Assembly (NCBI GenBank): GCA_025829515.1
Contig: GCA_025829515.1_4865.1
Length of the DNA: 64,000 nucleotides
Reading direction: 5' to 3' (one strand)
Source of the DNA: a phage
Shown here: one piece after another, positions 1 to 64,000 of the stretch
How the letters are laid out: each line of letters opens with the position of its first letter
Numbering within the stretch: the stretch's first letter is position 1
Translations under genes and position numbers: made by a program
The notes under the pieces: model-generated
Told to the model about the DNA's origin: nothing
The model's database searches: none
The model's input: only the letters and a program-made list of their open reading frames with translations

Positions 1-40
1 TGCCGAGACCACTAAGAATGGTCGTAACACGGTAATTACG

Positions 41-1330
41 TTGGTAGGTAAACCCGGTAAAGGTTTCTCTGGGGAGTGCACGGTTTATTACGACCGTTTA
101 ACATTATCAGATCTATTTAAAATAGCTCCGCGCGTCTACGTACCACAAACGGCCAAGACCGTGCGGGATCTTCTCCCAGCTCTACGTGATTTATACGGTG
201 TTTGGTTATCTGATAGCAGTGTACAGTCGGTAGACGCGCCTATCAAATCGCTGGCAACGCCAACACGTATTAATTTAACCGCGTATAATAGCGTATGCTA
301 TCGCGGCTATATCCCGGTCGATTATTTGAATGAAGCCGTAGGGTACTATCCAGATTCTGGGCCAGGCAATAAATATTTGTTGGCAGGGGACAGCACAAAC
401 GGATACTTCGGTCACGTTTCTCAGCAAGAGTTATTTACCTTTGCTGAACTAAACAACCTAATTCGTCCTGATGTTTCCCCAACGAAAATGACTTTCGAGT
501 GGTTGAAATTTTTCAAGGACGGTAAGATTGTTTATCTACCGACTACCGGAACGTTAACAGCAACCTGGACGGCCCTTTATCAAGCGGGTGCCATTTTCGG
601 TACAGGTGACGCTGGTCCGTATCCAGACGGTATCGAACCTGTTGACCAGGCTTTGATTGTCACGAAAACTGAGAATAACAAGACGCATTATTACCGTGTC
701 TCCGTTCCGGTTAGCCCTGATTTATCAAAGGCCACGCCGTTGTGGCTTATTTCACAACTCGGTGACGGTTCTACGGGTGGCGACTGGGCAAATGACACCA
801 CGTTAACCAGAACCACCGTCTTCTTCACGCAACAACTGTTAACCGGGGGTAACCCTGTTAAAGTACAACGTTGCAATATGCGCGGTGGCTCAGTTGAATG
901 GGTAACCCTTGCAGATACCACTTACTGGTGGCCTGTTTTAGAGGAAATCAATAAGGACGACATCGTCTTACCTTTAGCTGATGTGGAAGGGGATGTTGTG
1001 TGGCGCGTTAGGGTTATTCCTAATGTACCATCACCACAACCTGATAGCATTCGCCCTCTTGCAGTCGAGGTTGCGACAACAGATGCGCCGAGACCTCTAG
1101 CAACAACTGCGGAACAGGTGGAAGAACCTATCAGCCCGATTGTGGTGGGTGAACCAAACGTCGATACTGCGCTGCCGTTATCGACAGTGTCGAAGAGCGT
1201 AGGTACAGTTAGGCCGATGGTTGTACTTGAACCACACGTCGACGCACCGCGTCCACTACCGCCTACTCAGGCAGAACCTCCACTTAAAACAGATTTAGCA
1301 ACCGCGAACGGTGAGTTGAACGGCTTCTAA
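41..1330 (+). CDS. putative tail fiber / receptor-binding protein, paralog family member (429 aa)
   Basis: ORF track; TTG start (all three frames hit stops within the first 35 nt, so nothing reads in from upstream). Shares GECT[IV]YYD[RK]L block with ORFs 3257 and 3563 and an AELNxLI...F[KE]...K[IG]...[LI]P block with ORF 2343. Pro-rich C-terminal repeats (VDAPRPL); terminal KTDLxTxNGELxGF motif shared with ORF 9967. Confidence 0.5.
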   Translation: MVGKPGKGFSGECTVYYDRLTLSDLFKIAPRVYVPQTAKTVRDLLPALRDLYGVWLSDSSVQSVDAPIKSLATPTRINLTAYNSVCYRGYIPVDYLNEAVGYYPDSGPGNKYLLAGDSTNGYFGHVSQQELFTFAELNNLIRPDVSPTKMTFEWLKFFKDGKIVYLPTTGTLTATWTALYQAGAIFGTGDAGPYPDGIEPVDQALIVTKTENNKTHYYRVSVPVSPDLSKATPLWLISQLGDGSTGGDWANDTTLTRTTVFFTQQLLTGGNPVKVQRCNMRGGSVEWVTLADTTYWWPVLEEINKDDIVLPLADVEGDVVWRVRVIPNVPSPQPDSIRPLAVEVATTDAPRPLATTAEQVEEPISPIVVGEPNVDTALPLSTVSKSVGTVRPMVVLEPHVDAPRPLPPTQAEPPLKTDLATANGELNGF

Positions 1331-1340
1331 GGAGTAACAG

Positions 1341-2339
1341 ATGGCTTTCACACTACGCTGGAAAAATGAAAATCCGGCAGGTTCAATTGTTAACATTTAT
1401 CGGGGCACGGCTAAAATAAATACAGCCGCATTACCAGCCCCTATTGCAACTTTAAGTAATGGCGAAACGGAATGGACGGACGAAACCGTTATTCTTAACA
1501 CCCGTTACTGGTATCTTTTAACAGTAACTGTTAACGGTCGTACCGTAGGTAGTCCACAAAAATCCATTGTCATTAAAAACCGTCGTGGTGTGGGTGGCGT
1601 CGACCAGATTAACTATTCCGATACTGACGACTTGGCGTTTCTGGGGCAGTTGCCGTTCGAAGAACAGATGACCTATGACGCGTTGCCTGCAGGCTTTCGT
1701 GCATTAACAGGGATATCGGGCACGGGCACGCTAATCATGAACAAGTTTTATCGTCATGGTAAAGTTTACTACATGATGAACAGCGGCGGACGATTTAACT
1801 CTACACTTTACTCGTGGAATGACATTTATAACGCGGGGCTTGTGTACGGTGTTGATGGATTTGGTCCTGATAACGGACGTGGGGATTTGGCAGGTGTTGA
1901 CCAGAGTGGGTTGTTTGAATGGCAAGGCGACACCTATCGGATGCGATTGCTGCGCGGTTTAACCGACGGGGACGAACCGACAGTAATGACATTGGATGAA
2001 TCGTTGCGAAACGCAGACCATGATGACTTGGAATATGGTCGCTGCGAATATAACGATTTTGTTTATCCGTTCGGAGAATGTATCCCTAACAAACAAATGC
2101 TCCCTAACTGGACTAATATTAGTCCAGCGTCCATTTATGGGAGCGGTAGCGCTTACCAAGGCAAAGGTTTCTTGTGCCAAGAACGTGATCCTGAATCGGG
2201 ATTAGTTCTGGTTCGCGGGTCTGCGCCTATCGATTCAAGCATAACCAATACGTCGAAACGTAACCTCTCCCAAGTTACGTTAGTTGATAGTGCTGAGAAG
2301 GTCGGTTTGTACGCATTCGTTATCGAGTTAGTGGAGTAA
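1341..2339 (+). CDS. putative tail fiber / adhesin paralog with Ig/FN3-like N-terminal module (332 aa)
   Basis: ATG with AAGGAG RBS. N-terminus (LRWKNEN...IVNIYRG...WYLLTVTVNG) is paralogous to ORF 2343 (LNWKQQ...IEIYRY...YQYRIVAVKG), and both end in IELV; beta-sandwich-like pattern is an inference. Confidence 0.5.
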   Translation: MAFTLRWKNENPAGSIVNIYRGTAKINTAALPAPIATLSNGETEWTDETVILNTRYWYLLTVTVNGRTVGSPQKSIVIKNRRGVGGVDQINYSDTDDLAFLGQLPFEEQMTYDALPAGFRALTGISGTGTLIMNKFYRHGKVYYMMNSGGRFNSTLYSWNDIYNAGLVYGVDGFGPDNGRGDLAGVDQSGLFEWQGDTYRMRLLRGLTDGDEPTVMTLDESLRNADHDDLEYGRCEYNDFVYPFGECIPNKQMLPNWTNISPASIYGSGSAYQGKGFLCQERDPESGLVLVRGSAPIDSSITNTSKRNLSQVTLVDSAEKVGLYAFVIELVE

Positions 2340-2342
2340 AAC

Positions 2343-3245
2343 ATGTCGATTATCTTAAACTGGAAACAACAGTCAGGTCAGACTTTAGATTCCATTGAAA
2401 TCTATCGTTACGACAACCCTAGACAAAGTGTTAACCCAGTAGCACCGGGGGAACCCATTGTAACACTACCAGGTAACACAACGACGTACGAGGACAAGAC
2501 CACCGAAGCGTATAAAACGTATCAATATCGCATCGTGGCGGTAAAGGGCACTGAAAAGGTTATGGGGCTGCCGATTGTACAGGGCGACTTTCCAATGACA
2601 GGGCCCGGCCCACAGGAACTTATTCGTGGCGATTGGCATCGTGGCTACTTTGGCACACTGACAAACAAAGAATTTATTCTTAACCATGCCGAGCTGAATG
2701 GTTTAATTGGCTTTAATGCCTGGAACCAAGCTCCAACATTGTTCCATAAATTCGTTTTCAAAGGACGCATTCTGTTCATTCCTGACACGGTGACCCGTTT
2801 AGGGACGTCGTGGGAAGAACAATACCGGCAAGGTCTGGCCTGGGGAACAGATGACTACGGTTTCCCGCCAGGGGGCGTCACTACCACTAACCAGCGTCGG
2901 ACATTTAATAAAGACGGTTACGAGTATGTGGTACGCTTGCCTCGACTCGGAGACTACAGTTATGGGCACAGCACCTACCTAAGCAGCGGTGGTTATTTTC
3001 AAGACGGCGAGTGGCACAACACGTTCGCAAGCTTGTTCCGGTACGCGGGCGTCGTAAGACGTTTTGGCGACTTACCGATGCGCTCCGGCGGTAGTCCAAC
3101 CGATTCAAGCGCAACATTGTTTGCCAACGGTCGTGACATCTACAACGCCTGGTACTATCGCAGCAACTCACCAGACTCACCATCGTATACCTATTCGACC
3201 GATAGCGCGTCGGTAGTCCACGTTATCGAATTGGTTCTTAGCTAA
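2343..3245 (+). CDS. putative tail fiber / adhesin paralog with Ig/FN3-like N-terminal module (300 aa)
   Basis: ATG 3 nt after the previous stop, GGAG RBS. Paralog of ORF 1341; central block shared with ORF 41. Confidence 0.5.
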   Translation: MSIILNWKQQSGQTLDSIEIYRYDNPRQSVNPVAPGEPIVTLPGNTTTYEDKTTEAYKTYQYRIVAVKGTEKVMGLPIVQGDFPMTGPGPQELIRGDWHRGYFGTLTNKEFILNHAELNGLIGFNAWNQAPTLFHKFVFKGRILFIPDTVTRLGTSWEEQYRQGLAWGTDDYGFPPGGVTTTNQRRTFNKDGYEYVVRLPRLGDYSYGHSTYLSSGGYFQDGEWHNTFASLFRYAGVVRRFGDLPMRSGGSPTDSSATLFANGRDIYNAWYYRSNSPDSPSYTYSTDSASVVHVIELVLS

Positions 3246-3256
3246 CAGGAGCTAAT

Positions 3257-3553
3257 ATGGGGTTTTACTCATCCACTGCACTTGAGCTGTTGTGTCGGCT
3301 CATTCAGCGGGATAATCCCCAACACGCAGGTCGAATCAGCGCAGATTCAATTGGGGAGTGTACGATCTATTACGATAAGTCGTTAAGCAGTAACACAGTG
3401 GCCGATGTTACCACCGCATCCAACTCGTTCGCTAATAAAGCGTACGGCCGCGCGGTTATCCAAACTGACGTCGAAGCAGCTGGAGTTAAAGGGATAGCGT
3501 ACTTCACCATAACAGCTAAAAATAGGCCCCGAAGGGCCTATTTTCTTTTTTAG
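3257..3553 (+). CDS. short N-terminal-module paralog of the receptor-binding family (98 aa), possibly a truncated remnant
   Basis: ATG with AGGAG RBS. Contains the RDNPQ and GECTIYYD motifs found at the N-termini of ORFs 3563 and 41. Its last codons overlap a strong terminator hairpin. Confidence 0.35.
   Translation: MGFYSSTALELLCRLIQRDNPQHAGRISADSIGECTIYYDKSLSSNTVADVTTASNSFANKAYGRAVIQTDVEAAGVKGIAYFTITAKNRPRRAYFLF
3523..3551 (+). terminator. rho-independent terminator (stem TAGGCCC / GGGCCTA, T-run)
   Basis: 7-bp GC-rich stem, CGAA loop, followed by TTTTCTTTTTT. Confidence 0.6.
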
Positions 3554-3562
3554 GACGTTGCA

Positions 3563-4882
3563 ATGATCAACTATAACAAACCTGTCATGCAGCTGGTTTG
3601 GGATCAGATTAATCGTGATAACCCGCAGCTCAAGAAACCACTCAACGCAACCAACGTGGCGTTATTACAAGGTCCTTTAACCAATGCCTTGCGCGATGGC
3701 CGCAACAGCCGTATAGTGGTAAACGGATTACAGGGTGGCGGTTACAGCGGTAAGATGGACATCTACTACGACCGCTTAAACCTTTCGCAGTATTTTAAAG
3801 GCGTCAGCGTACCGGTTAAAGTACCTTATCGGGCGACGTCCTACCGCGACATCATCGACCGGATTTCCGCAGCTTGTGGGCTGGTGCTTACTGCTGACGA
3901 TTTAACGTATCCTGACAGCCAGTTTGCAATGATCACTGTGGCAACGGGCGATCGGACGGTGGCGATTAAATCGGATAACCCCGCATTCACGGGTCACATT
4001 CCTATTAGCTTTATTCGTGAAGAGCCCAGCTTTGCCGACTTGTACCACACCACCGAAACCGGAGCTTGGGAACCCATGGATGTTTACAGCACGGTCTATC
4101 GACTCGACTGGAGCATGTACACCCAACAGATAATCAATATTCCAATGGGTACCCCGCTGCGACTAAACAGTAACTCGTACATGACCCAGTTCATCGCGGC
4201 GCTGTCGGCATGGTCGGGCATCCCGTTCACTATCGGTAATGCTGCTACCGATAACCCGTATGACCTCTATGGGTATGTCGCTACACGCAATAACAACCCA
4301 GGCTTAGACCCTGATATGCGTGGGGAGTACAATTACTGCGTGAAGTTGACGCCACCTGAGGATATGGGTAATCTCCGTCGTCCGTTCTTCTTGCACTTTG
4401 GTCCGAAAAATAACGTGGCCTATTTGGCGCAGGAAAAGGACGTCGAACGTTATGCGCGTTACATGAGGTTCCGGGAAACCAGCTCAAATTCGATGAGCGT
4501 CACGTTGTATCAAAACGAGTACGTGTTGACTCGGGCAGAATCGCCTGAAACTGCGGATGATTTAACGGGTTCCCCGTATGGCACTCGATACTGTACCGGG
4601 AGTATTCGACGGCTGATGCAACACGCGTTTCCGACCGAAGAGATGTTCCAAGAAAGTATTGCTAACCGACGTCGGGTACTGTACCACACTGCTTACACCA
4701 CCACGACATCAGCTATTACTTACCAGGGACTATACCGTAACGGATACCAATCCAAACAAATGACGAGCCTCTACTCGAATTACTGTAACTATTTCATCTA
4801 TTACGACCCAAGCAAAGGCGGCTATATGGTCTACAGTCCATATAGCAAAACCGCCCCGGTCCCTTGGTATCCAGCGCTATAG
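3563..4882 (+). CDS. putative tail fiber / receptor-binding protein (439 aa)
   Basis: ATG with RBS. N-terminal RDNPQ...YYDRLNLSQYF module; C-terminal YYDPSKGGYMVYSPYSKTAPVPW module shared with ORF 4897. Confidence 0.5.
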   Translation: MINYNKPVMQLVWDQINRDNPQLKKPLNATNVALLQGPLTNALRDGRNSRIVVNGLQGGGYSGKMDIYYDRLNLSQYFKGVSVPVKVPYRATSYRDIIDRISAACGLVLTADDLTYPDSQFAMITVATGDRTVAIKSDNPAFTGHIPISFIREEPSFADLYHTTETGAWEPMDVYSTVYRLDWSMYTQQIINIPMGTPLRLNSNSYMTQFIAALSAWSGIPFTIGNAATDNPYDLYGYVATRNNNPGLDPDMRGEYNYCVKLTPPEDMGNLRRPFFLHFGPKNNVAYLAQEKDVERYARYMRFRETSSNSMSVTLYQNEYVLTRAESPETADDLTGSPYGTRYCTGSIRRLMQHAFPTEEMFQESIANRRRVLYHTAYTTTTSAITYQGLYRNGYQSKQMTSLYSNYCNYFIYYDPSKGGYMVYSPYSKTAPVPWYPAL

Positions 4883-4896
4883 ACTAAGGTGTCACC

Positions 4897-7074
4897 ATGT
4901 CCTACACTCCTGATTTAGTGGCGACCGTGATTCGGTCGCTCAACCGTAAAAACGCGGTCGCCAAAGCAGTAGACCCCGCTAACGTACGCCTGGTGTCCGT
5001 GGCGCATCGTGACGAAAAAACCCTAGACGTCACACTGACAGGGGGTCCGGGGTATTCAAGTTACGGTCAAATTACGGCCCAAGTCACGAAGCAAAATATT
5101 GCTGATTATTTCGCCAAGGTTAAGTTGGATGCCATTCCCACTTGTGCGTCCATCCACGAACTGTTGCCGCATTTAGACACTCTACTAGGGATTACCTTTT
5201 TAACTGACGACTTTGAAGACCTGCCTATCACTTGGACAAACAATGCTGCGTGTATCACGTTCCAGGCGAAACAGACAAGTCTTATCTGGTACGGCAGCCA
5301 AACGCTAGATGTGATAAACGGTGACGTGGATATCAACACCGTCTACACTGTTACCAACATCATTCTCACGCTAAAGGCTGCGAATAAACAGCAGTGGATT
5401 AACTTCTACTCTAATGCAACCAAACGGATCGTGGATCTTGATAAAGTCGATGTCAGCTCCCCGATGTCCCCGGAGGATATAGGCCAAACCTCTGCGTATA
5501 ACAGCGTCGTAGCTTTGACCGCTAGACCGGGGAGCGGGATGTTTGGAACGAAGTATGTGTTCTTTTCACGTAACAAACTCGAGACATATGCAGGCAAAAC
5601 CACATACGTCCCGGATGATTTCACCGGTAGCCTGCACGATGCTCTGGCCATCGAGACACTCGGCATTCGGAGTGTTTTTGATGTAAACGAAATTGCTCCT
5701 GTAGAGAACCTGGCAGGCGAGTGGCCGAGACAAGTGCAATTGGCACCCGTAGAGGGTTCGTACAAAGTCATGGGCAGTGCCACGTTGAATGTGGCACGCT
5801 ATCAAGATAACGAGCAAACCCTTAACCTGAACTACACAACTACGTCGCAACTTTCGGACAGCTACTGGGCCACAACGTTGACCAACCATGCGGCGTGCGG
5901 GCGTTTGTTTGTTAACGTGACCGTAGATGCGGGGGCTTTCGTTTATCGCGACAGCAACCTGAAACCGACGTTCGTTATCGACGAATTGCCGCAAATTGGC
6001 GAGGTGGTTTGGAACTTCGTTAACCGGGGAACCATTCTTGGTCGTGGTGGTTCGGGTATGGTCTACTCTATGCCTGCGAACACATCAGCGGACGGAGCTG
6101 ACGCAATCCACATTACCGATGCCTTCCGCGGCAAAGTCACCATCGAAAACTACGGCACCATCGCCGGAGGTGGGGGCGGGGGCGACTACTATGCGTTTAG
6201 CACCACCAAGATCGGTGGAGCTGGTGGTGCGCCACTCGGGACAGGCGCGGTGGTGCCCAGCGGCACCAATAACCGTAACGGCTTAGCTGGGTCCCGTGAC
6301 AAAGGCGGTGCTACTCAGTTAGTCGTCGCACAATTTACCGGCTACCAGAGTCGCTACTATGGCGGTCCGGGTGGGGATTGGGGCCAGCCGGGACGATATA
6401 CAGCGTTCGAGCAATGGAACACCCCGGCTACCGGCTCGCCGATCTATGTCTACGGTCGTGAAGACGGGATGTCATGGACTCGCCCTGGGATGGCAGGCGA
6501 AGCCGTCGGTGGGAATAAAAGTATCGTCAACTGGGTATCCGTCGGAACGGTGAAACCGAATGTCACCAACGAGTACCAAGAGTTCCTCGACTACCTCGCA
6601 GATTTAGATGCCAACCGATTGGCCAGTGCGGATGGGATAGATAAAGTCACCGACCCAACCAAGCCTGTAGTTGTGGAGTTCTTAGGTACGATTATTTCAG
6701 GTACGCTGTTCCAAAAGCAAAACATACCCGGCGGTTTGGTGGGAACACCATACGGCGATGCTGTAGCCAACTTACCAGCCACCACATTGTTTGGTATCAT
6801 GGCACACTGTGTATCGGAGTTTGATATTGTGCACGACACTTGGCGTTACAACCGCGCGGTGATGTTCACGCTAAAACCCGCACCTACCGGGGCGATTAGC
6901 CTCGCTGTGGAACGCAACCGGGTGAAATCGGCTACCAGTAGTGCACCGGTGGAGAAGTTCTACGTCGATCGCTTCGTGTATTACGATGCGTATCTCGGTA
7001 AAATGATGGAATGTAATCCGTATACCAAATCTGCCCCTAAACCGTGGGTGCGGCCAACGATACCGTTATCGTAA
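4897..7074 (+). CDS. putative tail fiber protein with Gly-rich segment (725 aa)
   Basis: ATG with AAGGTG RBS. Gly-rich stretch (GGGGGGDYY...GGAGGAPLGTG); C-terminal YYDAYLGKMMECNPYTKSAPKPW module paralogous to the end of ORF 3563. Confidence 0.5.
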   Translation: MSYTPDLVATVIRSLNRKNAVAKAVDPANVRLVSVAHRDEKTLDVTLTGGPGYSSYGQITAQVTKQNIADYFAKVKLDAIPTCASIHELLPHLDTLLGITFLTDDFEDLPITWTNNAACITFQAKQTSLIWYGSQTLDVINGDVDINTVYTVTNIILTLKAANKQQWINFYSNATKRIVDLDKVDVSSPMSPEDIGQTSAYNSVVALTARPGSGMFGTKYVFFSRNKLETYAGKTTYVPDDFTGSLHDALAIETLGIRSVFDVNEIAPVENLAGEWPRQVQLAPVEGSYKVMGSATLNVARYQDNEQTLNLNYTTTSQLSDSYWATTLTNHAACGRLFVNVTVDAGAFVYRDSNLKPTFVIDELPQIGEVVWNFVNRGTILGRGGSGMVYSMPANTSADGADAIHITDAFRGKVTIENYGTIAGGGGGGDYYAFSTTKIGGAGGAPLGTGAVVPSGTNNRNGLAGSRDKGGATQLVVAQFTGYQSRYYGGPGGDWGQPGRYTAFEQWNTPATGSPIYVYGREDGMSWTRPGMAGEAVGGNKSIVNWVSVGTVKPNVTNEYQEFLDYLADLDANRLASADGIDKVTDPTKPVVVEFLGTIISGTLFQKQNIPGGLVGTPYGDAVANLPATTLFGIMAHCVSEFDIVHDTWRYNRAVMFTLKPAPTGAISLAVERNRVKSATSSAPVEKFYVDRFVYYDAYLGKMMECNPYTKSAPKPWVRPTIPLS

Positions 7075-7118
7075 TTTAACGAGGAACTTGACGGGTTTAA
7101 AGCCTGAAGATAATCCAT

Positions 7119-7152
7119 GCCCTCTTCCCCACGGGGAAGAGGCTTTCTTTTT
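7119..7152 (+). terminator. rho-independent terminator (CCTCTTCC...GGAAGAGG, T-run)
   Basis: GC-rich hairpin followed by CTTTCTTTTT; lies inside the 5' end of the track ORF 7117, which argues against that start. Confidence 0.6.
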
Positions 7153-7179
7153 ATGACCCTATCAACTCAGGAGGTTATC

Positions 7180-7770
7180 GTGGTCGATCGTTGGAGTAAA
7201 GAGGGCATTATTCGTGCCAAAGTAAACATCGAAGCCGGTTACGTTAATAACCCGAAAGATTTGGGCAAAGCAACGAACCGCGGTGTCACCGAACTCACTG
7301 CGCGCGAATATGGCTATAAAGGGGATATGCGTGACCTGAGCTTAGAAATCGCGTTAGACATTTACAACAAGCTCTGGTGGCAGCGGATGCGTTTAGACCA
7401 GATTATGAAAATGAATGTCCTGCTAGCTGACCGAATGTTTGATTTCGGCATTAACGCAGGACGCGGTAACTGTATCAAGTCCCTGCAACGTATTCTGAAC
7501 GTATTAAACCGTCAGGGTAAACTATACGATGATATCGATGCCGATGGTGGTATCGGGCCACGTACGTTAACAGCGTTAGAAGGCTTCATCAAAGCCCGTG
7601 GGGAAGAGGGCCTGAATCGACTGATGTTCGCTTTAACCTGTCATCAGGTTGCGTACTACACGGAAATCAGTGAAGGGCGTGAGGATAACGAAGAGTTTAC
7701 TTACGGCTGGTATGGCCGCGTCTATCAGGAAATGCCAGACTACGTGGCTAAGTTGGGGATGTGCAAATGA
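7180..7770 (+). CDS. GH108-family lysozyme-like protein with probable C-terminal peptidoglycan-binding domain
   Basis: Start revised to GTG at 7180 (AGGAGG RBS 5 nt upstream; the track start at 7117 would include the terminator). N-terminal EAGYVNNPKDLGKATNRGVT...GDMRDL...IY...LWW matches the conserved GH108 N-terminal signature from established knowledge of that family. Confidence 0.6.
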   Translation: MVDRWSKEGIIRAKVNIEAGYVNNPKDLGKATNRGVTELTAREYGYKGDMRDLSLEIALDIYNKLWWQRMRLDQIMKMNVLLADRMFDFGINAGRGNCIKSLQRILNVLNRQGKLYDDIDADGGIGPRTLTALEGFIKARGEEGLNRLMFALTCHQVAYYTEISEGREDNEEFTYGWYGRVYQEMPDYVAKLGMCK

Positions 7771-7958
7771 AACAGAATTGGTTTGCTGCCTTAATGAAAG
7801 CTATCTGGCGCGCCCTTGTTTTTGCCGCAAGGAGAAAACGTAATGACCCACCGTCCAACTCCGCCTAAGTTCCCCGAAGTACAAACCGTTCCGGAAACGT
7901 ATTACGATTCTGGGTTCTTCAAACTATTACGCGCGATCTTCTGTCGGAGGGTAAAGCC

Positions 7959-8051
7959 ATGCAATACGACAACGACGACTGGCCGAAAGGCTTAATGCCC
8001 ATTTTACTGGGATTAATGGTCCTCACGATGCTCGTGCGTTATATGACGTGA
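7959..8051 (+). CDS. tiny predicted membrane peptide (30 aa), holin-like candidate
   Basis: ATG with GGAGGG RBS; MQYDNDDWPKGLMPILLGLMVLTMLVRYMT has a single hydrophobic helix. Not in the ORF track (too short). An alternative 50-aa ORF at 7843-7995 in another frame competes. Confidence 0.2.
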   Translation: MQYDNDDWPKGLMPILLGLMVLTMLVRYMT

Positions 8052-8058
8052 GGTCAGT

Positions 8059-8700
8059 ATGGAAGCACTTAAGTATAAGTTGTTAGAGAAGCCGTGGTTT
8101 ATCCTCACGGATGATTTCCATTTCGAGTTTACGTTGCGCAGCCTCTATCGTGAACACGCCGGAATGGATGCGATGGTAGCATTAGCAGGTCTGCATCCGG
8201 ATACCCCGTTATGGGTAACGGTACCGAAAGGATTTGTGACGGACCTGGCAAGCATTCCAGAAGCGTTACGTCCTATCCTGCATCCGGATGGGCCTTGGGC
8301 TGCTGCCGCTTGTGTGCATGATTTGTTTTACCAGAAACGTTCATCGGTAGGCTTTTACCCTGACACTGTCGAAGGTAATCTATCTCGTGCATGTGACAAA
8401 ACATTCGCTGACCTGATGTTCTTACGTATCATGGAGGCATTAGGCGTTGACACCTTTATTCGTAAGTCCTTCTACCATGCCGTTCACGAGTTTGGTTGGC
8501 CGTCCTATGTAGACGATAACTCTAAGGTGGTTTATAGCCGGCCGGTAGAAAAGACGTTGTCCTATAATCGCAACTACCTGTTCTTTAGAACGTCGCGTAC
8601 GTTAGCGATTCCTGAACACGAACGTGTTGACATTACTAATGGGCAACCGGTAAACGTGCAGTATTTGAATATCAAACGTGCGTTCCTGACTACCCCTTAA
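8059..8700 (+). CDS. DUF1353-like phage protein (213 aa)
   Basis: VPKGFVTDLASIP...AAAACVHDLFY resembles the DUF1353 signature (VPxGFxTDGASIP...HD); GAGG RBS. Confidence 0.5.
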   Translation: MEALKYKLLEKPWFILTDDFHFEFTLRSLYREHAGMDAMVALAGLHPDTPLWVTVPKGFVTDLASIPEALRPILHPDGPWAAAACVHDLFYQKRSSVGFYPDTVEGNLSRACDKTFADLMFLRIMEALGVDTFIRKSFYHAVHEFGWPSYVDDNSKVVYSRPVEKTLSYNRNYLFFRTSRTLAIPEHERVDITNGQPVNVQYLNIKRAFLTTP

Positions 8701-8709
8701 GGAGAGAAA

Positions 8710-9225
8710 ATGTTTCATCCGAATCCTGCCAACTTCGCGTTAAAAGAGTTGATGCCGCAGGAGTACATCGCGAAATACGGTGAAGGTGCTATTCGTTTCC
8801 TTAATCCGTTACTGCTAATCTCGCTCCAACAGATTCGTAATCGTTTTGGGCGGATGGTGATTTTAACCAGTTCCCAGCAACAGCGTAGTCTGCGTACCCT
8901 GCAGTTCTTTATTAATCAAGAGAAACCAAAGGGTGGAGATTGGCAAACTCGTGCAAACAAACTGTACGCCGAATCAGGCAGTATGCATAAATTCGGTAAT
9001 GCGTTTGATGCAACAATGCTTGATACTCCGTTGCAGAAAGTACACGACTATATTGCCGCGAACCCTAACGAGTTTCCGTTTATTCACTTTATCGAGTGCG
9101 ATATTACCTGGCTGCATGTTGACGTACGCAACCAGCCTGATATCACCTTCTGGTCACCGACACGTGGTACCGTTAAAGTGGTTAAGCAACAACCCATCGA
9201 TTGGAGCAAGCTAGTTAAAATCTAA
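8710..9225 (+). CDS. peptidase M15-family (VanY / L-alanoyl-D-glutamate peptidase-like) cell-wall hydrolase
   Basis: HKFGNAFDAT and WLHVDVRN motifs match the H-x-x-G-x-A-x-D and H-V-D/E zinc-ligand motifs of M15 phage endolysins; AAGGAGAG RBS. Confidence 0.6.
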   Translation: MFHPNPANFALKELMPQEYIAKYGEGAIRFLNPLLLISLQQIRNRFGRMVILTSSQQQRSLRTLQFFINQEKPKGGDWQTRANKLYAESGSMHKFGNAFDATMLDTPLQKVHDYIAANPNEFPFIHFIECDITWLHVDVRNQPDITFWSPTRGTVKVVKQQPIDWSKLVKI

Positions 9226-9317
9226 GCCACTTTAATCAAAAGTAATATCATTTATCATTTGATACGTTTAATGCGCTTAGAGAGCGTTACAGAGCGTTTT
9301 AGAGGGTAAATAAAGCC

Positions 9318-9348
9318 CTTACCCACTCCCCTTACGGGAGTGGGTAAG
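9318..9348. terminator. bidirectional terminator hairpin (CTTACCCACTCCC / GGGAGTGGGTAAG)
   Basis: Perfect 13-bp stem, 5-nt loop, flanked by A-rich 5' and T-rich 3' tracts; sits between convergent genes 8710(+) and 9351(-). Confidence 0.6.
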
Positions 9349-9350
9349 CA

Positions 9351-9842
9351 TTATTTATTTTCTTCTAACGGAACAATCGTAATCGGAGTAGGAACTTCAC
9401 CGATAAACCCGCTGCTGCAGCGAAAGAATGTCATCCCTTTACCTTCGCCGGTATACGGGTTCACATCCGAAAAAGAGTAAGTGGGGCTATCGTTTACGGT
9501 TTTATTAATACGGTAATAACGCTCACCTGTGGTGGTGTTAACATTCCCGTCGATTTTGCCAATTGTATCTTTAAACATCATCGGTGACTCTAGTTTGCCA
9601 CCGTCCCACGTTGCTACCCAGTTTGCACCCACATCCATTACTGTTACTGACCGCGGCATCATCTGTAGATTGTCCAGAACCGGACGGTAGTCTATAAACT
9701 TCTCCTGCGTCCCTGTGCATGTATAAATCACCAAGTCGTGATTCTTTACTGGTGTGGCGCTAAATTGTCCTATGTTGCTTGGCGACTGAACACAACCGGC
9801 CAACAGGTTTATAATCGCGAGTACGATAAATAGACGTTTCAT
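9351..9842 (-). CDS. putative lipoprotein (163 aa)
   Basis: N-terminal signal peptide with lipobox LAGC (MKRLFIVLAIINLLAGCVQS); RBS present. Confidence 0.55.
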   Translation of the reverse strand: MKRLFIVLAIINLLAGCVQSPSNIGQFSATPVKNHDLVIYTCTGTQEKFIDYRPVLDNLQMMPRSVTVMDVGANWVATWDGGKLESPMMFKDTIGKIDGNVNTTTGERYYRINKTVNDSPTYSFSDVNPYTGEGKGMTFFRCSSGFIGEVPTPITIVPLEENK

Positions 9843-9966
9843 AGAGTACCTTTCAGTGGTAAAAAAATTTCTCGTTTAACAGCCAACTTTACTGTCATAT
9901 TAAGCCCACTATGTTGTTTTTAGAACGATTTAGTATGCACCACAAACCTACTATAAGGAAACAACC

Positions 9967-10494
9967 ATGGCAGTCATCTCTGCAAAAGACCAACTCGTCG
10001 CGCTGTTTAATGCTGCAAACAGCGGACTGTCTAGTCCGTTAACTTCTGCTGACGTTACATTCGGCGCTGTTGCTGACTATTCACCAGCAGATTCTGGAGA
10101 CACCCGCAACTCCAAACTCACCATCACTGCCACCGCGGAATCCGCTAACTTTACTGGCGAGAAAGAGCTGCATTATACCCGCCTCGATTCATTGAACATC
10201 ATCGGTGCGAAAGCAGTTACCGCTGACCAGGCAGAATGGGATACCGATGAAGAAGTGCTTGCTTTTGTCAACGCAGATCTAATTGCCGCCGGTAAAACGG
10301 AAGATGCGTTTGCATTGTCTGAACTCACCATTTCACGCGAGGACGGCGACAGTGGTGAGAAAATCATCACTGTTATGGTGAAAGAAGGCCACATTAAATA
10401 CCAGCCTGCCAGCCTTGCAGTTTATACTGTAACGCAGCCAATCGTTAAAACTGACCTGAGCACCACCAACGGTGAACTGGACGGATTCGTTTAA
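9967..10494 (+). CDS. hypothetical protein, possible virion component (175 aa)
   Basis: AAGGAA RBS; C-terminal VKTDLSTTNGELDGFV is near-identical in pattern to the C-terminus of ORF 41. Confidence 0.5.
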   Translation: MAVISAKDQLVALFNAANSGLSSPLTSADVTFGAVADYSPADSGDTRNSKLTITATAESANFTGEKELHYTRLDSLNIIGAKAVTADQAEWDTDEEVLAFVNADLIAAGKTEDAFALSELTISREDGDSGEKIITVMVKEGHIKYQPASLAVYTVTQPIVKTDLSTTNGELDGFV

Positions 10495-10534
10495 CAAAAC
10501 AACTTAGTAGTTTCTAAGAAATAAATAAAAGGTA

Positions 10535-10558
10535 CCTACCTCCCTTCGGGGAGGTAGG
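10535..10558. terminator. bidirectional terminator hairpin (CCTACCTCCC-TTCG-GGGAGGTAGG)
   Basis: 10-bp stem, TTCG tetraloop, A-run upstream and T-run downstream; between convergent genes. Confidence 0.6.
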
Positions 10559-10575
10559 GCCTTTATTTTCTTTGC

Positions 10576-11247
10576 TTACATGCCGAGTGACTCGGACAAT
10601 GTTTTTAATCCAGTGTAATCGCGCTTTTCAGCTAACTCACGGATTTGGCGTTTGTTATCTGCCATTGCTGAGTGCAACACCTGGTCACGTGCAACAATAG
10701 CGGCCAGCAACGCTTTACATTGGGCTACTGTAAACGGACTGTGCTTAGTATTCAGCGTATCGAGCCAGTATTCTGGTGCGGTATCTGCCTGAATGTATTG
10801 ACCGAGGATGGTACGCGACGATTCATCGGCTTGAAAGTGGCTACCTTCAAACTCGATATAACCATGGCGCTCATCTTCGTAGCGGTGGTCGAGTTCCAAC
10901 AGCATCTTCTGCACGTCTTCGTAAATGTAACGCGCGGTAGATTTCAGATTCCCGCGAATTTCGTCGAGGTCAATCTCCAGCACATTAGCAATAAACTCTT
11001 TCGTGCGTTTCAATGTGAAGTTAGCTTCAATCTCCGACATCTCATACAGCTTCATGCGTGCCAGGGCTTCTTTATCAGACATCCCTTCGATGAGATGGTA
11101 ATGGAGTAATGCACAAAATCCGGTACGGCCCTGATCCTGCGCACCGATTCGTTCCATGAAATTACCGTGACGATCAATCGGCAAATCACGCTGGAAATAA
11201 CGGGCGCGGATCTCTTCGTTCGTTAAGCTTTTGTCAGTAACAGACAT
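10576..11247 (-). CDS. hypothetical protein, last gene of the rSAM/Cys-rich module (223 aa)
   Basis: ATG with GAGGAGG RBS; 25-nt overlap with the upstream gene suggests translational coupling. No recognisable motif. Confidence 0.5.
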   Translation of the reverse strand: MSVTDKSLTNEEIRARYFQRDLPIDRHGNFMERIGAQDQGRTGFCALLHYHLIEGMSDKEALARMKLYEMSEIEANFTLKRTKEFIANVLEIDLDEIRGNLKSTARYIYEDVQKMLLELDHRYEDERHGYIEFEGSHFQADESSRTILGQYIQADTAPEYWLDTLNTKHSPFTVAQCKALLAAIVARDQVLHSAMADNKRQIRELAEKRDYTGLKTLSESLGM

Positions 11248-11789
11248 TCGTCCTCCTCAATCAGGCCAAGTTCTAACAACAAACCGAAGTCCAGCATCTG
11301 GAAGTCCTGATCGAGGTTACCGGCCCACAACAGAGAAATGTTGTGTTGCTCTTCTTCTTCCAACTGCGGGAGCAGGTGTTCTTCGAAGATTTGACGCTCT
11401 GTGTAATAAGCGTCAACCGGGTTATTGGAGCGTAAGTTACGAATACGCATCCGCGGGAAAGACAAGCCCAAAGCCACTAAACTTTCAGGACTGGCTTCAT
11501 CAATAGAGTGACGTAGCAGTTCGATTTTGTGGCGTGGGTATGCAAGCAGTCGCTTCTCAAAGCCAGGGTTGCGCTTTTCGATTTCCGCGACAGACTCGTG
11601 TCCTTTCTCAACGCAGTAGACCGGGATCATCACGTTCAGCCCGTATTTAATCAACAGGCTTTGGATTTCATCAGTGAAGTCTTCCCCTGCCACAATTGCG
11701 TGCACATTGTACAGCTTGCTTTTGCGCAGGAAGCGATCGACCAAGTGCAGTTTACGCTTCGTAAAATTGTGAATCAGTATTGACTTCAT
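11223..11789 (-). CDS. hypothetical protein in rSAM module (about 189 aa from ATG 11789)
   Basis: Start chosen at the internal ATG with ACGGAG RBS; the track start at 11867 would overlap the rSAM gene by about 116 nt. Confidence 0.4.
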   Translation of the reverse strand: MKSILIHNFTKRKLHLVDRFLRKSKLYNVHAIVAGEDFTDEIQSLLIKYGLNVMIPVYCVEKGHESVAEIEKRNPGFEKRLLAYPRHKIELLRHSIDEASPESLVALGLSFPRMRIRNLRSNNPVDAYYTERQIFEEHLLPQLEEEEQHNISLLWAGNLDQDFQMLDFGLLLELGLIEEDECLLLTKA

Positions 11790-13080
11790 TCTGGGCTCCG
11801 TTTTGTAATTTTTCTGCTTCGGCACGTTGGCGTACACAACGTGAACAATAGCACATGGATTTATCATGCAAATCTGATGCGCGAGTCGTACCAGTTTTCT
11901 GATACCAATATTCCGCCGCCATCAGCTTCGCAGTAGTCCAACCACACTGACGACGCTCGGCGTGATACGCTTTACGGTCTTCCAGTGTACCTTCACCGTT
12001 TTCGTACGATGCTGCTGCGCAGCTACCGCAGCTGTGTTTCATCGGACACCCTAAACAGGTTTCTGGGTAGTTGGTGTACTGCGTTTGAATCTCTTCTAAC
12101 AGCTTACCGCCGTCCAGGCTCACAAACTCACGACCAACCAGTTCCGCTACAGCAGAGCGGGAAGTTACCGTGGACATGAAACGGTTACAACCGTAAATCT
12201 TGCGATCAAAGCCGAGACAGGTCATGTGCGTCAACGTACCGCAGTACGGTTTCAGGCGTTCTGGGTCGAGACGAACAGAGTCGTCATGTAAGAGTTTGTC
12301 ACGCCAATCCGGGTCCCAAGTTGCCATAAAGTTCAGGCCATCCGGGATGATGTGTGTAATCGTGTTACGCGGGTTGGTGTGCAGACCCTTCTCAATCCAG
12401 TAGTCCATCACGTCCATCATCTGGTTCGCGATATCCAACGCCATATGGCGCGGCAGGATATCTTCGTACGTTACGTTACCAGAGATGGTACCACCGCCGG
12501 ACATGTCAATTAACGATTTCATGCTGGCGGCATAGTGCGGCAATGTATCGATCGTAAACGTCGCCTTTACGCCCAGCTCAGCGATGCCAACACTCTTCAG
12601 ATAATTGTAACCGCGTACCGCAGCTTCGTACGACCCTTCACGCGTCGTGGTAAAGATACGATATTTGTCATGGACTTCAGGTAAACCATCGATGGAGACC
12701 CCAATAGACAGTTTGTCTTTCCAGCGCTCGATAATTTCTTTGTTCAGCGGACGGTCCAGAAGCGTACCGTTCGTGGAGATACTGAACATATACGGGCGAT
12801 TGTGTTCTGCGCATAACTTCTCTGCGGTTTCAAAGGCCGCCAAAAGAAGTTTAGGCTGCATGAACGGCTCACCACCGATGATATCGATGATGACTTCAAC
12901 GTTCGGGATATCTTTATCACGCTCGAAACAAGCGTGGATAAAATCAATCACGTCTGCTACTTTGTTGTTACGCGGATATTTACGCTCGTAGCAGTATTCG
13001 CAGTCCAGGTTACATGACAGGTTAGTCACAACCTGATACGTGCGTGGTGTGTACTGGATTTGCTGTTCGCTATTACTCAT
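11752..13080 (-). CDS. radical SAM enzyme with Cys-rich C-terminal SPASM-like domain (442 aa), putative peptide/protein maturase
   Basis: N-terminal CNLDCEYCY (CxxxCxxC radical-SAM cluster motif); C-terminal Cys cluster (CLGCPMKHSCGSCAA...CGW...CYCSRC) typical of SPASM auxiliary Fe-S domains (anSME / sacti- / ranthipeptide maturase type). Confidence 0.7.
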   Translation of the reverse strand: MSNSEQQIQYTPRTYQVVTNLSCNLDCEYCYERKYPRNNKVADVIDFIHACFERDKDIPNVEVIIDIIGGEPFMQPKLLLAAFETAEKLCAEHNRPYMFSISTNGTLLDRPLNKEIIERWKDKLSIGVSIDGLPEVHDKYRIFTTTREGSYEAAVRGYNYLKSVGIAELGVKATFTIDTLPHYAASMKSLIDMSGGGTISGNVTYEDILPRHMALDIANQMMDVMDYWIEKGLHTNPRNTITHIIPDGLNFMATWDPDWRDKLLHDDSVRLDPERLKPYCGTLTHMTCLGFDRKIYGCNRFMSTVTSRSAVAELVGREFVSLDGGKLLEEIQTQYTNYPETCLGCPMKHSCGSCAAASYENGEGTLEDRKAYHAERRQCGWTTAKLMAAEYWYQKTGTTRASDLHDKSMCYCSRCVRQRAEAEKLQNGAQNEVNTDSQFYEA

Positions 13081-13987
13081 TGTTCGCCGCCCGTTTACGC
13101 TTAGCAGAAATTACACGGTTGATGTAGTTATACGCATCAACGCCGATAGAACGCGCCAGGCGATTACAGCCGACTTCCAATATCTCTGGGGCGTTCTGAA
13201 TTTGCTCCTGCGTACCGTCGGCGTTAAGCCACAGCACTTCACTGCACGTGTTGCACTCGGTATCGAACATTTTACTGATCGCAAGCCCACATTCAGAATC
13301 GTTCTGCATGTTAAGGCGTTCGATATTGTCGAGTATTTTCCAATACCCGTACATGAAGTTCATGACGTGGTCTGGCGATAACGGTTTCGGCATCATCGCA
13401 TCAAACAACAACGACACACCACCTGGACGGTAATGATAGATTGCTCGGTGCAGCTCGATGAAATCTTCGTACCAGCGTTTATCACCTAACTGGTCACGCG
13501 TCATCACACCCCAGGTGTAATAGTTGTCCAGCTCGTACAGCACTTCCAGCGCTTCGTGATTACCACCGTTTACAAAGTTCATAAACGGACGTTCCGACTT
13601 CTTGTAGCCGTCAATGGACACAAAGATAAGGTCGAACTGTTTCAGCAACGGCAGATGTGACTTACGCATCTTTAAACCGTTGGTGTACATGTGATGACGG
13701 AGGTTCGGATGAGACTCCTTCAACTCGTTCACGAAGTCTTCAATCTTACGCTGCGCTAACAGCGGCTCACCGCCCGTCCAATGAATCTCACCGATATCCG
13801 GATTCTTCTCTAAAATAGAGAGAATCTCTTCACGTTGAAACTCACGAGAAGTATCTTCTCTATCCATGTAATAAGCCCCTCCACAGAAGCTACAGTCTAA
13901 GTTACACTTAGAAGTTGCGACAACCGACAGAATTGACGGTTTGTCGTACAGTTCAGACGAGATCCTGGATTCTACTTGATCTGTCAT
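13073..13987 (-). CDS. radical SAM enzyme (second maturase-like, about 304 aa from ATG 13987)
   Basis: SKCNLDCSFCGG (CxxxCxxC) near the N-terminus; C-terminal ECGLAIS...ECNTCSE...GCN partial auxiliary-cluster (twitch-like) pattern. The track TTG start at 14023 is an alternative. Confidence 0.65.
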   Translation of the reverse strand: MTDQVESRISSELYDKPSILSVVATSKCNLDCSFCGGAYYMDREDTSREFQREEILSILEKNPDIGEIHWTGGEPLLAQRKIEDFVNELKESHPNLRHHMYTNGLKMRKSHLPLLKQFDLIFVSIDGYKKSERPFMNFVNGGNHEALEVLYELDNYYTWGVMTRDQLGDKRWYEDFIELHRAIYHYRPGGVSLLFDAMMPKPLSPDHVMNFMYGYWKILDNIERLNMQNDSECGLAISKMFDTECNTCSEVLWLNADGTQEQIQNAPEILEVGCNRLARSIGVDAYNYINRVISAKRKRAANNE

Positions 13988-14009
13988 TGCAGGTTGCTCC
14001 AGTATATTT

Positions 14010-14897
14010 TTAAATATAATCAATGGCGAATAAAGGATCTTCGTCTACATTAGCGCCGGGCACCAGTAACATCGGGTCGTGATAGGCAGCTAAAATTTTG
14101 TTCAGGTCGGCGTGTCTTTCGTTCAGGCGTTTCAAATCGGCCAACGTTACCGAACGACCACGAATCTCAGAAACAGCTTCTGCTTCTTCTTTCGTTAAAT
14201 CCACCTTCGTTAAGAGGAAACTTACCAGCTTACTCAAATCCGCTTCCGTCGCCGGATAATCCCCATATCGGGTTTGAACCAGATGTTGCATCCACGGTTT
14301 ACGAATACGTTTGGTGATTTCAAAATCGTCAGTCAACGCATACCAGACAGAACGCTTTTTATCCCACACGAACTTATAGCTATACGCCATCATGTCCGCT
14401 AAACGGGTGATGCCAAGTTCTTTATACCCCTCGATATCGATGTATGGTTCGGTGTCGAAATACGTTTCCGTATCGGCAGGTACCAGTACAAAGTAGTAAG
14501 GGAACGAGCCCAGATAGTCCGGACTCCACCAACGGCGCGCCATCGGTTTTGCTTCAAGTTCGTCAAACGGTGTAAACATCAGTTCTAAATCGACGCTGTT
14601 GTTCAAAATCCCTTCACTGAAGAAATACTTACCGTCGACTAACACGCCACGAGAGTTACCATCGCCGTTAAAGATAACGATGGCCTCTGCAACCATATCA
14701 CGGATCTTAAACGTATTTTCTACGGTGTAGTTCTTCTTGTCGGTCAAGAAGCGACCACGAACCTTTGGCCACTCACCAGGAATCTGTGCAATCAGTCTGA
14801 CTTTGTCAGCAAGGTGCGCACGCACTGAATCTGGGGAAGATAGATGCAGCGGGTGGTTGAATGTGGTTTTATACGCAAGATGCAAATCGTTTTTCAT
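14010..14897 (-). CDS. hypothetical protein between Cys-rich genes and rSAM genes (295 aa)
   Basis: ATG with GGAG RBS; no recognisable motif; candidate leader-recognition or accessory protein by position only. Confidence 0.5.
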   Translation of the reverse strand: MKNDLHLAYKTTFNHPLHLSSPDSVRAHLADKVRLIAQIPGEWPKVRGRFLTDKKNYTVENTFKIRDMVAEAIVIFNGDGNSRGVLVDGKYFFSEGILNNSVDLELMFTPFDELEAKPMARRWWSPDYLGSFPYYFVLVPADTETYFDTEPYIDIEGYKELGITRLADMMAYSYKFVWDKKRSVWYALTDDFEITKRIRKPWMQHLVQTRYGDYPATEADLSKLVSFLLTKVDLTKEEAEAVSEIRGRSVTLADLKRLNERHADLNKILAAYHDPMLLVPGANVDEDPLFAIDYI

Positions 14898-14919
14898 TTA
14901 ATACTCCGAACGTTTTCTG

Positions 14920-15126
14920 TTATCGATTCCCCGCTCCACGGCTACAGCTTCCGCTGCAGGACCAGCTACACCCACCATTACAGTTATAGTGAGAAAGCGG
15001 TAAGCCAGCCAGGTTATTTGTGGTCGACACGGTGCCCTGGTTAGCGATATAGTTGTTTGCCTGTGCGGTTGTAATGTAACCTTCTGCCGTAACGAGACGG
15101 TTTCGAATAGTCTTGAGACTGATCAC
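14920..15126 (-). CDS. Cys-rich precursor-like small protein 3 (68 aa)
   Basis: GTG start with GGAGG RBS. N-terminal region (ISLKTIRNRL...ANNYI) is paralogous to the N-termini of ORFs 15142 and 15557; short C-terminal core HYNCNGGCSWSCSGSCS. Confidence 0.5.
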   Translation of the reverse strand: MISLKTIRNRLVTAEGYITTAQANNYIANQGTVSTTNNLAGLPLSHYNCNGGCSWSCSGSCSRGAGNR

Positions 15127-15141
15127 ATAAGCCTCCGTCAG

Positions 15142-15546
15142 TTAGGAGTTAGGACCTGAACAACCACCAGAGCACGCACCTGAGCAGTTTGCGGAGCAGG
15201 ATTTACCACAACCCCCAGAACAGCTGCCTGTGCACGTGCCGCTACAACCACCAGAGCACGAAGAGCTACAGCCCGTGCAGCTGCTGCTACAGCCTGATAC
15301 ACAGTTTGCCGAGCAAGTCGACCCACAACCACCTGTCGCGGACCCTGTGCAGCCGCCAGAGCAACTTGAGCAGCTAAAAGAGCATGTCCCACCACAGTCA
15401 TAGTGCGAACGGCCTTGACCTGCGAACAAGTCGGCGTTATTCGTAGCTTTATTGCGAATGTAGTTTTGCACATTCGTGGTGTTCTTTAAAGCGTTTGCAT
15501 CGATCGTGTTTAATCGGTTATTCAGTTCTTTTAATCCAATTGCCAT
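15142..15546 (-). CDS. Cys-rich precursor-like protein 2 (134 aa), (C-x-x-x)n Ser/Gly/Thr core
   Basis: ATG with AAGGGGG RBS. Leader-like N-terminal ~50 aa, then HYDCGGTCSFSCSS... with about 20 Cys, mostly one every fourth residue. Confidence 0.55.
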   Translation of the reverse strand: MAIGLKELNNRLNTIDANALKNTTNVQNYIRNKATNNADLFAGQGRSHYDCGGTCSFSCSSCSGGCTGSATGGCGSTCSANCVSGCSSSCTGCSSSCSGGCSGTCTGSCSGGCGKSCSANCSGACSGGCSGPNS

Positions 15547-15556
15547 TTAATCCCCC

Positions 15557-15949
15557 TTAGCGACCTGAACAGCCGCCGGAGCAGGCCCCGGAACAACTGG
15601 AAGAACATGAGCCACCGCAACCACCAGTGCAGTTACCGGTACAGCTACTACTGCAACCACCAGAACAACCAGAGCAACCAGAACAGTTACCGCCACACGT
15701 CGAAGAACAGCTACCGATGCAAGAAGCAGAACAGCTTCCTGAACAGCTCGAACAACCGTGAGAACAGCCATTCGAACACGTCCAAGAACATGTCCCGCCG
15801 CAATCTAGCTGTGCTTTCGTCCAACCCCCAAATCGGTCTGCCGCATTATGGGCTTTAGAGGCCACTTGCGCGTCGATGCGGGGGCCTGTCGCCATGTTAG
15901 CTTCGACTATCTGGACGCGGTTTCTGACGTCTTTAATAGATATCGCCAT
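15557..15949 (-). CDS. Cys-rich precursor-like protein 1 (130 aa), (C-x-x-x)n Ser/Gly/Thr core
   Basis: ATG with AAGGAAG RBS. Leader-like N-terminus (IKDVRNRVQIVEAN...), then QLDCGGTCSWTCSNGCSHGCSSCSGSC... with about 21 Cys. Confidence 0.55.
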   Translation of the reverse strand: MAISIKDVRNRVQIVEANMATGPRIDAQVASKAHNAADRFGGWTKAQLDCGGTCSWTCSNGCSHGCSSCSGSCSASCIGSCSSTCGGNCSGCSGCSGGCSSSCTGNCTGGCGGSCSSSCSGACSGGCSGR

Positions 15950-15970
15950 TACGCTTCCTTAAAAAGTAGA

Positions 15971-16007
15971 ACGAGCGGACTATGTCCATAAACATAGTCC
16001 GGCTCGT
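15971..16007 (-). promoter_or_regulatory. intergenic stem-loop upstream of the Cys-rich genes (attenuator / processing-site candidate)
   Basis: CGGACTATG / CATAGTCCG 9-bp stem, extended by ACGAG/CTCGT; on the minus strand it is followed by CTTTTT and then the RBS of gene 15949. Confidence 0.4.
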
Positions 16008-16014
16008 AAACAAA

Positions 16015-17217
16015 TTACTTAGTACCCGCTTCAGCTTGAACATCGTCGCGCGTGGTGAGGTTGTTGTTGACGTGAACAGCAGCCTGCACAACACCTCCAT
16101 ACTGTTTATGGAGGTAATTCGGGTGTGGGTTATCCGCAGCCGCATGGTTCGCCAGATTCTGGTTTGCCTGCGAAATTGCGTTGGTGTTGTTTATAACCTG
16201 AGTTTTAAGACTGTTGATTTGTCCTTGCAGGTTATCAATTTGCTGTTGGAAGTCCTTGCCCTGATTCTCAAGATCCGTGACGCGCTGATTTGTTTCATTC
16301 AGTGCAGACTGCAGATCGTTAACCATCTTCTGTAATTGCAACACCAGAGAATTAAGGTTAGCTAATGCTAACGACATTTTCTGGTAATTTTGAGCAACCA
16401 CATTAAGCTGGTCGTTCCACGCGGCTAACGAAGCCACAATTGCATCGATGCGTTTCCCCAACGCCGTGTCTGCTGCTCTTAAGTCGCCGATATCGTTGAT
16501 AGTGGCGTCAATGGCAGTCTGTACACTTTGAATCAGGGCACGAATCTCCGTCTCCGTCAGGCCATTAACCTGATGAATGTCGAGATTGTGTACGTTACCT
16601 TCGGCGTTGATGTGTGTATTTAAGGCGTCGAGGAAGTCGTTTCTCAGACCGTCCAGAATACCTTTAATTTCTTCCAGCTGTACTGCAGAGCCGGAGTTAA
16701 TCGCATCTTTAATCCCCGCGAGTACGGTAATGATATACTCAAAACCGTAGATATCGCCAAGGTCTTTATACGTCGGGGCGGACGGGAACGTATCGGGTAC
16801 GTTTCGAAGATCCTTGAAGTCCACCACACGGTCTTCAATTTTCAACGACGCAATCGCTTGTCGGATACCTTCGACGTTCGCGGACTGAAAACCACCAACG
16901 ACTTGCGCAGAGACTTCGATATCAGTAGGAATGGCCGAGTTAGTTACCACCACACCCATGACCACTTCGCGGTTCTTGGTCATTTTCTGATATGCAGTAT
17001 GTGCAAAAATCAGTTCGTAGTCTGTGCCGCGTTTGTACGGGTAGACACCTGGTTTATTCGCAGCTGCCAAGCGGAAGGTATCCGCGTAGAAAGCTCCGTC
17101 AGGAAAAGCAAAAGCCCGGTTAACTTTACCAGAACCTAACGTAATACGCCGTGTAACGGCGTTCGACGTTAATGTCCCGGTAAGGTCGAGCGGGTACTGA
17201 TGAATGATTTCGGCCAT
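16015..17217 (-). CDS. putative short tail fiber with coiled-coil shaft (about 400 aa)
   Basis: Start chosen at ATG 17217 (AAAGGAG RBS). N-terminal FYADTFRL...GTDYELIF block shared with the three giant fibre proteins; long heptad-like region (LQLQKMVNDLQSALNETNQRVTDLENQ...). Confidence 0.55.
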   Translation of the reverse strand: MAEIIHQYPLDLTGTLTSNAVTRRITLGSGKVNRAFAFPDGAFYADTFRLAAANKPGVYPYKRGTDYELIFAHTAYQKMTKNREVVMGVVVTNSAIPTDIEVSAQVVGGFQSANVEGIRQAIASLKIEDRVVDFKDLRNVPDTFPSAPTYKDLGDIYGFEYIITVLAGIKDAINSGSAVQLEEIKGILDGLRNDFLDALNTHINAEGNVHNLDIHQVNGLTETEIRALIQSVQTAIDATINDIGDLRAADTALGKRIDAIVASLAAWNDQLNVVAQNYQKMSLALANLNSLVLQLQKMVNDLQSALNETNQRVTDLENQGKDFQQQIDNLQGQINSLKTQVINNTNAISQANQNLANHAAADNPHPNYLHKQYGGVVQAAVHVNNNLTTRDDVQAEAGTK

Positions 17218-17264
17218 TGCCAAACTCCTTTGATTGGGGCTTCCTTGCCCCATAGCGCTATCTG

Positions 17265-20200
17265 TTAGGTACGGAACATAAGATTGACCTGGATAATATC
17301 AGGCTGTTGACGTCCTCTCTCGTTCACCCAATCGTGCGCAATCGTTAACGTAAGATCATCGCCATCCCACGCCACGATCGGTGGTGGGAATAAACCCTGA
17401 GCGCCCGTGGTAACAACCGGGATTGCACCCGTCACATTCGTAAACGTGTAGCTACGACTGTTCAGAACAACTGGTGTGCCGTTGGTCTCTCCCGGCTGTG
17501 GTAAGATTTGAATCTTACTATCCGAAAGATCGGTGGTGATTGGTAGACCCCCAGCGTCCGTGAAAAGCCAAGAGCAAATATGCTGGTTAGCTGTTTCGAG
17601 CGCTGAAGAACTTACCGCCGCGACAAATGTAAAGGTGCACGGCACGCCTGCTGGCAGAGAGTGCTGTTTGTGGTGCACGGTATGTGGTGACGGCAATAAC
17701 ACTTCTGGATTTTCATCAATGTTAACATCCGTACCTTCCGCCTCGACGTTGTAGAAAAAGCCATCCACCGCCTCCCATGGGGCAACGTGAACATTAAAGG
17801 TCGTTTCTACTCCCGGTGTACCTGGGACGACGAATTTACTTTGCACCACCACCATCAAGTTCGTTGAGGTCGGTGAGAAAGCGGGCGTTGGAATACCTAC
17901 CCACTCCATGCCCAACGATGTCGCTTCACTGTTCTCATCGGCCGTTACCGTCGCAATTGTTGTAGGATGTTTCCAAAACGCCCCCGACTTGTTTGCCTGA
18001 GTAAACGCCGGCAAAGTTTTCAAGCCTTCGAAACGTTTGGACACCATCGCTTTACCGCGACGCTGTGCGTCAGATACGGTATAAAGCAACTGACTATCCA
18101 GATAGCCTTTCGTAGCATCGATCGACAAAGGACCCATCGCTTCTTTACGCAATGGTGCCAGTCTGCCCGTTGCTGCATCCCTTCCCACCTCCACATCATG
18201 CTTATTCTCAACCGCCGCATGTTCCAACAGTTGTTTCACCGCCCCTAATCGCTTAGCATGTTCGACGTTAGTCTCGACGACTCGCGACGAGCCCGTTTTA
18301 ACATACCCGATATAGAGTTCCGTTTCAGTGTCTGGATGTTGAATCACGTCCATTACGTACTTCGGTGTACCATTTTCTACCTTGGCGTGCAGGTAGAATG
18401 TCCGGTTCTGATGGTTTGTTGGAAATGCTGCGCTGAGGTCAATATACCACGTAGGCAGTTTATAAGTGCTCGAGCCGAAACGCAGGTTAACTTCCTCAGT
18501 CACATATACCAGCCAACCTTCGGCTGTTTCCACACCAGCAATGACAACCGATTCAGTCGGGCCACTAAAATTAGGAGCCGCGACAAAATCACTCGACGAC
18601 ATTGCGATACCACCACAATAGACGTAGTCGAGAGATGAGTTGTGTAGCATCACCTGATCACGATGAGCCAGATAAGCTGGGCTGACTGGGGTGTGGGATG
18701 GTGCCATACGTCCAATGCCGTGTGGAGCAGAAGAACGCGTCCAGGTACCGTTAGACAGCGTAAGACCAACACCGTAGTTAAGCGCACCCAAGTCGCCAAT
18801 TTGGCGCAAGGTTAACGTGTGTGGAAGATACAACCCGAACTGAGTACCATCTACTGACACCAGTGTAGGTTGTCCCGGCCGGCGTGTTTTTCCTCCCGTT
18901 ATCTCGCCCAACGTAGCATAACTCAAGCCATAGTCGAGGTTGTTATAGAAGTCAAACAGTGCCAATATCGCTGCGGGGAATGTTACCTGCCCGTTGCTGA
19001 TCGTTGGTTTCAGTGTAAAGTAGTAGATATCCAACACATTAACATTGTTCACAGTACGCATACATGCTACTTGTGCTAACGTGAGCGGTGTGGCCGTACC
19101 AATGCCGATGAACCAAATGGAGAACAGTGCCTTTCCGGCGTTATTTGCGGCAAGGATAAATTCCGAAGCATAACCATTCGCAGCGCCAGCCGGTGCACCG
19201 TCGATGATCATCTGCTTCATCTTATCCCATTCGGCTTGTGACAGCGTCAACCGATCGGCATGAATCGTGAAAGTGCCAGAAACGTTGTGGTAAGGGAATG
19301 TTTCTGGTCCTGTGCAATACCAGCCGTTTAACTCTGTACCAGGCGACGCCGGTGTAACAATGTGGCACATCTGCGACAGATTCTCGTACGTGGTAGAATC
19401 TACTACACGACGATTGTTAGTTGGGCCATACCCCGCCTTACCTGAGTAAGTGGTGTTCGGATCAAACTCAACTTCAATTGCCAAACGGGTACGCGGCTGT
19501 GACAACCAGATAAGTCTGGAATTCGCTCCCAGAGTCAGCGGATACGCCATACCTAGCTCGTAGATAGAACCACGACCTTGGTTTAACATTACCGCACTAA
19601 AACTTCTGGCAGTGAAGTTGTAGTCGCACGACAGGTACTCGTACCAACTCACACCGTCGTCTAACGTTGTAATCGTGACATAAGGCATTAGGTCGCGATC
19701 GTTTGCATGTCCTTGCGAAACGATATACTTGTCTTGCGATGTTGCAAAGGTTCGGTTATTAGCTTGACCTTCGCCCCACTTCCGGCTCGGAATCCCAATC
19801 TCAGCGCCACCGTTATAACGAACCGTGGTAAGATCGGCCACGATAGGGAATCGATCGGCACCTTCCAGCGTTACCGTCATTGAACCGCAATCAACAACAA
19901 AGCTTGACACCCATTGTTTAAAGTTAATAGTTTGCCCTGTAGTAGAAGCAAACCAGACTGTTGGCGTTAAACCAACACGAAAGTTCAGCCCATCCACAGC
20001 AATCGCGTGATTACATTCCGGACCATGGACGAAATTTCGCGCACTATTCCACTTCGCCGATGCGTCTGCGTAGATTTGTGTTACTGGCGCTACCAACACA
20101 TCTGTATCAGAACGTTTCTGACCCTGACGCAAGTAGATATTATCTCCCGACGTTAACATCCCACCTGTTAACACATCCGCCACAAACGTGTTGCTACCAC

Positions 20201-22448
20201 CCAGATTAAGTTCGTTGAGTGCGATGCTACGCATACTCACGAAATAGTCACCGGAGGTAAGCACAGTACGGAGCAGATAAACCCGCTCGTTGCAAACGAT
20301 CAAATCGTTTGTTGATGGATCAGCAACCCATGGAGCGGTTGTAATCACACCGGCCGCGTTACCATTTCGGTAATCGCCCAACTGAACTTTAACAACACGA
20401 TGATGTTTTGCATGGTCAATGGTTCCGTCAAAGATGACCAGGTAGTACGCACCGTCACTGCCTAAGCAGATCATTGCATCTGTACCGGTAATCACAATAG
20501 CAACCAGATTCACCCCAGGATACGCCGACATTCCAGCGGGGTGATAACGTACGGACGTCTGCTGCATATTTTCCAGCGTATTGCTTGGCGACACATCAGC
20601 ATAGGCGTAATAGATAGCCCAGTCACCTGGTGGATTCCCGTTAGAACCGTTACGGAGCGAGTAAACCTTACCAGACTCGTAACGCGCCAAACCTTTCTGC
20701 CAGGTTTGGTTTTTGGTATACCCTTCGTAGTTCCCCTGGACAGGTATAGGCAAGAAGTTATTGTTGCCGTACGATGATCCGCCGACAGTCCATGCGGGCA
20801 ACAGCGTAGCAATCTTGTCATTCAGTGTGTCAATCTTTTGTTCAAGCAAGAAGCCCTGACGCGAAGTGACCATCTTATCCGAGGTAGTGTCGATTGCATC
20901 CCACAGTTTAGCCAAACCTGTAACAGACGTGGATGCGTACGGCACGTTATCGAGATCTGCAATGGTGTGGGTGTGCGTTGTAAGCGCTTTGCCTGATAGC
21001 ACGGTGCGCAACGCATTAGTAACCGGTTTCTCCAGCGGCCCGGTATTGTTCATCTTCTCAATACCGAAATCTGCCGCGGTTAAGGTCAGATGCATCTGCC
21101 CGTTTGAATCTAATACAAACCCTTTACCATTGACTGTATACGTGTCGTCCACATATCCGTCGAGTTTGTTCTTCAAGTCAGTAACAGCTTTTTGGGAAAT
21201 CGCTGTGGACGCCGCAGCGGACGCCGAAAGGTTAGTAATCGCAAACAAACCCTGCACAGTTGTGGTTGCTGCAGGCAGCTCCGCATTCATGTAAACTTTG
21301 TTTGTTTCTTTACCAGAGCCGTAAATCTTCAACGTGTCGCTGGACTTGAAGTAGGCGTTTGCTGGAAGTATCTTCACCGAGGTCAAGTACATCTTAACCA
21401 TATCCGGTGTAACGAGATACACGCTGTTATACACAGGTGCAAGCACACCTGCATCATAAGCGCCCCACTTGTCACCTGCTTTACCCGAGTGAACCCAAAG
21501 CGTGTTCAGACCAGCACTGAACTCCGTAGCGATACCCGGTTCGTTGTTATCCTGGTCAGCTTTTAATACCAGCGGTTTTGTCGAGGTGATAATGAACTTC
21601 TCACCCTTCATGCTGATAACGTGACCAGACGTTGTTTGGAACGTAATCGCGTCGTTATTCAGAACACGCATACGGCCCAGTAAATCGCCCAGGGTATTAT
21701 CCAGAAGCATGTCAACGTGTTTCTGTTGGATGCCACTGGTAGACATTAACGTCACTAACTCTGCCAGTGTACGTCCAAACGCTTTAGTCGCATCCACGGC
21801 CTTACCGAGCACAGGGAGTGCGCCAATGTCACCGCAGGTGTAACCATGTGCATTTTTAATCAGGTGGTGTTGATACATTTCGTCATCAAACACCTGTTTA
21901 CCGTTCTGATAAATCAAATCGGTAACTTCGGCAAATGCCTCATCCAGTTCGTGGGCGCGCTCTAAAATGCCCAGACGGATATCTTCCAACGCCTTTACGA
22001 TTTCATCGCGAAGAATCGCTTCTTCGAGATCTTTTGGCGGGTCGATTGGCGAGATAATCGGTGGATATTTCATCAGCTCAGACCAATCGCAGTTGCGCGG
22101 GTCTTTCATATCCGTCTTAACCAGATACTTGCCGATTTCAGAAGCAGGGATGCGATACTGTCGACCAACCGACAACAACTCGTATTCTACCTCTGTGGCG
22201 TTCAGCAGCATTATGCTGCCGTATATTGCATCGTTCTCAGCCTCGGCTAATTCCTGGAAGTAATGTCCTAAGAAATAATCAAGACCTTCTATTAACTTGC
22301 GTTTGGTTCCGGTTGTTTTATCGGTAACGGTTAACGTTAACCCGATGCGATAGAACGGTGCTTCGACGGGAATGACCGTCGAATAACGGTTCGGGTAAGT
22401 AGCGGTACTGAGGGTACCGTTAAACTGCGCCGCATCTTCTCTCGGCAT
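17265..22448 (-). CDS. giant tail fiber / tailspike protein (about 1727 aa)
   Basis: Start chosen at ATG 22448 (AGGAGTG RBS; the track start is TTG at 22493). N-terminal APFYRIGLTLTV...GLDYFL anchor-like block shared with ORFs 22544, 26687 and 16015. Confidence 0.55.
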   Translation of the reverse strand: MPREDAAQFNGTLSTATYPNRYSTVIPVEAPFYRIGLTLTVTDKTTGTKRKLIEGLDYFLGHYFQELAEAENDAIYGSIMLLNATEVEYELLSVGRQYRIPASEIGKYLVKTDMKDPRNCDWSELMKYPPIISPIDPPKDLEEAILRDEIVKALEDIRLGILERAHELDEAFAEVTDLIYQNGKQVFDDEMYQHHLIKNAHGYTCGDIGALPVLGKAVDATKAFGRTLAELVTLMSTSGIQQKHVDMLLDNTLGDLLGRMRVLNNDAITFQTTSGHVISMKGEKFIITSTKPLVLKADQDNNEPGIATEFSAGLNTLWVHSGKAGDKWGAYDAGVLAPVYNSVYLVTPDMVKMYLTSVKILPANAYFKSSDTLKIYGSGKETNKVYMNAELPAATTTVQGLFAITNLSASAAASTAISQKAVTDLKNKLDGYVDDTYTVNGKGFVLDSNGQMHLTLTAADFGIEKMNNTGPLEKPVTNALRTVLSGKALTTHTHTIADLDNVPYASTSVTGLAKLWDAIDTTSDKMVTSRQGFLLEQKIDTLNDKIATLLPAWTVGGSSYGNNNFLPIPVQGNYEGYTKNQTWQKGLARYESGKVYSLRNGSNGNPPGDWAIYYAYADVSPSNTLENMQQTSVRYHPAGMSAYPGVNLVAIVITGTDAMICLGSDGAYYLVIFDGTIDHAKHHRVVKVQLGDYRNGNAAGVITTAPWVADPSTNDLIVCNERVYLLRTVLTSGDYFVSMRSIALNELNLGGSNTFVADVLTGGMLTSGDNIYLRQGQKRSDTDVLVAPVTQIYADASAKWNSARNFVHGPECNHAIAVDGLNFRVGLTPTVWFASTTGQTINFKQWVSSFVVDCGSMTVTLEGADRFPIVADLTTVRYNGGAEIGIPSRKWGEGQANNRTFATSQDKYIVSQGHANDRDLMPYVTITTLDDGVSWYEYLSCDYNFTARSFSAVMLNQGRGSIYELGMAYPLTLGANSRLIWLSQPRTRLAIEVEFDPNTTYSGKAGYGPTNNRRVVDSTTYENLSQMCHIVTPASPGTELNGWYCTGPETFPYHNVSGTFTIHADRLTLSQAEWDKMKQMIIDGAPAGAANGYASEFILAANNAGKALFSIWFIGIGTATPLTLAQVACMRTVNNVNVLDIYYFTLKPTISNGQVTFPAAILALFDFYNNLDYGLSYATLGEITGGKTRRPGQPTLVSVDGTQFGLYLPHTLTLRQIGDLGALNYGVGLTLSNGTWTRSSAPHGIGRMAPSHTPVSPAYLAHRDQVMLHNSSLDYVYCGGIAMSSSDFVAAPNFSGPTESVVIAGVETAEGWLVYVTEEVNLRFGSSTYKLPTWYIDLSAAFPTNHQNRTFYLHAKVENGTPKYVMDVIQHPDTETELYIGYVKTGSSRVVETNVEHAKRLGAVKQLLEHAAVENKHDVEVGRDAATGRLAPLRKEAMGPLSIDATKGYLDSQLLYTVSDAQRRGKAMVSKRFEGLKTLPAFTQANKSGAFWKHPTTIATVTADENSEATSLGMEWVGIPTPAFSPTSTNLMVVVQSKFVVPGTPGVETTFNVHVAPWEAVDGFFYNVEAEGTDVNIDENPEVLLPSPHTVHHKQHSLPAGVPCTFTFVAAVSSSALETANQHICSWLFTDAGGLPITTDLSDSKIQILPQPGETNGTPVVLNSRSYTFTNVTGAIPVVTTGAQGLFPPPIVAWDGDDLTLTIAHDWVNERGRQQPDIIQVNLMFRT

Positions 22449-22481
22449 TGCAAACACTCCTAATCTGTAATAAAACGGAGA

Positions 22482-22542
22482 CCGCCCTCCCAATAACGGA
22501 AGGGCGGTTTACCTACGGACTACCCGCCCGTAGGCAGTCCGT
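22482..22542 (-). promoter_or_regulatory. paired intergenic hairpins between the fibre genes (partial terminator / RNA processing candidate)
   Basis: CCGCCCT...AGGGCGG and ACGGACT...AGTCCGT stems (with alternative CCTACGG/CCGTAGG pairing); in the minus sense they are followed by a U-rich tract just before the RBS of gene 22448. Confidence 0.35.
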
Positions 22543-22543
22543 C

Positions 22544-25500
22544 CTAAGAGGCCCACTCACCCGAGTTGTTGCCTTCGTTTCTACGTTCAGTATCCAACGT
22601 TTGTAAAATCCAATCCCATGTCCTGGTGGGGATGTGGAATGGATTACGCTTCTCAATGAGAATCGTCTCGCCACCCGTGCGAAGTTCCACCGGTGTCGTT
22701 TCAGTAATCACGAACATCGGATTACCACTACTGCCCACGCCATTAATAGTGAACTTCGCTTGCAGCGGCGGCACAGAACCTTCCGGAGGCACGAACACGA
22801 TGTGAATTGGCTGCATCGGTTTCGTGCGGGCAAGTGTCCCAGATATCTGAACAGCTGTTGTCGATGCACTGAAAGGTATAACATTACCCGGAATTTTCTC
22901 ACTACCCACGATGATATATCCAGGGTAGTTAGAGAGCATTGTCCCATTTACCGACACAAAACGCTCATTTTGAGTTGGGCGATAAGCCCGCATAAAGCCG
23001 TACTTCCATTCACCACCGTTAGACGTATAGTCTGCAGGAGCCGACTCAAGTAGCGGAGCACCACGTTTCTGCAGCCCTTTGTAAAACGGCGCTGGGAGTT
23101 TACCGTTCGGTGCAAGTTCCGGATAACCCTCACTTGCAGCAGACATCGTGATGTATTCCGTAACCGGGTTATCGACGTTATCTCCAAAGTTCGCGAACGC
23201 GACGGTTGATATCGACATCTCCTCATGCCCAGAAGACTGGCTGTCCGGAGAACGCTCAATATACGACTCAAATAGCGAGCGTAGATAATGGAAACGATTT
23301 AAATCTACTTCTGTTGTGGAAGGGTCCATCAAACCGTGGTTGATAGTGACACCTTCACCAGTTTCGAGGCCAGTAACACTAATCGATAAAGCGCCGCCTT
23401 TAAAATAATCAATCGCGTCAAACGGAATGTCGTATTCTATCTCACGAACAGTCGCCGAAGCCTGCCCACCTATCTTACTAATCGACGATATTCGCAGTAT
23501 CTGCGTATCAACAATATAGCGATAACGAATAAGCCAGCGCGAACCAATGGCTGCGAACTCGCTAGCGATTGAAACCGGGAGATAGTCTAAACAGTCAGGC
23601 GACTGAACATCCACGCTCTTGATTACACGAGGAGCATCAACCAGCGTATTAGTAACGCTGGATTGTGTGCTGGCAATTCTTCCGGTTGGTTTATCGTACG
23701 GCGCGGCAATAAAGCCACAATTTAAACTGGTCTTGGAGTTACTCCACCGCAGGACTCTGGTTTTACCTTTCTCATCAGCAGAAGGGGCCATGAAGTTTAA
23801 TGAAACTTCGACGTCCGAGGTTTTTGGGACTTCAGGATAATCAGTGTCGATTACCACCGAACCCTCGAATGTCGCCATTCCGTTTTCTTTCGGGTTGCTT
23901 GGTGTAAACCAGCAATACGGGGACGCGTTTTCAGTAGAAACAACCGCCGCAAGAAGAATCCTGAGCGAGGTGGCACTTACGAATTTATAATCAAATAACC
24001 CACGGTCTAAACGAACGAGGTTATCCCCAGAAACAGACGGGTTAGTTGGATACGCGTACAGCCATTGTTTAGGTAACGGATCAACCTTATTCAACGGCAG
24101 CATTTTCGGGTTATCCGTCAATGACCAGTCGGTGTTACTCACCCCGTGTGCCAGACGTGTTTCGAAGTGCCGTTTAAGTTCGGACGCCATGCCAAAATCA
24201 AACGTCGTTTCAAACTCGTAAGTCGTGCCTGCAACCAATCCCGCGTCAGGGACATCGATGTGTCCGATATAGCCGCGTTCCAAGTTAATACCTTCCGTGT
24301 CCACAATAGGTTCGGCGCGCGAATATAACGCATCGGTTATCATGTTCACATAGAGGTAATGCCTTAAACCGTTCGGCGTCTTAACAAACTCCTGCAGGCG
24401 GGCAACTTTAGTGTTTTTATCCGAGGCCCCAACCGCAAAGTCACCGTCGTAAACTGTGAAACGAATTGCGGCTGCTTTAGCGCTATCGTTACACTCGGCA
24501 CGGAATGCTAAGCAATGTTGCTTCCACCCCTTCTTGACAGTCGCCTCCAGATACCCCGCTTCTGTAATACCCGCACCGATAATTTCACCGTCCAGATAAA
24601 CAGAAACAGCACCACCGCCACGAACCCAAATCCGCAGCTTACCAGAGTCGCAACGAACCCATGTTTTCGCCAAGAGGTTAACGACCGACAAATCACCCAT
24701 TCCGGTTGTCGTTAAACCAATCTGCGCACCGTAGTTCGTTTCCGGGACGGCAACCTCAAACCCACTAAAATCAATACCGGCACCGGTATTGATTACCGCG
24801 TTCTGCCACGTTCTTTCCATACGGTTATCTGGAGAGAACCACTGGAACATCGGCGTGGTTTGCAGGTCTATCGAACCAGATACCGTCCCCTCTTTACGTG
24901 CACCATTTAACAGATAGAAATAATTCAAATCCGTTACGGCGAGTGTGGTACGTGTAGATCCCACAGTCCAAGTCTTGCCGCGCACCGCGGCAAAATCGGT
25001 CACGGAGTCCTCTTTCGCGTTTGCTAGCGCAGCTGCAACTACGTCTAAACGTTTTGACAAATCGTTCAGAACGTTTGGGGTAACGCCGCGATTATCCGAC
25101 AAGCCATTTAGGTTGGTAGAATATCGAGCGATACCGGGCACTGTTTGAGAAGCCGTTGGGATCTGTAAATCGGCGAAGTTGTGATGGTGGCCTTTATCAC
25201 TAAGACCAGTAACTGCTTCTGCCAACGCATCAGAAAGTGGTTTATCGACGTCAGCTGTGTTATCAGCCAAGTCCAGACCCAAATCCTTTTTCGTTAGCGT
25301 TCGGCTACCAGTGTCCATCGGCTGGTTATTCAGCAGCGTTGTCTTCCTGACGTACGAAGACAGATCACCCTCGTACGGTAAGAGCGAAGCTGGGGTGGCT
25401 GCTTGTCCCTTGACTACATCGCTCGGCTTATCAGTCAGCGTCACAACGCCGGGTTCAGAGGTCGTCGCGGGTTTGGCTGTGACCTTCCCGGTGACGGGAT

Positions 25501-26674
25501 CGGCTTTTGACCCTTTACCCGTGAAAGTAATGCCGTTCACCCCGCTAATGTACAGTTTGTTGTCATCCGGGTCAACGGTACCACCGCCGGTACCAGGGTC
25601 TTGTTGATAGCCCATGAGAGCAGTTGTGGTCAGTAACGTCGTACCATTAAGCGTCAGCTTATCCATCCCCAAGGCACTGCCAGTCGACTCAATACGTAAT
25701 GTATTGATGCCTGCTTTCCACTCCATAAACCGGACGGTTCCAGTAGTGTCGGCATACCCACACGCCAACACAACAGAGCCATTAGATTTAAGAGTGAATG
25801 CCTCAGCAGAGAACACAATTTCGGATTCACCAGCAGGAGAACGGAACAGGGCACGAGTACCGGATATCGTCGCATTAAACACCCCTCTGGATTCTTTCGA
25901 TACCCATTTAGAAATGTACTTGTCGATATCCGATTGTTGCAGACCCAGTGCACGGACCTCGCTGGTTAACTGACGCAACGTCTTTCCATACGCCAGGAAA
26001 GTATCTGGCGTTTTCAGGTTGACAGGATGCGCACCGGCCTGCGCCGCGGTAGTCCCATGAGGGTTAGTCGACGCAATGTGTCCGGGGTAGTTAAATGTGG
26101 CGATTTCAGTTCCTAAGCCCAAAACCGCATCTTTCAGCTCAGTAAGCTTTTCACGAATCTGCTCGTTGGCCGCCCCGGCATCTAACTCCACATCATGCAC
26201 TGCAGAGGCAACATACTTTTTATTCAGCATGTCTGACCAAGCTACCGCTGCAGGGGTGGCTGGGTACAGGGAAGGTCGATTACCTAAAAGCAGCCAATCT
26301 GCAGCCGTTGGATTGTTGAGTGCCTTAATTAGCTCATCCAACATCTCAATCAAACCACTGTAAAACGTACCCCCGAGCATCTGGCCTTCAAAGACCACCG
26401 CACCACGCAGTTTAGGGTTAATAAGATGCACCCCGCAAAACACCGGGGTCGTCACCGAGTCGTCCAACGGTGTTAAAGCATACTCCAGCTCATAGTCCGT
26501 CCCGCGGGTAAGCGGTATGGACGAGCCGGCGAGCCTTACCACCAATCCTTCGAAAAACGGGCGATGATCTAGCATCACCACCCGATCGTTAGGATTGTCG
26601 GAGTCGATGATACGTTCCTCGATGAAGTGACACTCGGGATTCACACCCCGAGGATCGTAAGGATACGTTTTCAT
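22544..26674 (-). CDS. giant tail fiber / tailspike protein (1376 aa)
   Basis: ATG with AAGGAGA RBS; N-terminal RPFFEGLVVRL...GTDYELEYA anchor-like block shared with the other fibre genes. Confidence 0.55.
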   Translation of the reverse strand: MKTYPYDPRGVNPECHFIEERIIDSDNPNDRVVMLDHRPFFEGLVVRLAGSSIPLTRGTDYELEYALTPLDDSVTTPVFCGVHLINPKLRGAVVFEGQMLGGTFYSGLIEMLDELIKALNNPTAADWLLLGNRPSLYPATPAAVAWSDMLNKKYVASAVHDVELDAGAANEQIREKLTELKDAVLGLGTEIATFNYPGHIASTNPHGTTAAQAGAHPVNLKTPDTFLAYGKTLRQLTSEVRALGLQQSDIDKYISKWVSKESRGVFNATISGTRALFRSPAGESEIVFSAEAFTLKSNGSVVLACGYADTTGTVRFMEWKAGINTLRIESTGSALGMDKLTLNGTTLLTTTALMGYQQDPGTGGGTVDPDDNKLYISGVNGITFTGKGSKADPVTGKVTAKPATTSEPGVVTLTDKPSDVVKGQAATPASLLPYEGDLSSYVRKTTLLNNQPMDTGSRTLTKKDLGLDLADNTADVDKPLSDALAEAVTGLSDKGHHHNFADLQIPTASQTVPGIARYSTNLNGLSDNRGVTPNVLNDLSKRLDVVAAALANAKEDSVTDFAAVRGKTWTVGSTRTTLAVTDLNYFYLLNGARKEGTVSGSIDLQTTPMFQWFSPDNRMERTWQNAVINTGAGIDFSGFEVAVPETNYGAQIGLTTTGMGDLSVVNLLAKTWVRCDSGKLRIWVRGGGAVSVYLDGEIIGAGITEAGYLEATVKKGWKQHCLAFRAECNDSAKAAAIRFTVYDGDFAVGASDKNTKVARLQEFVKTPNGLRHYLYVNMITDALYSRAEPIVDTEGINLERGYIGHIDVPDAGLVAGTTYEFETTFDFGMASELKRHFETRLAHGVSNTDWSLTDNPKMLPLNKVDPLPKQWLYAYPTNPSVSGDNLVRLDRGLFDYKFVSATSLRILLAAVVSTENASPYCWFTPSNPKENGMATFEGSVVIDTDYPEVPKTSDVEVSLNFMAPSADEKGKTRVLRWSNSKTSLNCGFIAAPYDKPTGRIASTQSSVTNTLVDAPRVIKSVDVQSPDCLDYLPVSIASEFAAIGSRWLIRYRYIVDTQILRISSISKIGGQASATVREIEYDIPFDAIDYFKGGALSISVTGLETGEGVTINHGLMDPSTTEVDLNRFHYLRSLFESYIERSPDSQSSGHEEMSISTVAFANFGDNVDNPVTEYITMSAASEGYPELAPNGKLPAPFYKGLQKRGAPLLESAPADYTSNGGEWKYGFMRAYRPTQNERFVSVNGTMLSNYPGYIIVGSEKIPGNVIPFSASTTAVQISGTLARTKPMQPIHIVFVPPEGSVPPLQAKFTINGVGSSGNPMFVITETTPVELRTGGETILIEKRNPFHIPTRTWDWILQTLDTERRNEGNNSGEWAS

Positions 26675-26686
26675 TCAAAAATCTCC

Positions 26687-29600
26687 TTAATCACGAATAA
26701 TAAGTGTTCGAGCTGACGTGTTTTTCGGATTGAACGTCATCATCTTGGATGGGTGTGCCGCCAGTGGAATTTTACCTGCATCCACTGGTCGGAACGAACT
26801 GTATGAATAGTTGCACATCGCGCTGTTCATCTCATTAATCGTTGAACCTGCATCCACCACGCCAGTAAAGAATCTTGCGCGGTTTAAGCCGGAATAGTTA
26901 ATCGCATAGTCAAGGAACGTGGCGTAATAACGATTCTTTGTCGGCATCGTGTTCAGGTTAGCGTAAGTCAAACGCGCTTCTGTGTCGGAACTAAACAAAC
27001 CACCCACGCCGTGATAAATCGGCGTACTCGGATCGGTAATCAGTTTCGTCAAGTCGATATAGTCAGGACGGAGACGGGTAGACAAATCCTCAGTCCACGA
27101 CTCGCCGGTCGACTGCAAGGTGTATTTCAGCGTCTTTGTTGTCGCGGTTAGCGTCAGCTCAAAGTTGATCGTTTTAGAATCGATGTTAATCGTTCCCACG
27201 AACGAAATACCGTCCGCTGTTCGCGCGTGGCTGAAACGCACCGATGGATTAAGTGCCGTCCAGTCATGGCCGGAACCAGTAACGCCGTTCAAGCCAATAA
27301 CAACCTGTGCAGCACGTCCGTAGTTAACCGCGATTCCCGCATACGTGCTCACGCCGCCTGGAGTGGTAATACGCCCTGCGGTGCGTGCGACGAGTACAGA
27401 AATACGGTGCATGAACGTGGCCGAGTGATGGCAACACCCAATTACCGTTTCTAGCACACTGTCCGCTGTTGCGGTTAAAGGTGTCCACGTTGCGGTAATG
27501 CCGTTATTCTGGAACATCGGGAATGTGTTGTGGACAAAACGATAGTCGGTTACAGATAAACTGGTTGTTTTAAACGTCCATTTATCAGCAGCCGGATCGT
27601 AGTCCGCTTTCAACATAGGCGTATAGCTGCTAGCCTGCGCGTAACGCCAATCGGCATCTATACGTTTTGTACCTGGTGCACCCGTGGACCACACAGGCCC
27701 GCCCGTACCGTAAGTAAATCCGAAATCAGCTTGCGTCATACCCCGACGAATATGGGCGTTATCATCCTCGATATGCTCGCCTAATTCACGGAACTCACCT
27801 AAACGCGTCACGTTGCGGATTTCTACAAAAACCACACCGGTTTCACTGGTGATGATGGAACCTATTTTGGTCATCGTCTCAGTTTCTGCCGTGTTTGGAT
27901 TTTCGTAGATAATGTACTTGCCGTCATCGCCCGCCGCGTCAACATACACGCCAAACTCAGCATCTTCGTGCGTCGCTGGGAATAGCTCCGCCAAGTTAAA
28001 TGTGGAGAGAGGTACTTTGTACTCGCGACCAACGAAATAATCGTTCGCTTTAATAGTAACCATCCAGTCGGTGTAAGTGATGCCGTTTTCAATGGTATCC
28101 GTGCCGGGTAAACCGTAACGAATAATGTTGATTGAAGCACCAGAGTCGACTGTCTTCGCAACCTTCTCTATCTCTGTGATAGCGTCCGCCTGTCGGATGA
28201 CCTCACCGCCGTCTAATGCCAGCGTGGCATCGTCAACCGCGGTGCCGAACTGTACTAAACCGAACTCCGTCGTTGTTGCACGCTTAATCCCGAGCGCAGC
28301 AGGAGCGTGTGTGTGACCGACGACTGCATACTTGTCCAGCTCAGCTCGTTGGAGCGGGGAAATCGGCAATTGCACGTCTGGGATGTTCTGTACGTTCGAT
28401 AAGCCGAAGTTAGTTTTATCGATGTAAATAGAACTCGTCAGTGGCATGTCGTTGATGTACGATTTAACGGCAACCAACTTGCCCGTAAACTGCTGATCCA
28501 ATTTCTTGATGAGTGCCGGCGTTGCGGCCAAGTCCTCACGATCACCGAATTCAGTAGCCAACAAACGGACAGCCATCAGGCCAAGGTCGTCGGACTCCGG
28601 TGGAACAAAAGTACAAATGAACGGAACAGACTGAATACCGTTGCCGTTAATGGTTACAGTAGCTGTGGATGTTCCGTAAAACAGTCCATCACCACCTGAC
28701 TCGTTACCCGGCAGGTACGGTCCGACCGTAGTAGGGTCCAATAGTTTCTTACCGTTGAACTCCAATCCACGGGAATCCGGATAAAGGATGAGTTGGTTAG
28801 CCCCACCTTGCCATGTAATCGGGTTATTCCCGGCGTTAACGGTTTGCGAATCGCGGCCAATAAAACGGATAACCCTCGGGTCAACCGTGAATTGTGCACC
28901 CACGCCTTCAGACTCATCGGTACCCACTGCTGACGTTATCGAAGTCAGGCCAGGCTTCATACCGAAAGTGCCGTTGATAGACTGTGCAGCCGCCGGTAAA
29001 CGTAAAAGCTTATTCGCCAGCGTTGACAGTTTCGGCAACAGATTGTTAACGTAATCTGTCAGCTGCGGTTGCGTTTTTCCGTATACCAGTGTCGCGTCCG
29101 AAGCAATACCGTTATTCTCCAAAGCACGGATTGCGCCCCACGAATCGCGATGTGGGTTATCCTTGCGCGGCACGTGCGTATGTGCTGGTGCATCACGGTA
29201 CAGCTTATCGACAATCTGGTGATATTTTACCAGCAGCTGGTACACGTCGTTGTTAACGTCAGGTGCCGGTGCGCCTGGTAATGAACGAATCTGGACGTAA
29301 TCGTTCTCACCTGCCCACCAGTTTAGGTTGACGCCCGATTTAAACTTCAACCATTTTGCGACATCAGTTTTCTGATACCCTGGTGCAAATTCGCTCGGTG
29401 GGTTGTCAACGTTAAAGCTGTAGTTAACGGTTTGCTTGCTTGTTTTAACGGTAATGTCGTAAACGCCGTTACCTTCGCGTCTGACCACGCTAAGCTCAAT
29501 ATCACCCGCCAACTCGGTATCGGTCAGGCCAGTCGTCAACGTATAGCTGTAATTAGACGAACCAGAACCAATCGCCGTCGTTAAGGTAAGATAAATCGCG

Positions 29601-30400
29601 CGTTGCTTCAACTGAAGACGCAGGATACTTGTCCCACCGTTTGCGTAACAGAGCATCCAATCGATCAACTCGCCTGGGTTCAACGTTGTTTCCGGTGGAA
29701 TGCTCGGTAAACGGTATTTTGCCGCTAACGAATACGCACCGAACGTCGTGTTCTGGTAAGATAACGAATAACGACGACGCGACGCGTTATACGTGTAGCC
29801 GCCAGTACCGTCGTACGTCGCATACTGCTCGGATGTGATAAGCGTGACACCGGCGCGATATTGAAGGTCTAACGTGTTACGAGCAATCGGGTCAACGCGA
29901 CTGATCGCTTCACCGAGCTTAGCACCAACCGCAACAATGGCTTCCATCAACTCGGATTCGCCACGCCAGTTTTCCCAGTCGAACTTAATATCGACCGGTG
30001 GGAAATATAAATCCCCAATGACGTTATCCCATTGGCAGTCTACGGGATAGCGATCTTTATTCGCTTCTCGTTCTGCGGCGATCATTTCTGCAGTGGCTTC
30101 ACCGATGCCAATTGCGTGGTAATCGAGTGTAAAGCCACTCTGATATTTCGGGTTGGTAATCCACACACCGCCGTGACAAACATGGCCAGTGCGTGCCATG
30201 CCCGTAACGTATGCATGGGTGATGACGTAATCATCACCTAATGTTAATTTCTTGCCGCCACTCTTGACCACCAGGGATGTGGTATAAAAGGGGGCGTGTG
30301 CGGGGAACAGCATCCGGTACTTAGTACCGATCGGCGTTACCGCTTCACCGGTCTGCATATTCCCCGGTTCTTGATAGTGCGGGTCAGGGACGACAGCCAT
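26687..30400 (-). CDS. giant tail fiber / tailspike protein (1237 aa), first gene of the minus-strand structural operon
   Basis: ATG with GGAGTG RBS; N-terminal APFYTTSLVV...GDDYVITHAY anchor-like block. Confidence 0.55.
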   Translation of the reverse strand: MAVVPDPHYQEPGNMQTGEAVTPIGTKYRMLFPAHAPFYTTSLVVKSGGKKLTLGDDYVITHAYVTGMARTGHVCHGGVWITNPKYQSGFTLDYHAIGIGEATAEMIAAEREANKDRYPVDCQWDNVIGDLYFPPVDIKFDWENWRGESELMEAIVAVGAKLGEAISRVDPIARNTLDLQYRAGVTLITSEQYATYDGTGGYTYNASRRRYSLSYQNTTFGAYSLAAKYRLPSIPPETTLNPGELIDWMLCYANGGTSILRLQLKQRAIYLTLTTAIGSGSSNYSYTLTTGLTDTELAGDIELSVVRREGNGVYDITVKTSKQTVNYSFNVDNPPSEFAPGYQKTDVAKWLKFKSGVNLNWWAGENDYVQIRSLPGAPAPDVNNDVYQLLVKYHQIVDKLYRDAPAHTHVPRKDNPHRDSWGAIRALENNGIASDATLVYGKTQPQLTDYVNNLLPKLSTLANKLLRLPAAAQSINGTFGMKPGLTSITSAVGTDESEGVGAQFTVDPRVIRFIGRDSQTVNAGNNPITWQGGANQLILYPDSRGLEFNGKKLLDPTTVGPYLPGNESGGDGLFYGTSTATVTINGNGIQSVPFICTFVPPESDDLGLMAVRLLATEFGDREDLAATPALIKKLDQQFTGKLVAVKSYINDMPLTSSIYIDKTNFGLSNVQNIPDVQLPISPLQRAELDKYAVVGHTHAPAALGIKRATTTEFGLVQFGTAVDDATLALDGGEVIRQADAITEIEKVAKTVDSGASINIIRYGLPGTDTIENGITYTDWMVTIKANDYFVGREYKVPLSTFNLAELFPATHEDAEFGVYVDAAGDDGKYIIYENPNTAETETMTKIGSIITSETGVVFVEIRNVTRLGEFRELGEHIEDDNAHIRRGMTQADFGFTYGTGGPVWSTGAPGTKRIDADWRYAQASSYTPMLKADYDPAADKWTFKTTSLSVTDYRFVHNTFPMFQNNGITATWTPLTATADSVLETVIGCCHHSATFMHRISVLVARTAGRITTPGGVSTYAGIAVNYGRAAQVVIGLNGVTGSGHDWTALNPSVRFSHARTADGISFVGTINIDSKTINFELTLTATTKTLKYTLQSTGESWTEDLSTRLRPDYIDLTKLITDPSTPIYHGVGGLFSSDTEARLTYANLNTMPTKNRYYATFLDYAINYSGLNRARFFTGVVDAGSTINEMNSAMCNYSYSSFRPVDAGKIPLAAHPSKMMTFNPKNTSARTLIIRD

Positions 30401-30467
30401 TTTACACTCCTTTTCTCTGAGGGCGTCGAGTTCATACTATGACCCGAATCCTTAGAGGAAACAGCCA

Positions 30468-31730
30468 GTGACTACTGCTTATCAAGTGCGGGCCGACAGC
30501 GCTTTTGGCTTCTCTCGAGACACCCGAACTTGGGGAACCATCGATGTCACGCAGCCCTTAAATACCCTTTGTGCTAACTACCACTTTTTCGAAGTAGGAC
30601 TAGAAGCACTAGGTGCTGAATATACCTTCTATAGCCAGTATCACCTGGCTGATTTACAAAACCGTACGGACACGTTGCAAGATTGGTTAAACACCAAGTC
30701 AGGAATCGCGATTCCAACGCTTGGGAAGGGCCTACCGAAGCTCGAATTCGTTGAGGCACATTACCAGTCTATTAATGCAGATGTGCCCGTAGAAACGCAC
30801 CTGTGCCCTCCTGGGTACCACTACACCCAGGACTTCAATCCTGATGATGCACACGACGTTGTTGTAGTCTGCGACGATGAGTGGAAAGAGAAATACCGTA
30901 CTGGAGTGCTGTACAACATCAACGGCCAGTGGGTACCTCACCAATCTGACCCAGTGGGCGTTCGCTTAACCGGCGCTGGTAATATCGTGCGGCGTGCCAA
31001 TACGCCAGACATTGGCTGTCTGGTGATGGCAAATATCGGTAAAGTAAAGACCTACCCCATATCCGGTTTAACGATGAACAAACTCGATACTACGCGAGAT
31101 TACTATTCTTCGTTAATGCTGACCTTACCCGATTCCATTACAGGGAAAACCGTTGGGTTCGTCATCGGAGGTATTCTGCATTGGTTGCCGCCGCAGGGCT
31201 ATTTCAGCGACCGTGCGATTATGCTGAGTCTGCCAAACCTTAGCGTGGCGAAGATTGTATTGGAAACCCGTCGCTATTACGATTGGGACGCCATCGGTGT
31301 AGGTGATTTAAGTACGCCTACGTCCGTTCAACGTATTCGTAACTCAGAAACGTTAAAAGCGTTGCTGACGCACGAATCCTCGTTTATCTTTACGATAGAC
31401 AACCCGTATCTCGAAAAAGAGATTCACGGAATAAGCCACAACGCTATCTGGGGCCGGTTCTATTTAAAAGACCCGACTGACCCAGATGGGAAGAAGACGC
31501 TAGGTCCTATCTTTAACCGTATTGGTAAATGTGTAGGGTACTGGCCGACCTGGGAAGAAGGGGAGTGGGTCTTTAATACCACATTCTTCGACCGGGAAAA
31601 CTTTTTGTTGGGGAACGCGCGTTGGTATAACCAGAATTTGGTAAACGACGCGCAGGCAATCGTCGGGCCTTTCGGGGCTTGGGGTAAGCCGTTTGTTGAA
31701 ATGCATCGCTACAAAGCAAGAAAAAAATAA
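30468..31730 (+). CDS. hypothetical protein (420 aa)
   Basis: GTG start with AGAGGAA RBS; long ORF; transcribed divergently from the fibre operon. Confidence 0.45.
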   Translation: MTTAYQVRADSAFGFSRDTRTWGTIDVTQPLNTLCANYHFFEVGLEALGAEYTFYSQYHLADLQNRTDTLQDWLNTKSGIAIPTLGKGLPKLEFVEAHYQSINADVPVETHLCPPGYHYTQDFNPDDAHDVVVVCDDEWKEKYRTGVLYNINGQWVPHQSDPVGVRLTGAGNIVRRANTPDIGCLVMANIGKVKTYPISGLTMNKLDTTRDYYSSLMLTLPDSITGKTVGFVIGGILHWLPPQGYFSDRAIMLSLPNLSVAKIVLETRRYYDWDAIGVGDLSTPTSVQRIRNSETLKALLTHESSFIFTIDNPYLEKEIHGISHNAIWGRFYLKDPTDPDGKKTLGPIFNRIGKCVGYWPTWEEGEWVFNTTFFDRENFLLGNARWYNQNLVNDAQAIVGPFGAWGKPFVEMHRYKARKK

Positions 31731-31738
31731 AAGGTAAA

Positions 31739-31761
31739 CCCTACTCCCATTGGGAGTAGGG
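31739..31761. terminator. bidirectional terminator hairpin (CCCTACTCCC-ATT-GGGAGTAGGG)
   Basis: 10-bp perfect stem; A7-rich tract upstream and T6 downstream; between convergent genes 30468(+) and 31791(-). Confidence 0.6.
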
Positions 31762-31790
31762 TACCTATATCTTTTTTGCCCGCAGGCCGA

Positions 31791-32000
31791 TTACGCGTTT
31801 ACGTAATAGATGGCGTTGCCGAACATTTTGTTGTTGCCGCCACAAGCGGTAACTTTGAATGCTACGCCGCCTTCAGCTTCAGCTTTTTTAGCCAGCGCTT
31901 CGGTAACTTCGGTAACGGTGCTCAGTCCAGAAACCTGAACAGTGCCTGCTTCTACCAGACCAGAAACGTCGCTGCCTGCGGTGATTTCACGAATGCTCAT
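31791..32000 (-). CDS. DUF1471 (YdgH/BhsA/McbA-like) domain protein without signal peptide (69 aa)
   Basis: GTVQVSG...ALAKKAEAEGG.AFKVTA.GGNNKMFGNAIYY matches the DUF1471 consensus (GT[IV]S..G...[LA]A.KA.E.GA..[FY][RK][IV]T[SA]....N...G.A..Y) known from enterobacterial stress proteins; GGAGA RBS. Confidence 0.55.
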   Translation of the reverse strand: MSIREITAGSDVSGLVEAGTVQVSGLSTVTEVTEALAKKAEAEGGVAFKVTACGGNNKMFGNAIYYVNA

Positions 32001-32208
32001 TTACTTATCTCCATTAACAAATGATAGCAGAAGAACCCTATGTCCAACTACTTGTACTTCGAGGCATATTAACTGCCCCGTCTCGTAAATTAGTTGACAA
32101 TAAACCGGCTTTTGTGCGAAAAAAGTGGCTAACCGTGTACAAGCGATTTGGGTTATCGTTACAGTTAGGAGGTTTATTGTCACAATATACAGCTCACACG
32201 TAATTAAA

Positions 32209-33141
32209 TTAGTGCGGTGTGCTAGTGTCGTTGCCCGGACCATGGCCAGTATGCAAGTGAAGACTAAAGGTAATGCCGCCGATAACCGATTCGGTAACTG
32301 TGAATGTGCCCTTACCTTCACCCTTGCCGTTATAGAGGAAATCCTTACCTACTTCCAGGTTACCGGTAAATAGATTCGTTGGGCATGTGGTCTTCCAGTC
32401 TTCAGTCGTCCATGCCATGTTTTTCGACGCTGTAGAGTTGCGAGTTTCGCACTTCTCGTTAATCGTCTTTGTCTCGAGATTAATAGAACGTTTAGCATAA
32501 ATGAAAGCGTCCTCTTTATTAATATTAATCTTCGACCGGCAGGCGTTTTCAAACCCTAAGTCATCCTCTGGGGAGTTAAGGTAGAACTTACGCCCTTCGT
32601 CATCTACTAACTGGAAAAACCCATCGCGCGTGTTCAATTGAAATAGATACGCATTTTTCTCACCGTTAGTCATACTGGTACGTAAAGTAACGTGACCATC
32701 CATCGGGGAGATATTCAGTACGTAGGCGTTAGAGAGGTCATCGGCCATCTGGTTTACTGGGTCAGCAGACCAGGCGTATACCCCATCTTCCAGTCGCTTA
32801 ACGTTACTGTTGTTTAAATCTTCCCAGAAGTACATATCGGTTTCACCGATACGCCAGATTCTTACGTAATCTTCTTTTTTCACATCCGGAGGGTTAACCC
32901 GGTTGCTGTTGGACTTCATCCATTTTGCAGTGATGGCATTACCTTGCTTTACAGTAAGGTTGTCAGTACCACTTAAACTGTTGTGTTGCTTCTCTACAGG
33001 TGTCTCTGTTGCATCGACAGCTGTTGGATTAATAAAGTTAACTTCGATAGGGATGACTTTAACTCGAGTGGCACCACGAGGTTTATCTTCCGCGACGATA
33101 CCTATCGAGAAGATGTGCAACCCTGACTTAGATTTATTCAT
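32209..33141 (-). CDS. hypothetical protein (310 aa)
   Basis: ATG with AGGAGGG RBS; Lys/Asn-rich; no recognised motif. Confidence 0.5.
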   Translation of the reverse strand: MNKSKSGLHIFSIGIVAEDKPRGATRVKVIPIEVNFINPTAVDATETPVEKQHNSLSGTDNLTVKQGNAITAKWMKSNSNRVNPPDVKKEDYVRIWRIGETDMYFWEDLNNSNVKRLEDGVYAWSADPVNQMADDLSNAYVLNISPMDGHVTLRTSMTNGEKNAYLFQLNTRDGFFQLVDDEGRKFYLNSPEDDLGFENACRSKININKEDAFIYAKRSINLETKTINEKCETRNSTASKNMAWTTEDWKTTCPTNLFTGNLEVGKDFLYNGKGEGKGTFTVTESVIGGITFSLHLHTGHGPGNDTSTPH

Positions 33142-33321
33142 ACCACCCTCCTCTCATACTACACTTTTTTACGTTTCGATCTCATCGTTTGACAATCGAG
33201 GAGTGTACGGGGGTAAGGGGGTTTATGTATTGGATGCGAACATAAACGGAGGTATCCGTAGGATACCGACATCCTTTTTGTAGTTGACCTTGACTTTTAA
33301 CCTAACGAGGAGTGCAGTACC

Positions 33322-33639
33322 ATGTCTTTATTTCAAACCATTAAAAGTGCATTAGAGCGTAATGATGCAGACAGTGCCTTTACTGCGTTGCAGAAAGCCA
33401 GTAACGGGAAGCTAGACAGCGTCTTTGCTAACAATCAAAGAATGCGCTTTTACAAAGTCGGGGAAGTAGACCAGTTCTACGACGAACTGTTTACGGGGGT
33501 AGTGCAAAGCGCGGTATACGCCATGCCGACTGAACAATTAAGTCAGTTTGAAAAAGGGATGCGTTACCAGCGGTTAAGTAACGACTACGCATTACTGAAT
33601 CTGGCTATCGATGACTGCATCGTACTGGTTGTATACTAA
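33322..33639 (+). CDS. hypothetical protein (105 aa)
   Basis: ATG with GAGGAG RBS. Confidence 0.45.
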   Translation: MSLFQTIKSALERNDADSAFTALQKASNGKLDSVFANNQRMRFYKVGEVDQFYDELFTGVVQSAVYAMPTEQLSQFEKGMRYQRLSNDYALLNLAIDDCIVLVVY

Positions 33640-33759
33640 GTTTTTACAGATAGATGTCATCTTAGTGAGCATTGTGTATAAACCCACAGTCGCTTAAACA
33701 CCAACTGTTCTTTAGTAACAGTTTTTGGTCACTTTAGTGTACTTTAAAGGAAATACCGA

Positions 33760-34998
33760 ATGTATAACGAATACGAATTAGTTTACCAGACACCGAAAGA
33801 AGCATTCTTTAATGCAGTAATTACTAACTCAATTGTACTGTTGGGAATGCAGTTCAGTGTTCGGAGTATGGCTTACAGCGATGTAACGTGGCAGGATTGT
33901 GCGTACCTGCCACAAAAGCTCTCAACCGTTGTCGAAAAGCGGCTGCTTGACAAAGGGGAAGTAAAGTGCCGTTTAGGCCACCACGTCTCTGACTTAGCGC
34001 CGTGGGTTGAGTTAACCATGACGTTCGAAGGGGATTCGCGGGTAGTTTACCTATCAGGTAATCAAAACATCGGACGCGCCATTGCTGAGGGTAACACAAT
34101 GTGGGTGCACTACATTCTTACTCTGCTGACCGGTAAACCGGTGTTCGAGTTAACACCTGACATGCCGGCACTAAGCGATAGCAATTGGTGGACTGGCGGA
34201 GAGCTGAATACAGGGTTTAATGAGAAATTACAAAACTTTAATTCAGAGCGACTCGATGTTGATGCGGAAGTGTTGGTGCAGCAGTTCCCCGAATTCACTG
34301 CGTACCAAATTACTACCGTATGGAATAGAGCGGTAAGCAAGCGCAGATTCTACACAAAAAATGCACCGCGTGAAGCAGCCAAACCTGTGGAAATTGACGA
34401 AGACACCAAAGAAGCACTGCGTGATCTAGCCACCATAGCCAATGATGGCAATACGATGTTCTGGACATCTGATGAAAACGCTAACCGTTATTTCGGTGAG
34501 ATGTTAGACGCCGATGTTTGGTCAGTAATGCCGATAGCAGAGCCTGGAAACCTTAAAGATTACTATAAGGTCGAAAAGGATGAGGTGGTTAATGAGAAAG
34601 TCGTCGCTCTTCTTGCTGTTTTCCGCGAAGTTATCCAGTCAGAAATACTGTTAAGCATCTATAAACGCAAGACCCCGGCCAGTGAAAATGACACGGCGTG
34701 GGTATTTGACTGTCGACCAACAAATACAACATCGCCCGCGTTCTGGATACAGGTGTCAGGAACGCTGCAGCGCGTGAACAGTTCCGTTGTTTCTCGCCTG
34801 CCGGATTCTGAAATGCGCTCCGTTGCCGAACCTGCTTATTTGATGTCGGCGAAGGCGGTACGGGACGCGTGGGGTACCAGCGAACTGAAACAGTGGCACT
34901 ACGACGCCATCATCAAATGGGGTGTTAACAATGGCTGGAAAGAAGTGACTAAGTACGGCCGTCAACTGTTGTTTGTCGCAGATTTGCGTTTACTGTAA
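33760..34998 (+). CDS. hypothetical protein (412 aa)
   Basis: ATG with AAAGGAA RBS; followed by a terminator. Confidence 0.5.
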   Translation: MYNEYELVYQTPKEAFFNAVITNSIVLLGMQFSVRSMAYSDVTWQDCAYLPQKLSTVVEKRLLDKGEVKCRLGHHVSDLAPWVELTMTFEGDSRVVYLSGNQNIGRAIAEGNTMWVHYILTLLTGKPVFELTPDMPALSDSNWWTGGELNTGFNEKLQNFNSERLDVDAEVLVQQFPEFTAYQITTVWNRAVSKRRFYTKNAPREAAKPVEIDEDTKEALRDLATIANDGNTMFWTSDENANRYFGEMLDADVWSVMPIAEPGNLKDYYKVEKDEVVNEKVVALLAVFREVIQSEILLSIYKRKTPASENDTAWVFDCRPTNTTSPAFWIQVSGTLQRVNSSVVSRLPDSEMRSVAEPAYLMSAKAVRDAWGTSELKQWHYDAIIKWGVNNGWKEVTKYGRQLLFVADLRLL

Positions 34999-35004
34999 TC
35001 TCGT

Positions 35005-35037
35005 CATCGGGGGTCTTGTACCCCCTTCTTATTTTTT
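35005..35037 (+). terminator. rho-independent terminator (GGGGG-TCTTGTA-CCCCC, T-run)
   Basis: GC stem followed by TTCTTATTTTTT. Confidence 0.55.
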
Positions 35038-35058
35038 AACCGTAAAGAGTATTTAACC

Positions 35059-35640
35059 ATGCCACAACCAATTATTGAACAACATGAAATGAACTACGAA
35101 GAACTGACCCGCCGCTATCGCGTGAAAGCCCCACGGGTAGTAGAAGGTTGCGAGAAATACAAAGAAGCAGACTTCGTGGTATTCCAACGCGAAGGTGTTC
35201 CGATGATGGTGTTCGTAAAACACGTCACCACCGATAACGACGCCCGTCTAGTGATGTTGTATAACGTAATGGCTACCGTACTAGATACCGATATTGGACT
35301 GTTACGTCGTTATAAATCATCCTACGAACAGAAAGCGAAGGTAGTTGCTTTTGACTTACCACGCACGGTACTAGTAGATGGTTCCCGTCCGGCTATTCTT
35401 CGTTTTACGAAAAGCGAAGACGACAGTAACCCAGCGCATATTGTTCAGCCACTAACGCTGTCGCAAGATACGTTACAGCAGAACGGCGGGATGGATTGGC
35501 TAAACGTCATGTTACCGGGCCTAGCTGAAGGTCAGGAATTGCATCTGGTTTGCTACACCCCATCCGTCGAGCACACCTATGCGCGTTACCTTACCGAAGA
35601 ACACGGTTTCCGTAACCACCGCGGTATTTACATTGCGTAA
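35059..35640 (+). CDS. hypothetical protein (193 aa)
   Basis: ORF track; ATG; codon usage consistent with neighbours. Confidence 0.45.
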   Translation: MPQPIIEQHEMNYEELTRRYRVKAPRVVEGCEKYKEADFVVFQREGVPMMVFVKHVTTDNDARLVMLYNVMATVLDTDIGLLRRYKSSYEQKAKVVAFDLPRTVLVDGSRPAILRFTKSEDDSNPAHIVQPLTLSQDTLQQNGGMDWLNVMLPGLAEGQELHLVCYTPSVEHTYARYLTEEHGFRNHRGIYIA

Positions 35641-35649
35641 GGTGAATGT

Positions 35650-36213
35650 ATGTTCCGTTTACTAGAAATTCGAAACGATATCTGGCAAGAGCACATCCGC
35701 AACGATCCGGAGTGGGAAGGAGTTGAACGTGATTTACCGGATAACCCCGACCAGCTGCTGGTATTCCTTTATAGCGATAAGGCTAAACAGATCAAGGGGA
35801 TATTTGAACGTAAAACGACAAGCTTGTCGACCTTACTGAGCTGCATTTGCTGCGGCGTCAGTGAGCTTGATCCCAATCTATTCACCAACTATCTTGCGCG
35901 TAAAGTCCGTACACCGCTACTGGAGGTTACACTCCCGCCAGATATTCGTATCAGTAAAACCGTACCGACCGTTTTGCGTTTACAGGATGTGTCTGGTAGT
36001 AGCGACGACGGGGAAACAACGATTACCCTTTCCTCGTCAGAGAGTGAACTCGCAACCGAATCGTTTCTTAGCGAAGTCGAGGCCGGATTAAAGCAGGACG
36101 TAATCGTCTATAATCTCGGCGGTGTGCCCATTGATCCCATTTTACACTTCTTTGAAAGCCAAACCTGCCATCTCGTAGAAAGCTTAACATACCACTTTAA
36201 AGGAGCTTTATGA
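35650..36213 (+). CDS. hypothetical protein (187 aa)
   Basis: ATG with AAGGTG RBS. Confidence 0.45.
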   Translation: MFRLLEIRNDIWQEHIRNDPEWEGVERDLPDNPDQLLVFLYSDKAKQIKGIFERKTTSLSTLLSCICCGVSELDPNLFTNYLARKVRTPLLEVTLPPDIRISKTVPTVLRLQDVSGSSDDGETTITLSSSESELATESFLSEVEAGLKQDVIVYNLGGVPIDPILHFFESQTCHLVESLTYHFKGAL

Positions 36214-36740
36214 TGAAACTCGAAGGCTACGTTGTTACTGATAAACCTTTTGCTGAAGCCAACCTGTCGCGTTCACAGGTTGTTTATAAAGACATCGATG
36301 TGCCTGCCGAAATCGTTAAAGCGAATCCCAGCTGGCTAATCAACCACGTTTCTTTGGAAATCACCAATCCGTTTATCAACGATCCAACCGACCCATTTGT
36401 CGACATGGGTAATTTCCGCGATATTCTTTCCCCACATCAATACCAGACAGTGGCACAGAAGAAAGGGAAGCTGCTCACTGAAACGAATGAGTGGGAGCGT
36501 ATCCAAGAGCGTCATCCTGAAAAGGGTTTGATGGAAATTTATCACCAACACCCTAAAGAGTTTGACAAATTACCTCTGTGGGCATCGGTGGCGTATAACT
36601 GCAGTGGGATATATGACCATCTGTTGCTGAGCGGATACGATGGCGCAATACACGCAGCCGAAGGCCCGCACACGCCGGTAACTGTTTATCACACATTTCA
36701 CCCAGCGCGCATCACTTTCATCGAAACGTTGAGTGTGTAG
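36210..36740 (+). CDS. hypothetical protein (176 aa)
   Basis: ATGA start/stop overlap with the upstream gene; AAGGAG RBS. Confidence 0.5.
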   Translation: MMKLEGYVVTDKPFAEANLSRSQVVYKDIDVPAEIVKANPSWLINHVSLEITNPFINDPTDPFVDMGNFRDILSPHQYQTVAQKKGKLLTETNEWERIQERHPEKGLMEIYHQHPKEFDKLPLWASVAYNCSGIYDHLLLSGYDGAIHAAEGPHTPVTVYHTFHPARITFIETLSV

Positions 36741-36747
36741 TTTATCT

Positions 36748-36786
36748 CCAGTAACCACGAGGGTTACTGGAGTCCTCTTATTTTTT
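36748..36786 (+). terminator. rho-independent terminator (CCAGTAACC...GGTTACTGG, T-run)
   Basis: 9-bp stem followed by CTCTTATTTTTT. Confidence 0.55.
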
Positions 36787-36819
36787 ACACTTAACTCAAA
36801 TTAATTTGAGGTGTGGTAT

Positions 36820-37407
36820 ATGACAGAACGTATTTTACGACTGCAAGAGAACAGGTTAGAAGACCTGCACGTAATGCGTAGTCGTGGCTTGTTCCCAGTG
36901 GGGCTTGACGTAAGTGGGTTAATAACTTCTGCGCAGCACGGGGACAAGGTCATTACAATGCATTCACGTGGGAACGAAGTGGTCTCTGCGATTTTCATCG
37001 ATAAGGTTATTCCGGACTCGGAAAGTGGTAAGGCGGCGGGACACATCATTTACGAATACTTTCGCAGCATTCTATACGAGGAAAAGATAAACGTCAAAAC
37101 GTTTATGGAATACGCTAAGCGAAATAACTACATCGATGCGCGGCTGATGGTCACGGAAGGCACTCCAACTATAAACGGTAAAGTCCACCATCGTTTACTT
37201 GGAGCACAGTTGCCGAGACTAGGCGAGATACCAACGACGATAGAGCTGCACCAAAAAACAGATTGGCGACACAAAATCGAAGTGCTTCACAAGCTTTACG
37301 ATTTATCGATCGTTCAAATCAAACTGGTGGACTTTACGCCTGCAAATATGCAAATCGCTAAGCGCGCGTTGGGTTTTCGTATTCTTAACACAACCTTCAC
37401 ATTGTAA
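36820..37407 (+). CDS. hypothetical protein (about 195 aa)
   Basis: Start chosen at ATG 36820 (GAGGTG RBS); the track begins at GTG 36811. Confidence 0.45.
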   Translation: MTERILRLQENRLEDLHVMRSRGLFPVGLDVSGLITSAQHGDKVITMHSRGNEVVSAIFIDKVIPDSESGKAAGHIIYEYFRSILYEEKINVKTFMEYAKRNNYIDARLMVTEGTPTINGKVHHRLLGAQLPRLGEIPTTIELHQKTDWRHKIEVLHKLYDLSIVQIKLVDFTPANMQIAKRALGFRILNTTFTL

Positions 37408-37457
37408 AATATCTCAGATATATATTACCTAGGTGAGAGTTAAGAGATTAACTCAAT

Positions 37458-37486
37458 GGCTACCTTCGGGTAGCCTATTCTTTTTT
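37458..37486 (+). terminator. rho-independent terminator (GGCTACC-TTCG-GGTAGCC, T-run)
   Basis: 7-bp stem, TTCG loop, followed by TATTCTTTTTT. Confidence 0.6.
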
Positions 37487-37511
37487 AAACCAATCGACTA
37501 TAGAGCAAAAC

Positions 37512-37913
37512 ATGACTATCAAGAAGTTCTTACAAACAGTAGTAGTTCTGGCCGCATGTGGTATCGCAGCAACTTATGCTTTCGATAAGCCAGACGTGAC
37601 TGAATACACATCAGCTGATTCGGATTATGGCATTGCGCCGAATGAAAAACCGGAACTGATGCGTGAGGTCGAACAGTTACAAATCTACAGACTGACGGAC
37701 GGTAAGAACTGCACAGGGCTGGTTATCGCTGATAAGAAATTGAAAATGTATCAGCGGTTAATCGACATATCGTGCAATCAACCAAAAGTCACCTCGGTCA
37801 GTGTATCGCCACTGGAATTACCGAATTTGGTTGCTGTGAGCTTTTATCACAACGATGTGCTCGTCGGTCGCATCACCCTCAATCGTGGAGATATCAAAAA
37901 TGAAATGCAATAA
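37512..37913 (+). CDS. small secreted protein / lipoprotein, Cys-containing family member 1 (133 aa)
   Basis: N-terminal signal sequence with possible lipobox LAAC; first of four tandem secreted small proteins. Confidence 0.45.
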   Translation: MTIKKFLQTVVVLAACGIAATYAFDKPDVTEYTSADSDYGIAPNEKPELMREVEQLQIYRLTDGKNCTGLVIADKKLKMYQRLIDISCNQPKVTSVSVSPLELPNLVAVSFYHNDVLVGRITLNRGDIKNEMQ

Positions 37914-38391
37914 CGTTAATCGCCACTTGGCCAAAGTGGTGCTTTTTACTGTGCTGTTGATGGCAGTTGTTGTTGGGCTACGGATTTCTAAGGCGCACGC
38001 TGACGAATTCAGCGGGTTCCAGGGCAGTATTAACGGCAGCATTCCAGCATATACCCGCACCATCAATCTTAATGATAAGCCGTTCTGGTGCAATGCGCGT
38101 AAGCTGCTTAAGAAACAGTGTCGTGTAGTTGACATATCCTTCAACGGACGTGTCGCTATCGTACACCGTCCGGGCGATAAAGATTGCCCAGGTGGTTGGT
38201 GGGGTGCAGTCGACCGTCACAACGGTGACGCGTTATGGCTTATCCCTAATCGTGATGAACTATCAGTGGAGAAAATTTGCAGCAAAGATTTCAGGGCCGG
38301 TTTTGTACAGCGACCGGATACCAAAACTCTGGCATCCATCGCTATGTACTACGGTATGGAAACCATCAAAACAATCGACTATTCAGAATAA
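37900..38391 (+). CDS. small secreted protein, Cys-containing family member 2 (about 163 aa)
   Basis: Start chosen at ATG 37900 (MKCNNVNRHLAKVVLFTVLLMAVVVG signal peptide). PFWCNA...C..V...DCPGGWW motifs are similar to ORF 38414. Confidence 0.5.
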   Translation: MKCNNVNRHLAKVVLFTVLLMAVVVGLRISKAHADEFSGFQGSINGSIPAYTRTINLNDKPFWCNARKLLKKQCRVVDISFNGRVAIVHRPGDKDCPGGWWGAVDRHNGDALWLIPNRDELSVEKICSKDFRAGFVQRPDTKTLASIAMYYGMETIKTIDYSE

Positions 38392-38413
38392 CTCAAAAAA
38401 TTGAGGTACTATT

Positions 38414-38824
38414 ATGAAACATTTTTTATTACCAGTTTTACTTGCTACTCTGGCCATTAGCTTCTTCGCTCGCGCTGGAAGTATCGAGTTACCAAAAGTT
38501 GTTAACGATCACGAATACGGCGGGCCGTTCTGGTGCCAGAACTCTGACGTACAAGGCGGTAGCTGTCAGATCGTTGCGATGTCCGATAACAACCGTTACC
38601 TGTTAGTGAAAACGATGGGCGGTGTCGCATGTGGCGACCCTGAATACGGGGTTATTAACATGGCAACAGGTCAGGCCGAATCCATGAACTACAATGATAA
38701 CCAAGCCTGTAGCGGTGAAGCCGTTGCTGAGTTTACTCGCGACCCAGGTGATAATGCCCTGACGGTTATCATGTACGACCCTACGATTAAGAAAAACGTA
38801 GGCATCAATAAACTCGACTTTTAA
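38414..38824 (+). CDS. small secreted protein, Cys-containing family member 3 (136 aa)
   Basis: Signal peptide MKHFLLPVLLATLAISFFARA; GPFWCQN...C..V...CGDPEYG; GAGG RBS. Confidence 0.5.
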   Translation: MKHFLLPVLLATLAISFFARAGSIELPKVVNDHEYGGPFWCQNSDVQGGSCQIVAMSDNNRYLLVKTMGGVACGDPEYGVINMATGQAESMNYNDNQACSGEAVAEFTRDPGDNALTVIMYDPTIKKNVGINKLDF

Positions 38825-38837
38825 GTAAGGAAACAAC

Positions 38838-39221
38838 ATGCGTGGATTTATGGGTATTATCGCGGCGGTGTTCTTGACCGCTTCTGCTTCAGCTACAACC
38901 AGCGTAGAAGATTTACTGCCAGGCACACCGTATCAGTACAACCCGCCTTCATTCGAAGTCTGTACTGGCGACGATGGCAGATGTGAAGAAGTCAGCCGTC
39001 ACGACGAGTATATCCTGGTCCACGCAAAGGGCGAGGAAACTTGTCCGGCTGGTTACTACTTCTTGTTGAACTCAAAGGCACAAGAGATTGTGCCGGTAGA
39101 GACAATAACGTGCGACCCGACGCTTCGCGCGTCGCTCGCTTACAATACGAAAACCAAACAACGCCTCCTGGTTATTGAACAGCAAGGGGTGGTGCGTGGT
39201 TCAGTAGCGCTCGACCAGTAA
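38838..39221 (+). CDS. small secreted protein, Cys-containing family member 4 (127 aa)
   Basis: Signal peptide MRGFMGIIAAVFLTASASA; Cys spacing similar to the neighbours; AAGGAA RBS. Confidence 0.5.
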   Translation: MRGFMGIIAAVFLTASASATTSVEDLLPGTPYQYNPPSFEVCTGDDGRCEEVSRHDEYILVHAKGEETCPAGYYFLLNSKAQEIVPVETITCDPTLRASLAYNTKTKQRLLVIEQQGVVRGSVALDQ

Positions 39222-39350
39222 CCGAAAAGTTTTCAGACAGATGTTATAACGTGAGATGACGACCCATCTCACTTTGGCCCTGCGGTGATTTCCCCAACAC
39301 TTAGCCGCAGGGTCCTTTTTAATCGACTATTACTCGTAAGGATTAAGCAA

Positions 39351-39851
39351 ATGAACATGAACATTCTCGACGATACCCGTTCTTCTTTCTTTACTCAGAT
39401 GAACGTCAATCCCGAACGTACCCGTGCCATTCTTTCCACTGGCTGGAAGTTAAAGCTGTTAGGCGAGTTAACCCTAAACCGCACCGACTGGCCAGAAGAA
39501 GCGACCGTATTGATTAACAGCATTCACAGCGAGTGGCTAGATGCTGCGTTGAATGCCCCACAACTACGTCCGTACTATCGGATGCTTCATGCGGGTTATG
39601 AAGTATACCGCAAAGGTTGGTACGCTGCAGCCACTTATTGCAAAACCCCTGAAGGTCGTGAAGACAACACTGTCGACCACGTATTAGTAAACAATTTCTG
39701 GGGCGACCAAATCGAAGTCTTACAACTTTCCACCGGTGACCGTATTCCGGCCTGTGAGTTATTCGAAACTAACGCACAAATGTACGAACCATATGCAATG
39801 ATTCGTGGCCGTAAGGTCCCAATCATTTCCCTTATGCATATGGGGCTGTAA
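39351..39851 (+). CDS. hypothetical protein (about 166 aa)
   Basis: Start chosen at ATG 39351 (AAGGA RBS) rather than the upstream track start. Confidence 0.45.
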   Translation: MNMNILDDTRSSFFTQMNVNPERTRAILSTGWKLKLLGELTLNRTDWPEEATVLINSIHSEWLDAALNAPQLRPYYRMLHAGYEVYRKGWYAAATYCKTPEGREDNTVDHVLVNNFWGDQIEVLQLSTGDRIPACELFETNAQMYEPYAMIRGRKVPIISLMHMGL

Positions 39852-39858
39852 ATACGAG

Positions 39859-39890
39859 AGGTAGCCTACGGGCTACCTTCTTTTTTTGTT
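39859..39890 (+). terminator. rho-independent terminator (AGGTAGCC-TACG-GGCTACCT, T7 run)
   Basis: 8-bp stem followed by TCTTTTTTTGTT. Confidence 0.6.
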
Positions 39891-39905
39891 GAAGAAGGAT
39901 TAAAC

Positions 39906-40532
39906 ATGAACGAGATTACCCTGATTCGTTTCATCGACGACATGGTGACGTGTCAGAAAGCGAATCGTCAGGATACCAAACTACGTATCAATCTGATGGA
40001 AGAAGAGGTAGAAGGGTTTCTGGAATACCCGCGATTGGTGAAGTGGTTTAAAGAAGCACTGCCGCGTAGCTGGGAACAGCTCGAAGCGTGGTTTGCTCTA
40101 CCTATTGCAGAACGTAATCCCAATAATACGATCTTCACCGGAACTACTGCATTAGATTTGGCTGGTTCGGTGGAGCAACCTAAACGTTTAGTTTTCTTCT
40201 ACGTCAATGGCGATTCAATAATGGCTGATACAGTTAACTGGATTTCCGATGAGTTAACTGTAAACACCACTTTGGTCGGTAGCGCTGCTGATGCCTGGGT
40301 TGTTGGTCAGCACCAATCGCAACCGTACGAAGAAATCAAAACCGGTTATTTAATCCCGATATATCTCGACGGCGTGGCACCCGGTCGTAGTGCCGAACTG
40401 TTCAAATTCCTGCTTACTGAAACGTTAAAGGTTGTCGATTCTGATGCCGGACGTGCGTGGTACGAATTAACCAAAGAGCGCACCGATAGTTTTTGGGAAT
40501 CACTCGGACACCGTAAGTTTATTCCGCAATAA
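39906..40532 (+). CDS. hypothetical protein (208 aa)
   Basis: ATG with GAAGGA RBS; followed by a terminator. Confidence 0.5.
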   Translation: MNEITLIRFIDDMVTCQKANRQDTKLRINLMEEEVEGFLEYPRLVKWFKEALPRSWEQLEAWFALPIAERNPNNTIFTGTTALDLAGSVEQPKRLVFFYVNGDSIMADTVNWISDELTVNTTLVGSAADAWVVGQHQSQPYEEIKTGYLIPIYLDGVAPGRSAELFKFLLTETLKVVDSDAGRAWYELTKERTDSFWESLGHRKFIPQ

Positions 40533-40543
40533 CTCTCCTCTCT

Positions 40544-40575
40544 GGAACCCTTCGGGGTTCCATTTCTTCTTTTTT
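40544..40575 (+). terminator. rho-independent terminator (GGAACCC-TTCG-GGGTTCC, T-run)
   Basis: 7-bp stem, TTCG loop, followed by ATTTCTTCTTTTTT. Confidence 0.6.
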
Positions 40576-40628
40576 ACGCATGACCTTTTGGATATGAACG
40601 ACTAATACTTTCTCATTAGAAGGCAAAC

Positions 40629-43139
40629 ATGCTCAAGGTCGAACGTATCATTTTGAAAGGATTTACCGGCATGGGGTTACATGAAATCGAAACGTTTGAT
40701 TTCACCCTTAAGTCAACCGTTACCATCATCCTCGGTGGCAACGGCTGCGGTAAAACAAGCCTCCTATCTGTTTTTCTCCCCTTAGCTCCAGCAAAATCTG
40801 AATTCCGTGAAGGTGGTTCTTACACTAACTACGCGTTAGTCGGGGACGACCGTCTTAAGTTTGAAGTCCTGCGACGTGGGTCTTCTTTGTCTTGTAGTAT
40901 TTTCAATATCACTAAAGGTGTCTCCATCGTAGACTCGGTAAACGCCAAAGTTTACAACTCCATGGTGGAGCAATTAACCGGAATCACCAAAGAAATCAAA
41001 GAGTTAATTAATGGTGAGACCTTATTAACTGACGCCACTACCGAAGTTCGTCGTAAATGGTTTACGTTAATGTCAGAATCTGATCTGACGTACGTTGTTG
41101 GTTGCTATCGACGTTTGCGTAAACTCGCTTCCAGTTTAAGTGGGGCCATTGAGCACACCGGCCGTAAAATCGGTGAGGCAAAAATGCGCGTGGTGGACGA
41201 TGAAGAAGATCGTGCACGTTTGGAAGTTCGTTTGAAAGAACTCGATGCTGAGCTTCAGGAATTAAACCGCACAATTGAAGCGAGACCCGGTTTAGATAAT
41301 GCCGTTTCGGTTGATAGTATCCGGAAACGCATTGCTTCGTTGCAACCGGCTGTAAAACTCATTATGGAACGTTATGGCGTTCTGCCTTCTGACGAACTGA
41401 TTAACGAGTTTCAAAGTCGTGTGGTTGCCTGGCGTGAGCAAGCTGCCTCTGCTGAAACTGAATGCAACATGTACAATAAAGAGTTGTCACAGCTACTGGA
41501 TGAGGAGTCGCGTCAAGCGTATCTGATGCGCAACCATACCGGTCTAAAACAAACAATCGACAGCTTAAAACAGGAACTGGCAACGTTCCAACAGAACTGG
41601 ATGTTCCCGGCTCTGTTTGAAGGTACCCGCATTGATGTGGATAGCATTCAGAACGCGTTAAACGATGCCTGTAACTGGAATTTACCGTTGTCCATGCATC
41701 TGGACCAGTTAAAGACAACAGATCGCCTGGGAGCGTTAGAGAAGCGTTTACAGGGTATGGATTTAACCTCTGCGGGTCTATCTGAAAAGCTGCAACGTTG
41801 TGAGAATGTGCTACACGGTTTATACCACGACCGTCAACACTTCTTAGAAACTGCAGAAGTTGATTGTCCACAGTGTAACCACCGTTTCCGTCCTGGGATT
41901 CGTAAGTCGTTACCTGAAATTGAAAAGGCCATCAACGATAATGAAGGTTGGAAGAAGCAGCTGAAAGACGAAATGGATAGTCTTTTGCGTGACCGCAAAG
42001 AGATTGAAGAGGACGTCCGTAGCTTACGTACGATTCGCGAAATCGTCATGTCGTATTCCAACCATCCTGTTGTCGGTTTGTTTTTCCGTAAACTGCAGGA
42101 GCTGGATATCTTCACCACGGCGCGGGATCGTTATGGTGCCATTGCACGTGCCTTTACCGAAGAGTTAGATTCGGCCATGATGTATCTGCGTCAATCAGCG
42201 AAGCTTGCAACAGCGGAACGGGAATGGCAAGAGGCTGTTGCCGCAGTAGGTAATGTTGATGGTGCGCTGAGCCAGAAAATTGAACATATCCGTTCACAAC
42301 TGGACGGGGCTAACCGTCGACTGATAGAATACCGCAGACAAGCCAATGAGCTGGAACGCGAAACCACCCAACTGCAACAAACCAAAGAAGCAATCGAACG
42401 TTTCCAAAAAGGCTACGAACATCTGGTATCGGAAATGAACATCTCCGTTAACAACGTCGTGGTTCGCGAGTTGTTAAACCGACGCGAAGCGAAGCTCGAT
42501 GCGTACACTTCCGCTCGTGAACGGTTTCGTCAAATGGAAGGGGCTATTGCACGTTTAGCGGAATTGGAAAAAGAGCAAGCTGAGTTGCTCAAAGAACACC
42601 ATCATGCCAGATTGATTATCAATGCCGTCTCACCCGAAAAAGGATTATTGCGTCGTTACTTTTATGCTGCGATTACCCGCATCATGGATTTAATGAATCG
42701 GTATATCGAAATGGTGTGGGCATATCCGATGCAGGTTATTCCATGCGATCTAACCGACGGGGATTTGGATTATACTTTCCCGGTGCGATTAAAAGACCAT
42801 GAAGAACTGGTGCCGGATGTGAAGAAAGGTTCAAAAGCACAGCGTATCATTTTCAACATGATGTTTCGTTTAACGGCGTATAAAGCACTTGGTTTACAAA
42901 ATTATCCTTTGTTATTGGATGAACCATCTGAAGGCATGGATGAAGAACACAAAAACCGATTAGTTAACTTCATTAAATCGTTGGCGTTGTCGGGAGAGTT
43001 TTCTCAATTGCTGGTCGTTTCGCATGAAGCGGAAGTTCATTCTAAACTTAACGAAGCCACCTACTGTGTCGTAGAACCAGAAGGTGTAACGCTTCCACCG
43101 GTGTATAACGAAGGGGTAATAATCAAATATGCATCATAA
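40629..43139 (+). CDS. Rad50/SbcC-like recombination/repair ATPase with zinc hook (836 aa)
   Basis: N-terminal Walker A GGNGCGKTS; long coiled-coil middle containing CPQCNHRF (CxxC zinc-hook); C-terminal LLLDEPSEGMDEEH (Walker B / D-loop) and VVSHE (H-loop). Confidence 0.7.
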   Translation: MLKVERIILKGFTGMGLHEIETFDFTLKSTVTIILGGNGCGKTSLLSVFLPLAPAKSEFREGGSYTNYALVGDDRLKFEVLRRGSSLSCSIFNITKGVSIVDSVNAKVYNSMVEQLTGITKEIKELINGETLLTDATTEVRRKWFTLMSESDLTYVVGCYRRLRKLASSLSGAIEHTGRKIGEAKMRVVDDEEDRARLEVRLKELDAELQELNRTIEARPGLDNAVSVDSIRKRIASLQPAVKLIMERYGVLPSDELINEFQSRVVAWREQAASAETECNMYNKELSQLLDEESRQAYLMRNHTGLKQTIDSLKQELATFQQNWMFPALFEGTRIDVDSIQNALNDACNWNLPLSMHLDQLKTTDRLGALEKRLQGMDLTSAGLSEKLQRCENVLHGLYHDRQHFLETAEVDCPQCNHRFRPGIRKSLPEIEKAINDNEGWKKQLKDEMDSLLRDRKEIEEDVRSLRTIREIVMSYSNHPVVGLFFRKLQELDIFTTARDRYGAIARAFTEELDSAMMYLRQSAKLATAEREWQEAVAAVGNVDGALSQKIEHIRSQLDGANRRLIEYRRQANELERETTQLQQTKEAIERFQKGYEHLVSEMNISVNNVVVRELLNRREAKLDAYTSARERFRQMEGAIARLAELEKEQAELLKEHHHARLIINAVSPEKGLLRRYFYAAITRIMDLMNRYIEMVWAYPMQVIPCDLTDGDLDYTFPVRLKDHEELVPDVKKGSKAQRIIFNMMFRLTAYKALGLQNYPLLLDEPSEGMDEEHKNRLVNFIKSLALSGEFSQLLVVSHEAEVHSKLNEATYCVVEPEGVTLPPVYNEGVIIKYAS

Positions 43140-43320
43140 AGGTTGGCGCTTATGGGCTTGGTGGGGTTTTCAGTTCCTTCAGTTTGTTGTGATGGTACTG
43201 TACCTCTCCTTTTGTGCAACCGTAGTGGTTATCGCTGCGGTCGTTTATTTAGCTGCTGCTCTTAAAGAACGTCTGTTCGACACGCGTTGTGAGTGGCGAG
43301 ATATAGGGGAACGGACATGA
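43129..43320 (+). CDS. small hydrophobic membrane protein (63 aa)
   Basis: Trp-rich N-terminus and two predicted TM helices; start overlaps the end of the Rad50-like gene. Confidence 0.4.
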   Translation: MHHKGWRLWAWWGFQFLQFVVMVLYLSFCATVVVIAAVVYLAAALKERLFDTRCEWRDIGERT

Positions 43321-43421
43321 TTGAAGGTATCGTATTAACCGGTATTGCACTGTGGTTGATTCGTGGTGCCTGGGGTTGGATTATCCGCACGAAAGGATGG
43401 GCGTTCCATGGCAACACGTAA
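43317..43421 (+). CDS. tiny hydrophobic peptide (34 aa)
   Basis: ATGA overlap with the upstream stop; MIEGIVLTGIALWLIRGAWGWIIR is a single TM-like helix. Not in the track. Confidence 0.25.
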   Translation: MIEGIVLTGIALWLIRGAWGWIIRTKGWAFHGNT

Positions 43422-43611
43422 ACCACGTCGCTTAAAATCTTGGGCGGTTGTGATAATGCACACTGTAGTGTTGCTGGGTATTTTCTTGTCTCGTGCCACG
43501 CCTGCCTTTTGGGGCTTAGTTGTTTTGGTGTTCTTAGAAGGGGTTTACTTCGGTAATCTGTGGAGCAAGCCCCCGCGTTTAAGGGACCCGGCTTATGACA
43601 GTCGTGAATAG
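43408..43611 (+). CDS. small membrane protein (about 67 aa)
   Basis: Start chosen at ATG 43408 (AAAGGATGG RBS); two hydrophobic helices. Confidence 0.35.
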   Translation: MATRKPRRLKSWAVVIMHTVVLLGIFLSRATPAFWGLVVLVFLEGVYFGNLWSKPPRLRDPAYDSRE

Positions 43612-43726
43612 TGTCAACGCGGCGATGATTGCAACGGGTGCGTATGACGGTGCCACATGGACAGATGTTGGTATCACGCTTATCATTTGCGCAATCGGAG
43701 CGTTTGTAGCAACATGGTTATTTTAG
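43595..43726 (+). CDS. tiny hydrophobic peptide (43 aa)
   Basis: ATG overlapping the end of the previous ORF; GITLIICAIGAFVATWLF TM-like segment. Not in the track. Confidence 0.25.
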   Translation: MTVVNSVNAAMIATGAYDGATWTDVGITLIICAIGAFVATWLF

Positions 43727-43839
43727 TGAAATGGGTTGGGTGTATCGTCTGTAGCCTGATACTAGGAGCGGGCGCATACGCCCTAGGCGCAATCCTTGCA
43801 TTGACGCAAGGTTGGTTTTAACAGGAGGGTAATTACGAA

Positions 43840-44118
43840 GTGGGAGAAACGTCATGTAACAGTGAAACAGTCTCTGATCCCGTGGTCGTGGGTTCAGGGG
43901 CGGCCGAGCCAACCCGGCGTATCGTTCTTTCGGGCGTGGGGATGGCTATAGGGTCTTCAAAGAACCTTCTAGCAGACATCGCGGAAGTCTGCGGGCCGGA
44001 TGATTTTGCAGTTTCACGTACAGTCGGGGAAGACTGGCGTGGTAATCAGAAGCGCCATGAGCGAATGTGGCGACGGAAGGTTACCTCAGCATCGCAGCGT
44101 TTTCAACGACGTTGTTGA
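43840..44118 (+). CDS. hypothetical protein (92 aa)
   Basis: GTG start with AGGAGGG RBS. Confidence 0.35.
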   Translation: MGETSCNSETVSDPVVVGSGAAEPTRRIVLSGVGMAIGSSKNLLADIAEVCGPDDFAVSRTVGEDWRGNQKRHERMWRRKVTSASQRFQRRC

Positions 44119-44237
44119 TCAAAGACACGGTTCCGATAGAGAACTGGTCTTTACCTGCAGCGGTATACACCGCTAAGCTTTACCGGTAAACTTAAGAAAA
44201 CACAAACGCAATTCTTCGTTACTCGCTTTCATCGCAG

Positions 44238-44753
44238 GTGAAAGCTCACTTAGGAATTCAGCTCATGGCCGAAATTGTCATTCTTTCCTCATCCTCAGAT
44301 TTAACGGAAGCACAAAATAAACAGCTGTTGGGGCTGCATTATAAATTTCTGAACCACCAACGTACCATACTCCATATCGAAAAAGGTGAGATTCCGAACC
44401 TCACTCTGGAGAAACTGTTGGCGGGGAACCGTGCCTGCGTTGCTCTGGAAGGGGGCACCCCTGTTGGTTACTGTTTGTATCGCGTAATCGCTGGGGTTCT
44501 GAAGATTCGTACGATGTTCGTGTCCGAAATGGCACGCCGTCGCAAAACGATGACGCAGATTTTTGATGCGCTTGATGTGAATGAGCAGTTCACCAGTGCG
44601 CATGGGGGAATATACGCTTGCCAGGAAGCTGGTATTGCGTTCTTTACCGCTCGCGGTTTTGACAAGACCGTCTCTACAGACGGACAATGGCTTGAATTTA
44701 AGAAGCAGGTTCCTGCGGAAGCAGATGAACCTTTAAGGACTGCGGTAGCATAG
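44238..44753 (+). CDS. hypothetical protein (up to 171 aa; an ATG at 44265 is an alternative start)
   Basis: ORF track; weak RBS; no confident motif (an acetyltransferase-like fold was considered but is not supported). Confidence 0.4.
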   Translation: MKAHLGIQLMAEIVILSSSSDLTEAQNKQLLGLHYKFLNHQRTILHIEKGEIPNLTLEKLLAGNRACVALEGGTPVGYCLYRVIAGVLKIRTMFVSEMARRRKTMTQIFDALDVNEQFTSAHGGIYACQEAGIAFFTARGFDKTVSTDGQWLEFKKQVPAEADEPLRTAVA

Positions 44754-44823
44754 TCCTGTTTTAGCACTCCTTACGATTATGCCTCACTATGAGTGGGGTA
44801 TTTTTACGCGAGGAGTGCTATTT

Positions 44824-45042
44824 ATGTTTCACCGTCCTGGGTTTTCAGCTTTAAACACCGATGTCTGTTGGGCTGAGTACGAGCGGGTGAAGGAGTTCTT
44901 ACCCGTAAATCCTAAACACATCAACGTGGGTACTATCGGGCGTGTTGCGTTCGATGATACTCCGCTGAGTACGTGTATTAAAGCAGCGCTTGGTACGCTG
45001 CCTGAGCCTCACCACCACGACTGGGAGGCAACTTTACCCTAA
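44824..45042 (+). CDS. hypothetical small protein (about 72 aa)
   Basis: Start chosen at ATG 44824 with GAGGAG RBS; that RBS can pair with an upstream complement (see findings). Confidence 0.3.
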   Translation: MFHRPGFSALNTDVCWAEYERVKEFLPVNPKHINVGTIGRVAFDDTPLSTCIKAALGTLPEPHHHDWEATLP

Positions 45043-45053
45043 GGAGCATTAAA

Positions 45054-45476
45054 ATGGTTACCGCTATTCGCGAAACAAAATCACTATACGATCATTTATC
45101 AGAAGAAGAAACAGCCTTATTCTACGACCTGTTACCTGAAACCAAAGCAAACGTTCAGTGGTGGTTACGTTTAGCGCTACGTGATAAAGTTGGGGAAACG
45201 CCGGTTAGTATTCTCGCGCACACGTTGGACATGACGCCCATGATTGAAATCGCGATTACCCGCCCTAAATTCTGGCGGCCTGGTATGGTGCGTGAGGCGT
45301 ATCTACTCCAACGCTTAGGTGTTGACCCGGAGAAGTGTTGGCGTAAGATGGACGACCATCGCTACCGTGAAGAAATTACGAATAGCCTCAACACTATGTT
45401 GGCAATGAAACGGCTCGGTATCGAACACGAAGGTTTCGAGTCAGCGGTAAAAGCCTGGGTGAAAAGGAATAGCTAA
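45054..45476 (+). CDS. hypothetical protein (140 aa)
   Basis: ATG with AAGGAG RBS. Confidence 0.45.
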   Translation: MVTAIRETKSLYDHLSEEETALFYDLLPETKANVQWWLRLALRDKVGETPVSILAHTLDMTPMIEIAITRPKFWRPGMVREAYLLQRLGVDPEKCWRKMDDHRYREEITNSLNTMLAMKRLGIEHEGFESAVKAWVKRNS

Positions 45477-45725
45477 ATGCAAAAAACAATCATCGGAATA
45501 ACGGTTGGTTCTTTCTGTGGCTTCCCTACCCCACAAACAGAACCCCAATATTTGGGCGCAGGCAAACCTGACCCGGAAGTCCGTAAGTTGCGCGAAGAAG
45601 CAAAAGCCAGAGTTCTTACTGAGCTGGAATCGTTGCTTCAGTCTCCGGTTATTTCACAATGGGGTATGGCAATAGATGTCACTCGAACTGATCGACGAGG
45701 CCGTTATCTCCCACGACTTGTTTAA
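45477..45725 (+). CDS. hypothetical small protein (82 aa)
   Basis: TAAATG stop/start junction with AAAGGAA RBS; its 3' end overlaps the next gene by 50 nt. Confidence 0.3.
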   Translation: MQKTIIGITVGSFCGFPTPQTEPQYLGAGKPDPEVRKLREEAKARVLTELESLLQSPVISQWGMAIDVTRTDRRGRYLPRLV

Positions 45726-46176
45726 CGCGCCTGAGCGCTTCAAGGTCGTTACAGTTAACTGCGTTGGTGCAATGGGAAGGGGCATTGCCTTGGCGTGCCG
45801 AGAACGCTTCCCATCGCTTTATAATGACTATCGCCAGAAATGCCGTAAAGAGCAAATCGTTATCGGTGAGGTCTATTGTTATCCTGAGGAAGGGGTAATA
45901 CTCCTTCCTACTAAAACCCATTTTCGCTATAAATCGCAGATTTACTATGTCACGTCCGGCATTGATGCGCTGGCGCGACTAGGGGAAGACTTAGAAGGAG
46001 GGATTGCGATACCACCCCTAGGGATGGCTAACGGTTGGTTACGTTACCATGAGCGATTGGAAATCTTTATACACTTACAGAAACGACTACAGCACACGGA
46101 GCAGACTTATCGATTCTATTTACCGGACACCTTGCTGAGGGAAGCAGAGAAAATCATCCCAAATAGTTTCAAATAG
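45676..46176 (+). CDS. macro-domain-like protein (putative ADP-ribose binding / processing), 166 aa
   Basis: VNCVGAMGRGIA (compare macro-domain NAAN..L..GGGV.GAI) and IAIPPLGMANGW (compare IAFPAISTGVYG) match the two hallmark macro-domain motifs by eye. Confidence 0.45.
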   Translation: MSLELIDEAVISHDLFNAPERFKVVTVNCVGAMGRGIALACRERFPSLYNDYRQKCRKEQIVIGEVYCYPEEGVILLPTKTHFRYKSQIYYVTSGIDALARLGEDLEGGIAIPPLGMANGWLRYHERLEIFIHLQKRLQHTEQTYRFYLPDTLLREAEKIIPNSFK

Positions 46177-46186
46177 ATATTATCAT
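46174..46186 (+). promoter_or_regulatory. recurring AGATATTATC element (copy A)
   Basis: TAGATATTATCAT overlapping the stop of gene 45676; upstream of gene 46276. Confidence 0.3.
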
Positions 46187-46275
46187 CAGGGCACATTACA
46201 AAGGAGCACAATGCCGTCCGCGCCGTCTTCCCGGATTGGGAACGGAAAAGTATAAATCCGTTTGGAGATACATCC

Positions 46276-46998
46276 ATGTTTCGCACCATTTTATTTCTTC
46301 TGGTAGCAATGACTACGTTCAACAGCAACGCTTCTTACCAGACCACCAGTAACAAACACCAAAAAGAATTCGTCCTTATCCAGGACCAGTTCAATGAGAT
46401 TAAACCTCTCATCGTCACCGCATCTCGAAAACAAGGCGTACATGCCGGGATGCTCGCGACCACCATTTATCGTGAATCCCGTTTTAATAAAAACGTGGGT
46501 AAGAATAAATCGAGCAGTGCTAGTAGTGTTGTCCAAATGACGACAGGCACTAAACGCTCCATGATACGTCTGTATGGGAAACAACTTAACATCCCAAAGA
46601 ATGCGGACCTTAATAAACCGAAGTATGCTGTACAGCTTGCTGCCGTTTACATGAAACACATCGAGGATCATCTGACAAAACAACTCAAACGCAAGCCGAG
46701 CACAGCCGAAATCGCTTTAGGCTACCGCTTCGGTGAGGGTGCTGCTGTTGCGATGATTAAAAAGAAATCACCGGTCGGGAAACGCTGGATGGCCAGCTAC
46801 CGAAAAGACGCAGCATTCTACGGTGCGAAAATGACACCACCGAAAGCTGAAACACGTCAGCTTGCTTTTGCGAAGGAAGACCGCGACCAACGCGTCGCTG
46901 AGCTTCAGAAAATCTGGGATACGCTGTACACCAAAATATCACCTGCGGCCGGTACATTACTGGCAAATAACACTATCATGAAAGGAGCATTGCTTTGA
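46276..46998 (+). CDS. secreted lytic transglycosylase-like (SLT-domain) protein, 240 aa
   Basis: Signal peptide MFRTILFLLVAMTTFNSNA; RESRFN (catalytic E-S), VVQMT (compare GLMQ) and LGYRFGEGAA (compare AYNAG) resemble the SLT domain motif order. Confidence 0.4.
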   Translation: MFRTILFLLVAMTTFNSNASYQTTSNKHQKEFVLIQDQFNEIKPLIVTASRKQGVHAGMLATTIYRESRFNKNVGKNKSSSASSVVQMTTGTKRSMIRLYGKQLNIPKNADLNKPKYAVQLAAVYMKHIEDHLTKQLKRKPSTAEIALGYRFGEGAAVAMIKKKSPVGKRWMASYRKDAAFYGAKMTPPKAETRQLAFAKEDRDQRVAELQKIWDTLYTKISPAAGTLLANNTIMKGALL

Positions 46999-47588
46999 CA
47001 CTCGTAACACGCCCCTGGTATCCAGGTCTTAAAACAGCCGCACAAATCACCGCCAAAGACGTTTACGAACTGATTCGCGCGGGTGCGGAACACGTTCAAA
47101 CCAATCCGAACTACGTTGAGCGTCCTATCGGTGAAGTCGATGGGGAAGCTGTCGAAGCACCTGTCTACGTTGAGTACGGCGAATGGTTCGCAGAGAACCA
47201 CGGTTTCTACGACGCGTTAAACGCGGCGTTTGGTGATGACGAAGACGAAGGTATCGAATTCGACTGGAACGTTAATCTGGCGCTGATGTGGATTTGTGGT
47301 TTACGTCCAGCAATTAACGAAACCGAAGCAGGCTTCGTGCTGACGTGGCGACAGTCGGCGGGTTACGATAAAGAACTCGACTTCAAACAGGCGTATATGG
47401 ATGTGTCGATTGCACTGCAGAAACTGTTCTTCGGCGATCGTGCTTTCTGCCAGCTCAGCTGGTTGACCATCCTGGAAAAACTGGCAACGTGCCACAAACT
47501 GTGGCGAGCAGAAGATGCCCCAGAACATCTTTTCGTGCTCGAATATGCAGTGGTACCGAACCAGCCGTTCTTTGAGGCCGAAGCGTAA
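46995..47588 (+). CDS. hypothetical acidic protein (197 aa)
   Basis: ORF track; start overlaps the upstream stop; followed by a terminator. Confidence 0.45.
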   Translation: MTLVTRPWYPGLKTAAQITAKDVYELIRAGAEHVQTNPNYVERPIGEVDGEAVEAPVYVEYGEWFAENHGFYDALNAAFGDDEDEGIEFDWNVNLALMWICGLRPAINETEAGFVLTWRQSAGYDKELDFKQAYMDVSIALQKLFFGDRAFCQLSWLTILEKLATCHKLWRAEDAPEHLFVLEYAVVPNQPFFEAEA

Positions 47589-47593
47589 TTAAC

Positions 47594-47630
47594 GGTCAGA
47601 CCTTCGGGTCTGACCACCTTTTATTTAATT
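47594..47630 (+). terminator. rho-independent terminator (GGTCAGACC-TTCG-GGTCTGACC, T-run)
   Basis: Perfect 9-bp stem, TTCG loop, followed by ACCTTTTATTT. Confidence 0.6.
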
Positions 47631-47639
47631 CTTGGGTGT

Positions 47640-47906
47640 GTGTTCGTGAAACGTTTAATAAATTTTCTCTACTGGATGGAGAAACGCTATAGCCACAACA
47701 TTCCGATGATGTATAGTTTGTTATTCTCCACGGTAATGTTGGTAATCGGTGCGATCGTCGCACATCTGATGGAACTCACGTCCCCATGGGCGCAACTCTT
47801 TCTTACCATCTGGATGTTGTTCTCAGGCTACCACATACGTGGTTTCATAACCCGATTCTTTCGCTGGCGGAGTACCTGGCACGTCTTTAATTCCGACCGT
47901 AACTAG
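47640..47906 (+). CDS. small membrane protein (88 aa)
   Basis: Two hydrophobic helices (LLFSTVMLVIGAIVAHLM; LFLTIWMLFSGY). Confidence 0.4.
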   Translation: MFVKRLINFLYWMEKRYSHNIPMMYSLLFSTVMLVIGAIVAHLMELTSPWAQLFLTIWMLFSGYHIRGFITRFFRWRSTWHVFNSDRN

Positions 47907-47966
47907 TTTTTTACAGCAGTAACTAATCATCTGAAAATACCATTGACTTTTATAAGGACTATTAAC

Positions 47967-49100
47967 ATGCAATTTCCAATTTCCGTAATCGAAGATATGG
48001 CTCGTGTAGTACGTGACCGTGCGTATGTGCTTAGCTACGAAGGTATTCGTGCATATTCAGAAGCTCTGATTGCACAACACGTCACTGGCACCGGTGTTAT
48101 CAACCCGGATCTTTACAATGCGCTGGTCGATAACAATGTGGAGGCTTATCTGCCGCTGCCGCACCTGCGTAATAAGTTGTGCCTTTCTTCTCAAACTCTT
48201 CAGTTTGATAACCTGCCGCCACTGAAATATTCGCCAGATGACCGTTGGGGAAGTATGCTGGGCGTAGCTTTCCAAAATTGCCACGCGCCTTATAACTGGT
48301 CTATTCTCGTTGAAGGTGTTGATGGCGTCTGGTATGCCATTGCACATTCTGACGGATTCTTCTTCGAACCAGGTGAGTTGATTAAACCAGTAAGTGCCCC
48401 ACAAGGCCGTGCTAAGGTTGGGCATTGTTACATTGAATTGACTCATGTCCAGTGGACTATCGAAGACTGGCGTGCTGCCTCCGTTATCTTCGGTGACGGT
48501 AAACCACACTCAGTTACTTTCGAGCGTTGTGAAGCAGAGCATGTTGAAGAGACTGACAATGACGAAGTGGGAGATCGTTACGCGCCGCTGGAAGAGTGCC
48601 GTAACATCGCGAACATCGACTGGGTGAAAGTCTTTACGGCCAACCCCGGTTTCCGTGGCCAGACTATCAACCCCGGCGAAGTAACCTGGGAAGGTTTCGT
48701 ACAACTCGCAGATAAACTCGGTTATGACGTGTGGGATTACACCTACAAACGTCCATACCCGAATGCGTCGGAAGATGAAGACCACGATGAAATCATTCTG
48801 GAAAACCTGGCTGATATCGAAAACGTGTTCATCGATGATGAAATCTTCATCACCCTCGGCATTGAGCGTCCGAAATCAACCGCATATCCGGTATCGGTTG
48901 CCAACGTTATTCAGGAACTGGGCAAGATGCAGGAGCAGACCGTCGAAGTGAAAATCGACGAAGAGCAAATGCATATCGCTGCACAGGTACAGAAAACTCT
49001 GAACCTGGATAAGCTGTACGCGGAAATCCGCAAGCAGCCGAAAAAGAAACGTACTGCTGCCACAATCAAAGCAATGATGCGTGAAATTATCGGCAAGTAA
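47967..49100 (+). CDS. hypothetical protein (about 377 aa)
   Basis: Start chosen at ATG 47967 (AAGGA RBS); the track start is TTG at 47943. Confidence 0.5.
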   Translation: MQFPISVIEDMARVVRDRAYVLSYEGIRAYSEALIAQHVTGTGVINPDLYNALVDNNVEAYLPLPHLRNKLCLSSQTLQFDNLPPLKYSPDDRWGSMLGVAFQNCHAPYNWSILVEGVDGVWYAIAHSDGFFFEPGELIKPVSAPQGRAKVGHCYIELTHVQWTIEDWRAASVIFGDGKPHSVTFERCEAEHVEETDNDEVGDRYAPLEECRNIANIDWVKVFTANPGFRGQTINPGEVTWEGFVQLADKLGYDVWDYTYKRPYPNASEDEDHDEIILENLADIENVFIDDEIFITLGIERPKSTAYPVSVANVIQELGKMQEQTVEVKIDEEQMHIAAQVQKTLNLDKLYAEIRKQPKKKRTAATIKAMMREIIGK

Positions 49101-49119
49101 TGCGATAAAAAATAAAAGC

Positions 49120-49145
49120 CTACCTACTCCCTTGGGAGTAGGTAG
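49120..49145. terminator. bidirectional terminator hairpin (CTACCTACTCCC / GGGAGTAGGTAG)
   Basis: Stem of about 11 bp flanked by AAAAAATAAAAG upstream and TTCTTTTTTTCTTT downstream; between convergent genes. Confidence 0.6.
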
Positions 49146-49157
49146 TTCTTTTTTTCT

Positions 49158-49781
49158 TTAATTTGTTAACCCGTTATCTTTCAGGATTTTCAACATCGCA
49201 TCATTCAACGCCTGCAGTTCTTGATTCTGCTTAGTGAGTGTTGCAACTTGTTCTGTCAGAGGAACCTGCTCACGGATTTTGGCTTTACGCACCGCTTCCA
49301 TTTGCAAGTGTTCTTCTTCCGTCACCGTCCCTTCGTAATCCATCGATGTGATGTCCACACGTGCATCGATTCCTAAACCGCGTTCTAAGATGCTTTTCAG
49401 GTCGTTCGTTAGCAGTGTGACATCGACGTATTCGGGTATTAATGCCAGGTCAATAACCACCACATTGCGTCTATAATTTAACCCATTCAGTCCAGGATAC
49501 GTCTCAATGTACGTATCAGGCAACTCGTAGACTTGACCGTCCCTCGACTTTAATGTTACAATCGAGGCTTCGACATTAGCGTCGCTGATATAGTCGTCAC
49601 GAGTTAGGCCGACAGGTTTATAATACTTGTTATAAACGTCAATATTATTACGTTGGAGTTTCGGAAAGTTCTGTACCGCGTCAACACGGTAAATCACTTT
49701 ATCTGGCAACGTATAAGGTGCCTTAACCTTGAACAACCCCTCAAGGTTAACCTGAGGCGTGTTAGGCAACAGTTGTGCCAT
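49158..49781 (-). CDS. hypothetical protein (207 aa)
   Basis: ORF track; C-terminal coiled-coil-like region; co-oriented with the next gene. Confidence 0.45.
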   Translation of the reverse strand: MAQLLPNTPQVNLEGLFKVKAPYTLPDKVIYRVDAVQNFPKLQRNNIDVYNKYYKPVGLTRDDYISDANVEASIVTLKSRDGQVYELPDTYIETYPGLNGLNYRRNVVVIDLALIPEYVDVTLLTNDLKSILERGLGIDARVDITSMDYEGTVTEEEHLQMEAVRKAKIREQVPLTEQVATLTKQNQELQALNDAMLKILKDNGLTN

Positions 49782-49791
49782 TTAACCCTCC

Positions 49792-51171
49792 TTAGGCTTC
49801 TGGCTCTGCCGCAGGGACATCCCAAACAGCTTTGCGGGCCAAGACACGATACTCCACGTTATCGAATTCGAAGACGTAGAAGTAAACGTTAGGATCGACG
49901 TCGTCTACGAGCTTCACGATATCCAGCGGGGTGGAATGTGGGTGATACTCTTCCGCTGCGATTAACGCCTGGAAGAACAAGTCCAGCCACTCGGTGGTTT
50001 TCTTCGACATTCTCGCAATATCTGCATTGTTAGTGCCGATTAATGCGTAGTCGGGAATCGTATCGTGCAGGGTCGTTTTGCGTGAATCGTTTTCAGGGCC
50101 TGCGATAACTACAGCGTTTAGTGATTTATAGATGGACGGTAAATCCGTTACATCGGTAGTTGGAGTTGAGATTGCTCCACTATTTTTTTCCGTAATGGTT
50201 TGAACAGTCCACTCCCCAAATCGGGAGATTGCTTTGACCCAGAAATCATATGGGAGAATCGGCGAGTATAATGCCGCAACGTCTTCCTCATTTGGAATCC
50301 CACGAATTGACCAACCGGGAACAATTGTGAACTTGGTGGTCGTAAAGATTTCTGGGAACACCTTGACACCCAACGCCACAGTAAAACTGGAGTTTGCCAA
50401 AATGTAATCACGCAACGCTTGTTTAATCCTGCTCGGGTTACGACCCGCGCGTCCGTAGATGATAGCCGACATCGGTATCGGTAAGGTGGAATCAAAGTCT
50501 TCCTGGTCGTGCCAAGTATAGATGTTAGTAATCAGGCTAGTGTACGGATAACCGTCAGCTAATTCGTTAATCTTATTATGGTGATCCGGAAGGTTGAACC
50601 CTTCCATTGCCTTTTCGACTACAGATTTCACAGCCAAGAAAGTATCAACCGGTAATATCGGCATTTGGACTTCAATTTCAAATCCGGTATAGTCCTGATT
50701 GAAATCTTCATCAGCAAACCAGAGAATAATCTGGTTATTCACATCAGATGGGTCTTCGACTTTATCTGCTGTGGTTTCAAGTTTCCAACTGACCCAACGT
50801 GGGAACCAGTTACTGTTAGTCTGAATCATCGCGCCAGACTGAACACCGCTGATGACACTATTAAATTGCCCCAACAGCAAACGCTGGAATTCAACTTCGT
50901 CGTTTCTTAAGTTGCCCAGGATAGACTGTTGGTAGATCCATTGGGAAACAGTAAGAACGTGGTCGCTAAAGACGGCCGGGGTCTTAATAGGCAACTCGTC
51001 ACGTTTAGAAGTAAAAGCAACCAGTTCCACCTGCAGATTTTCTTTAGTAAAATACTGCTTGCTTTTAGCGAACGAATATGACAGCTCAGACAACTCACCT
51101 ACCGGAGCGGTGTTGCCAGGGCCATTATCAATCAGAGCCGCTATTTGAATAAAGCCTTGTAAATCATACAT
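49792..51171 (-). CDS. hypothetical protein (459 aa)
   Basis: ATG with GGAGAG RBS; long ORF. Confidence 0.5.
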   Translation of the reverse strand: MYDLQGFIQIAALIDNGPGNTAPVGELSELSYSFAKSKQYFTKENLQVELVAFTSKRDELPIKTPAVFSDHVLTVSQWIYQQSILGNLRNDEVEFQRLLLGQFNSVISGVQSGAMIQTNSNWFPRWVSWKLETTADKVEDPSDVNNQIILWFADEDFNQDYTGFEIEVQMPILPVDTFLAVKSVVEKAMEGFNLPDHHNKINELADGYPYTSLITNIYTWHDQEDFDSTLPIPMSAIIYGRAGRNPSRIKQALRDYILANSSFTVALGVKVFPEIFTTTKFTIVPGWSIRGIPNEEDVAALYSPILPYDFWVKAISRFGEWTVQTITEKNSGAISTPTTDVTDLPSIYKSLNAVVIAGPENDSRKTTLHDTIPDYALIGTNNADIARMSKKTTEWLDLFFQALIAAEEYHPHSTPLDIVKLVDDVDPNVYFYVFEFDNVEYRVLARKAVWDVPAAEPEA

Positions 51172-51189
51172 AATTAAAAACTCTCCGAG

Positions 51190-51705
51190 GTGAGCATGAT
51201 AGCATCAGTTTTCAAACTGCTTCCATTCTTACAGATGCTGTGGGAAGCATTTAAACCGGGCGAGGGGGAGAAAGTAACACGAGCCGGGAAAATAGTGACA
51301 CTAGTGATAGTGGCACTGATCGCGTTCTCTGCATTTGTCTCATATGCCTATATTGTTCAATACCACACACTGGTTAGCGTTCAATCGCGTACTCAGTATC
51401 TGGAGATATCCTATAAGGAGCTAAAAGAGAAGTCCGATCATAGCGAAGTGGAGAACAATAAGTTGTACGATCGTCTCTTCACGTGCCTGGGTTCTCGACC
51501 GCCATATGATGGTACCAAATCTCCAACAGGAACAGGCACTGAGGCCGCGGTTCCGCCTGTAGATCTCAAGCCGGTAACACCGCCGGCACCGTTAAATCCG
51601 TCTAGCCCACCTGCCAAGAAATACCAGGCCGCTTCTCGCCCGGTAGGGTCGCAGGAGGCAAATGATTTCCGACAGGAGATTATCAGTACGCTTAATAATC
51701 CATGA
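51190..51705 (+). CDS. membrane-anchored coiled-coil protein, i-spanin-like candidate (171 aa)
   Basis: N-terminal TM helix (IVTLVIVALIAFSAFVSYAYIV), then a charged coiled-coil-like region and a Pro-rich tail; immediately followed by a lipoprotein gene. The start is GTG 51190 or ATG 51196. Confidence 0.3.
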   Translation: MSMIASVFKLLPFLQMLWEAFKPGEGEKVTRAGKIVTLVIVALIAFSAFVSYAYIVQYHTLVSVQSRTQYLEISYKELKEKSDHSEVENNKLYDRLFTCLGSRPPYDGTKSPTGTGTEAAVPPVDLKPVTPPAPLNPSSPPAKKYQAASRPVGSQEANDFRQEIISTLNNP

Positions 51706-51714
51706 GGAGTATAC

Positions 51715-52194
51715 ATGAAGTTATTTTTGGTGGCGATACTGGTGCTATTGTTGACAGGATGCCCTGGAGCCATCCGTCACGTAGACCCAGATTACTCCTC
51801 AACCGGAGATTGGCCTTTTCGTCCTTTAGAACACCCACCAGTTTATGCTGGTGGGAACAGTCCTGAGGTGAAAAAGCTGGCAGGGAAAATGTTTGTTGCG
51901 GATGTGAACGCTTATGCTTATTACGTTTATCTGTACGCTAAGTCGTTGAACAATTACGCAGAAGCTAAGGGGTGGCGCACCCCGATGGCCGCACCGCTTT
52001 GTGAAGAGTTTATTCGCCCCACTCTTCATGATATACCCTCCGGGATATATCTCGACCCTGGTTCTCGTAGCCCTCAAGACATTAGTCGTGATTTGTCACG
52101 ACAGATTAAGTCTCTCATTCGCAGCTATCGCGAAGACAGAGAGTCTTTTAATCATGCCTACGAACGGCACAAAAGTAGTTGCCTTGTGCAATGA
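51715..52194 (+). CDS. lipoprotein, o-spanin-like candidate (159 aa)
   Basis: Signal peptide with lipobox LTGC; GAGGAG RBS. Longer than typical o-spanins, so the assignment is tentative. Confidence 0.35.
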   Translation: MKLFLVAILVLLLTGCPGAIRHVDPDYSSTGDWPFRPLEHPPVYAGGNSPEVKKLAGKMFVADVNAYAYYVYLYAKSLNNYAEAKGWRTPMAAPLCEEFIRPTLHDIPSGIYLDPGSRSPQDISRDLSRQIKSLIRSYREDRESFNHAYERHKSSCLVQ

Positions 52195-52198
52195 AAAC

Positions 52199-52237
52199 TC
52201 CCTCTTACCTTCGGGTAAGAGGGGATTTCCTTTTTTT
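52199..52237 (+). terminator. rho-independent terminator (CCCTCTTACC-TTCG-GGTAAGAGGG, T7 run)
   Basis: 10-bp stem, TTCG loop, followed by GATTTCCTTTTTTT. Confidence 0.6.
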
Positions 52238-52239
52238 AC

Positions 52240-52270
52240 GTTAATAGTCAATAGTGTGATATATAATCTC
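52240..52270 (+). promoter_or_regulatory. promoter-like element (TGTGATATATAATC) immediately after a terminator
   Basis: TATAAT hexamer at 52262-52267 with TG a few nt upstream, 17 nt before the ATG of gene 52284; no clear -35. Confidence 0.3.
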
Positions 52271-52283
52271 GTGGAGAGTTGAA

Positions 52284-53003
52284 ATGACATATCCTAAAAT
52301 TCTGCCTGTTTTAACACCAACCGTGGTTGTTGGGACGGACTTAGAAACTCTGGCCTTGCGTCCAGATGCCTACATCTTAACGTTGGCAAACGTGGCATTC
52401 GATGTTCCGACAATGAAAATGATCGGTTCATGTTACCACAAAATCGACCCCAACGATGCAAAAGCAAAAGAAATCTTCTACATCGATCCACAAACGGTCG
52501 GTTATTGGGAAGGTAAAGGCGACCCCGAATACGCACCGAGCGAGAAAGCACGTATTGAAGCGTTTTCTGGGACCACTCCACTGCCAGAAGCACTGTGGGC
52601 GGCCAAAAAATGGTTGGATGATCTGGGCAACGTGAAAATGGTTATCACCATGCGCGGTCCCGATTTCGATGCTCCAATTCTGATGAACGCATTCGCGCAG
52701 TGCGATATCCCGCCGGGCAAGTACCGCAAGTTTTCTATATTGGACTCTGACCGGACTGCAGAACGTATTGCATATGCGTTTGGCCTGGAACCGAACTGGC
52801 ACGCAGAAGCGCACCACTGGACCCGTGGCAAAGAAGCGTACGAGCATAACGCTAACTTTGATGCTGCGAAGGAAGCGTATTCTACGGCACGCATCTATCA
52901 TTTGGCCCTGGTCGCGCGTACGTACGGCTTCGAACGCATGTTAGAAGCCCACCGCGAAATGTGCACAGGTGAATACATTCCACCGCAGTTGCGAGGAGAA
53001 TAA
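52284..53003 (+). CDS. DEDDh-type 3'-5' exonuclease (DnaQ-like fold), 239 aa
   Basis: Exo I GTDLET (D-x-E), Exo II GPDFDAPIL, Exo III HNANFDA (H-x4-D) in the canonical order; GGAGAG RBS. Confidence 0.55.
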   Translation: MTYPKILPVLTPTVVVGTDLETLALRPDAYILTLANVAFDVPTMKMIGSCYHKIDPNDAKAKEIFYIDPQTVGYWEGKGDPEYAPSEKARIEAFSGTTPLPEALWAAKKWLDDLGNVKMVITMRGPDFDAPILMNAFAQCDIPPGKYRKFSILDSDRTAERIAYAFGLEPNWHAEAHHWTRGKEAYEHNANFDAAKEAYSTARIYHLALVARTYGFERMLEAHREMCTGEYIPPQLRGE

Positions 53004-54517
53004 TGAAAGACGTCGACGTAGCGGTTATTTATACCGATGGTAGTCATACTGAGTCCCCGAAAGGTTCGGGGGCTGGTATTCATGGTTATTTATTCAACAA
53101 CGGAGATTTGGAAGACAGTCAGGCTTATAGCCATCCGGGTGTTTCAGAACGGATTACCACTGTTGGATACAAAAAAGTGCCGCAGGATGTGAAGTGTCCG
53201 GAGTTGCCGGACACCGTTCAATTTGTCGACGCCGTTATTCCCGTTCCGAAAGAGTTCTACTCAGATGTGGGCGAGTTAATCGCCTTCATCACGTTGTTTG
53301 AGAACGCGCCCTTCCGCGCGAAGAACTATATCATCTACGTGGATGCCAGTTACGTTGTAAACACTTTTAACGAGTGGATAGACGGGTGGCATAAACGTGG
53401 TTGGGTTCGTGCTGACGGTACTCCGCTGGCGAACAAAGAACTTATTGTTCGTATCTGGGAAATCAAACAGCAGATGAAAAAAGAAGGACGGGGTGTTAAG
53501 GTTATCAAAATCAAAGGACACTCCGGCCACTACGGTAACGACCGGGCGGACGAATTGGCTAGAAAAGGTTCAGCCATCACAGCGACCAACGACGGCGTTC
53601 CATATCAGCCGTACTGGTCGAAGGATGAGTTGCCTGCATCCGCGGAACCCGAGCCCATCGCCGCTGGGATGAACCTTGCGGCATATCCGCCGGTTTGTAC
53701 GGTTAAATATTGCTATCCGTTGGTGAACGAGGACCATCCTACTGTAAAAGTGAAAGATGAAACTTTCTATTACATGTTTGGTGGCAACCATGCAAAGAAC
53801 AAGGACGACTTGGTGTTTATTGGGAAAATGATTCCTGATGCACACTTTTCCGTAATGTTCACTAAACAACCGTGGGATAACATCTACACGATTGTAAACA
53901 ACCACGCCGCCCTGGCATGGAAAGATACACCGAAGATGCGGCAGTATGATCCAATCGGTGTTGTTAACAATGAGTTCGTTAAACGTAAGAAGTTCGTTGA
54001 CGTGGCAGGTGATGGATTACCGGCAGACAAGATGCATTTCAGTGGAGAAGATTCCAATGTCTGGTTCTTTGAAGACCTGGCCATCTCCAGAATGCTTCGC
54101 CCGCCCTTATTGTCGTACCGTGCGCTGGATATTCGTGACGAACTCGCTACAACGTTGAGAGATGTTCTGCATCAGGAAAAGGGTTATGTCTTAAATGATA
54201 TTACTGACTTGTTGTTCGATGACAAAGGTAAGCCTGTTAAGGAATACTACCGTAGCGTCGATAAGTCAATAACGTTAAAGATTGACTTTCCGATGGGTAA
54301 ACGACCTGTCTCGGTTATTTTGACGCGTGGTATTGATATTCCATCGCGTACGGAAATCAACCGTATTAAAGAACCCGAAGGCCGTTATTACATCGCGGTG
54401 TGTCGTCCTGAAAAATACTACATCCGTTACTTCTTAATCTATATCGGTAAAGAGTATCATGGGTTGTGGTGTGCGTATTACGCAAACCGTCGCATACTGC
54501 GAGAAGAAGAGGTGTAA
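53003..54517 (+). CDS. RNase H (type 1) domain protein with about 300-aa C-terminal extension (504 aa)
   Basis: N-terminal VIYTDGS...GAGIHGY, and KIKGHSGHYGNDRADELARKG matching the RNase H1 catalytic C-terminal motif (H..G..N..AD.LA); TAATG overlap with the upstream gene. Confidence 0.6.
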   Translation: MKDVDVAVIYTDGSHTESPKGSGAGIHGYLFNNGDLEDSQAYSHPGVSERITTVGYKKVPQDVKCPELPDTVQFVDAVIPVPKEFYSDVGELIAFITLFENAPFRAKNYIIYVDASYVVNTFNEWIDGWHKRGWVRADGTPLANKELIVRIWEIKQQMKKEGRGVKVIKIKGHSGHYGNDRADELARKGSAITATNDGVPYQPYWSKDELPASAEPEPIAAGMNLAAYPPVCTVKYCYPLVNEDHPTVKVKDETFYYMFGGNHAKNKDDLVFIGKMIPDAHFSVMFTKQPWDNIYTIVNNHAALAWKDTPKMRQYDPIGVVNNEFVKRKKFVDVAGDGLPADKMHFSGEDSNVWFFEDLAISRMLRPPLLSYRALDIRDELATTLRDVLHQEKGYVLNDITDLLFDDKGKPVKEYYRSVDKSITLKIDFPMGKRPVSVILTRGIDIPSRTEINRIKEPEGRYYIAVCRPEKYYIRYFLIYIGKEYHGLWCAYYANRRILREEEV

Positions 54518-54518
54518 C

Positions 54519-55259
54519 ATGTTGCGAGTCGTGAGTGAATCGCTCACGCTCCACACACAAAGTCTGATTAACTGTGTGGAGCAATACGGATGGATGTCGT
54601 GGATGGCAACGAACCGTGAGTTTGGTGCTGCGCCCATGGAAGATTACGACGTGTTGTACAAGTGGGGATTTGAAGCGGCTTGTGATGTTGTGGCAGAGCT
54701 GGTTACCGAAACAATTGCGCGTTACAACGCAAGATGTGATGAACCGATGCCTAAACAAGTCCCGCCGCAAATACCTCCGCTACCGACAATCGATCGTGAG
54801 CATTGTCGAATCTGGACAATGGAAGAGTTGTACGACGAACACGTTAGAATGCTGAAACCGAACGAGCTAATAACCGGTGCGTTGAACTGGTTCTTACATC
54901 GGTTCTGGACAGAGTTGGTCGATGTGGCGGGTGACGAAGATAATTGTTCTCAGGTTATTTGGTACGATCGAGCGATGTTTCATCGCAGTCTTAAAGATCG
55001 TAGTCTCTGCAACCTGTATATTGTTGACCCGTGTGAAGACATTGTAAAGGTAGCAGAAGGTAACTCTTATTCCGACTTGGTGATGCCCGTGGTAGAAAAA
55101 CCGATGGGTATTTTCCTGCAGGGAGACGCTTGGGTTTTAACGGATGATATCTCGGGCTACCTGCTGGACCCGGATGACATTCACTCGGACGAACCTGATA
55201 CCATCGAGTATTTTCACTTTACAGAACAGGCAGCACGCTTCTTGCATCTCTTAAAGTAA
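54519..55259 (+). CDS. hypothetical protein (about 246 aa)
   Basis: Start chosen at ATG 54519 (GAGG RBS), 2 nt after the RNase H stop; the track start at 54459 would overlap it. Confidence 0.45.
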   Translation: MLRVVSESLTLHTQSLINCVEQYGWMSWMATNREFGAAPMEDYDVLYKWGFEAACDVVAELVTETIARYNARCDEPMPKQVPPQIPPLPTIDREHCRIWTMEELYDEHVRMLKPNELITGALNWFLHRFWTELVDVAGDEDNCSQVIWYDRAMFHRSLKDRSLCNLYIVDPCEDIVKVAEGNSYSDLVMPVVEKPMGIFLQGDAWVLTDDISGYLLDPDDIHSDEPDTIEYFHFTEQAARFLHLLK

Positions 55260-55262
55260 TCT

Positions 55263-55286
55263 GAGATAGATATTATCTACAGGGAC
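55263..55286 (+). promoter_or_regulatory. recurring AGATATTATC element (copy B), promoter/operator candidate
   Basis: GAGATAGATATTATCTACAGGGAC; the motif ends 36 nt before ATG 55313. Confidence 0.35.
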
Positions 55287-55312
55287 GTAACCTTAAGGAG
55301 AATTTATTCACG

Positions 55313-56047
55313 ATGCTTAAAGTCGAAGTGCCAGTGCTTTTAAACCTCACGCCCCAGTTCTTTGAAGCGTTGTTCGAAAAGCATTGGCCCGCGTTCGCGA
55401 AGAACGAACTAAAGGATAACCCACAGTGGTATCCACTGCGCGATGAATTCAAGTACACAGCCATCAACGTCTGTATAGAAGTCTTCACTGCGTGGTTACA
55501 AGAGATGTACGACTGCATCAACACCGAACGGTTGTTCACGCTAGAACATGTAGAGATTAATGTTGTTGACGTCTACGAAGGTTACACCTACGAAGAAGGC
55601 ATTACTGCCACGGGGTTAAGCCAACAAGACGTTGAAGAACAAATCTTTGCGTGGATCGAGTGGTTTACGGAAAAGTTGATGCTGGCTGATTTTGTCACGC
55701 AGGTGGAAGATGTATTCATCCCAATGTACGAGCGGTTAGCTGAGATACGTCGTAACCATCGTCTGCTCGGTTACTGGTATGACACTTATACCACCTCCTC
55801 AACACTGTGGTCTTCCGCTACTGCCGCATTTGGCATAACTGATGGCGATTACGATGTCGTTCATTCCGGCCCTTGGCAGTATGGTTTCGGCACCCTGTGG
55901 CACGAGCTGACCGATGCCATGTGTCTGGACTTTTATCTGTGTGAAGGTAAGTTTTACACGGATAACTGCGTGAGCCAAATTCCGAATGGTGCGATGGTGG
56001 TGATGTGTCGCATCCGTAAAGAAGTCGCTGAGAAACTAAACTACTGA
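55313..56047 (+). CDS. hypothetical protein (244 aa)
   Basis: ATG with AAGGAG RBS; preceded by a GATATTATC motif. Confidence 0.5.
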   Translation: MLKVEVPVLLNLTPQFFEALFEKHWPAFAKNELKDNPQWYPLRDEFKYTAINVCIEVFTAWLQEMYDCINTERLFTLEHVEINVVDVYEGYTYEEGITATGLSQQDVEEQIFAWIEWFTEKLMLADFVTQVEDVFIPMYERLAEIRRNHRLLGYWYDTYTTSSTLWSSATAAFGITDGDYDVVHSGPWQYGFGTLWHELTDAMCLDFYLCEGKFYTDNCVSQIPNGAMVVMCRIRKEVAEKLNY

Positions 56048-56060
56048 AGGAGTATTTAAA

Positions 56061-56438
56061 ATGACGCAAGACGAATTTGAAACGATGGTAAAACAGTATT
56101 ACAAAGAAGGTGTGATTCTCTATATTGTCGAACCGGGACAAGAAGCCTGGTTAAATAAAGCAACGCTGAGTGTCGCTATTCGTGGAGAAGTGACAGTAGA
56201 GATGCGCAATATGGCACGTCTTATTCGCGATACTGCGATTACTGGCGGTAAACTGGTGTCTCTTGCGCATTTCAGAACACAGGGTCGCGATCAGGTATCG
56301 CTGGATGCTGAAGTTGATGTCGTTGCTACTGTTGGTTTTGATTTAGATGGTCTTCCAGGCTCGAACCTTGTCACGATTAAGAAATGGCGTGGATACGATG
56401 CAATCCCATCGCCAGGGGTGTGGCCGGCAACCAACTAG
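56061..56438 (+). CDS. hypothetical protein (125 aa)
   Basis: ATG with AAGGAG RBS. Confidence 0.45.
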   Translation: MTQDEFETMVKQYYKEGVILYIVEPGQEAWLNKATLSVAIRGEVTVEMRNMARLIRDTAITGGKLVSLAHFRTQGRDQVSLDAEVDVVATVGFDLDGLPGSNLVTIKKWRGYDAIPSPGVWPATN

Positions 56439-56449
56439 AGGTGGTCGCT

Positions 56450-56857
56450 ATGTTAAAGGTGTATAGCGAGTCATTGATGGACTTGCAAGAGTATCTAAAG
56501 CATGTGGAAATTAACGGCAACCGTGGAATGATATACTCCATGGTTGTCGAGATTTTAATTAAAATCGTGCTTGTTTCATTCCACGTAGCAGAAAACGGCA
56601 CTGCTGTACCAGGAGATGTTTATAAAGGCGTTATTAAGCATCTTAGCGAGCGCTACAGTTGTTTACGTGAACCGGATATCTTTAATGAGGTGCAGCGTGT
56701 TGTGTTGCTTATCCTCGACAACCGTGAAGACTTGGCGTACAAACTTGCGCATGAATTGGCAGACACGTCACAGCACGGTGGACAACTGAAATATAACGTT
56801 GTGGATCTCGTAGCGTGCAGATACTGGTATACGCAGCCCGAGGTAAGTAACTTTTAA
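56450..56857 (+). CDS. hypothetical protein (about 135 aa)
   Basis: Start chosen at ATG 56450 (AGAGGTGG RBS) to avoid the overlap implied by the track start at 56384. Confidence 0.4.
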   Translation: MLKVYSESLMDLQEYLKHVEINGNRGMIYSMVVEILIKIVLVSFHVAENGTAVPGDVYKGVIKHLSERYSCLREPDIFNEVQRVVLLILDNREDLAYKLAHELADTSQHGGQLKYNVVDLVACRYWYTQPEVSNF

Positions 56858-56867
56858 GGAGCATTAG

Positions 56868-57407
56868 ATGCAAATCGTAATTGACTTCGCTCTGTCGGAG
56901 TCGAGACGTCAGCTGGATGAAATTCTGTTAGGATTAAAACGTGACGTGGAATTTGAACTTCACGATGCGTTGGCCGTCCACGAAAATCGTTTGTCTGACG
57001 AAATAGGTTCGGGTGTAGATGTGGCTATCTGTGACACTGGGGATATGGTAAATCAGCTTATTGAACGTATGTTCACGCGGCTGCGTAACATTCTGAACTA
57101 TCCCCATCGTTTTGAACTGGTAGAAGGGACGGACCAAATCACCGACTTATTGAGTGAAGCCTTTGATAAGGTTGGTGAATCTCTGGCGGGGTTACATCAA
57201 GAGAACCTGGGCGAGACATATGTTGCTGTGGTCATTAACGGGCAAACGTCGAACGTTACGGACACGGTAACATGGTCCGATATCGTTGACCAGCCAATCA
57301 TTGACAAAATCACCAAGTTGTATCGTGAAGCAGAAATGAAAGTGCTGGCTATCTGTCGCCGTGAGTTGTTATACCTCGGTGAGAAATACGGGAAACCTAT
57401 TGAATGA
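56868..57407 (+). CDS. hypothetical protein (179 aa)
   Basis: ATG with AAGGAG RBS. Confidence 0.5.
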   Translation: MQIVIDFALSESRRQLDEILLGLKRDVEFELHDALAVHENRLSDEIGSGVDVAICDTGDMVNQLIERMFTRLRNILNYPHRFELVEGTDQITDLLSEAFDKVGESLAGLHQENLGETYVAVVINGQTSNVTDTVTWSDIVDQPIIDKITKLYREAEMKVLAICRRELLYLGEKYGKPIE

Positions 57408-57946
57408 AAATATTCATTGATTTACTCGATGACGAATTTCGTGAAATATTTCCAGCGGCGTTGTTCGAGTTTAAACGCAAGTGTGAAGACTATCTGATAC
57501 CGAAGAATATCGATCGTCAGCACCTCGCTGGGCTTATCTCTGCAGCGTATGTCAATATCGCGGTAAATGAAGTTCATCAACTCGCGCAACGTATTGCGTG
57601 TTTCGAATACAACGACGAAGACATTGAAGACGGTTTCCTGCAGTCTAAGATGGGTCGCTTCTCACTCGAACTCAAGACCGATGAAGTTATTGATAAGGTC
57701 GGTAAAGCGTTTGATGAAATGAAAGACATCGAAATGATGATTAAGATGTCTGGACCGGAAGCAGGCCCATTGAAAGAAGCGTGGGAACATCTCAACCGCG
57801 ACGAGTATAAAGAGATGTACATGGGTGAGTTCACCACCATGCTACGTCACCTCGAAGCACAGGTCTGGGAGCATATCGTTTCACGTCTGAAAGAAATACT
57901 GATTGTGGTCGAGCCAATGCAGCCTCTTGCTATCAGTAAATTCTAA
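57404..57946 (+). CDS. hypothetical protein (180 aa)
   Basis: ATGA overlap with the upstream gene; acidic protein. Confidence 0.5.
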   Translation: MKIFIDLLDDEFREIFPAALFEFKRKCEDYLIPKNIDRQHLAGLISAAYVNIAVNEVHQLAQRIACFEYNDEDIEDGFLQSKMGRFSLELKTDEVIDKVGKAFDEMKDIEMMIKMSGPEAGPLKEAWEHLNRDEYKEMYMGEFTTMLRHLEAQVWEHIVSRLKEILIVVEPMQPLAISKF

Positions 57947-57969
57947 ATCGGTCCGAAATAAAATAAAGC

Positions 57970-57998
57970 CTACCCACTCCCGTAAGGGGAGTGGGTAC
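57970..57998. terminator. bidirectional terminator hairpin (TACCCACTCCC-GTAA-GGGGAGTGGGTA)
   Basis: Stem nearly identical to the hairpin at 9318; flanked by AAATAAAATAAAG upstream and CTTACTTTTTATTTTTTG downstream. Confidence 0.6.
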
Positions 57999-58008
57999 TG
58001 CTTACTTT

Positions 58009-58764
58009 TTATTTTTTGTTTGCTTTCAGGGTCTTGAGGCGATCACCGGTTACGTTCAGGCATTCTGTCAGTTCATTAATCTGTTTCATAAACAGTCCGA
58101 ACAGCTCAACCCAGTCAGCACCCATGTCAGCCATTTTCACTAACTCTGCCGCCACATTAGGATGGACTTGTGAATTAGAGATAATGTCTACAGAGACGTT
58201 GATGCTTTCAACTGTACGGTCAATACCTTTCTGGAGTTTCTTAGTCACTTCCAGGTTCAGCGCTTTGGCACGATTAAACGCAACGTCAATCTCACCTGCA
58301 CTGTGGTAGGTCTTTTCAATCGCACGCTGGTCGATCACGTTGTTGGTATACGACTTCGCCAGTTTCTCAACCAGATCTTTTGGATTGATATTTTTCAGCG
58401 GGTAGTTCAGGTCTTTGAACTTAAACCCAATCGGCAGAGTTAACATGCCCAGGTCATGGGTCATCGCACCGAAACGTTTATCGATGGGTGTTAAAACCCC
58501 TTCCTGAATCTTCTGGAGCACAGCCCATACAGATTCCAACCGTTCTATGTGGTCCATCACATACGTGTTGAAGCCCGGAGGTACGGGTACAAGCATTCCG
58601 GTAAAGTTTAAAAACTTCTCTTGCTGCATCCACTTGGACACATCAGACATGTCGTCATAGGTGGTCAGCGCGAGTTCCTGTTGAGAGCCGCTAAAGGCTT
58701 TAGGCAGAATCGTGGATGCTTTGGCAACAAAGCCCGACAACGCTGCAAGTGGATTAACATTCAT
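58009..58764 (-). CDS. hypothetical protein (251 aa)
   Basis: ORF track; a single minus-strand gene between the terminator and a divergent intergenic region. Confidence 0.5.
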   Translation of the reverse strand: MNVNPLAALSGFVAKASTILPKAFSGSQQELALTTYDDMSDVSKWMQQEKFLNFTGMLVPVPPGFNTYVMDHIERLESVWAVLQKIQEGVLTPIDKRFGAMTHDLGMLTLPIGFKFKDLNYPLKNINPKDLVEKLAKSYTNNVIDQRAIEKTYHSAGEIDVAFNRAKALNLEVTKKLQKGIDRTVESINVSVDIISNSQVHPNVAAELVKMADMGADWVELFGLFMKQINELTECLNVTGDRLKTLKANKK

Positions 58765-58862
58765 TCTATCAACCTCGAATATATAAGGGATTGGGCTACA
58801 TAGTAAGTCTTTTACGTATCACCCAAACCTTATGTACGAGAACTGCATAAAGGTAACATCTG

Positions 58863-59162
58863 ATGAGAATCAAATTACTGACTCGCGCTTTAACCTCTCG
58901 TATCGAACCTGAGATTTACACCACCCCGACGAAGAAGAATACCGATGGTAGTCCGATCGTGGTTGGTAAAATCCTGAACGTGACCACTCGTGCTGATGGT
59001 CAGCGCGTTCTGGAAATCGAAATCGACGAACGTAACCGTAACCGCTTCAAGGGCATTTCTAATATCAACCCTAAAGATGACAGTCAAGTCACCGAGTGGG
59101 CAGAAATGCATTTCGAAGTTTGGCATAAACGTCGTCTGTTACTCCCACTGAAAAAACGCTAA
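58863..59162 (+). CDS. hypothetical protein (99 aa)
   Basis: ORF track; basic small protein. Confidence 0.4.
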   Translation: MRIKLLTRALTSRIEPEIYTTPTKKNTDGSPIVVGKILNVTTRADGQRVLEIEIDERNRNRFKGISNINPKDDSQVTEWAEMHFEVWHKRRLLLPLKKR

Positions 59163-59177
59163 TTGACGGAGCGCTAA

Positions 59178-60671
59178 ATGGCAGGTCCAGCTAAACAAGT
59201 CATGGGTGAAGTGATTCGCCCTCGTTTTAACGTATATACCATCATGGACCACGCTCTCGGTAACTACGAGCGCGGGGAAGATGGCTTGTACTACCTCAAC
59301 GGTGGTTTTGCCCACATCATGGGCTTCGCAGGTCGTGGGAACACTTTTAAGTCTACCTTATTAGACTTCTGCATTTTCATGATTCTGCAACGTTATAATG
59401 CAGCCTGGGGATCGAAATACGATACCGAAGTTACGGCAGCATTAAGTCGTCTGGAAACAGGGTACATTTCCGCAGCGAAAGCAAACGGATTAGAAGTATC
59501 ACCAACGGGCGGCGTGCTGGACCTGATCCACGAAGGTCGTTACAACATGGTTGGCTCGGATATCATGGCAGGTGAAGAATATTACTCTGCCTATATCCGT
59601 GACGAAGTCGAAAAACGTTTCAAAGAGTATATGGCTGGTAAGGCACGCGAAACACCATTCCCTGACCCAATCCGTCGCTCTGCGAAAAAGATTCTCGACC
59701 CGTGGTTGTACTCGATTGACTCCCTGTCCGAATGGCACACTTCTTCCCTGGAAGAGAAACATGCCAAATCAGAAGTCGGTGATTCTGAACAGAACATCCT
59801 GAACGCCCACGATGCCCTGCAGAAATCGAATATGATGAGCCGTTGGCCGTCTGCGTTTGCGCGTGGTGGTTTCTATATGGGCTTCGTTGCTCAGTTGGCC
59901 GACGATGCGGGTAAAGCAATGGCGGCAGGTGGCCGTGGTGGACCGAAGGCGAACGGTAAACTGTTGGACGATGCAGGCGATGATCTGAAGTTTGCGGGTA
60001 TCCCGCGCCGTCAGTTGTCGTTCTTAACTAACTCCCTGCTGGTTGCAACCAAGTCTGGTGAGTTGAAGCAGGATCAGACTTACAACGCGAAGACCGGTGT
60101 AAACGAAGAGAAATACCCGACTGCGCGTTCGAAAGCAATGAATGCTTCGGTGAACGACCTGAAAGAAATTGTTTTCACGCAGTACCGTGCGAAGGGTGGT
60201 CACACAGGCGTTAAGTTCAAAATGGTCTTCTCGCAGGAGATGGGTCTGCTTTATCACCTCTCTCTGTGGCATTACCTGAGCGACACACTGAAAGATGAAT
60301 GGGGCTACAAACGTAGTGGTGCTAACTATACCCTCGATTTGCTACCTGGTACATCTTTCATGCGTACCACGATTCGCGACATGTGTGACAGCAACCCGCG
60401 TTTGCGCCGGGCGTTGGAAATCACCGCCGCACTAGCGTACATGCAGAATAACTACCACCGACTGGAAATGAAGTACCATCTCTCACCGGCGGAGCTTTAT
60501 AAAGTTATCGACGAAAAGTGGGACTGGAATGAAATTCTGGACAATACAGTGGAATACTGGATGTTCAAGGATCAGGAAGTCAAAGGTGGTAAGCGTTGCT
60601 TAACAGCAATGTCATTACTGGCGATGGCCGTGGATGGTCTGGAACCTAAGTTCTTGACTAAGAAGAAATAA
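59178..60671 (+). CDS. hypothetical protein (497 aa)
   Basis: ORF track; long ORF followed by a terminator; no confident motif. Confidence 0.5.
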   Translation: MAGPAKQVMGEVIRPRFNVYTIMDHALGNYERGEDGLYYLNGGFAHIMGFAGRGNTFKSTLLDFCIFMILQRYNAAWGSKYDTEVTAALSRLETGYISAAKANGLEVSPTGGVLDLIHEGRYNMVGSDIMAGEEYYSAYIRDEVEKRFKEYMAGKARETPFPDPIRRSAKKILDPWLYSIDSLSEWHTSSLEEKHAKSEVGDSEQNILNAHDALQKSNMMSRWPSAFARGGFYMGFVAQLADDAGKAMAAGGRGGPKANGKLLDDAGDDLKFAGIPRRQLSFLTNSLLVATKSGELKQDQTYNAKTGVNEEKYPTARSKAMNASVNDLKEIVFTQYRAKGGHTGVKFKMVFSQEMGLLYHLSLWHYLSDTLKDEWGYKRSGANYTLDLLPGTSFMRTTIRDMCDSNPRLRRALEITAALAYMQNNYHRLEMKYHLSPAELYKVIDEKWDWNEILDNTVEYWMFKDQEVKGGKRCLTAMSLLAMAVDGLEPKFLTKKK

Positions 60672-60675
60672 GCAT

Positions 60676-60700
60676 GGGCGGGGCAACCCGCCTGTTTTTT
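60676..60700 (+). terminator. rho-independent terminator (GGCGGG-GCAA-CCCGCC, T6)
   Basis: GC stem followed by TGTTTTTT. Confidence 0.55.
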
Positions 60701-60716
60701 CCCCTGAGGATTAGCG

Positions 60717-60992
60717 ATGCGTTATCAGAAAGATATTGTAGAGCGTCTGTGTCTGGGTCTCGCTGGTATTAGCCAGGAACTTAGCACCGCGTTCCATAAC
60801 GAGTTCTCAGCACCGCGACATGCACTGTCTGAATTTAGTCATCAGGTAAATGCCCATTACGGCAACCTGATTAATGATAAACCGAAGGTTGATGCGGTCG
60901 GTGTGCCTGAACACAATGAAGATATCCCGTACTGGATTGAAGACCTGGAACGTGTGGTTCTTCCAGTGCTCCGTGAGAGGATGAAAAAATGA
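60717..60992 (+). CDS. hypothetical protein (91 aa)
   Basis: ATG with TGAGGA RBS. Confidence 0.45.
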   Translation: MRYQKDIVERLCLGLAGISQELSTAFHNEFSAPRHALSEFSHQVNAHYGNLINDKPKVDAVGVPEHNEDIPYWIEDLERVVLPVLRERMKK

Positions 60993-61657
60993 GATTAGAC
61001 CCGGCACGGCGAAAAAAAGCAGAAGCTTATGCTTTACAGTTACTGAACTTAGTTGACCCGACCGGGATTAACGCGGAAGCTGCCAAGCGCGCTTTCTCAC
61101 GAATGTCTGACGAAGAGTTCAATCGTCTGCGCGAAGGGTTGCCTGTTTACAACCCAACTGGTGGCAAGGTCAAAATTGACCATATGCGCAATATTAAAAT
61201 TTGCGAAGCGATGGGACTGAACTTGTGTCAGCGCCTGTGGCTCACGGAACCGAAAACCGGTATCCTACAGCGTACCCGTTACCCCCATTTAGTCTTCCGG
61301 CTACCTGCACGTCGCCAGACGCAGATGCAAGAGAAGAAAATGGCGGTGGCGAAGAACGATAAAGTCCGCGATAAACTCTCGGGTCAGGTAGTAGGGCCTT
61401 CCAAAGCTTCGGGTGTTTCGTTTCCAGAAGCGTACATCATGTACTCGGATGGACACGACTCAACGCTCCAGGAGTTCCTGTGGGCGCGTGGTGGTAACGA
61501 TACGTTACAACGTGCGTTCTATCAATCGCTACGGCAAACCGGTAAAGGTCGCATCAACCTGGAAGGGGCTGAGCGTACCAGTTCAAAAGCGCCGCGTACA
61601 TGGTCTTCGTACTTTAAAGCAATGCACATCGGTAACAACTTAGGACGCCCGGAATGA
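60989..61657 (+). CDS. hypothetical protein (222 aa)
   Basis: ATGA overlap with the upstream gene. Confidence 0.5.
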   Translation: MRLDPARRKKAEAYALQLLNLVDPTGINAEAAKRAFSRMSDEEFNRLREGLPVYNPTGGKVKIDHMRNIKICEAMGLNLCQRLWLTEPKTGILQRTRYPHLVFRLPARRQTQMQEKKMAVAKNDKVRDKLSGQVVGPSKASGVSFPEAYIMYSDGHDSTLQEFLWARGGNDTLQRAFYQSLRQTGKGRINLEGAERTSSKAPRTWSSYFKAMHIGNNLGRPE

Positions 61658-62382
61658 GATTAGGACGCCGTTTCTTAGTCGATATCGACACAATCTTCGA
61701 TACACGAATTGGTTGGGCGAAAGTGCTGCAGCCTGATGTATTAGAGAAGCTTGATTTAGAAGTGTATCGGATGCGGTTCACAGATGCGTGGGCCGAAGTG
61801 GTAGGAATTCAGGACTGGAATAAAAAGTTCGCGGAGCGTGATAAACGCGCGTTGCAGAACGCGCAGCCAACAGAAATGTTGCTTACGCTAAAGAACGAAG
61901 TACAGGCAATGTTAATGACGATACAGATGCACGCTCCTATTGAGCGACCTGTCTTAACGTTTAACCTGTGGCCATACGCTGATCTCGATGATGAAGAACG
62001 TCATGCGTTTTTGGAAGAACTGCGTTACTACTATAACGAAGTGCAAGTAGACGTCGTTGTTATTCCTCACAGCGATCTTACACCAGGACGACTTGCTTCT
62101 GCATGGGACGGTTGGATAATGTACGATTGGTATCCGTGGATAGAACAACACGCGAACCATTTCCAGAAACCGATTCCGGATTTCACCATTACCCGACCGA
62201 GTATGCTGACCAGCGAATTAACGGAAGAAGCCATCGCGCAAATAAAAAGAGATAAGGTGAACCCCTTTAAGGAGTCCACCCGTTTTCTTGCTCAATACGT
62301 CGGTACTGACGTAAAGGACACTGCGCTGTTTAGTCTTCGTCGTCATCAGCAGGACGACGACTCGCAAACGCAGACGCCATGA
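61654..62382 (+). CDS. hypothetical protein (242 aa)
   Basis: ATGA overlap with the upstream gene. Confidence 0.5.
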   Translation: MRLGRRFLVDIDTIFDTRIGWAKVLQPDVLEKLDLEVYRMRFTDAWAEVVGIQDWNKKFAERDKRALQNAQPTEMLLTLKNEVQAMLMTIQMHAPIERPVLTFNLWPYADLDDEERHAFLEELRYYYNEVQVDVVVIPHSDLTPGRLASAWDGWIMYDWYPWIEQHANHFQKPIPDFTITRPSMLTSELTEEAIAQIKRDKVNPFKESTRFLAQYVGTDVKDTALFSLRRHQQDDDSQTQTP

Positions 62383-62800
62383 TCTGGTCAACGTCAATCT
62401 TTTCGCCTACTGGTGCCAACTCACCTTCTTTCGGAGGCCGTACTGCGGCAATCTGTGGGACGGTGGGTTGGTATCCATTATTTAAATCTTCTTCATCGTC
62501 GTGACGTTTGATACCAACGCCAGCACGGGTCATTAAGAAGCCGTTTAAACTGTTGGCCAAATCTTGAGTCGCCTCAGCGCCTTTCTCAGCAGCTTTAATT
62601 TTCCGCTTCGTCATGACCTGTTTGTCGATGCCGTTGATTAGGCGTTCGATTCGGTCGACGGCTTTTAAGTCTTTGTGTACTTCACCGTCGTTCACCATAT
62701 CTGTGACGAGCTTAACGCGTAGCTGTTGTGTTTGGCGGAGAAGCGAATCTTCGTTGTCCACATCTCCGTCGAACGCTTGGTATTTCACTTCTTCGCTCAT
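62330..62800 (-). CDS. hypothetical acidic protein (156 aa)
   Basis: ATG with TGAGG RBS; its 3' end overlaps convergent gene 61654-62382 by 53 nt. Confidence 0.45.
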   Translation of the reverse strand: MSEEVKYQAFDGDVDNEDSLLRQTQQLRVKLVTDMVNDGEVHKDLKAVDRIERLINGIDKQVMTKRKIKAAEKGAEATQDLANSLNGFLMTRAGVGIKRHDDEEDLNNGYQPTVPQIAAVRPPKEGELAPVGEKIDVDQIMASAFASRRPADDDED

Positions 62801-62827
62801 GGGATAACCTCATCTCAAAAAGAACTC

Positions 62828-62850
62828 AGACAGATATTATCTATCCGAGA
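62828..62850 (+). promoter_or_regulatory. recurring AGATATTATC element (copy C), promoter/operator candidate
   Basis: AGACAGATATTATCTATCCGAGA; the motif ends 36 nt before ATG 62877, the same spacing as copy B. Confidence 0.35.
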
Positions 62851-62876
62851 CAACATCTCATAATAGGATAACACCT

Positions 62877-63407
62877 ATGCTTTTTAAATGGCTTTCAACA
62901 CTCCTGCGTCGTAAGGCTGTAGAAGCTCGCAGACGCTCTTTGGAGGCTGAGTTTCATAAGAATACCCATAACACCCTGCACAGAGTGATGGTGGGCTTAG
63001 AACTCATTACAGAGCCTCTGGAATATAATGGGAAAGAATACCTTCCTTTTTCATTGCGTGGACAACTCGAATTACGTATTCGAGATTTTGACACGTTGGT
63101 GGAGCGATTGGAATTCTTCATTTCTGAGTATAACCGTGTATCCAGTAGCAACATTCCCAATCAACGTTGGTTAGAGTTGCCTGAGGCAATCGATAGAAAA
63201 GGAGAGAGTTCAGAACCACGATGGCTTGATCATTATTTCGGTGCATCCGATCCTGAAGTCGCGCGCGATAAACTGCGCACAGTCTTCGCTATGTTAGAAC
63301 TGTATCAGCGTGCATTTGATAAACAAACACCCGAACAGGATACGCTGTTTAATCAAACCGCACATATCTTCCGCGAGTTAGAAGTGATAGTGGAACACTA
63401 TCTCTAA
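62877..63407 (+). CDS. hypothetical protein (176 aa)
   Basis: ATG; preceded by a GATATTATC motif 36 nt upstream. Confidence 0.5.
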   Translation: MLFKWLSTLLRRKAVEARRRSLEAEFHKNTHNTLHRVMVGLELITEPLEYNGKEYLPFSLRGQLELRIRDFDTLVERLEFFISEYNRVSSSNIPNQRWLELPEAIDRKGESSEPRWLDHYFGASDPEVARDKLRTVFAMLELYQRAFDKQTPEQDTLFNQTAHIFRELEVIVEHYL

Positions 63408-63440
63408 CTTTTAATCTATTCCCTTGTAACAAGGTGATGT

Positions 63441-64000
63441 ATGGATGATGAGAAAAAGCCGCCGCTGAATAGCACACGCGAGCAAATTTGGCACGGTACG
63501 CCACCGGCGTCAGATTCCAGCTACCCGTTAAGGAAAGCTTATTGGAATCTGGTTAAGTTGATGGGTATTAGCGACGGGATATGGAAAGACCTTATCCGTC
63601 AACATGTCAACGACCCGGAGTATCTGAAACAGTTTCGTGACAGCAAACTGACCACGATGACCGACCGCGTTAACCGGCTGAACACCTCACTTACGGGTGG
63701 TTCGGTACGTAACCTGACAGTCGATTTTACGTGGAAACGTTTCATCGAGGGATTAGTTATCCTGGAGATGCAAACGCTAACAGTCACCCTGCTGACTAAG
63801 CGGGGAAGCTTTGACACGAAGTGTTTTGTATTCGACAGTACGTTTGTGCGTGAGGACTTCATTAAGAACTTACGTAATGAGAACAGGAAGAAACGTAAAG
63901 AGCGTTTCGAGCATCCTGCATCTTACGACGTTAACGAGTATGTCGCGAACATCGACCACACTATCGAACATGTGATGAAGCACATTCTCCTGCGTTTAAT
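63441..64000 (+). CDS. hypothetical protein, 3'-truncated at the window end
   Basis: ATG with AAGGTG RBS; open frame with no stop to the window edge (I translated it by eye). Not in the ORF track because no stop is present. Confidence 0.45.
   Translation, partial: MDDEKKPPLNSTREQIWHGTPPASDSSYPLRKAYWNLVKLMGISDGIWKDLIRQHVNDPEYLKQFRDSKLTTMTDRVNRLNTSLTGGSVRNLTVDFTWKRFIEGLVILEMQTLTVTLLTKRGSFDTKCFVFDSTFVREDFIKNLRNENRKKRKERFEHPASYDVNEYVANIDHTIEHVMKHILLRL

What the first reader, a model, noticed from the sequence alone, without database searches (positions are those of the whole stretch)
43129..43821. Cluster of five overlapping mini-ORFs encoding tiny hydrophobic peptides
Downstream of the Rad50-like gene, at least five ORFs of 31-67 aa (43129, 43317, 43408, 43595, 43726) each encode one or two TM-like helices and are chained by ATGA or overlapping stop/start junctions, suggesting translational coupling. 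Small membrane peptides of this kind in phages often modulate host membrane proteins or exclusion.
Basis: seen in the sequence. Interest (0 to 1): 0.4.

Follow-up and report, generated by a model that had tools for sequence, protein, structure and literature searches.

The report
Five coupled small phage membrane proteins
Right after the essential DNA-repair gene (sbcC-like) of a SPN3US-type giant Salmonella phage sit five real, conserved, overlapping genes for tiny membrane proteins of unknown function: an ordinary kind of phage accessory gene cluster, partly annotated already.

Summary
The window is a SPN3US-like jumbo phage (Seoulvirus). Five + strand mini-ORFs (63, 34, 67, 43 and 31/35 aa) follow the sbcC-like gene, each overlapping its neighbour. 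They are genes, not chance ORFs. Variable sites fall 18/7/47 on codon positions 1/2/3, and dN/dS is 0.06-0.41. All five persist in SPAsTU at 69% nucleotide identity. Antisense ORFs are broken by stops in relatives. SD-like sites precede every start.

Two corrections: only one junction is ATGA, and ORF5 more likely starts at ATG 43714 than at GTG 43726.

The cassette is modular across relatives. ORF1 and ORF2 are nearly universal; ORF3, ORF4 and ORF5 come and go. It is absent from phiKZ, Goslar, EL and Ea35-70.

Four ORFs match PHROG families of unknown function. Nothing matches Pfam, NCBIfam, PADLOC or PDB. SPN3US annotates three of them (gp187-189), and Thomas et al. 2016 already noted that gp187 is a membrane protein beside SbcC.

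Function is unresolved. I favour co-translated accessory inner-membrane proteins that act on the host envelope. Rival roles are lysis control and a membrane tether for SbcCD. Interest is modest.

The parts
40543..40596 (+). Likely start of the transcription unit. A strong UUCG-loop hairpin terminator of the preceding unit is followed by a T-run, then TAC, 17-18 nt, then TATG, ahead of the sbcC-like gene.
   Evidence: The terminator scan finds TGGAACCCTTCGGGGTTCCA plus a T-run. The hairpin / T-run-TAC / N17-18 / TATG layout is kept upstream of sbcC in 10 divergent loci; CR5 has TATA in place of TATG. Its role as a promoter is inferred, not shown. Genome-wide enrichment of the motif is only modest: 10 observed against 3.6 +/- 1.9 in shuffles.
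40629..43139 (+). SbcC/Rad50-like ABC ATPase gene (836 aa), equal to SPN3US gp186. It is the first gene of the unit, and its last 11 nt overlap ORF1.
   Evidence: Annotated as an SMC-domain / SbcC-like protein in relatives. Shown to be essential by an amber mutant in SPN3US (PMC5105663).
43129..43320 (+). ORF1 (63 aa), equal to SPN3US_0187 (gp187). A single long TM helix with a charged C-terminal tail. Invariant residues are Y25, F28, C29 and Y40; R53-C54-E55-W56-R57 is kept in all but one truncated homologue.
   Evidence: phrog_16515, E = 2.6e-29. dN/dS 0.08-0.30. AF2 helix 3-51. Alignments. The family is confined to this phage clade. SD-like site, dG -8.0.
43317..43421 (+). ORF2 (34 aa). An N-terminal hydrophobic anchor followed by a basic, aromatic tail (RTKGWAF). 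It is the most widely conserved member. It is not annotated in the SPN3US reference.
   Evidence: ATGA junction with ORF1. phrog_13448, E = 1.1e-8. dN/dS 0.06-0.29. Found in every related lineage sampled from IMG/VR and metagenomes (SbcC identity 53-100%); CR5 was not searched for it. SD-like site, dG -6.4, spacing 6.
43408..43611 (+). ORF3 (67 aa), equal to SPN3US_0188. A two-helix TM hairpin with a strongly basic N-terminus and a conserved C-tail PPxLRDPAYDxRE. It is dispensable in several lineages.
   Evidence: phrog_18173, E = 1.4e-36. dN/dS 0.17-0.18. AF2 helices 7-28 and 32-53. Cleanly deleted in Erwinia phage pEa_SNUABM_29 and absent from the ~225-kb clade. The C-tail is frameshifted by an extra C in Lh1B and EC001.
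43595..43726 (+). ORF4 (43 aa), equal to SPN3US_0189. An acidic N-terminal segment with no Lys or Arg, then a C-terminal TM helix that ends in WLF.
   Evidence: phrog_29196, E = 1.8e-29. dN/dS 0.08-0.16. Homologous to the 42-aa ORF of the ~225-kb clade (hhalign probability 95%, E = 2.4e-8). Absent in phiEaH2, L018 and L028.
43714..43821 (+). ORF5 (35 aa from ATG 43714; 31 aa if from GTG 43726). A single TM helix with an invariant C-terminus ALTQGWF.
   Evidence: The motif is invariant in 8 lineages while its codons vary synonymously, so the constraint is on the protein and not on the overlapping terminator-like hairpin 43794-43811. dN/dS 0.18-0.41. Start choice. No convincing PHROG match (E = 0.011).
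43840..44118 (+). Possible sixth ORF (92 aa, GTG start). It is not hydrophobic and has a very basic C-terminus. It lies between the cassette and the GNAT gene. Its status is uncertain.
   Evidence: It has the strongest SD in the region (AGGAGGG, dG -10.8), and an SD-like site followed by a start codon sits after ORF5 in all lineages. phrog_15402, E = 1e-12. However, variable sites show no third-position bias (6/8/9), and its 3' part lies in a nucleotide block that is almost invariant across lineages.
44265..44753 (+). GNAT acetyltransferase gene, the conserved downstream boundary of the cassette in all lineages.
   Evidence: phrog_3810 acetyltransferase, E = 3e-42. Pfam Acetyltransf_1 at 21.3 bits against a cutoff of 20.7. 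Synteny.
44762..44823 (+). Nested hairpin that ends the unit. An inner hairpin plus TTTTTACG sits inside an outer stem that pairs the SD of the next gene (ATG 44824).
   Evidence: Folds at -29 to -34 kcal/mol in 8 lineages, with a compensatory A:T to T:A change in the outer stem. Functions as terminator, promoter or translational control element are inferred.

Best explanation
The five ORFs are genuine genes for very small integral inner-membrane proteins. Four are single-pass and one is a two-helix hairpin.

They lie in the middle of one transcription unit: sbcC-like gene, then ORF1-5, then possibly a basic 92-aa ORF, then a GNAT acetyltransferase. They are translated by coupling. Each start lies inside or abuts the preceding reading frame and has its own SD-like site. 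Ribosomes finishing one ORF can therefore re-initiate on the next, and the peptides are made together and in fixed proportions.

After insertion into the host cytoplasmic membrane they most likely act there as a lineage-specific accessory module, probably as hetero-oligomers. The module would change a property of the host envelope in the phage's favour. Superinfection exclusion or interference with a host membrane protein is the likeliest role. Control of lysis timing is the next.

Shown: the ORFs exist, they are under protein-level purifying selection, they are hydrophobic and helical, the overlaps and SD sites are present, and the cassette is conserved but modular.

Inferred: co-transcription with sbcC, translational coupling, membrane insertion and topology, complex formation, and the envelope-directed role.
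For: Coding status:
- Third-position bias of variable sites, 18/7/47, p = 2e-8.
- dN/dS 0.06-0.41.
- All five ORFs are kept at 69% nucleotide identity in SPAsTU and annotated there.
- The ALTQGWF codons of ORF5 vary synonymously.
- Antisense ORFs decay in relatives.

Membrane character: Kyte-Doolittle maxima of 2.1-2.7. AF2 gives a long helix for ORF1 and a hairpin for ORF3. TMHMM predicted a TM domain for gp187 in PMC5105663.

Coupling and single unit:
- The overlaps of 4-17 nt are kept in SPAsTU (8-23 nt). Other lineages keep the tight sbcC/ORF1 and ORF5 junctions, although the ~225-kb clade has gaps of 11 and 57 nt.
- SD-like duplex energies of -5.5 to -8.3 kcal/mol before each start, against a random mean of -2.5.
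- A strong terminator lies just upstream of sbcC (40543-40562). The only convincing one downstream is the nested hairpin after the GNAT gene.

Accessory and modular nature: ORF3 is missing in pEa_SNUABM_29. ORF4 is missing in phiEaH2 and L018. ORF3 and ORF5 are missing in the ~225-kb clade. Extra or different membrane ORFs occur in L025, L032 and L035. The cassette is absent in phiKZ-like, PS119XW, Ea35-70, Goslar and EL phages.

The five peptides are not paralogues of one another, which fits distinct subunits or functions.
Against: - There is no functional evidence of any kind. No family with a known role matches.
- No transcript, Ribo-seq or proteome data could be consulted.
- Hetero-oligomer formation was not testable with the tools available.
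- Weak terminator-like hairpins lie inside the cassette at 43219-43241 and 43794-43811. Their sequences are explained by coding constraint in at least the second case.
- A small membrane ORF always directly follows sbcC in this clade, even when it belongs to an unrelated family (phrog_16515, 15545, 21934). That fits a link to SbcC rather better than a generic envelope role.
Confidence: 0.45

Rival explanations
1. Membrane tether or partner of the SbcCD-like nuclease. ORF1, perhaps with the others, anchors or regulates the essential gp186/gp27 end-processing complex at a membrane. This is what has been proposed for T4 gp47.1 with gp46/gp47.
For: - Thomas et al. 2016 raised exactly this idea for gp187 (PMC5105663).
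- ORF1 overlaps the sbcC stop by 11 nt. A small membrane ORF directly abuts sbcC in every lineage of the SPN3US/phiEaH2/CR5 group, even where it is an unrelated family.
- T4 has a 46-aa predicted membrane ORF (47.1) joined by a 4-nt overlap to gene 47.
Against: - No sequence similarity to T4 47.1 (BLASTP E > 0.8).
- Other chimalliviruses with the same SbcC (phiKZ-like, PS119XW, Ea35-70, Goslar, EL) have soluble proteins downstream and no TM mini-ORF.
- In this phage family DNA metabolism takes place inside a protein-shelled nucleus, away from the membrane. This rests on established knowledge of Chimalliviridae and was not tested here.
- Five different peptides, three of them dispensable in some lineages, are more than a tether needs.
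Confidence: 0.15
2. Lysis control. One or more of the peptides is the so far unidentified holin, pinholin or antiholin of Seoulvirus phages. ORF1 has a single TM helix plus a charged tail. ORF3 has two TM helices with basic and charged ends. They would work with the signal-peptide-bearing SLT transglycosylase encoded 2.45 kb downstream.
For: - Size, TM number and charged C-termini fit holin classes.
- The only lytic transglycosylase nearby (46276-46998) has an N-terminal hydrophobic signal/SAR-like segment.
- A study of a Seoulvirus jumbo phage reports endolysin-type genes for it but names no holin (PMC11180984).
- Three of 14 ORF1-family members give a sub-threshold hit to Phage_holin_3_6 (best E = 0.095).
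Against: - The cassette is not adjacent to the transglycosylase. Six genes and a terminator-like nested hairpin separate them.
- It is co-transcribed with, and coupled to, a DNA-repair gene. Premature holin production would be harmful (inference).
- There is no dual-start motif.
- No significant match to any holin family.
- ORF3, the most holin-like member, is missing in several lineages.
Confidence: 0.2
3. Hok/Gef-like membrane toxin. ORF1 is a phage version of a type I toxin: a TM helix followed by a C-E-[I/W]-R motif.
For: ORF1 ends its TM helix with R-x-C-E-W-R. Hok, whose sequence was verified at 100% identity on plasmids annotated as Hok family toxin, has K-S-L-C-E-I-R after its TM helix. 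Both also have a Cys within the TM helix.
Against: - Profile comparison gives 1% probability over 6 aligned columns.
- Pfam Hok_Gef is not hit by any of 14 family members, even at E = 10.
- The resemblance is a 4-residue motif.
Confidence: 0.03
4. The ORFs are chance reading frames in a non-coding or RNA-coding spacer.
For: Annotation is inconsistent: between 0 and 5 of the ORFs are called in 13 related genomes. ORF5 has no convincing PHROG match.
Against: Codon-position bias, low dN/dS, conservation across 53-100% SbcC identity, SD sites, and no Rfam or tRNA hit in the region.
Confidence: 0.03

Closest known systems
SPN3US gp187-gp189 (SPN3US_0187/0188/0189) and the five annotated ORFs MLDJOKPK_00249-00253 of Salmonella phage SPAsTU
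   Same: These are direct orthologues. ORF1, ORF3 and ORF4 are 91-95% identical in protein to SPN3US gp187, gp188 and gp189. SPAsTU has all five ORFs in the same order and with overlaps.
   Different: ORF2 and ORF5 are not annotated in the SPN3US reference. None of these proteins has an assigned function.
PHROG families phrog_16515, phrog_13448, phrog_18173 and phrog_29196 (all 'unknown function')
   Same: ORF1-4 match over essentially their full length, with E-values from 1e-8 to 1e-36.
   Different: The families carry no functional information. ORF5 has no family.
T4 gp47.1, the small predicted membrane protein coupled to the SbcD/SbcC-like genes 47 and 46
   Same: It is a 46-aa hydrophobic ORF overlapping its SbcCD-type neighbour by 4 nt, in a chain of small overlapping ORFs (47.1, 47, 46.2, 46.1, 46). 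The analogy was already drawn in PMC5105663.
   Different: There is no sequence similarity (E > 0.8). In T4 the ORF lies upstream of the sbcD-like gene, not downstream of sbcC. T4 has one membrane ORF, not five. The T4 protein is itself uncharacterised.
Small membrane proteins of large virulent phages that act on the envelope, such as T4 Imm (superinfection immunity) and class II holins or pinholins such as S21
   Same: Size (30-85 aa), one or two TM helices, charged termini, and an accessory, lineage-variable distribution. The knowledge of these families is my own.
   Different: No homology was detected through PHROGs or Pfam. The genomic context differs: the ORFs are in a DNA-repair operon, not a lysis cassette. 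No phenotype is known.
Hok/Gef type I toxins
   Same: A single TM helix containing a Cys, followed by a basic stretch and C-E-[I/W]-R.
   Different: hhalign probability is 1%. There is no Pfam Hok_Gef hit. No antisense-RNA locus organisation was looked for.

Membership tests
PHROG families phrog_16515 / 13448 / 18173 / 29196 (unknown function) | Significant full-length match to the family profile | tested here: met
   E = 2.6e-29, 1.1e-8, 1.4e-36 and 1.8e-29 for ORF1-4. ORF5 reaches only E = 0.011 to phrog_8626, which I do not accept.
Holin / pinholin | Sequence membership of a described holin family | tested here: not met
   No Pfam or PHROG holin family passes threshold. The best result is Phage_holin_3_6 at E = 0.095 for 3 of 14 ORF1 homologues.
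Holin / pinholin | Small protein with at least one TM domain and a charged, hydrophilic C-terminus | tested here: met
   ORF1 has one long helix and the tail KERLFDTRCEWRDIGERT. ORF3 has two helices and the tail SKPPRLRDPAYDSRE.
Holin / pinholin | Gene located in a lysis cassette next to the endolysin | tested here: not met
   The nearest muralytic gene (SLT, 46276-46998) is 2.45 kb away. Six genes and a terminator-like nested hairpin lie between.
Holin / pinholin | Dual-start motif, late expression, and membrane-lesion activity | not testable with these tools
   No Met-Lys/Arg-Met type dual start is visible in ORF1 or ORF3. Expression timing and activity need experiments.
Hok/Gef type I toxin (Pfam PF01848) | Match to the Hok_Gef profile or homology to Hok | tested here: not met
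   No hit for any of 14 homologues at E <= 10. hhalign against verified Hok gives probability 1% over 6 columns.
T4 gp47.1-type SbcCD-associated membrane ORF | Small TM ORF translationally coupled to an sbcC/sbcD-like gene | tested here: met
   ORF1 overlaps the sbcC stop by 11 nt. T4 47.1 overlaps gene 47 by 4 nt.
T4 gp47.1-type SbcCD-associated membrane ORF | Sequence homology to T4 gp47.1 | tested here: not met
   The best BLASTP E-value is 0.83, over 25 residues.
T4 gp47.1-type SbcCD-associated membrane ORF | Physical association with the SbcCD complex | not testable with these tools
   This needs pull-down, two-hybrid or localisation experiments.
Anti-defence or defence-system components (PADLOC) and NCBIfam named families | Profile match | tested here: not met
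   Zero families at E <= 1 for all five peptides.
Spanins (i-spanin / o-spanin) | An o-spanin has a lipobox signal peptide. An i-spanin has an N-terminal TM helix plus a periplasmic coiled-coil domain of about 100 aa. | tested here: not met
   By inspection of the sequences, there is no N-terminal basic signal followed by an L-x-x-C lipobox, and no peptide is long enough for a periplasmic domain.

The most novel reading that the evidence does not exclude
The cassette encodes a dedicated hetero-oligomeric mini-complex of the inner membrane that is functionally tied to the essential SbcCD-like nuclease. It might, for example, hold or gate DNA-end processing at the membrane or entry vesicle during the earliest phase of a nucleus-forming phage infection. 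Alternatively it is the missing, unconventional holin system of Seoulvirus phages, embedded in a replication operon. The invariant periplasm-facing C-terminus ALTQGWF of ORF5 could be a docking motif for a host periplasmic protein.
Probability: 0.12. Interest if true: 0.6.

Novelty: new member of a known kind. Interest (0 to 1): 0.3.

Why it matters
Small membrane proteins are the least understood and worst annotated part of phage genomes. Here between 0 and 5 of the same five genes are called in 13 near-identical genomes.

This work shows that all five are under selection, fixes the likely start of ORF5, and shows that the cassette is a modular, clade-specific unit. Together these give a clean, testable target set for a genetically tractable giant phage, SPN3US.

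If the peptides proved to be the Seoulvirus holin system or partners of SbcCD, that would fill a real gap in giant-phage biology. If they are exclusion or host-takeover factors, they add to a known class. Either way the present evidence does not make them exceptional.

Tried and rejected
1. Chance ORFs or an RNA element: rejected. Codon-position bias, dN/dS, decay of antisense ORFs, and no Rfam or tRNA hit argue against it.

2. Conservation of the ORF5 C-terminus being due to the terminator-like hairpin 43794-43811: rejected. The codons vary synonymously and the hairpin is not kept.

3. Homology to Hok/Gef: rejected.

4. Homology to T4 47.1, 46.1, 46.2 or 45.2, and paralogy among the five peptides: none found.

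5. Pfam, NCBIfam, PADLOC and PDB sequence searches gave nothing. The PDB search was run for ORF4 only.

6. Wider homologues of ORF1:
- A 5.8-billion-protein search gave 28 clusters, all hypothetical and all from this phage clade.
- An exhaustive profile search of 1.84 billion representatives gave 5 hits, four of them known in-clade clusters and one (P0034, 66 aa) not examined.
- ORF3 gave 5 clusters.
- ORF2 could not be searched in the large database because it is below the 40-aa minimum.

7. Expression evidence. No SPN3US transcriptome was found. The infected-cell proteome paper (Weintraub et al. 2019, PMC6384053) is not held. ORF4 has no Lys or Arg and ORF5 has one, so standard tryptic proteomics would probably miss them anyway.

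8. Assigning a temporal class from promoter motifs. The T-run-TAC-N17/18-TATG layout upstream of sbcC is conserved across lineages, but its genome-wide enrichment is weak. No SPN3US promoter data exist, so the class is left open.

9. Functional clues from inserted genes in relatives (the 128-aa ORF in L032 and L035, CR5_171, the L025 ORFs): all fall in PHROGs of unknown function.

Full report
**What the window is.** The region is 95-98% identical in nucleotides to Seoulvirus jumbo phages such as SPFM4, Lh1B and SPN3US. The gene ending at 43139 is the SbcC/Rad50-like ABC ATPase, SPN3US gp186. An amber mutant showed that gene to be essential (PMC5105663). The downstream boundary is a GNAT acetyltransferase at 44265-44753.

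**The observation.** All five ORFs exist at the stated coordinates on the + strand.

| ORF | Coordinates | Length |
|---|---|---|
| ORF1 | 43129-43320 | 63 aa |
| ORF2 | 43317-43421 | 34 aa |
| ORF3 | 43408-43611 | 67 aa |
| ORF4 | 43595-43726 | 43 aa |
| ORF5 | 43726-43821 | 31 aa (GTG start) |

Every junction overlaps. The overlaps are 11 nt with sbcC, then 4 (the only ATGA), 14, 17 and 1 nt.

Each peptide has a strongly hydrophobic segment, with a maximum 15-residue Kyte-Doolittle mean of 2.1-2.7. AlphaFold2 predicts one continuous helix for ORF1 (residues 3-51, pLDDT 83). It predicts a helical hairpin for ORF3 (7-28 and 32-53, pLDDT 74). The description 'one or two TM-like helices' is therefore fair.

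**Are they genes?** Four lines of evidence say yes.
- *Substitution pattern.* I aligned the window with 12 relatives. Among 11 close genomes the variable sites in the non-overlapping parts fall 18/7/47 on codon positions 1/2/3 (chi-square p = 2e-8).
- *Selection.* Nei-Gojobori dN/dS against SPN3US, SPAsTU (69% nucleotide identity) and Erwinia phage pEa_SNUABM_29 is 0.06-0.41 for all five, with synonymous sites near saturation.
- *Antisense control.* The six antisense ORFs of the region pick up stop codons in relatives, some of them in close relatives.
- *Initiation sites.* SD-like sequences precede each start, with duplex energies of -5.5 to -8.3 kcal/mol. Random positions average -2.5.

For ORF5 the GTG at 43726 has no SD (-2.2). 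ATG 43714 has one (-6.4), and SPAsTU and pEa29 have an in-frame ATG at the equivalent place. I therefore place the start at 43714, giving 35 aa and a 13-nt overlap with ORF4.

A terminator-like hairpin overlaps the 3' end of ORF5. It does not explain the conservation there. The invariant C-terminus ALTQGWF is encoded by synonymously varying codons in eight lineages.

**Distribution.** I fetched 22 further loci through the SbcC C-terminus from IMG/VR and metagenomes, spanning 53-100% identity. I searched them with profiles of the five peptides. The cassette always lies between sbcC and the GNAT gene, but its content varies.

| Lineage | Content |
|---|---|
| Seoulvirus proper | ORF1-5 |
| pEa_SNUABM_29 | lacks ORF3 (clean deletion) |
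| phiEaH2, L018, L028 | lack ORF4 |
| ~225-kb clade, abundant in metagenomes | only ORF1, ORF2 and an ORF4 homologue (hhalign 95%) |
| L025, L032, L035 | other small membrane ORFs, plus ORF2 and sometimes ORF5 |

ORF2 is the universal member among these loci. In Cronobacter phage CR5 an unrelated 113-aa membrane protein follows sbcC. In phiKZ-like, PS119XW, Ea35-70, Goslar and EL phages the downstream genes are soluble. Three unrelated small-membrane families occupy the first slot after sbcC in different lineages.

**What is already known.** ORF1-4 match PHROGs of unknown function. Nothing matches Pfam, NCBIfam or PADLOC for any of the five peptides, or PDB for ORF4, the one peptide searched there.

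SPN3US annotates ORF1, ORF3 and ORF4 as gp187-189. SPAsTU annotates all five. JN03 annotates none.

The ORF1 family is confined to this clade, even in a 5.8-billion-protein search and in an exhaustive profile search of 1.84 billion representatives.

Thomas et al. 2016 already noted that gp187 is a 63-aa TM protein next to SbcC. They compared it with T4 gp47.1. I checked T4. Its 47.1 is a 46-aa hydrophobic ORF overlapping gene 47 by 4 nt, but it shows no sequence similarity to any of the five peptides.

A resemblance of ORF1 to Hok (a TM helix followed by C-E-[I/W]-R) does not survive profile comparison, which gives 1% probability.

**Transcription unit.** A strong terminator sits just upstream of sbcC. 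It is followed in every lineage by a T-run-TAC-N17/18-TATG element.

After the GNAT gene a nested hairpin is conserved with a compensatory change. Its outer stem sequesters the next gene's SD.

Nothing comparable lies between these two sites. I therefore infer one unit: sbcC, ORF1-5, a possible 92-aa basic ORF, then GNAT. The temporal class cannot be assigned.

**Mechanism.** The data show a set of co-located, selection-maintained, overlapping genes for tiny membrane proteins, none related to another. I infer coupled translation, insertion into the inner membrane, and action there as an accessory module that is probably hetero-oligomeric.

Charge distribution suggests the following topologies:
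- ORF5: N-in/C-out.
- ORF4: N-out/C-in.
- ORF3: N-in/C-in.

The patchy presence of ORF3, ORF4 and ORF5, and the absence of the cassette outside one subclade, favour an accessory envelope-directed role. That could be superinfection exclusion or interference with a host membrane protein. My overall confidence in this reading is 0.45, most of which rests on the 'real, coupled membrane proteins' part.

Three rivals remain:
- *Lysis control (0.2).* A study of a Seoulvirus jumbo phage names no holin for it. A signal-peptide-bearing SLT lies 2.45 kb away. The context is wrong for a lysis cassette, however.
- *SbcCD tether (0.15).* The tight linkage to sbcC supports it. The absence of the cassette in other chimalliviruses argues against it.
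- *Hok-like toxin (0.03).*

**Verdict.** The feature is a real but ordinary kind of phage gene cluster. It is partly annotated and its function is unknown. Interest is 0.3.

Noticed in passing
window 44762-44823: There is a conserved nested RNA structure between the GNAT gene and the next gene (ATG 44824). The outer stem pairs that gene's SD (AGGAG) with an upstream complement. It shows a compensatory A:T to T:A change between the window and other lineages. The inner hairpin is followed by TTTTTACG. It folds at -29 to -34 kcal/mol in 8 lineages. It may combine a terminator, a promoter and RBS sequestration, as described for some T4 late genes (own knowledge).
   Followed up: partly
window 44018-44115 (within ORF 43840-44118 and overlapping ORF 44067-44189, which is SPN3US_0190): This nucleotide block is almost invariant between the window, SPAsTU and Erwinia pEa29, although the flanks are about 30% diverged. 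Two overlapping frames both look 'conserved', and variable sites show no third-position bias. There is no Rfam hit. The fold z-score is only -2.1. The 92-aa frame has a strong SD and a PHROG hit. The 40-aa frame annotated in SPN3US carries stops in Lh1B, EC001, JN03 and pEa29 and is probably a mis-annotation. The extra constraint on the block is unexplained.
   Followed up: partly
window 40543-40596; also 36782, 52233: A terminator hairpin is followed by T-run-TAC(G/A), and then, 17-18 nt later, TATG. This layout is conserved upstream of sbcC in ten divergent lineages; CR5 has TATA in place of TATG. It resembles features reported for phiKZ non-virion RNA polymerase promoters: a TAC motif near -22, and TATG at the start site (PMC7598289 and PMC8244752). 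Window-wide enrichment is only modest.
   Followed up: partly
window ~43565-43570 (C5 run in ORF3); L002 and L009: Escherichia phages Lh1B and EC001 carry an extra C in this homopolymer. It frameshifts the conserved C-tail of ORF3, giving 63 aa ending in an ATGA junction with ORF4. This could be a sequencing error or a tolerated truncation.
   Followed up: no
window 46276-46998: The SLT-domain transglycosylase has an N-terminal hydrophobic signal/SAR-like segment (MFRTILFLLVAMTTFNSNA). The next ORF overlaps it by ATGA. A study of a Seoulvirus jumbo phage names no holin for it.
   Followed up: partly
related records: Annotation of the same five ORFs ranges from none (JN03) to all five (SPAsTU) in near-identical genomes. 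Several SPFM assemblies align in 12-22 pieces here because of dense indels. They carry frameshifted 'hypothetical proteins' (P0026-28, P0031-33).
   Followed up: no
L019-L024, L026, L029-L033; protein clusters P0002, P0008: A related jumbo phage clade of about 220-228 kb is common in metagenomes. Its ORF1 homologue P0002 occurs on 188 contigs. One cluster is labelled as a Shigella flexneri protein in NCBI, which probably reflects phage DNA in a bacterial assembly.
   Followed up: no

What the first reader, a model, noticed from the sequence alone, without database searches (positions are those of the whole stretch)
45676..46176. Macro-domain-like protein: possible reversal of ADP-ribosylation
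The two hallmark macro-domain motifs appear in the correct order. Phage macro domains could remove ADP-ribose marks placed by host defence toxins or process O-acetyl-ADP-ribose, so this is a candidate counter-defence gene.
Basis: partly seen in the sequence, partly recalled or inferred. Interest (0 to 1): 0.4.

Follow-up and report, generated by a model that had tools for sequence, protein, structure and literature searches.

The report
Jumbo-phage anti-DarT macrodomain (AdfM)
This gene in an SPN3US-like Salmonella jumbo phage encodes a stand-alone copy of the enzyme domain that bacteria use to strip ADP-ribose off DNA, and it belongs to a phage counter-defence family (AdfM) that was described experimentally in 2026, so the call is correct but already known.

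Summary
The ORF at 45676-46176 (+), 166 aa, is real and is a macrodomain. The generic Pfam Macro profile falls just short of its cut-off (21.7 against 22 bits). DarG-specific evidence is strong: NCBIfam antitoxin_DarG 1e-30, PADLOC DarG 4e-32, solved DarG macrodomains 2e-20 and 9e-19, and an AlphaFold model (pLDDT 94) whose best PDB matches are the DarG macrodomains, followed by TARG1. The two residues whose mutation most impaired Thermus aquaticus DarG (N22, K80) are invariant here (N28, K80).

The window is 99% identical to SPN3US-like (Seoulvirus) jumbo phages, which encode a chimallin homologue. The protein is the syntenic orthologue (70% identity over its full length) of Erwinia phage Asesino gp217. 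It is 35% identical to PhiKZ gp104. Morgan et al. (Cell Rep 2026) named both proteins AdfM. PhiKZ AdfM removes DarT2-made ADP-ribose from thymine in ssDNA and protects the phage from DarTG2. There is no DarT-binding domain and no DarT gene nearby, so this is an orphan antitoxin mimic.

Activity of this protein is inferred, not shown. Its clade carries an untested G-to-W change in the ADP-ribose-binding loop.

The parts
45676..46176 (+). AdfM-like stand-alone DarG2-type macrodomain gene (166 aa plus stop). It corresponds to SPN3US ACQ60_gp070 and is the orthologue of Asesino gp217.
   Evidence: ORF listing and sequence. DarG profile and PDB matches. 100% identical to the protein in SPFM16, SPFM19 and SPLA1a. 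70% identical over all 166 aa to Asesino gp217. Model pLDDT 94; best fold match is the DarG macrodomain.
45751..45789 (+). Motif 1, T26-V-N28-C-V-G-A-M-G-R-G-I-A38: first ADP-ribose-binding loop. It includes N28, equivalent to T. aquaticus DarG N22 and PhiKZ AdfM N23.
   Evidence: T26, N28, G31, M33, G34, G36 and A38 are invariant in 58 homologues. They align with Taq and Mtb DarG and with PhiKZ gp104. N22A in Taq DarG and mutation of the conserved catalytic-site asparagine in PhiKZ AdfM (the construct listed as gp104 N23A) both reduce activity (PMC5179494; PMC13309987).
45907..45915 (+). P78-T79-K80. [quoted passage not shown]
   Evidence: T79 and K80 are invariant in alignments A1 and A2. 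K80A inactivates Taq DarG and abolishes rescue from DarT (PMC5179494).
46012..46041 (+). Motif 2, P113-P-L-G116-M-A-N119-G120-W121-L122: second binding loop, which closes over ADP-ribose in Taq DarG (residues 117-122). W121 replaces Taq G122 and is specific to this clade.
   Evidence: G116 and G120 are invariant; P113, P114 and L115 are nearly invariant. W121 occurs in 39 of 58 homologues, including all 37 of the closest (33% identity or more). Most of the more distant homologues have G (15 of 58), as do Taq DarG, Mtb DarG and PhiKZ AdfM.

Best explanation
The gene encodes an orphan antitoxin mimic of the AdfM family. It is a stand-alone DarG2-type macrodomain that hydrolyses the ADP-ribose which the host toxin DarT2 attaches to thymine in single-stranded phage DNA (TNTC motifs). 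This would keep phage DNA replication and packaging going in Salmonella or E. coli strains that carry a DarTG2 system. The proposed mechanism follows DarG and TARG1. The two glycine-rich loops hold ADP-ribose, N28 positions the modified nucleotide, and K80 attacks the ribose C1'' to release the base. The phage is an SPN3US-like, chimallin-encoding phage, so the protein is expected to be imported into the phage nucleus, as its Asesino orthologue is. Shown here: the ORF, the DarG2-type sequence and predicted fold, conservation of the catalytic residues, absence of a DarT-binding domain or a DarT neighbour, and orthology with a named AdfM. Inferred: hydrolase activity, thymine-ADPr specificity, nuclear localisation and protection from DarTG2.
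For: The only NCBIfam and PADLOC matches are DarG, at 1e-30 and 4.3e-32, and they cover just the macro half of those models (7-150 of 338 and 7-147 of 329). The best PDB sequence matches are the Mtb and Taq DarG macrodomains and the Thermosipho DarTG fusion. The AlphaFold model has pLDDT 94.0 and pTM 0.90. Foldseek ranks 1-4 are DarG structures (5m3e, TM 0.78/0.84, rmsd 2.0), followed by TARG1. N28 and K80 are invariant in 58 homologues and align with Taq N22 and K80, the two most damaging mutations in Taq DarG. The window is 99% identical to Seoulvirus phages, and SPN3US has a chimallin homologue, gp244 (PMC9365700). The protein is 70% identical, without gaps, to Asesino gp217 in the same gene order: SMC-like, GNAT, macro, SLT transglycosylase. 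Asesino gp217 is one of the proteins named AdfM and shown to localise to the phage nucleus. PhiKZ AdfM, 35% identical with E = 3e-25, removes DarT2-made ADP-ribose from DNA, rescues DarT2 toxicity, and is required for growth on DarTG2 hosts (PMC13309987). The macrodomain alone is sufficient as an antitoxin for Taq DarT (PMC5179494). None of eight neighbouring ORFs matches a DarT family in Pfam. DarTG exists in E. coli (EPEC; abstract of PMC7003065).
Against: No enzymatic or genetic test exists for this protein or for any member of its clade. For Asesino gp217 only localisation was reported. The tested enzyme, PhiKZ gp104, is only about 35-37% identical. That is no closer than the bacterial DarG2 macrodomains (37-38%), and it sits in an unrelated gene neighbourhood. 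The clade carries W121 where Taq DarG has G122, in the loop that closes on ADP-ribose. It also has A118 where Taq has G119 (G119E lowers Taq activity), although the active PhiKZ AdfM has Ala at that position too. I could not confirm that SPN3US is listed in the paper's Figure S1, because no supplement is held. I did not survey how common DarTG2 is in Salmonella.
Confidence: 0.8

Rival explanations
1. It reverses ADP-ribosylation of a different substrate. Candidates are uracil-linked ADP-ribose on RNA, protein Glu/Asp-ADP-ribose as for TARG1, or marks made by another host or phage ADP-ribosyltransferase. It would use the same lysine-based chemistry.
For: TARG1-type macrodomains are promiscuous. 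Taq DarG, SCO6735 and TARG1 also remove ADP-ribose from uracil in RNA and from dU in DNA (PMC13036486). TARG1 is the next-best structural match after DarG. The clade-specific W121 and the F83-for-W83 change sit at or near the ligand pocket. The protein is no closer to the validated PhiKZ AdfM than to bacterial DarG2 macrodomains.
Against: Every specific profile hit is DarG. Taq DarG is less efficient on U-ADPr than on T-ADPr. The orthologue was classified as AdfM, and the AdfM proteins tested counter DarT2 specifically. No ADP-ribosyltransferase gene was seen among the neighbours.
Confidence: 0.12
2. It is a small-molecule enzyme of NAD metabolism: an ADP-ribose-1''-phosphate phosphatase (Poa1p-like, as in the 'phosphatase' and 'Appr-1-p processing' annotations) or an O-acetyl-ADP-ribose deacetylase (MacroD/YmdB-like).
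For: PHROG 335 is labelled 'phosphatase'. Several GenBank records call the orthologues phosphatase or Appr-1-p processing protein. There are weak Poa1p matches in PDB (E = 0.05-0.13, residues 21-59 only).
Against: The Poa1p matches cover only the first loop, and Poa1p ranks 26th or lower by fold (TM 0.63). No YmdB or MacroD family appears in NCBIfam. The invariant PTK lysine is the DarG/TARG1 catalytic feature. The labels are historical names for the superfamily and do not reflect tested functions.
Confidence: 0.05
3. It is a non-catalytic ADP-ribose binder, for example a sponge for ADP-ribose-derived immune signals, or a reader that recruits other factors to modified DNA.
For: Macrodomains can be binding modules. 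The W121 substitution in the closing loop could in principle alter turnover.
Against: The catalytic N28 and K80 are invariant across 58 homologues, which argues for a retained enzyme. The related PhiKZ AdfM is catalytic.
Confidence: 0.03

Closest known systems
AdfM (anti-DarT factor macro) of chimalliviruses: PhiKZ gp104, PhiPA3 gp108, Goslar gp83, Asesino gp217 (Morgan et al., Cell Rep 2026, PMC13309987)
   Same: It is a stand-alone DarG2-like macrodomain of about 160-190 aa encoded by a chimallin-encoding jumbo phage. The catalytic Asn and Lys are conserved and there is no DarT partner. It is 70% identical to and syntenic with Asesino gp217, 35% identical to PhiKZ gp104 and about 31-35% to Goslar gp83.
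   Different: This protein has not been tested itself. Its clade (Seoulvirus, Erskinevirus and relatives) has W121 in the second binding loop where PhiKZ has G. It falls below the Pfam Macro cut-off, whereas PhiKZ and Goslar pass. Its gene neighbourhood is unrelated to those of PhiKZ, Goslar and Moabite.
DarG2 antitoxin of the DarTG2 toxin-antitoxin system (T. aquaticus, M. tuberculosis; PDB 5M31, 5M3E, 5M3I)
   Same: It has the same macrodomain fold (TM 0.78/0.84) and 37-38% identity over the core. It shares the N22/K80 equivalents and both loops.
   Different: It lacks the C-terminal DarT-binding domain: only positions 7-150 of the 338-position NCBIfam model are matched, at 107 bits against a 250-bit equivalog cut-off. 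It is not in an operon with DarT and is encoded by a virulent phage.
TARG1 / C6orf130 (human terminal ADP-ribose glycohydrolase; PDB 4J5Q/4J5S)
   Same: It belongs to the same macrodomain subclass, with a catalytic lysine at the equivalent position. TARG1 is the next-best fold match after DarG.
   Different: Identity is only about 16% in the structural alignment. TARG1 is a eukaryotic enzyme active on protein, T-ADPr and U-ADPr.
AdfN, orphan NADAR antitoxin-like enzymes of T4-like phages against DarTG1 (PMC11825919)
   Same: It uses the same strategy: the phage carries an orphan copy of the antitoxin's hydrolase domain to erase DarT marks from its DNA (abstract).
   Different: AdfN has an unrelated fold (NADAR, not macro), a different base (guanine, DarT1) and a different phage group.

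Membership tests
AdfM (chimallivirus anti-DarT factor macro) | DarG2-like macrodomain sequence and fold | tested here: met
   DarG profiles 1e-30 and 4e-32. PDB DarG 2e-20. Model pLDDT 94, with DarG macrodomains as top fold matches at TM 0.78/0.84.
AdfM (chimallivirus anti-DarT factor macro) | Conserved active-site Asn (PhiKZ N23 / Taq N22) and Lys (Taq K80) | tested here: met
   N28 and K80 are invariant in A1 (18 sequences, including PhiKZ gp104, Asesino gp217 and Taq and Mtb DarG) and in A2 (58 sequences). Residue roles come from PMC5179494 and PMC13309987.
AdfM (chimallivirus anti-DarT factor macro) | Orphan: no DarT-binding domain and no adjacent DarT toxin gene | tested here: met
   The 166-aa protein matches only the macro half of the DarG models. 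The eight flanking ORFs give GNAT, SLT, a weak DUF4231 match or nothing in Pfam.
AdfM (chimallivirus anti-DarT factor macro) | Encoded by a nucleus-forming (chimallin-encoding) jumbo phage | tested here: met
   The 4-kb region around the gene is 97-99% identical to Seoulvirus genomes of about 240 kb, including SPN3US. SPN3US has a chimallin homologue, gp244 (PMC9365700). The chimallin gene itself was not looked for inside this 64-kb window.
AdfM (chimallivirus anti-DarT factor macro) | Orthology with a protein named AdfM by the authors | tested here: met
   70% identity over 166 of 166 aa without gaps to Asesino gp217 (YP_009290835.1), in the same gene order. That accession is listed as AdfM in the legend of Figure 1.
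AdfM (chimallivirus anti-DarT factor macro) | Removes DarT2-made ADP-ribose from thymine in ssDNA and protects the phage from DarTG2 | not testable with these tools
   This needs a biochemical assay and phage genetics. It has been shown only for PhiKZ (and genetically for PhiPA3) AdfM.
AdfM (chimallivirus anti-DarT factor macro) | Import into the phage nucleus (PicA-dependent) | not testable with these tools
   Shown by GFP fusion for Asesino, PhiKZ and PhiPA3 AdfM. Import signals are surface features of the folded protein and are specific to each phage, so they cannot be predicted here.
DarG2 antitoxin (type II TA system DarTG2) | Full-length architecture, macrodomain plus C-terminal DarT-binding domain, reaching the NCBIfam equivalog cut-off | tested here: not met
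   107.2 bits against a 250-bit cut-off. Only model positions 7-150 of 338 are matched.
DarG2 antitoxin (type II TA system DarTG2) | Operon with a DarT2 toxin gene | tested here: not met
   No DarT-like family was found among the eight neighbouring ORFs.
MacroD/YmdB O-acetyl-ADP-ribose deacetylases and Poa1p-like Appr-1''-p phosphatases | Significant full-domain match to these subfamilies | tested here: not met
   No such NCBIfam family is hit. Poa1p gives E = 0.05-0.13 over residues 21-59 only and ranks 26th or lower by fold.

The most novel reading that the evidence does not exclude
The Seoulvirus/Erskinevirus-type AdfM clade may have shifted substrate range relative to PhiKZ AdfM and bacterial DarG2. 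The clade is marked by an invariant Trp in the ADP-ribose-closing loop (PPLGM[AV]NGW) and a conserved C-terminal segment (YLP...L..E), modelled here as a final strand and helix, that PhiKZ gp104 lacks. It might act on a different modified base, on RNA uracil-ADPr, or on a divergent enterobacterial DarT-like toxin. In that case it would not simply duplicate the published activity.
Probability: 0.1. Interest if true: 0.4.

Novelty: already known. Interest (0 to 1): 0.15.

Why it matters
The gene is a correct example of a phage carrying an orphan copy of a bacterial antitoxin's enzyme domain to erase a DNA-targeting defence mark. It also illustrates that nucleus-forming phages need enzymatic counter-defences in addition to their protein shell. 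That principle, and this family (AdfM), were published in April 2026, and a 70%-identical orthologue is named in that paper. The finding therefore adds no new concept. Two things remain of practical value. First, the SPN3US-like clade has not been tested biochemically and carries a clade-specific Trp in the binding loop. Second, the generic Pfam Macro profile misses this clade, so many database records still call it 'hypothetical protein' or 'phosphatase'.

Tried and rejected
- **DarT partner.** I looked for a DarT toxin or any ADP-ribosyltransferase next to the gene. Pfam and PHROG scans of eight flanking ORFs found none.
- **Conserved neighbour across genera.** I tested whether AdfM has a conserved neighbouring gene in different chimallivirus genera. 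Goslar gp082 also overlaps its macro gene by 50 nt, and Moabite has an acyltransferase overlapping its macro gene. All-against-all BLASTP of the neighbours from the window, Goslar, a PhiKZ-like phage and Moabite found no homology. The GNAT association is therefore coincidental.
- **Closer to PhiKZ AdfM than to bacterial DarG2?** It is not: 37% against 37-38% over the macro core. A single ancestral acquisition across chimalliviruses cannot be claimed from these data.
- **SPN3US in the AdfM paper's Figure S1.** No supplementary files are held, and 'SPN3US' does not occur in the main text.
- **LeRoux et al. 2022 (PMC9250638), for DarTG2 in E. coli.** The paper is not held.
- **Promoter and terminator scan of 44000-47200.** It gave only consensus-level matches close to shuffled expectation and nothing informative for the + strand unit.
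- **Whether the small upstream ORF is a known family.** Pfam and PHROGs gave no hit.

Full report
**Observation.**
The + strand carries an ORF from ATG 45676 to a TAG stop at 46174-46176, encoding 166 aa. It contains the two macrodomain loops in the correct order:
- TVN28CVGAMGRGIA (aa 26-38)
- PPLGMANGWL (aa 113-122)
- a PTK80 triad between them

The generic Pfam Macro profile gives E = 2.1e-4 and 21.7 bits. More specific evidence is unambiguous:

| Evidence | Result |
|---|---|
| PHROG 335 | 1.3e-29 |
| NCBIfam antitoxin_DarG | 1e-30 |
| PADLOC DarG | 4.3e-32 |
| M. tuberculosis DarG macrodomain (5m3i) | 1.9e-20 |
| T. aquaticus DarG macrodomain (5m31) | 8.7e-19 |
| Thermosipho DarTG fusion (7omu) | 2e-10 |

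**What the window is.**
The 4-kb region around the gene is 99.3% identical to Salmonella phages SPLA1a and SPFM2, 3, 4 and others. It is about 97% identical to SPN3US, all in genomes of about 240 kb of the genus Seoulvirus. In RefSeq SPN3US the gene is ACQ60_gp070, 'macro domain-containing protein'. Other records call it hypothetical protein, phosphatase or 'protein-ADP-ribosylation protein'. SPN3US encodes a diverged chimallin (gp244) and makes a chimallin-like lattice (PMC9365700). It therefore belongs to the nucleus-forming phages.

The rest of the window fits an SPN3US-like jumbo phage:
- paralogous giant virion proteins
- a radical-SAM protein
- an SbcC/SMC-like protein
- a ribonuclease
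- a UvsX-like recombinase

**Anatomy and conservation.**
A database search returned 78 homologues. In an alignment of 58 of them, these positions are invariant: T26, N28, G31, M33, G34, G36, A38, Y52, T79, K80, G116 and G120.

I also aligned the protein with PhiKZ gp104, Asesino gp217 and the crystallised parts of the Taq and Mtb DarG macrodomains. N28 matches Taq N22 (PhiKZ N23) and K80 matches Taq K80. In Taq DarG, K80A abolishes activity and antitoxin function, and N22A is the next most damaging mutation. K80 occupies the position of the catalytic lysine of TARG1 (PMC5179494).

An AlphaFold2 model built from the 58-sequence alignment is confident (mean pLDDT 94.0, pTM 0.90). Its Foldseek matches against PDB are:

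| Rank | Match | Score |
|---|---|---|
| 1-2 | Taq DarG macrodomain (5m3e, 5m31) | TM 0.78/0.84, rmsd 2.0 Å (5m3e) |
| 3 | Mtb DarG | – |
| 4 | Thermosipho DarTG | – |
| 5 | TARG1 | – |
| 8 onward | alphavirus macrodomains | – |
| 26 | Poa1p | TM 0.63 |

The protein matches only the macro half of the DarG profiles (model positions 7-150 of 338). It scores 107 bits against the 250-bit equivalog cut-off, so it lacks the DarT-binding domain. None of eight flanking ORFs is DarT-like. They comprise a GNAT acetyltransferase, an SLT transglycosylase with a signal-peptide-like N-terminus, a weak sub-threshold DUF4231 match, and proteins of unknown function. The gene is therefore an orphan DarG2-type macrodomain.

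**Comparison with what is known.**
A full-text search found Morgan et al., Cell Rep 2026 (PMC13309987). They report the following:
- PhiKZ gp104 is a DarG2-like macrodomain imported into the phage nucleus.
- It removes DarT2-made ADP-ribose from the second T of TNTC in ssDNA. Mutation of a conserved catalytic-site asparagine reduces this activity (the construct is listed as gp104 N23A).
- It rescues DarT2 toxicity in E. coli.
- It is required for PhiKZ and PhiPA3 to grow on hosts carrying DarTG2.

They name the family AdfM and find homologues in about half of chimalliviruses. Their Figure 1 lists Asesino gp217 (YP_009290835.1) as an AdfM, and its GFP fusion localises to the phage nucleus.

I fetched that Asesino region. 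gp217 is 166 aa and 70% identical to the window protein without a gap (E = 3e-90). It lies in the same gene order: SMC-like protein, GNAT acetyltransferase, macro, SLT transglycosylase, then exonuclease and ribonuclease.

A marine metagenome relative, 41% identical, keeps the order SMC-like, macro, one ORF, SLT, then exonuclease and RNase H. The gene is thus an old resident of this block in the SPN3US-like lineage.

PhiKZ gp104 is 35% identical (E = 3e-25). Over the macro core, the window protein is about equally distant from each of these:

| Compared protein | Identity over macro core |
|---|---|
| PhiKZ AdfM | 37% |
| Goslar AdfM | 35% |
| Taq DarG | 38% |
| Mtb DarG | 37% |

The neighbourhoods of the PhiKZ-like, Goslar and Moabite genes share nothing with this one.

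**Mechanism.**
The best-supported reading is an AdfM-type DNA ADP-ribosylglycohydrolase. Host DarT2, released on infection, ADP-ribosylates thymine in single-stranded phage DNA. The phage macrodomain binds the ADP-ribose through its two loops, N28 helps position the modified nucleotide, and K80 attacks C1'' to free the base. This restores replication and packaging.

The following are shown here:
- the ORF
- the DarG2-type sequence and predicted fold
- conservation of the catalytic residues
- orphan status
- orthology and synteny with a named AdfM

The following are inferred:
- enzymatic activity
- thymine specificity
- nuclear import
- protection from DarTG2

I put this at 0.8. The main reservations are these:
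- No member of the Seoulvirus/Erskinevirus clade has been assayed.
- The clade carries Trp at position 121, where Taq, Mtb and PhiKZ have Gly. This lies in the loop (Taq 117-122) that closes over ADP-ribose. W is present in 39 of 58 homologues, including all 37 of the closest, down to about 33% identity.
- A118 replaces Taq G119. The active PhiKZ enzyme also has Ala there.

**Rivals.**
- *Different substrate, same chemistry (0.12).* Candidates are RNA uracil-ADPr, protein ADPr or another toxin's mark. Taq DarG, SCO6735 and TARG1 also act on U-ADPr (PMC13036486).
- *Appr-1''-p phosphatase or OAADPr deacetylase (0.05).* This rests only on legacy labels and weak partial Poa1p matches.
- *Non-catalytic binder (0.03).* This is unlikely given the invariant N28 and K80.

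**Verdict.**
The family and its mechanism were published in April 2026 with a 70%-identical orthologue named explicitly, so this is already known. Interest is low (0.15).

The most novel reading still open is that the W121 clade has a shifted substrate range (probability about 0.1).

**Dead ends.**
- The AdfM paper's supplement and LeRoux 2022 are not held.
- There is no conserved AdfM neighbour across genera.
- The promoter and terminator scan was uninformative.

Noticed in passing
window 45477-45725 (+): An 82-aa ORF (SPN3US gp071) overlaps the start of the macro gene by 50 nt. It has no Pfam or PHROG family. A 43%-identical homologue (E about 1e-13) lies in the unannotated 246-nt gap before Asesino gp217 (L002, about 11460-11756) and overlaps that macro gene in the same way. 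Part of the similarity is the alternative frame of the conserved macro N-terminus. Goslar gp082 also overlaps its macro gene by 50 nt but is not homologous.
   Followed up: partly
window 44779-45053; L001 9031-9549: SPN3US and several relatives carry an extra gene of about 510 bp (gp073, 172 aa, no significant family) two genes upstream of the macro gene. It is absent from the window. The window ORF 44779-45042 shares its first part with SPN3US gp074 but has a different C-terminus. This is an indel polymorphism among Seoulviruses.
   Followed up: partly
window 46012-46041 (aa 113-122): There is a clade signature PPLGM[AV]NGW. Trp replaces the Gly found in Taq DarG, Mtb DarG and PhiKZ AdfM at the end of the ADP-ribose-closing loop. 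W is present in 39 of 58 homologues, including all 37 of the closest (down to about 33% identity). Its functional meaning is unknown.
   Followed up: partly
window 45676-46176; L002 11707-12204: The Pfam Macro profile misses this clade. The window protein scores 21.7 bits and Asesino gp217 19.2 bits against a gathering score of 22, while PhiKZ gp104 (30.1) and Goslar gp83 (24.1) pass. This probably explains why most GenBank records call the gene 'hypothetical protein'.
   Followed up: yes
phage records (e.g. EU330206 phiEco32, PQ850626 Bas90, MK795384 VAP7, ON014754 Pam2, MK620894 Kradal): DarG-like macrodomain homologues (about 30-35% identity, E 1e-5 to 1e-7) also occur in phages with much smaller genomes (about 67-190 kb), which are not expected to form a nucleus. 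These include the 77-kb phiEco32-like podophages. In Streptomyces and Arthrobacter phages the match lies under features annotated 'ADP-ribosyltransferase'. The AdfM-type strategy may therefore extend beyond chimalliviruses.
   Followed up: no
L006/L007 6001-6507 (marine metagenome contigs, up to 129 kb): A 41%-identical W-clade macrodomain sits directly after an 837-aa SMC-like gene and two genes before an SLT gene, with exonuclease and RNase H further on. This is the same block order as in the window and indicates SPN3US-like jumbo phages in the ocean.
   Followed up: partly
proteins P0001, P0014, P0016: Identical or 63-64%-identical copies are deposited as Salmonella enterica proteins on contigs of 79-243 kb. 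These are most likely jumbo-phage genomes carried along in bacterial isolate assemblies, not chromosomal genes.
   Followed up: no
records LR535904 (SPFM7), LR535912 (SPFM14) and proteins P0037-P0052: Several SPFM phage records match only in many short pieces or encode truncated versions of the macro protein (111-152 aa, 13-16% query coverage). This looks like frameshift or sequencing error in those assemblies, not real gene loss.
   Followed up: no
window 47640-47906 (+): An 88-aa hydrophobic ORF has a sub-threshold match to DUF4231 (21.4 bits against a 24.7 cut-off) and no PHROG family.
   Followed up: no
window 11752-13080 (-) and 17265-30400 (-): A radical-SAM domain protein (PHROG 1802, 1.9e-119) is present. 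There are also three consecutive giant paralogous virion structural proteins (1742, 1376 and 1237 aa) that cross-match each other's PHROG families.
   Followed up: no

What the first reader, a model, noticed from the sequence alone, without database searches (positions are those of the whole stretch)
51190..52194. Possible two-component spanin pair located away from the muralytic genes
A type-II membrane protein with periplasmic coiled-coil and Pro-rich tail (51190-51705) is followed 9 nt later by a lipoprotein gene with lipobox LTGC (51715-52194), the arrangement expected for an i-spanin / o-spanin pair. The lipoprotein is unusually long (159 aa), so the assignment is tentative.
Basis: inference. 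Interest (0 to 1): 0.35.

Follow-up and report, generated by a model that had tools for sequence, protein, structure and literature searches.

The report
Spanin-like membrane/lipoprotein gene pair
A giant Salmonella phage carries an adjacent inner-membrane protein gene and outer-membrane lipoprotein gene that look like the two-part "spanin" used to burst the host's outer membrane. A relative of the lipoprotein also sits in phage phiKZ beside a different, proven spanin, so the function is likely but not settled.

Summary
The window comes from a SPN3US-like giant Salmonella phage. ORF A (true start ATG 51196, 169 aa) has one N-terminal TMD, a ~45-residue periplasmic helix, a Pro-rich linker and a conserved C-terminal helix. 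ORF B (51715-52194) is a lipoprotein (lipobox LTGC, no Asp at +2).

For the spanin reading:
- The pair is conserved with the same adjacency in 73 phage records and 8 metagenomic loci.
- It is the only TMD-protein/lipoprotein pair in the whole SPN3US-type genome.
- Its Cronobacter phage CR5 homologs are already listed as a "separated" i-spanin/o-spanin pair in the Kongari 2018 spanin census, on bioinformatic grounds only.
- It is not far from a muralytic gene: an SLT transglycosylase lies 4.2 kb upstream in a conserved gene block.

Against it:
- The lipoprotein is homologous to phiKZ gp156, which occupies the same slot next to the RNase H-like gene. phiKZ's experimentally validated spanins are different genes (gp141/141.1).
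- Ralstonia phage RSF1 also carries both a slot pair and a phiKZ-type cassette.

So the pair is either a spanin that became the sole one in the SPN3US clade (my best reading, ~0.5), or a conserved envelope-bridging complex with another role (~0.33). Either way it is a member of a known kind and has not been tested experimentally.

The parts
51187..51190 (+). Shine-Dalgarno GAGG for ORF A, 5 nt before ATG 51196
   Evidence: Sequence read. It overlaps the GTG at 51190, which argues against the GTG as the start.
51196..51705 (+). ORF A (169 aa; SPN3US gp204 ortholog; PHROG 8719): i-spanin-like type-II inner-membrane protein
51199..51249 (+). ORF A aa 2-18: N-terminal amphipathic helix (motif KLLPFLQ.L.E.F), predicted cytoplasmic or in the membrane plane
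   Evidence: AF2 helix 2-18. Hydrophobic moment 1.09, mean KD 1.34. Conserved in alignment A1.
51289..51357 (+). ORF A aa 32-54: transmembrane domain KIVTLVIVALIAFSAFVSYAYIV (predicted N-in/C-out)
   Evidence: KD 2.2. A TMD at aa 29-39 in all 13 partners.
51358..51492 (+). ORF A aa 55-99: periplasmic helix (putative coiled coil) ending at Cys97 (nt 51484-51486), invariant in the 11 sequences of A1
   Evidence: AF2 pLDDT 80-88. Cys97 invariant in A1. Coiled coil predicted for the CR5 homolog in the census.
51493..51645 (+). ORF A aa 100-150: Pro-rich, disordered, length-variable linker
   Evidence: 13 Pro in 51 residues. pLDDT below 50. Variable in A1.
51649..51696 (+). ORF A aa 152-167: conserved C-terminal helix (FRQEI..LN), candidate contact site for the lipoprotein
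   Evidence: AF2 helix. A '...[IL]N' C-terminal motif is kept in all 13 partners. The contact role is inferred.
51704..51709 (+). Shine-Dalgarno GAGGAG for ORF B, overlapping the ORF A stop codon (TGA 51703-51705); translational coupling is plausible
   Evidence: Sequence read; SD also flagged.
51715..52194 (+). ORF B (159 aa; SPN3US gp205 ortholog; PHROG 8165): outer-membrane lipoprotein, o-spanin-like
51751..51762 (+). Lipobox L-T-G-C (aa 13-16); Cys16 is the predicted lipidation site and Pro is at +2 (no Lol-avoidance Asp)
   Evidence: 38 of 41 family members have a lipobox; Asp at +2 in 0 of 38.
51862..51966 (+). ORF B aa 50-84: conserved helix 1 (VADVNAYAYYVYLYAKSLNNYA)
   Evidence: AF2 helix at low confidence. 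Invariant block in A2 and A3.
52000..52002 (+). ORF B Cys96, invariant in A2; first Cys of the conserved pair
   Evidence: It aligns with the phiKZ gp156 Cys in 'KKCMVFELP'.
52072..52182 (+). ORF B aa 120-156: conserved helix 2 ending at invariant Cys156 (nt 52180-52182), 3 residues from the C-terminus
   Evidence: In the family the last Cys is 2 residues from the end in 36 of 38 members and 3 in 2 of 38, and the median Cys-Cys spacing is 59.
52199..52240 (+). Intrinsic-terminator-like hairpin (11-bp stem, TTCG loop) plus T-run, directly after ORF B
   Evidence: sequence.
46276..46998 (+). Context: SLT-domain transglycosylase ('putative endolysin', SPN3US gp198) with a signal-peptide-like N-terminus; conserved upstream neighbour of the block
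   Evidence: Synteny.
47640..47906 (+). Context: 88-aa ORF with two hydrophobic segments and a basic tail (SPN3US gp200); holin-like candidate, untested
   Evidence: sequence. Weak DUF4231 hit below the cut-off. The holin-like reading is inference only.
49158..51171 (-). Context: two inverted virion genes (DUF7194 protein gp202; essential tail-associated gp203) that separate the SLT region from the pair in all relatives
   Evidence: gp203 is essential and tail-associated (PMC5105663).

Best explanation
ORF A and ORF B encode a type-II inner-membrane protein and an outer-membrane lipoprotein. I propose they meet in the periplasm to form an envelope-spanning complex, and that in this SPN3US-like phage the complex is the two-component spanin with 'separated' gene architecture, like T4 PseT.3/PseT.2.

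Proposed mechanism:
- Both proteins are exported during infection. ORF A inserts N-in/C-out through its single TMD. ORF B is lipidated at Cys16 and sorted by Lol to the inner leaflet of the outer membrane.
- The conserved C-terminal helix of ORF A, held on a flexible Pro-rich tether, binds the Cys-stapled helical domain of ORF B through the peptidoglycan mesh.
- When the muralytic enzyme destroys the murein, the complexes are free to move laterally and collapse. This brings the inner and outer membranes together and destroys the outer membrane as the last step of lysis.

Shown here: the gene pair, its sequence features, its conservation and synteny, and its uniqueness in the genome. Inferred: the topology, the physical interaction, the disulfides, the timing and the lytic function.
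For: - Architecture meets the spanin criteria. ORF A has a single N-terminal TMD, a periplasmic helix, a linker and a C-terminal helix. ORF B has a lipobox and no Asp at +2. The lipoprotein gene lies 9 nt downstream, with its SD overlapping the upstream stop codon.
- Co-occurrence. The two genes occur in the same number of records, 73, with the same organism breakdown, in the phage collection. They are adjacent (-4 to +15 nt) in 13 diverse pairs, including 8 metagenomic loci.
- Whole-genome scans of the SPN3US-type genome find no other lipoprotein with a TMD partner, no u-spanin and no gp141-type i-spanin. Only 13% of phages of Gram-negative hosts lacked a spanin in the census (91 of 677).
- The CR5 orthologs CR5_183/184 are listed as a separated i-spanin/o-spanin pair in the Young-lab census.
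- Conserved periplasmic Cys residues (one in ORF A within the 11 sequences of A1, two in ORF B) recall the disulfide-linked lambda Rz/Rz1 dimers. The Cys data are; the analogy is from my knowledge of Berry et al.
- The pair belongs to a conserved block that starts with an SLT transglycosylase. In two relatives (L015, L031) only two inverted virion genes lie between them.
- Long, partly helical o-spanins are normal for jumbo phages, including the validated phiKZ gp141.1.
- The summed extended lengths of the periplasmic parts are ample to cross a periplasm of roughly 25 nm (lengths; the periplasm width is from my general knowledge).
Against: - No member of either family has been tested experimentally.
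- The lipoprotein family includes phiKZ gp156 in the same genomic slot. phiKZ lysis is served by the unrelated, experimentally validated gp141/141.1. About 65 Pseudomonas phage records carry gp156 and about 64 carry gp141.
- RSF1 has a full-length slot pair and also a phiKZ-type i-spanin/o-spanin/holin cassette. The RSF1 slot pair is linked only by position, architecture and Cys pattern, not by significant sequence similarity.
- Desertfox, Proteus phage 10 and KpLz-2_45 have only a TMD/coiled-coil protein in the slot, and the related Agricanvirus Ea35-70 has its census spanins elsewhere.
- In phiKZ the counterparts are co-transcribed with the essential middle gene 155.
- The coiled-coil signal is modest.
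- There are no hits to any named spanin family in Pfam, NCBIfam or PHROGs.
- The AF2 model of the lipoprotein has low confidence.
Confidence: 0.5

Rival explanations
1. The pair is a conserved envelope-bridging complex of phiKZ-related (nucleus-forming) phages with a function other than outer-membrane disruption. Possible roles are superinfection exclusion, protection against an incoming or self-secreted muralytic enzyme (in the manner of T4 Imm/Spackle), or sensing or regulating lysis timing. Under this reading the SPN3US clade would have no canonical spanin, or would disrupt the outer membrane by another route.
For: - The homologous lipoprotein (phiKZ gp156) and a positional TMD partner (gp156.1) are kept alongside a validated, unrelated spanin pair in about 65 Pseudomonas phage records.
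- RSF1 shows the same duality, with a full-length slot pair.
- The slot keeps a TMD protein even where there is no lipoprotein.
- The phiKZ counterparts lie in a middle, ChmA-dependent operon with the essential RNase H-like gene.
- The phiKZ lysis paper reports a lysis-inhibition-like phenotype with no periplasmic sensor identified.
- The SLT gene in this clade has a signal-peptide-like N-terminus. A periplasmic partner that restrains it is conceivable, but this is pure inference.
- 13% of phages lack identifiable spanins.
Against: - Nothing positive points to any specific alternative function: there are no PADLOC, Pfam, NCBIfam or PDB matches.
- The architecture is exactly that of a spanin.
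- T4 shows that spanin genes need not be late or sit in a lysis cassette (from my knowledge of T4 pseT.3/pseT.2).
- phiKZ gp156.1 is truncated, consistent with decay of a redundant copy.
- Homology of the TMD partners, and of the RSF1 pair, with the window proteins is not statistically supported.
- This reading leaves a large virulent myophage of Salmonella without any device for disrupting the outer membrane.
Confidence: 0.33
2. The slot pair is an ancestral spanin that is functional in all lineages, so phiKZ-like phages and RSF1 carry two spanin systems. These would be redundant, or specialised for different hosts or conditions, and the SPN3US clade simply retains the older one.
For: - The same slot and architecture occur across Salmonella, Erwinia, Cronobacter and Pseudomonas phages, and possibly Ralstonia.
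- The census paper proposes duplication followed by deletion as the route by which spanin gene architecture changes.
- The gp141-type cassette has a narrow distribution: 64 records, all Pseudomonas, in the phage collection, plus an RSF1 cassette recognised only by architecture and a C-terminal motif.
Against: - The census text I read does not report any phage with two spanin systems.
- phiKZ gp156.1 lacks the linker and most of the periplasmic domain.
- The phiKZ five-gene cassette is reported as necessary and sufficient for lysis.
Confidence: 0.12
3. The two genes encode unrelated envelope proteins that are merely neighbours, with no complex and no joint function.
For: - No interaction has been shown.
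- The length-compensation test was not significant (r = -0.51, p = 0.07, n = 13).
- Some phages have the TMD protein alone.
Against: - The two genes co-occur in the same 73-record count with tight adjacency, and probably translational coupling, across sequences down to about 30% identity.
- They are the only type-II TMD protein and one of only two lipoproteins in about 265 genes.
Confidence: 0.05

Closest known systems
Cronobacter phage CR5 CR5_183 / CR5_184, listed as a 'separated' i-spanin/o-spanin pair in Kongari et al. 2018 (PMC6139136, supplementary tables)
   Same: These are true homologs (35% and 30% identity; A1 and A2). They share the same slot, the same 9-nt gap, the same TMD position, the same Cys positions and the same lipobox.
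   Different: The assignment is bioinformatic only. SPN3US-like phages themselves were not in that census, and the census did not note the relationship to phiKZ gp156.
Phage T4 PseT.3 / PseT.2 (prototype of the 'separated' two-component spanin architecture)
   Same: [quoted passage not shown]
   Different: I did not run a direct comparison with the T4 proteins; no named spanin family in Pfam, NCBIfam or PHROGs matches the window pair. The T4-family o-spanin sequence shown in the census supplement is about 99 aa. The window lipoprotein is 159 aa with two long predicted helices, and the membrane partner has a long Pro-rich disordered linker.
Lambda Rz / Rz1
   Same: A type-II inner-membrane protein with a helical periplasmic domain plus an outer-membrane lipoprotein, with conserved periplasmic cysteines. 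The mechanism I propose (C-terminal contact through the murein, then collapse and membrane fusion after murein degradation) is borrowed from this system.
   Different: Lambda has the embedded gene architecture. From my knowledge, mature Rz1 is only about 40 residues, Pro-rich and unstructured, and Rz has two coiled-coil segments. No named Rz or Rz1 family matches the window pair.
phiKZ gp141 / gp141.1 (experimentally validated spanins; Manohar et al. 2026, PMC12894885)
   Same: A related phage lineage, and a long o-spanin (120 aa) with some helix. gp141 is similar in size (168 aa) and has a short N-terminal segment before the TMD.
   Different: The genes overlap and sit in a compact cassette with the holin gp142, the regulator gp143 and the endolysin gp144. 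Similarity to the window pair is not significant (hhalign probability 0.2% for gp141 and 10% for gp141.1, the latter over the signal peptide and linker only). By tblastn the family is confined to Pseudomonas phage records, plus an RSF1 cassette recognised by architecture and a C-terminal motif only.
phiKZ gp156.1 / gp156 (uncharacterised; co-transcribed with the essential RNase H-like gp155)
   Same: The same genomic slot, between the divergent gp157/gp203-type virion gene and the RNase H-like gene. gp156 is a lipoprotein whose C-terminal Cys-to-Cys domain is homologous to ORF B (HMM E 4e-10; hhalign 87%). gp156.1 has the same layout as the N-terminal part of ORF A: an amphipathic N-terminus, a TMD and a helix.
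   Different: gp156.1 is only 96 aa, lacks the Pro-rich linker, and is not significantly similar in sequence. The N-terminal half of gp156 does not align. The pair coexists with a validated spanin pair.

Membership tests
Two-component spanin (functional class; Rz/Rz1-like, criteria of Summer 2007 / Kongari 2018) | i-spanin is an integral inner-membrane protein with a single N-terminal TMD in type-II (N-in/C-out) topology | tested here: met
   One TMD at aa 32-54 (KD 2.2), with K/R clustered on the N-side, and no second TMD after it. AF2 gives a continuous helix over 29-99. Topology is predicted, not measured. The 31-residue amphipathic N-terminus is unusual.
Two-component spanin (functional class; Rz/Rz1-like, criteria of Summer 2007 / Kongari 2018) | The i-spanin periplasmic domain is dominated by alpha-helix with coiled-coil propensity | tested here: inconclusive
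   There is a 45-residue helix at high pLDDT plus a 16-residue C-terminal helix, but about 45% of the periplasmic part is a disordered Pro-rich linker. The heptad a/d hydrophobic fraction is only 0.54. The census predicts one coiled coil in the CR5 homolog.
Two-component spanin (functional class; Rz/Rz1-like, criteria of Summer 2007 / Kongari 2018) | o-spanin is an outer-membrane lipoprotein (lipobox, lipidated Cys, no inner-membrane retention signal) | tested here: met
   Lipobox LTGC with Cys16 and Pro at +2. In the family, 38 of 41 members have a lipobox and 0 of 38 have Asp at +2. Lipidation and sorting themselves were not tested.
Two-component spanin (functional class; Rz/Rz1-like, criteria of Summer 2007 / Kongari 2018) | The o-spanin gene is embedded in, overlapping, or immediately downstream of the i-spanin gene | tested here: met
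   The gap is 9 nt and the SD overlaps the upstream stop codon. The gap is -4 to +15 nt in 13 pairs.
Two-component spanin (functional class; Rz/Rz1-like, criteria of Summer 2007 / Kongari 2018) | [quoted passage not shown] | not testable with these tools
The length-compensation test was inconclusive (r = -0.51, p = 0.07). The conserved C-terminal helix of ORF A is a candidate interface by inference only.
Two-component spanin (functional class; Rz/Rz1-like, criteria of Summer 2007 / Kongari 2018) | Required for outer-membrane disruption: complements lambda Rz-am Rz1-am, and null mutants end as spherical cells | not testable with these tools
   I found no experimental data on any family member in the literature searches.
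Two-component spanin (functional class; Rz/Rz1-like, criteria of Summer 2007 / Kongari 2018) | It is the phage's device for outer-membrane disruption, with no other spanin serving that role (supporting criterion, not strictly defining) | tested here: inconclusive
   Met in the SPN3US-type genome, where it is the sole candidate. Not met for the homolog in phiKZ (validated gp141/141.1 are elsewhere) or for the positional counterpart in RSF1.
Named spanin sequence families (Pfam, NCBIfam and PHROGs Rz / Rz1 / LysB / LysC-type models) | A significant match to a curated spanin profile | tested here: not met
   No Pfam or NCBIfam hit. The PHROG hits are 8719 and 8165, both 'unknown function'. Spanins are extremely diverse, so this lowers membership in those sequence families but not in the functional class.
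phiKZ gp141/gp141.1-type spanin family | Sequence similarity to gp141 or gp141.1, including the C-terminal C-x7-C tail of the i-spanin | tested here: not met
   hhalign probability is 0.2% for gp141 and 10% for gp141.1, the latter over the signal peptide and linker only. ORF A has a single Cys and no C-x7-C tail.
Unimolecular spanin (T1 gp11 type) | An N-terminal lipobox and a C-terminal TMD in one polypeptide | tested here: not met
   ORF B has no C-terminal hydrophobic segment (sequence). The genome scans found no such ORF.
gp205 / phiKZ gp156 lipoprotein family (PHROG 8165; defined here) | A lipobox near residue 15; two further conserved Cys about 59 residues apart, the last one 2-3 residues from the C-terminus; the gene lies between a small TMD-protein gene and the RNase H-like gene of phiKZ-related phages | tested here: met
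   There are 39 representatives in 1.84 billion proteins, with features. Synteny held in the 14 loci from other genomes that were examined (L033 is truncated on its upstream side). phiKZ gp156 scores E 4e-10.

The most novel reading that the evidence does not exclude
The pair is not the lysis spanin. Instead it is a previously unrecognised, lineage-wide envelope-bridging module of phiKZ-related nucleus-forming phages: a small inner-membrane protein plus a Cys-stapled helical outer-membrane lipoprotein, encoded beside the essential RNase H-like gene. It would have a distinct periplasmic job, such as superinfection exclusion or sensing secondary infection for lysis inhibition. The SPN3US clade would then be a spanin-less group of large Salmonella and Erwinia myophages.
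Probability: 0.3. Interest if true: 0.6.

Novelty: new member of a known kind. Interest (0 to 1): 0.38.

Why it matters
If the pair is the spanin, it fills in the missing last step of the lysis pathway for the SPN3US/Seoulvirus group, which is a genetic model for giant phages and a source of Salmonella biocontrol candidates. It would also correct 'hypothetical protein' annotations in more than 70 genomes.

The more interesting point is the conflict uncovered here. The same lipoprotein family sits beside the RNase H-like gene in phiKZ, where a different pair does the spanin job. So either nucleus-forming phages can carry two spanin systems and swap between them, or there is an uncharacterised periplasm-spanning module in this family. 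Both possibilities can be tested directly with an established complementation assay.

Tried and rejected
- **AF2 monomers.** ORF B gave only pLDDT 57 and ORF A 66. I did not run fold searches because long isolated helices at this confidence give meaningless matches.
- **Profile searches.** Searches of both families against PDB sequences, NCBIfam, PADLOC and Pfam gave nothing significant.
- **Homology of the membrane partner to phiKZ gp156.1, RSF1 ORF058 and the Desertfox-type slot proteins.** It is not statistically supported (hhalign; HMM, best E 0.02 for RSF1). I treat these proteins only as positional and architectural counterparts.
- **RSF1 slot lipoprotein against the gp205 family and against gp156.** Not significant once the signal peptide is excluded.
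- **Length compensation between the two periplasmic domains.** There is a trend only (r = -0.51, p = 0.07, n = 13, not phylogenetically corrected), and it disappears when phiKZ and RSF1 are added.
- **Rival spanin candidates rejected:**
  - The orphan lipoprotein at 9351-9842(-) has no TMD partner and lies on the opposite strand to its neighbours.
  - A 54-aa lipobox-like ORF inside the DNA-polymerase-like gp44 has no SD, and its host protein has no TMD.
  - Other lipobox hits are antisense ORFs without an SD.
- **Literature.** Searches for SPN3US spanin, gp204/gp205 and phiKZ gp156 found no functional data.
- **Sigma-70 promoter scan.** Not informative for this phage type: 16 sites found against 11.6 expected.
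Full report
**1. What the window is**

The region 49000-54500 is 99.3% identical to Salmonella phages MET_P1_082_240 and the SPFM series, and 98.3% identical to SPN3US (genus Seoulvirus), a giant phage of about 240 kb related to phiKZ. The two ORFs of the finding correspond to SPN3US_0204 and SPN3US_0205, both annotated 'hypothetical protein'. The same is true in every one of the 73 phage records that contain them. PHROGs places them in families 8719 and 8165, both of unknown function. Pfam, NCBIfam and PADLOC give nothing.

**2. Check of the observation**

Both ORFs are present.

ORF A:
- It should start at ATG 51196, giving 169 aa, not at GTG 51190. A GAGG Shine-Dalgarno lies 5 nt before the ATG and overlaps the GTG.
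- Database homologs are 169 aa.
- SPN3US annotates a start that is too far downstream (471 nt), whereas MET_P1 annotates 510 nt.
- It has an amphipathic N-terminal helix (aa 2-18) and a single TMD (aa 32-54, mean Kyte-Doolittle 2.2).
- The TMD continues as a periplasmic helix to aa 99 (AF2 pLDDT 80-88).
- A disordered linker with 13 Pro in 51 residues follows, and then a C-terminal helix at aa 152-167.

ORF B:
- It begins 9 nt after ORF A, and its GAGGAG Shine-Dalgarno overlaps the ORF A stop codon.
- It has the lipobox LTGC with Cys16 and Pro at +2.
- A Pro-containing linker of about 33 residues follows, and then two long predicted helices (50-84 and 120-156; AF2 pLDDT only 57).
- Two further cysteines, C96 and C156, are invariant in the nine sequences of A2.

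A strong hairpin plus T-run follows the ORF B stop codon at 52199-52240.

**3. Conservation**

Both proteins are found in the same number of records, 73, with the same organism breakdown: Salmonella 33, Erwinia 34, Cronobacter 2, Escherichia 2, Proteus 1 and one 'Enterobacteria' phage.

An exhaustive profile search of 1.84 billion representative proteins with the lipoprotein family found only 39 representatives, all 79-206 aa and most of them 126-206. In a 41-member family set, 38 have a lipobox. None has Asp at +2. The last two Cys are a median of 59 residues apart. The last Cys is 2 residues from the C-terminus in 36 of 38 members.

In the four annotated relatives and eight of the nine metagenomic loci examined, the gene order is the same; the ninth, L033, is cut off on its upstream side. 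The order is:
- SLT transglycosylase, where the locus extends that far upstream;
- 0-4 small genes;
- two inverted virion genes (a DUF7194 protein and the gp203-type tail-associated protein);
- the TMD protein;
- the lipoprotein;
- an exonuclease;
- the RNase H-like gene.

All 13 membrane partners have the TMD at residues 29-39, a helix after it, a variable linker and a C-terminal helix ending in '...[IL]N'. The intergenic distance ranges from -4 to +15 nt.

**4. Is it the phage's spanin? Evidence for**

I assembled a complete SPN3US-type genome from SPN3US segments plus the window. I scanned every ORF from every start codon with a relaxed lipobox rule that also catches phiKZ's LNGC. Only two credible lipoprotein genes with a ribosome-binding site exist:
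- ORF B;
- an orphan at window 9351-9842(-), which has no membrane partner.

A scan for proteins with one N-terminal TMD and at least 50 further residues returned ORF A. It also returned two secreted proteins with cleavable signals, ORF B itself, and one weak non-membrane-like hit. So the pair is the only two-component spanin candidate, and there is no unimolecular one.

In the Young-lab census of 677 phages of Gram-negative hosts, only 91 (13%) had no spanin, and 118 had the separated architecture. That census lists CR5_183/CR5_184 of Cronobacter phage CR5 as a separated i-spanin/o-spanin pair. These are the CR5 orthologs of ORF A and ORF B (35% and 30% identity). The census also shows that long o-spanins are usual in jumbo phages: Ea35-70 167 aa, OBP 157, EL 149, phiKZ 120.

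The pair is also not remote from a muralytic gene. The SLT gene at 46276-46998 is 4.2 kb upstream. In two uncultured relatives (L015, L031) it is separated from the pair only by the two inverted virion genes.

**5. Evidence against**

In phiKZ, the slot between the divergent virion gene gp157 and the RNase H-like gp155 holds two genes:
- gp156.1 (96 aa) has an amphipathic N-terminus, a TMD and a short helix.
- gp156 is a lipoprotein with lipobox LISGC, a Cys in 'KKCMVFELP' and a Cys 2 residues from the C-terminus.

gp156 is homologous to the C-terminal Cys-to-Cys domain of ORF B. hhalign gives 87% probability over 66 columns with both Cys aligned. With a family HMM, gp156 is the top non-seed hit among 2,246 background ORFs, at E 4e-10. 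It scores 2e-7 with a signal-peptide-free model.

Yet phiKZ's spanins are gp141/gp141.1, which lie in a cassette with the holin gp142, the regulator gp143 and the endolysin gp144. They complement lambda Rz-am Rz1-am (PMC12894885) and are not significantly similar to the window pair. gp156-type and gp141-type genes are each found in about 65 Pseudomonas phage records. The phiKZ counterparts are co-transcribed with gene 155, a ChmA-dependent gene highly expressed at 20 min and essential for maturation of the phage nucleus (PMC12571901).

Ralstonia phage RSF1 shows the same duality:
- Its slot holds ORF058 (164 aa), with the same architecture as ORF A, and an unannotated 105-aa lipoprotein with two Cys 61 residues apart.
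- Elsewhere it has a phiKZ-type cassette. ORF097 has an N-terminal TMD and a C-x7-C tail like gp141. ORF096 is a lipoprotein. ORF095 has the single-TMD topology of the gp142 holin.

The RSF1 slot proteins are, however, not significantly similar in sequence to the window proteins. That link rests only on position, architecture and Cys pattern.

In Erwinia Desertfox, Proteus phage 10 and Klebsiella KpLz-2_45 the slot contains only a TMD/coiled-coil protein. The census places the spanins of Ea35-70, which is related to Desertfox, elsewhere in the genome. Serratia phage PCH45 has a classical embedded Rz/Rz1-like pair, and its Rz-like gene is reported as essential by Tn-seq.

**6. Weighing the evidence**

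The architecture, the strict co-occurrence and the absence of any other candidate favour a spanin role in the SPN3US clade. The persistence of a homologous lipoprotein, and of a similar slot pair, next to a canonical spanin cassette in two distant lineages favours a distinct function. It could alternatively mean redundancy followed by decay, and phiKZ gp156.1 is indeed truncated.

My estimates are:
- about 0.5 for 'this is the functional spanin of this phage';
- about 0.33 for 'a conserved envelope-bridging module with another periplasmic role';
- about 0.12 for 'a spanin in all lineages, so phiKZ and RSF1 have two systems';
- about 0.05 for 'no joint function'.

The third reading overlaps with the first as far as the window is concerned.

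**7. Mechanism proposed (inferred)**

ORF A inserts N-in/C-out. ORF B is lipidated at Cys16 and sorted to the outer membrane, since it has no Asp at +2. The conserved C-terminal helix of ORF A sits on a flexible Pro-rich tether. It contacts the helical domain of ORF B, which the two conserved Cys probably staple or dimerise.

The summed extended lengths are about 24 nm for ORF A and about 15 nm for ORF B. This is ample for a periplasm of roughly 25 nm (the width is from my general knowledge). After murein degradation the complexes would collapse and fuse or rupture the membranes, as proposed for lambda Rz/Rz1. Cys97 of ORF A, which is invariant in the 11 sequences of A1, lies at the end of the periplasmic helix. 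That position would suit a homodimer disulfide as in Rz (an analogy from my knowledge).

**8. Novelty**

The kind of system is known, and the family has already been called a spanin once, for CR5, in a supplementary table. What is new here:
- the extension of that call to the SPN3US group, supported by a genome-wide uniqueness test;
- a definition of the lipoprotein family and its Cys signature;
- the recognition that phiKZ gp156 belongs to the family and occupies the same slot while the validated spanins lie elsewhere.

This last point makes the functional assignment an open question that can be tested.

Noticed in passing
window 9351-9842 (-), with 8710-9225 (+) and 8059-8700 (+): A second lipoprotein gene (163 aa, lipobox LAGC, SD AAGG; SPN3US_0159; PHROG 9559, unknown function) stands alone on the minus strand. 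It is convergent with an M15-peptidase-like gene that matches the PHROG 894 'endolysin' family (SPN3US_0158), and it lies next to a DUF1353 gene. It has no membrane partner, so it is not a spanin by architecture. Its role is unknown; receptor masking or exclusion are possibilities.
   Followed up: partly
window 46276-46998 (+) and 47640-47906 (+): The SLT-domain 'putative endolysin' has a signal-peptide-like N-terminus (MFRTILFLLVAMTTFNSNA|SY), unlike phiKZ gp144. This suggests a secreted or SAR-type muralytic enzyme. An 88-aa ORF with two hydrophobic segments and a basic tail lies 640 nt downstream and is a holin or pinholin candidate. Neither is characterised.
   Followed up: partly
window 47594-47615, 49120-49145, 52199-52224: Three very similar strong hairpins (9-11 bp stems, 4-nt loops TTCG or TTGG) followed by T-runs punctuate this region. 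The one at 49120 scores as a terminator on both strands between convergent genes. In all, 22 terminator-like sites were found against 9.2 expected.
   Followed up: no
L001 (SPN3US JN641803.1) 8236-8706, corresponding to window 51235-51705: SPN3US_0204 is annotated from a start codon that lies too far downstream (471 nt). This cuts off the first 13 residues of the conserved N-terminal helix. Phage SEGD1 leaves both genes unannotated.
   Followed up: yes
L021 4117-4434 (+), which is NC_028899.1 59960-60277 (-): Ralstonia phage RSF1 has an unannotated 105-aa lipoprotein ORF (lipobox FLAAC, Cys43 and Cys104) between ORF058 and the RNase H-like gene. It completes a TMD-protein/lipoprotein pair in the same slot as the window pair.
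   Followed up: yes
L024 (NC_028899.1) record positions 92008-93141 (-): RSF1 ORF097, ORF096 and ORF095 are all annotated as hypothetical. They have the features of a phiKZ-type i-spanin (C-x7-C tail), o-spanin (lipobox LSGC) and single-TMD holin, and they lie near the endolysin ORF091.
   Followed up: partly
L008 10185-10598 (-) (phiKZ gp156): The RefSeq start of phiKZ gp156 (translation LVDHMSRK...) is probably 4 codons too early. The MSRKFF... start has a ribosome-binding site and gives a canonical lipoprotein signal peptide.
   Followed up: partly
L019 3976-4386, L020 4040-4384, L022 4025-4387: Proteus phage 10, Erwinia Desertfox and Klebsiella KpLz-2_45 each have a single small TMD/coiled-coil protein, with a similar N-terminal hydrophobic motif, in the slot before the RNase H-like gene, and no lipoprotein. 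This may be a widely conserved membrane protein of nucleus-forming phages. Homology to ORF A is not demonstrable by sequence.
   Followed up: partly
window 37900-38391 (+): A 163-aa protein with a cleavable-signal-like N-terminus (…RISKAHA|DEF) and several Cys is a predicted secreted periplasmic protein of unknown function. SPN3US gp90, which lies outside the window, is similar in type.
   Followed up: no
L018 (PCH45 MN334766.1) record positions 55185-55721 (-): Serratia phage PCH45 has a classical Rz-like type-II membrane protein with a lipoprotein ORF embedded in another frame (record 55214-55534). Neither ORF has a functional annotation in the record; the embedded ORF is absent from the annotated features.
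   Followed up: partly
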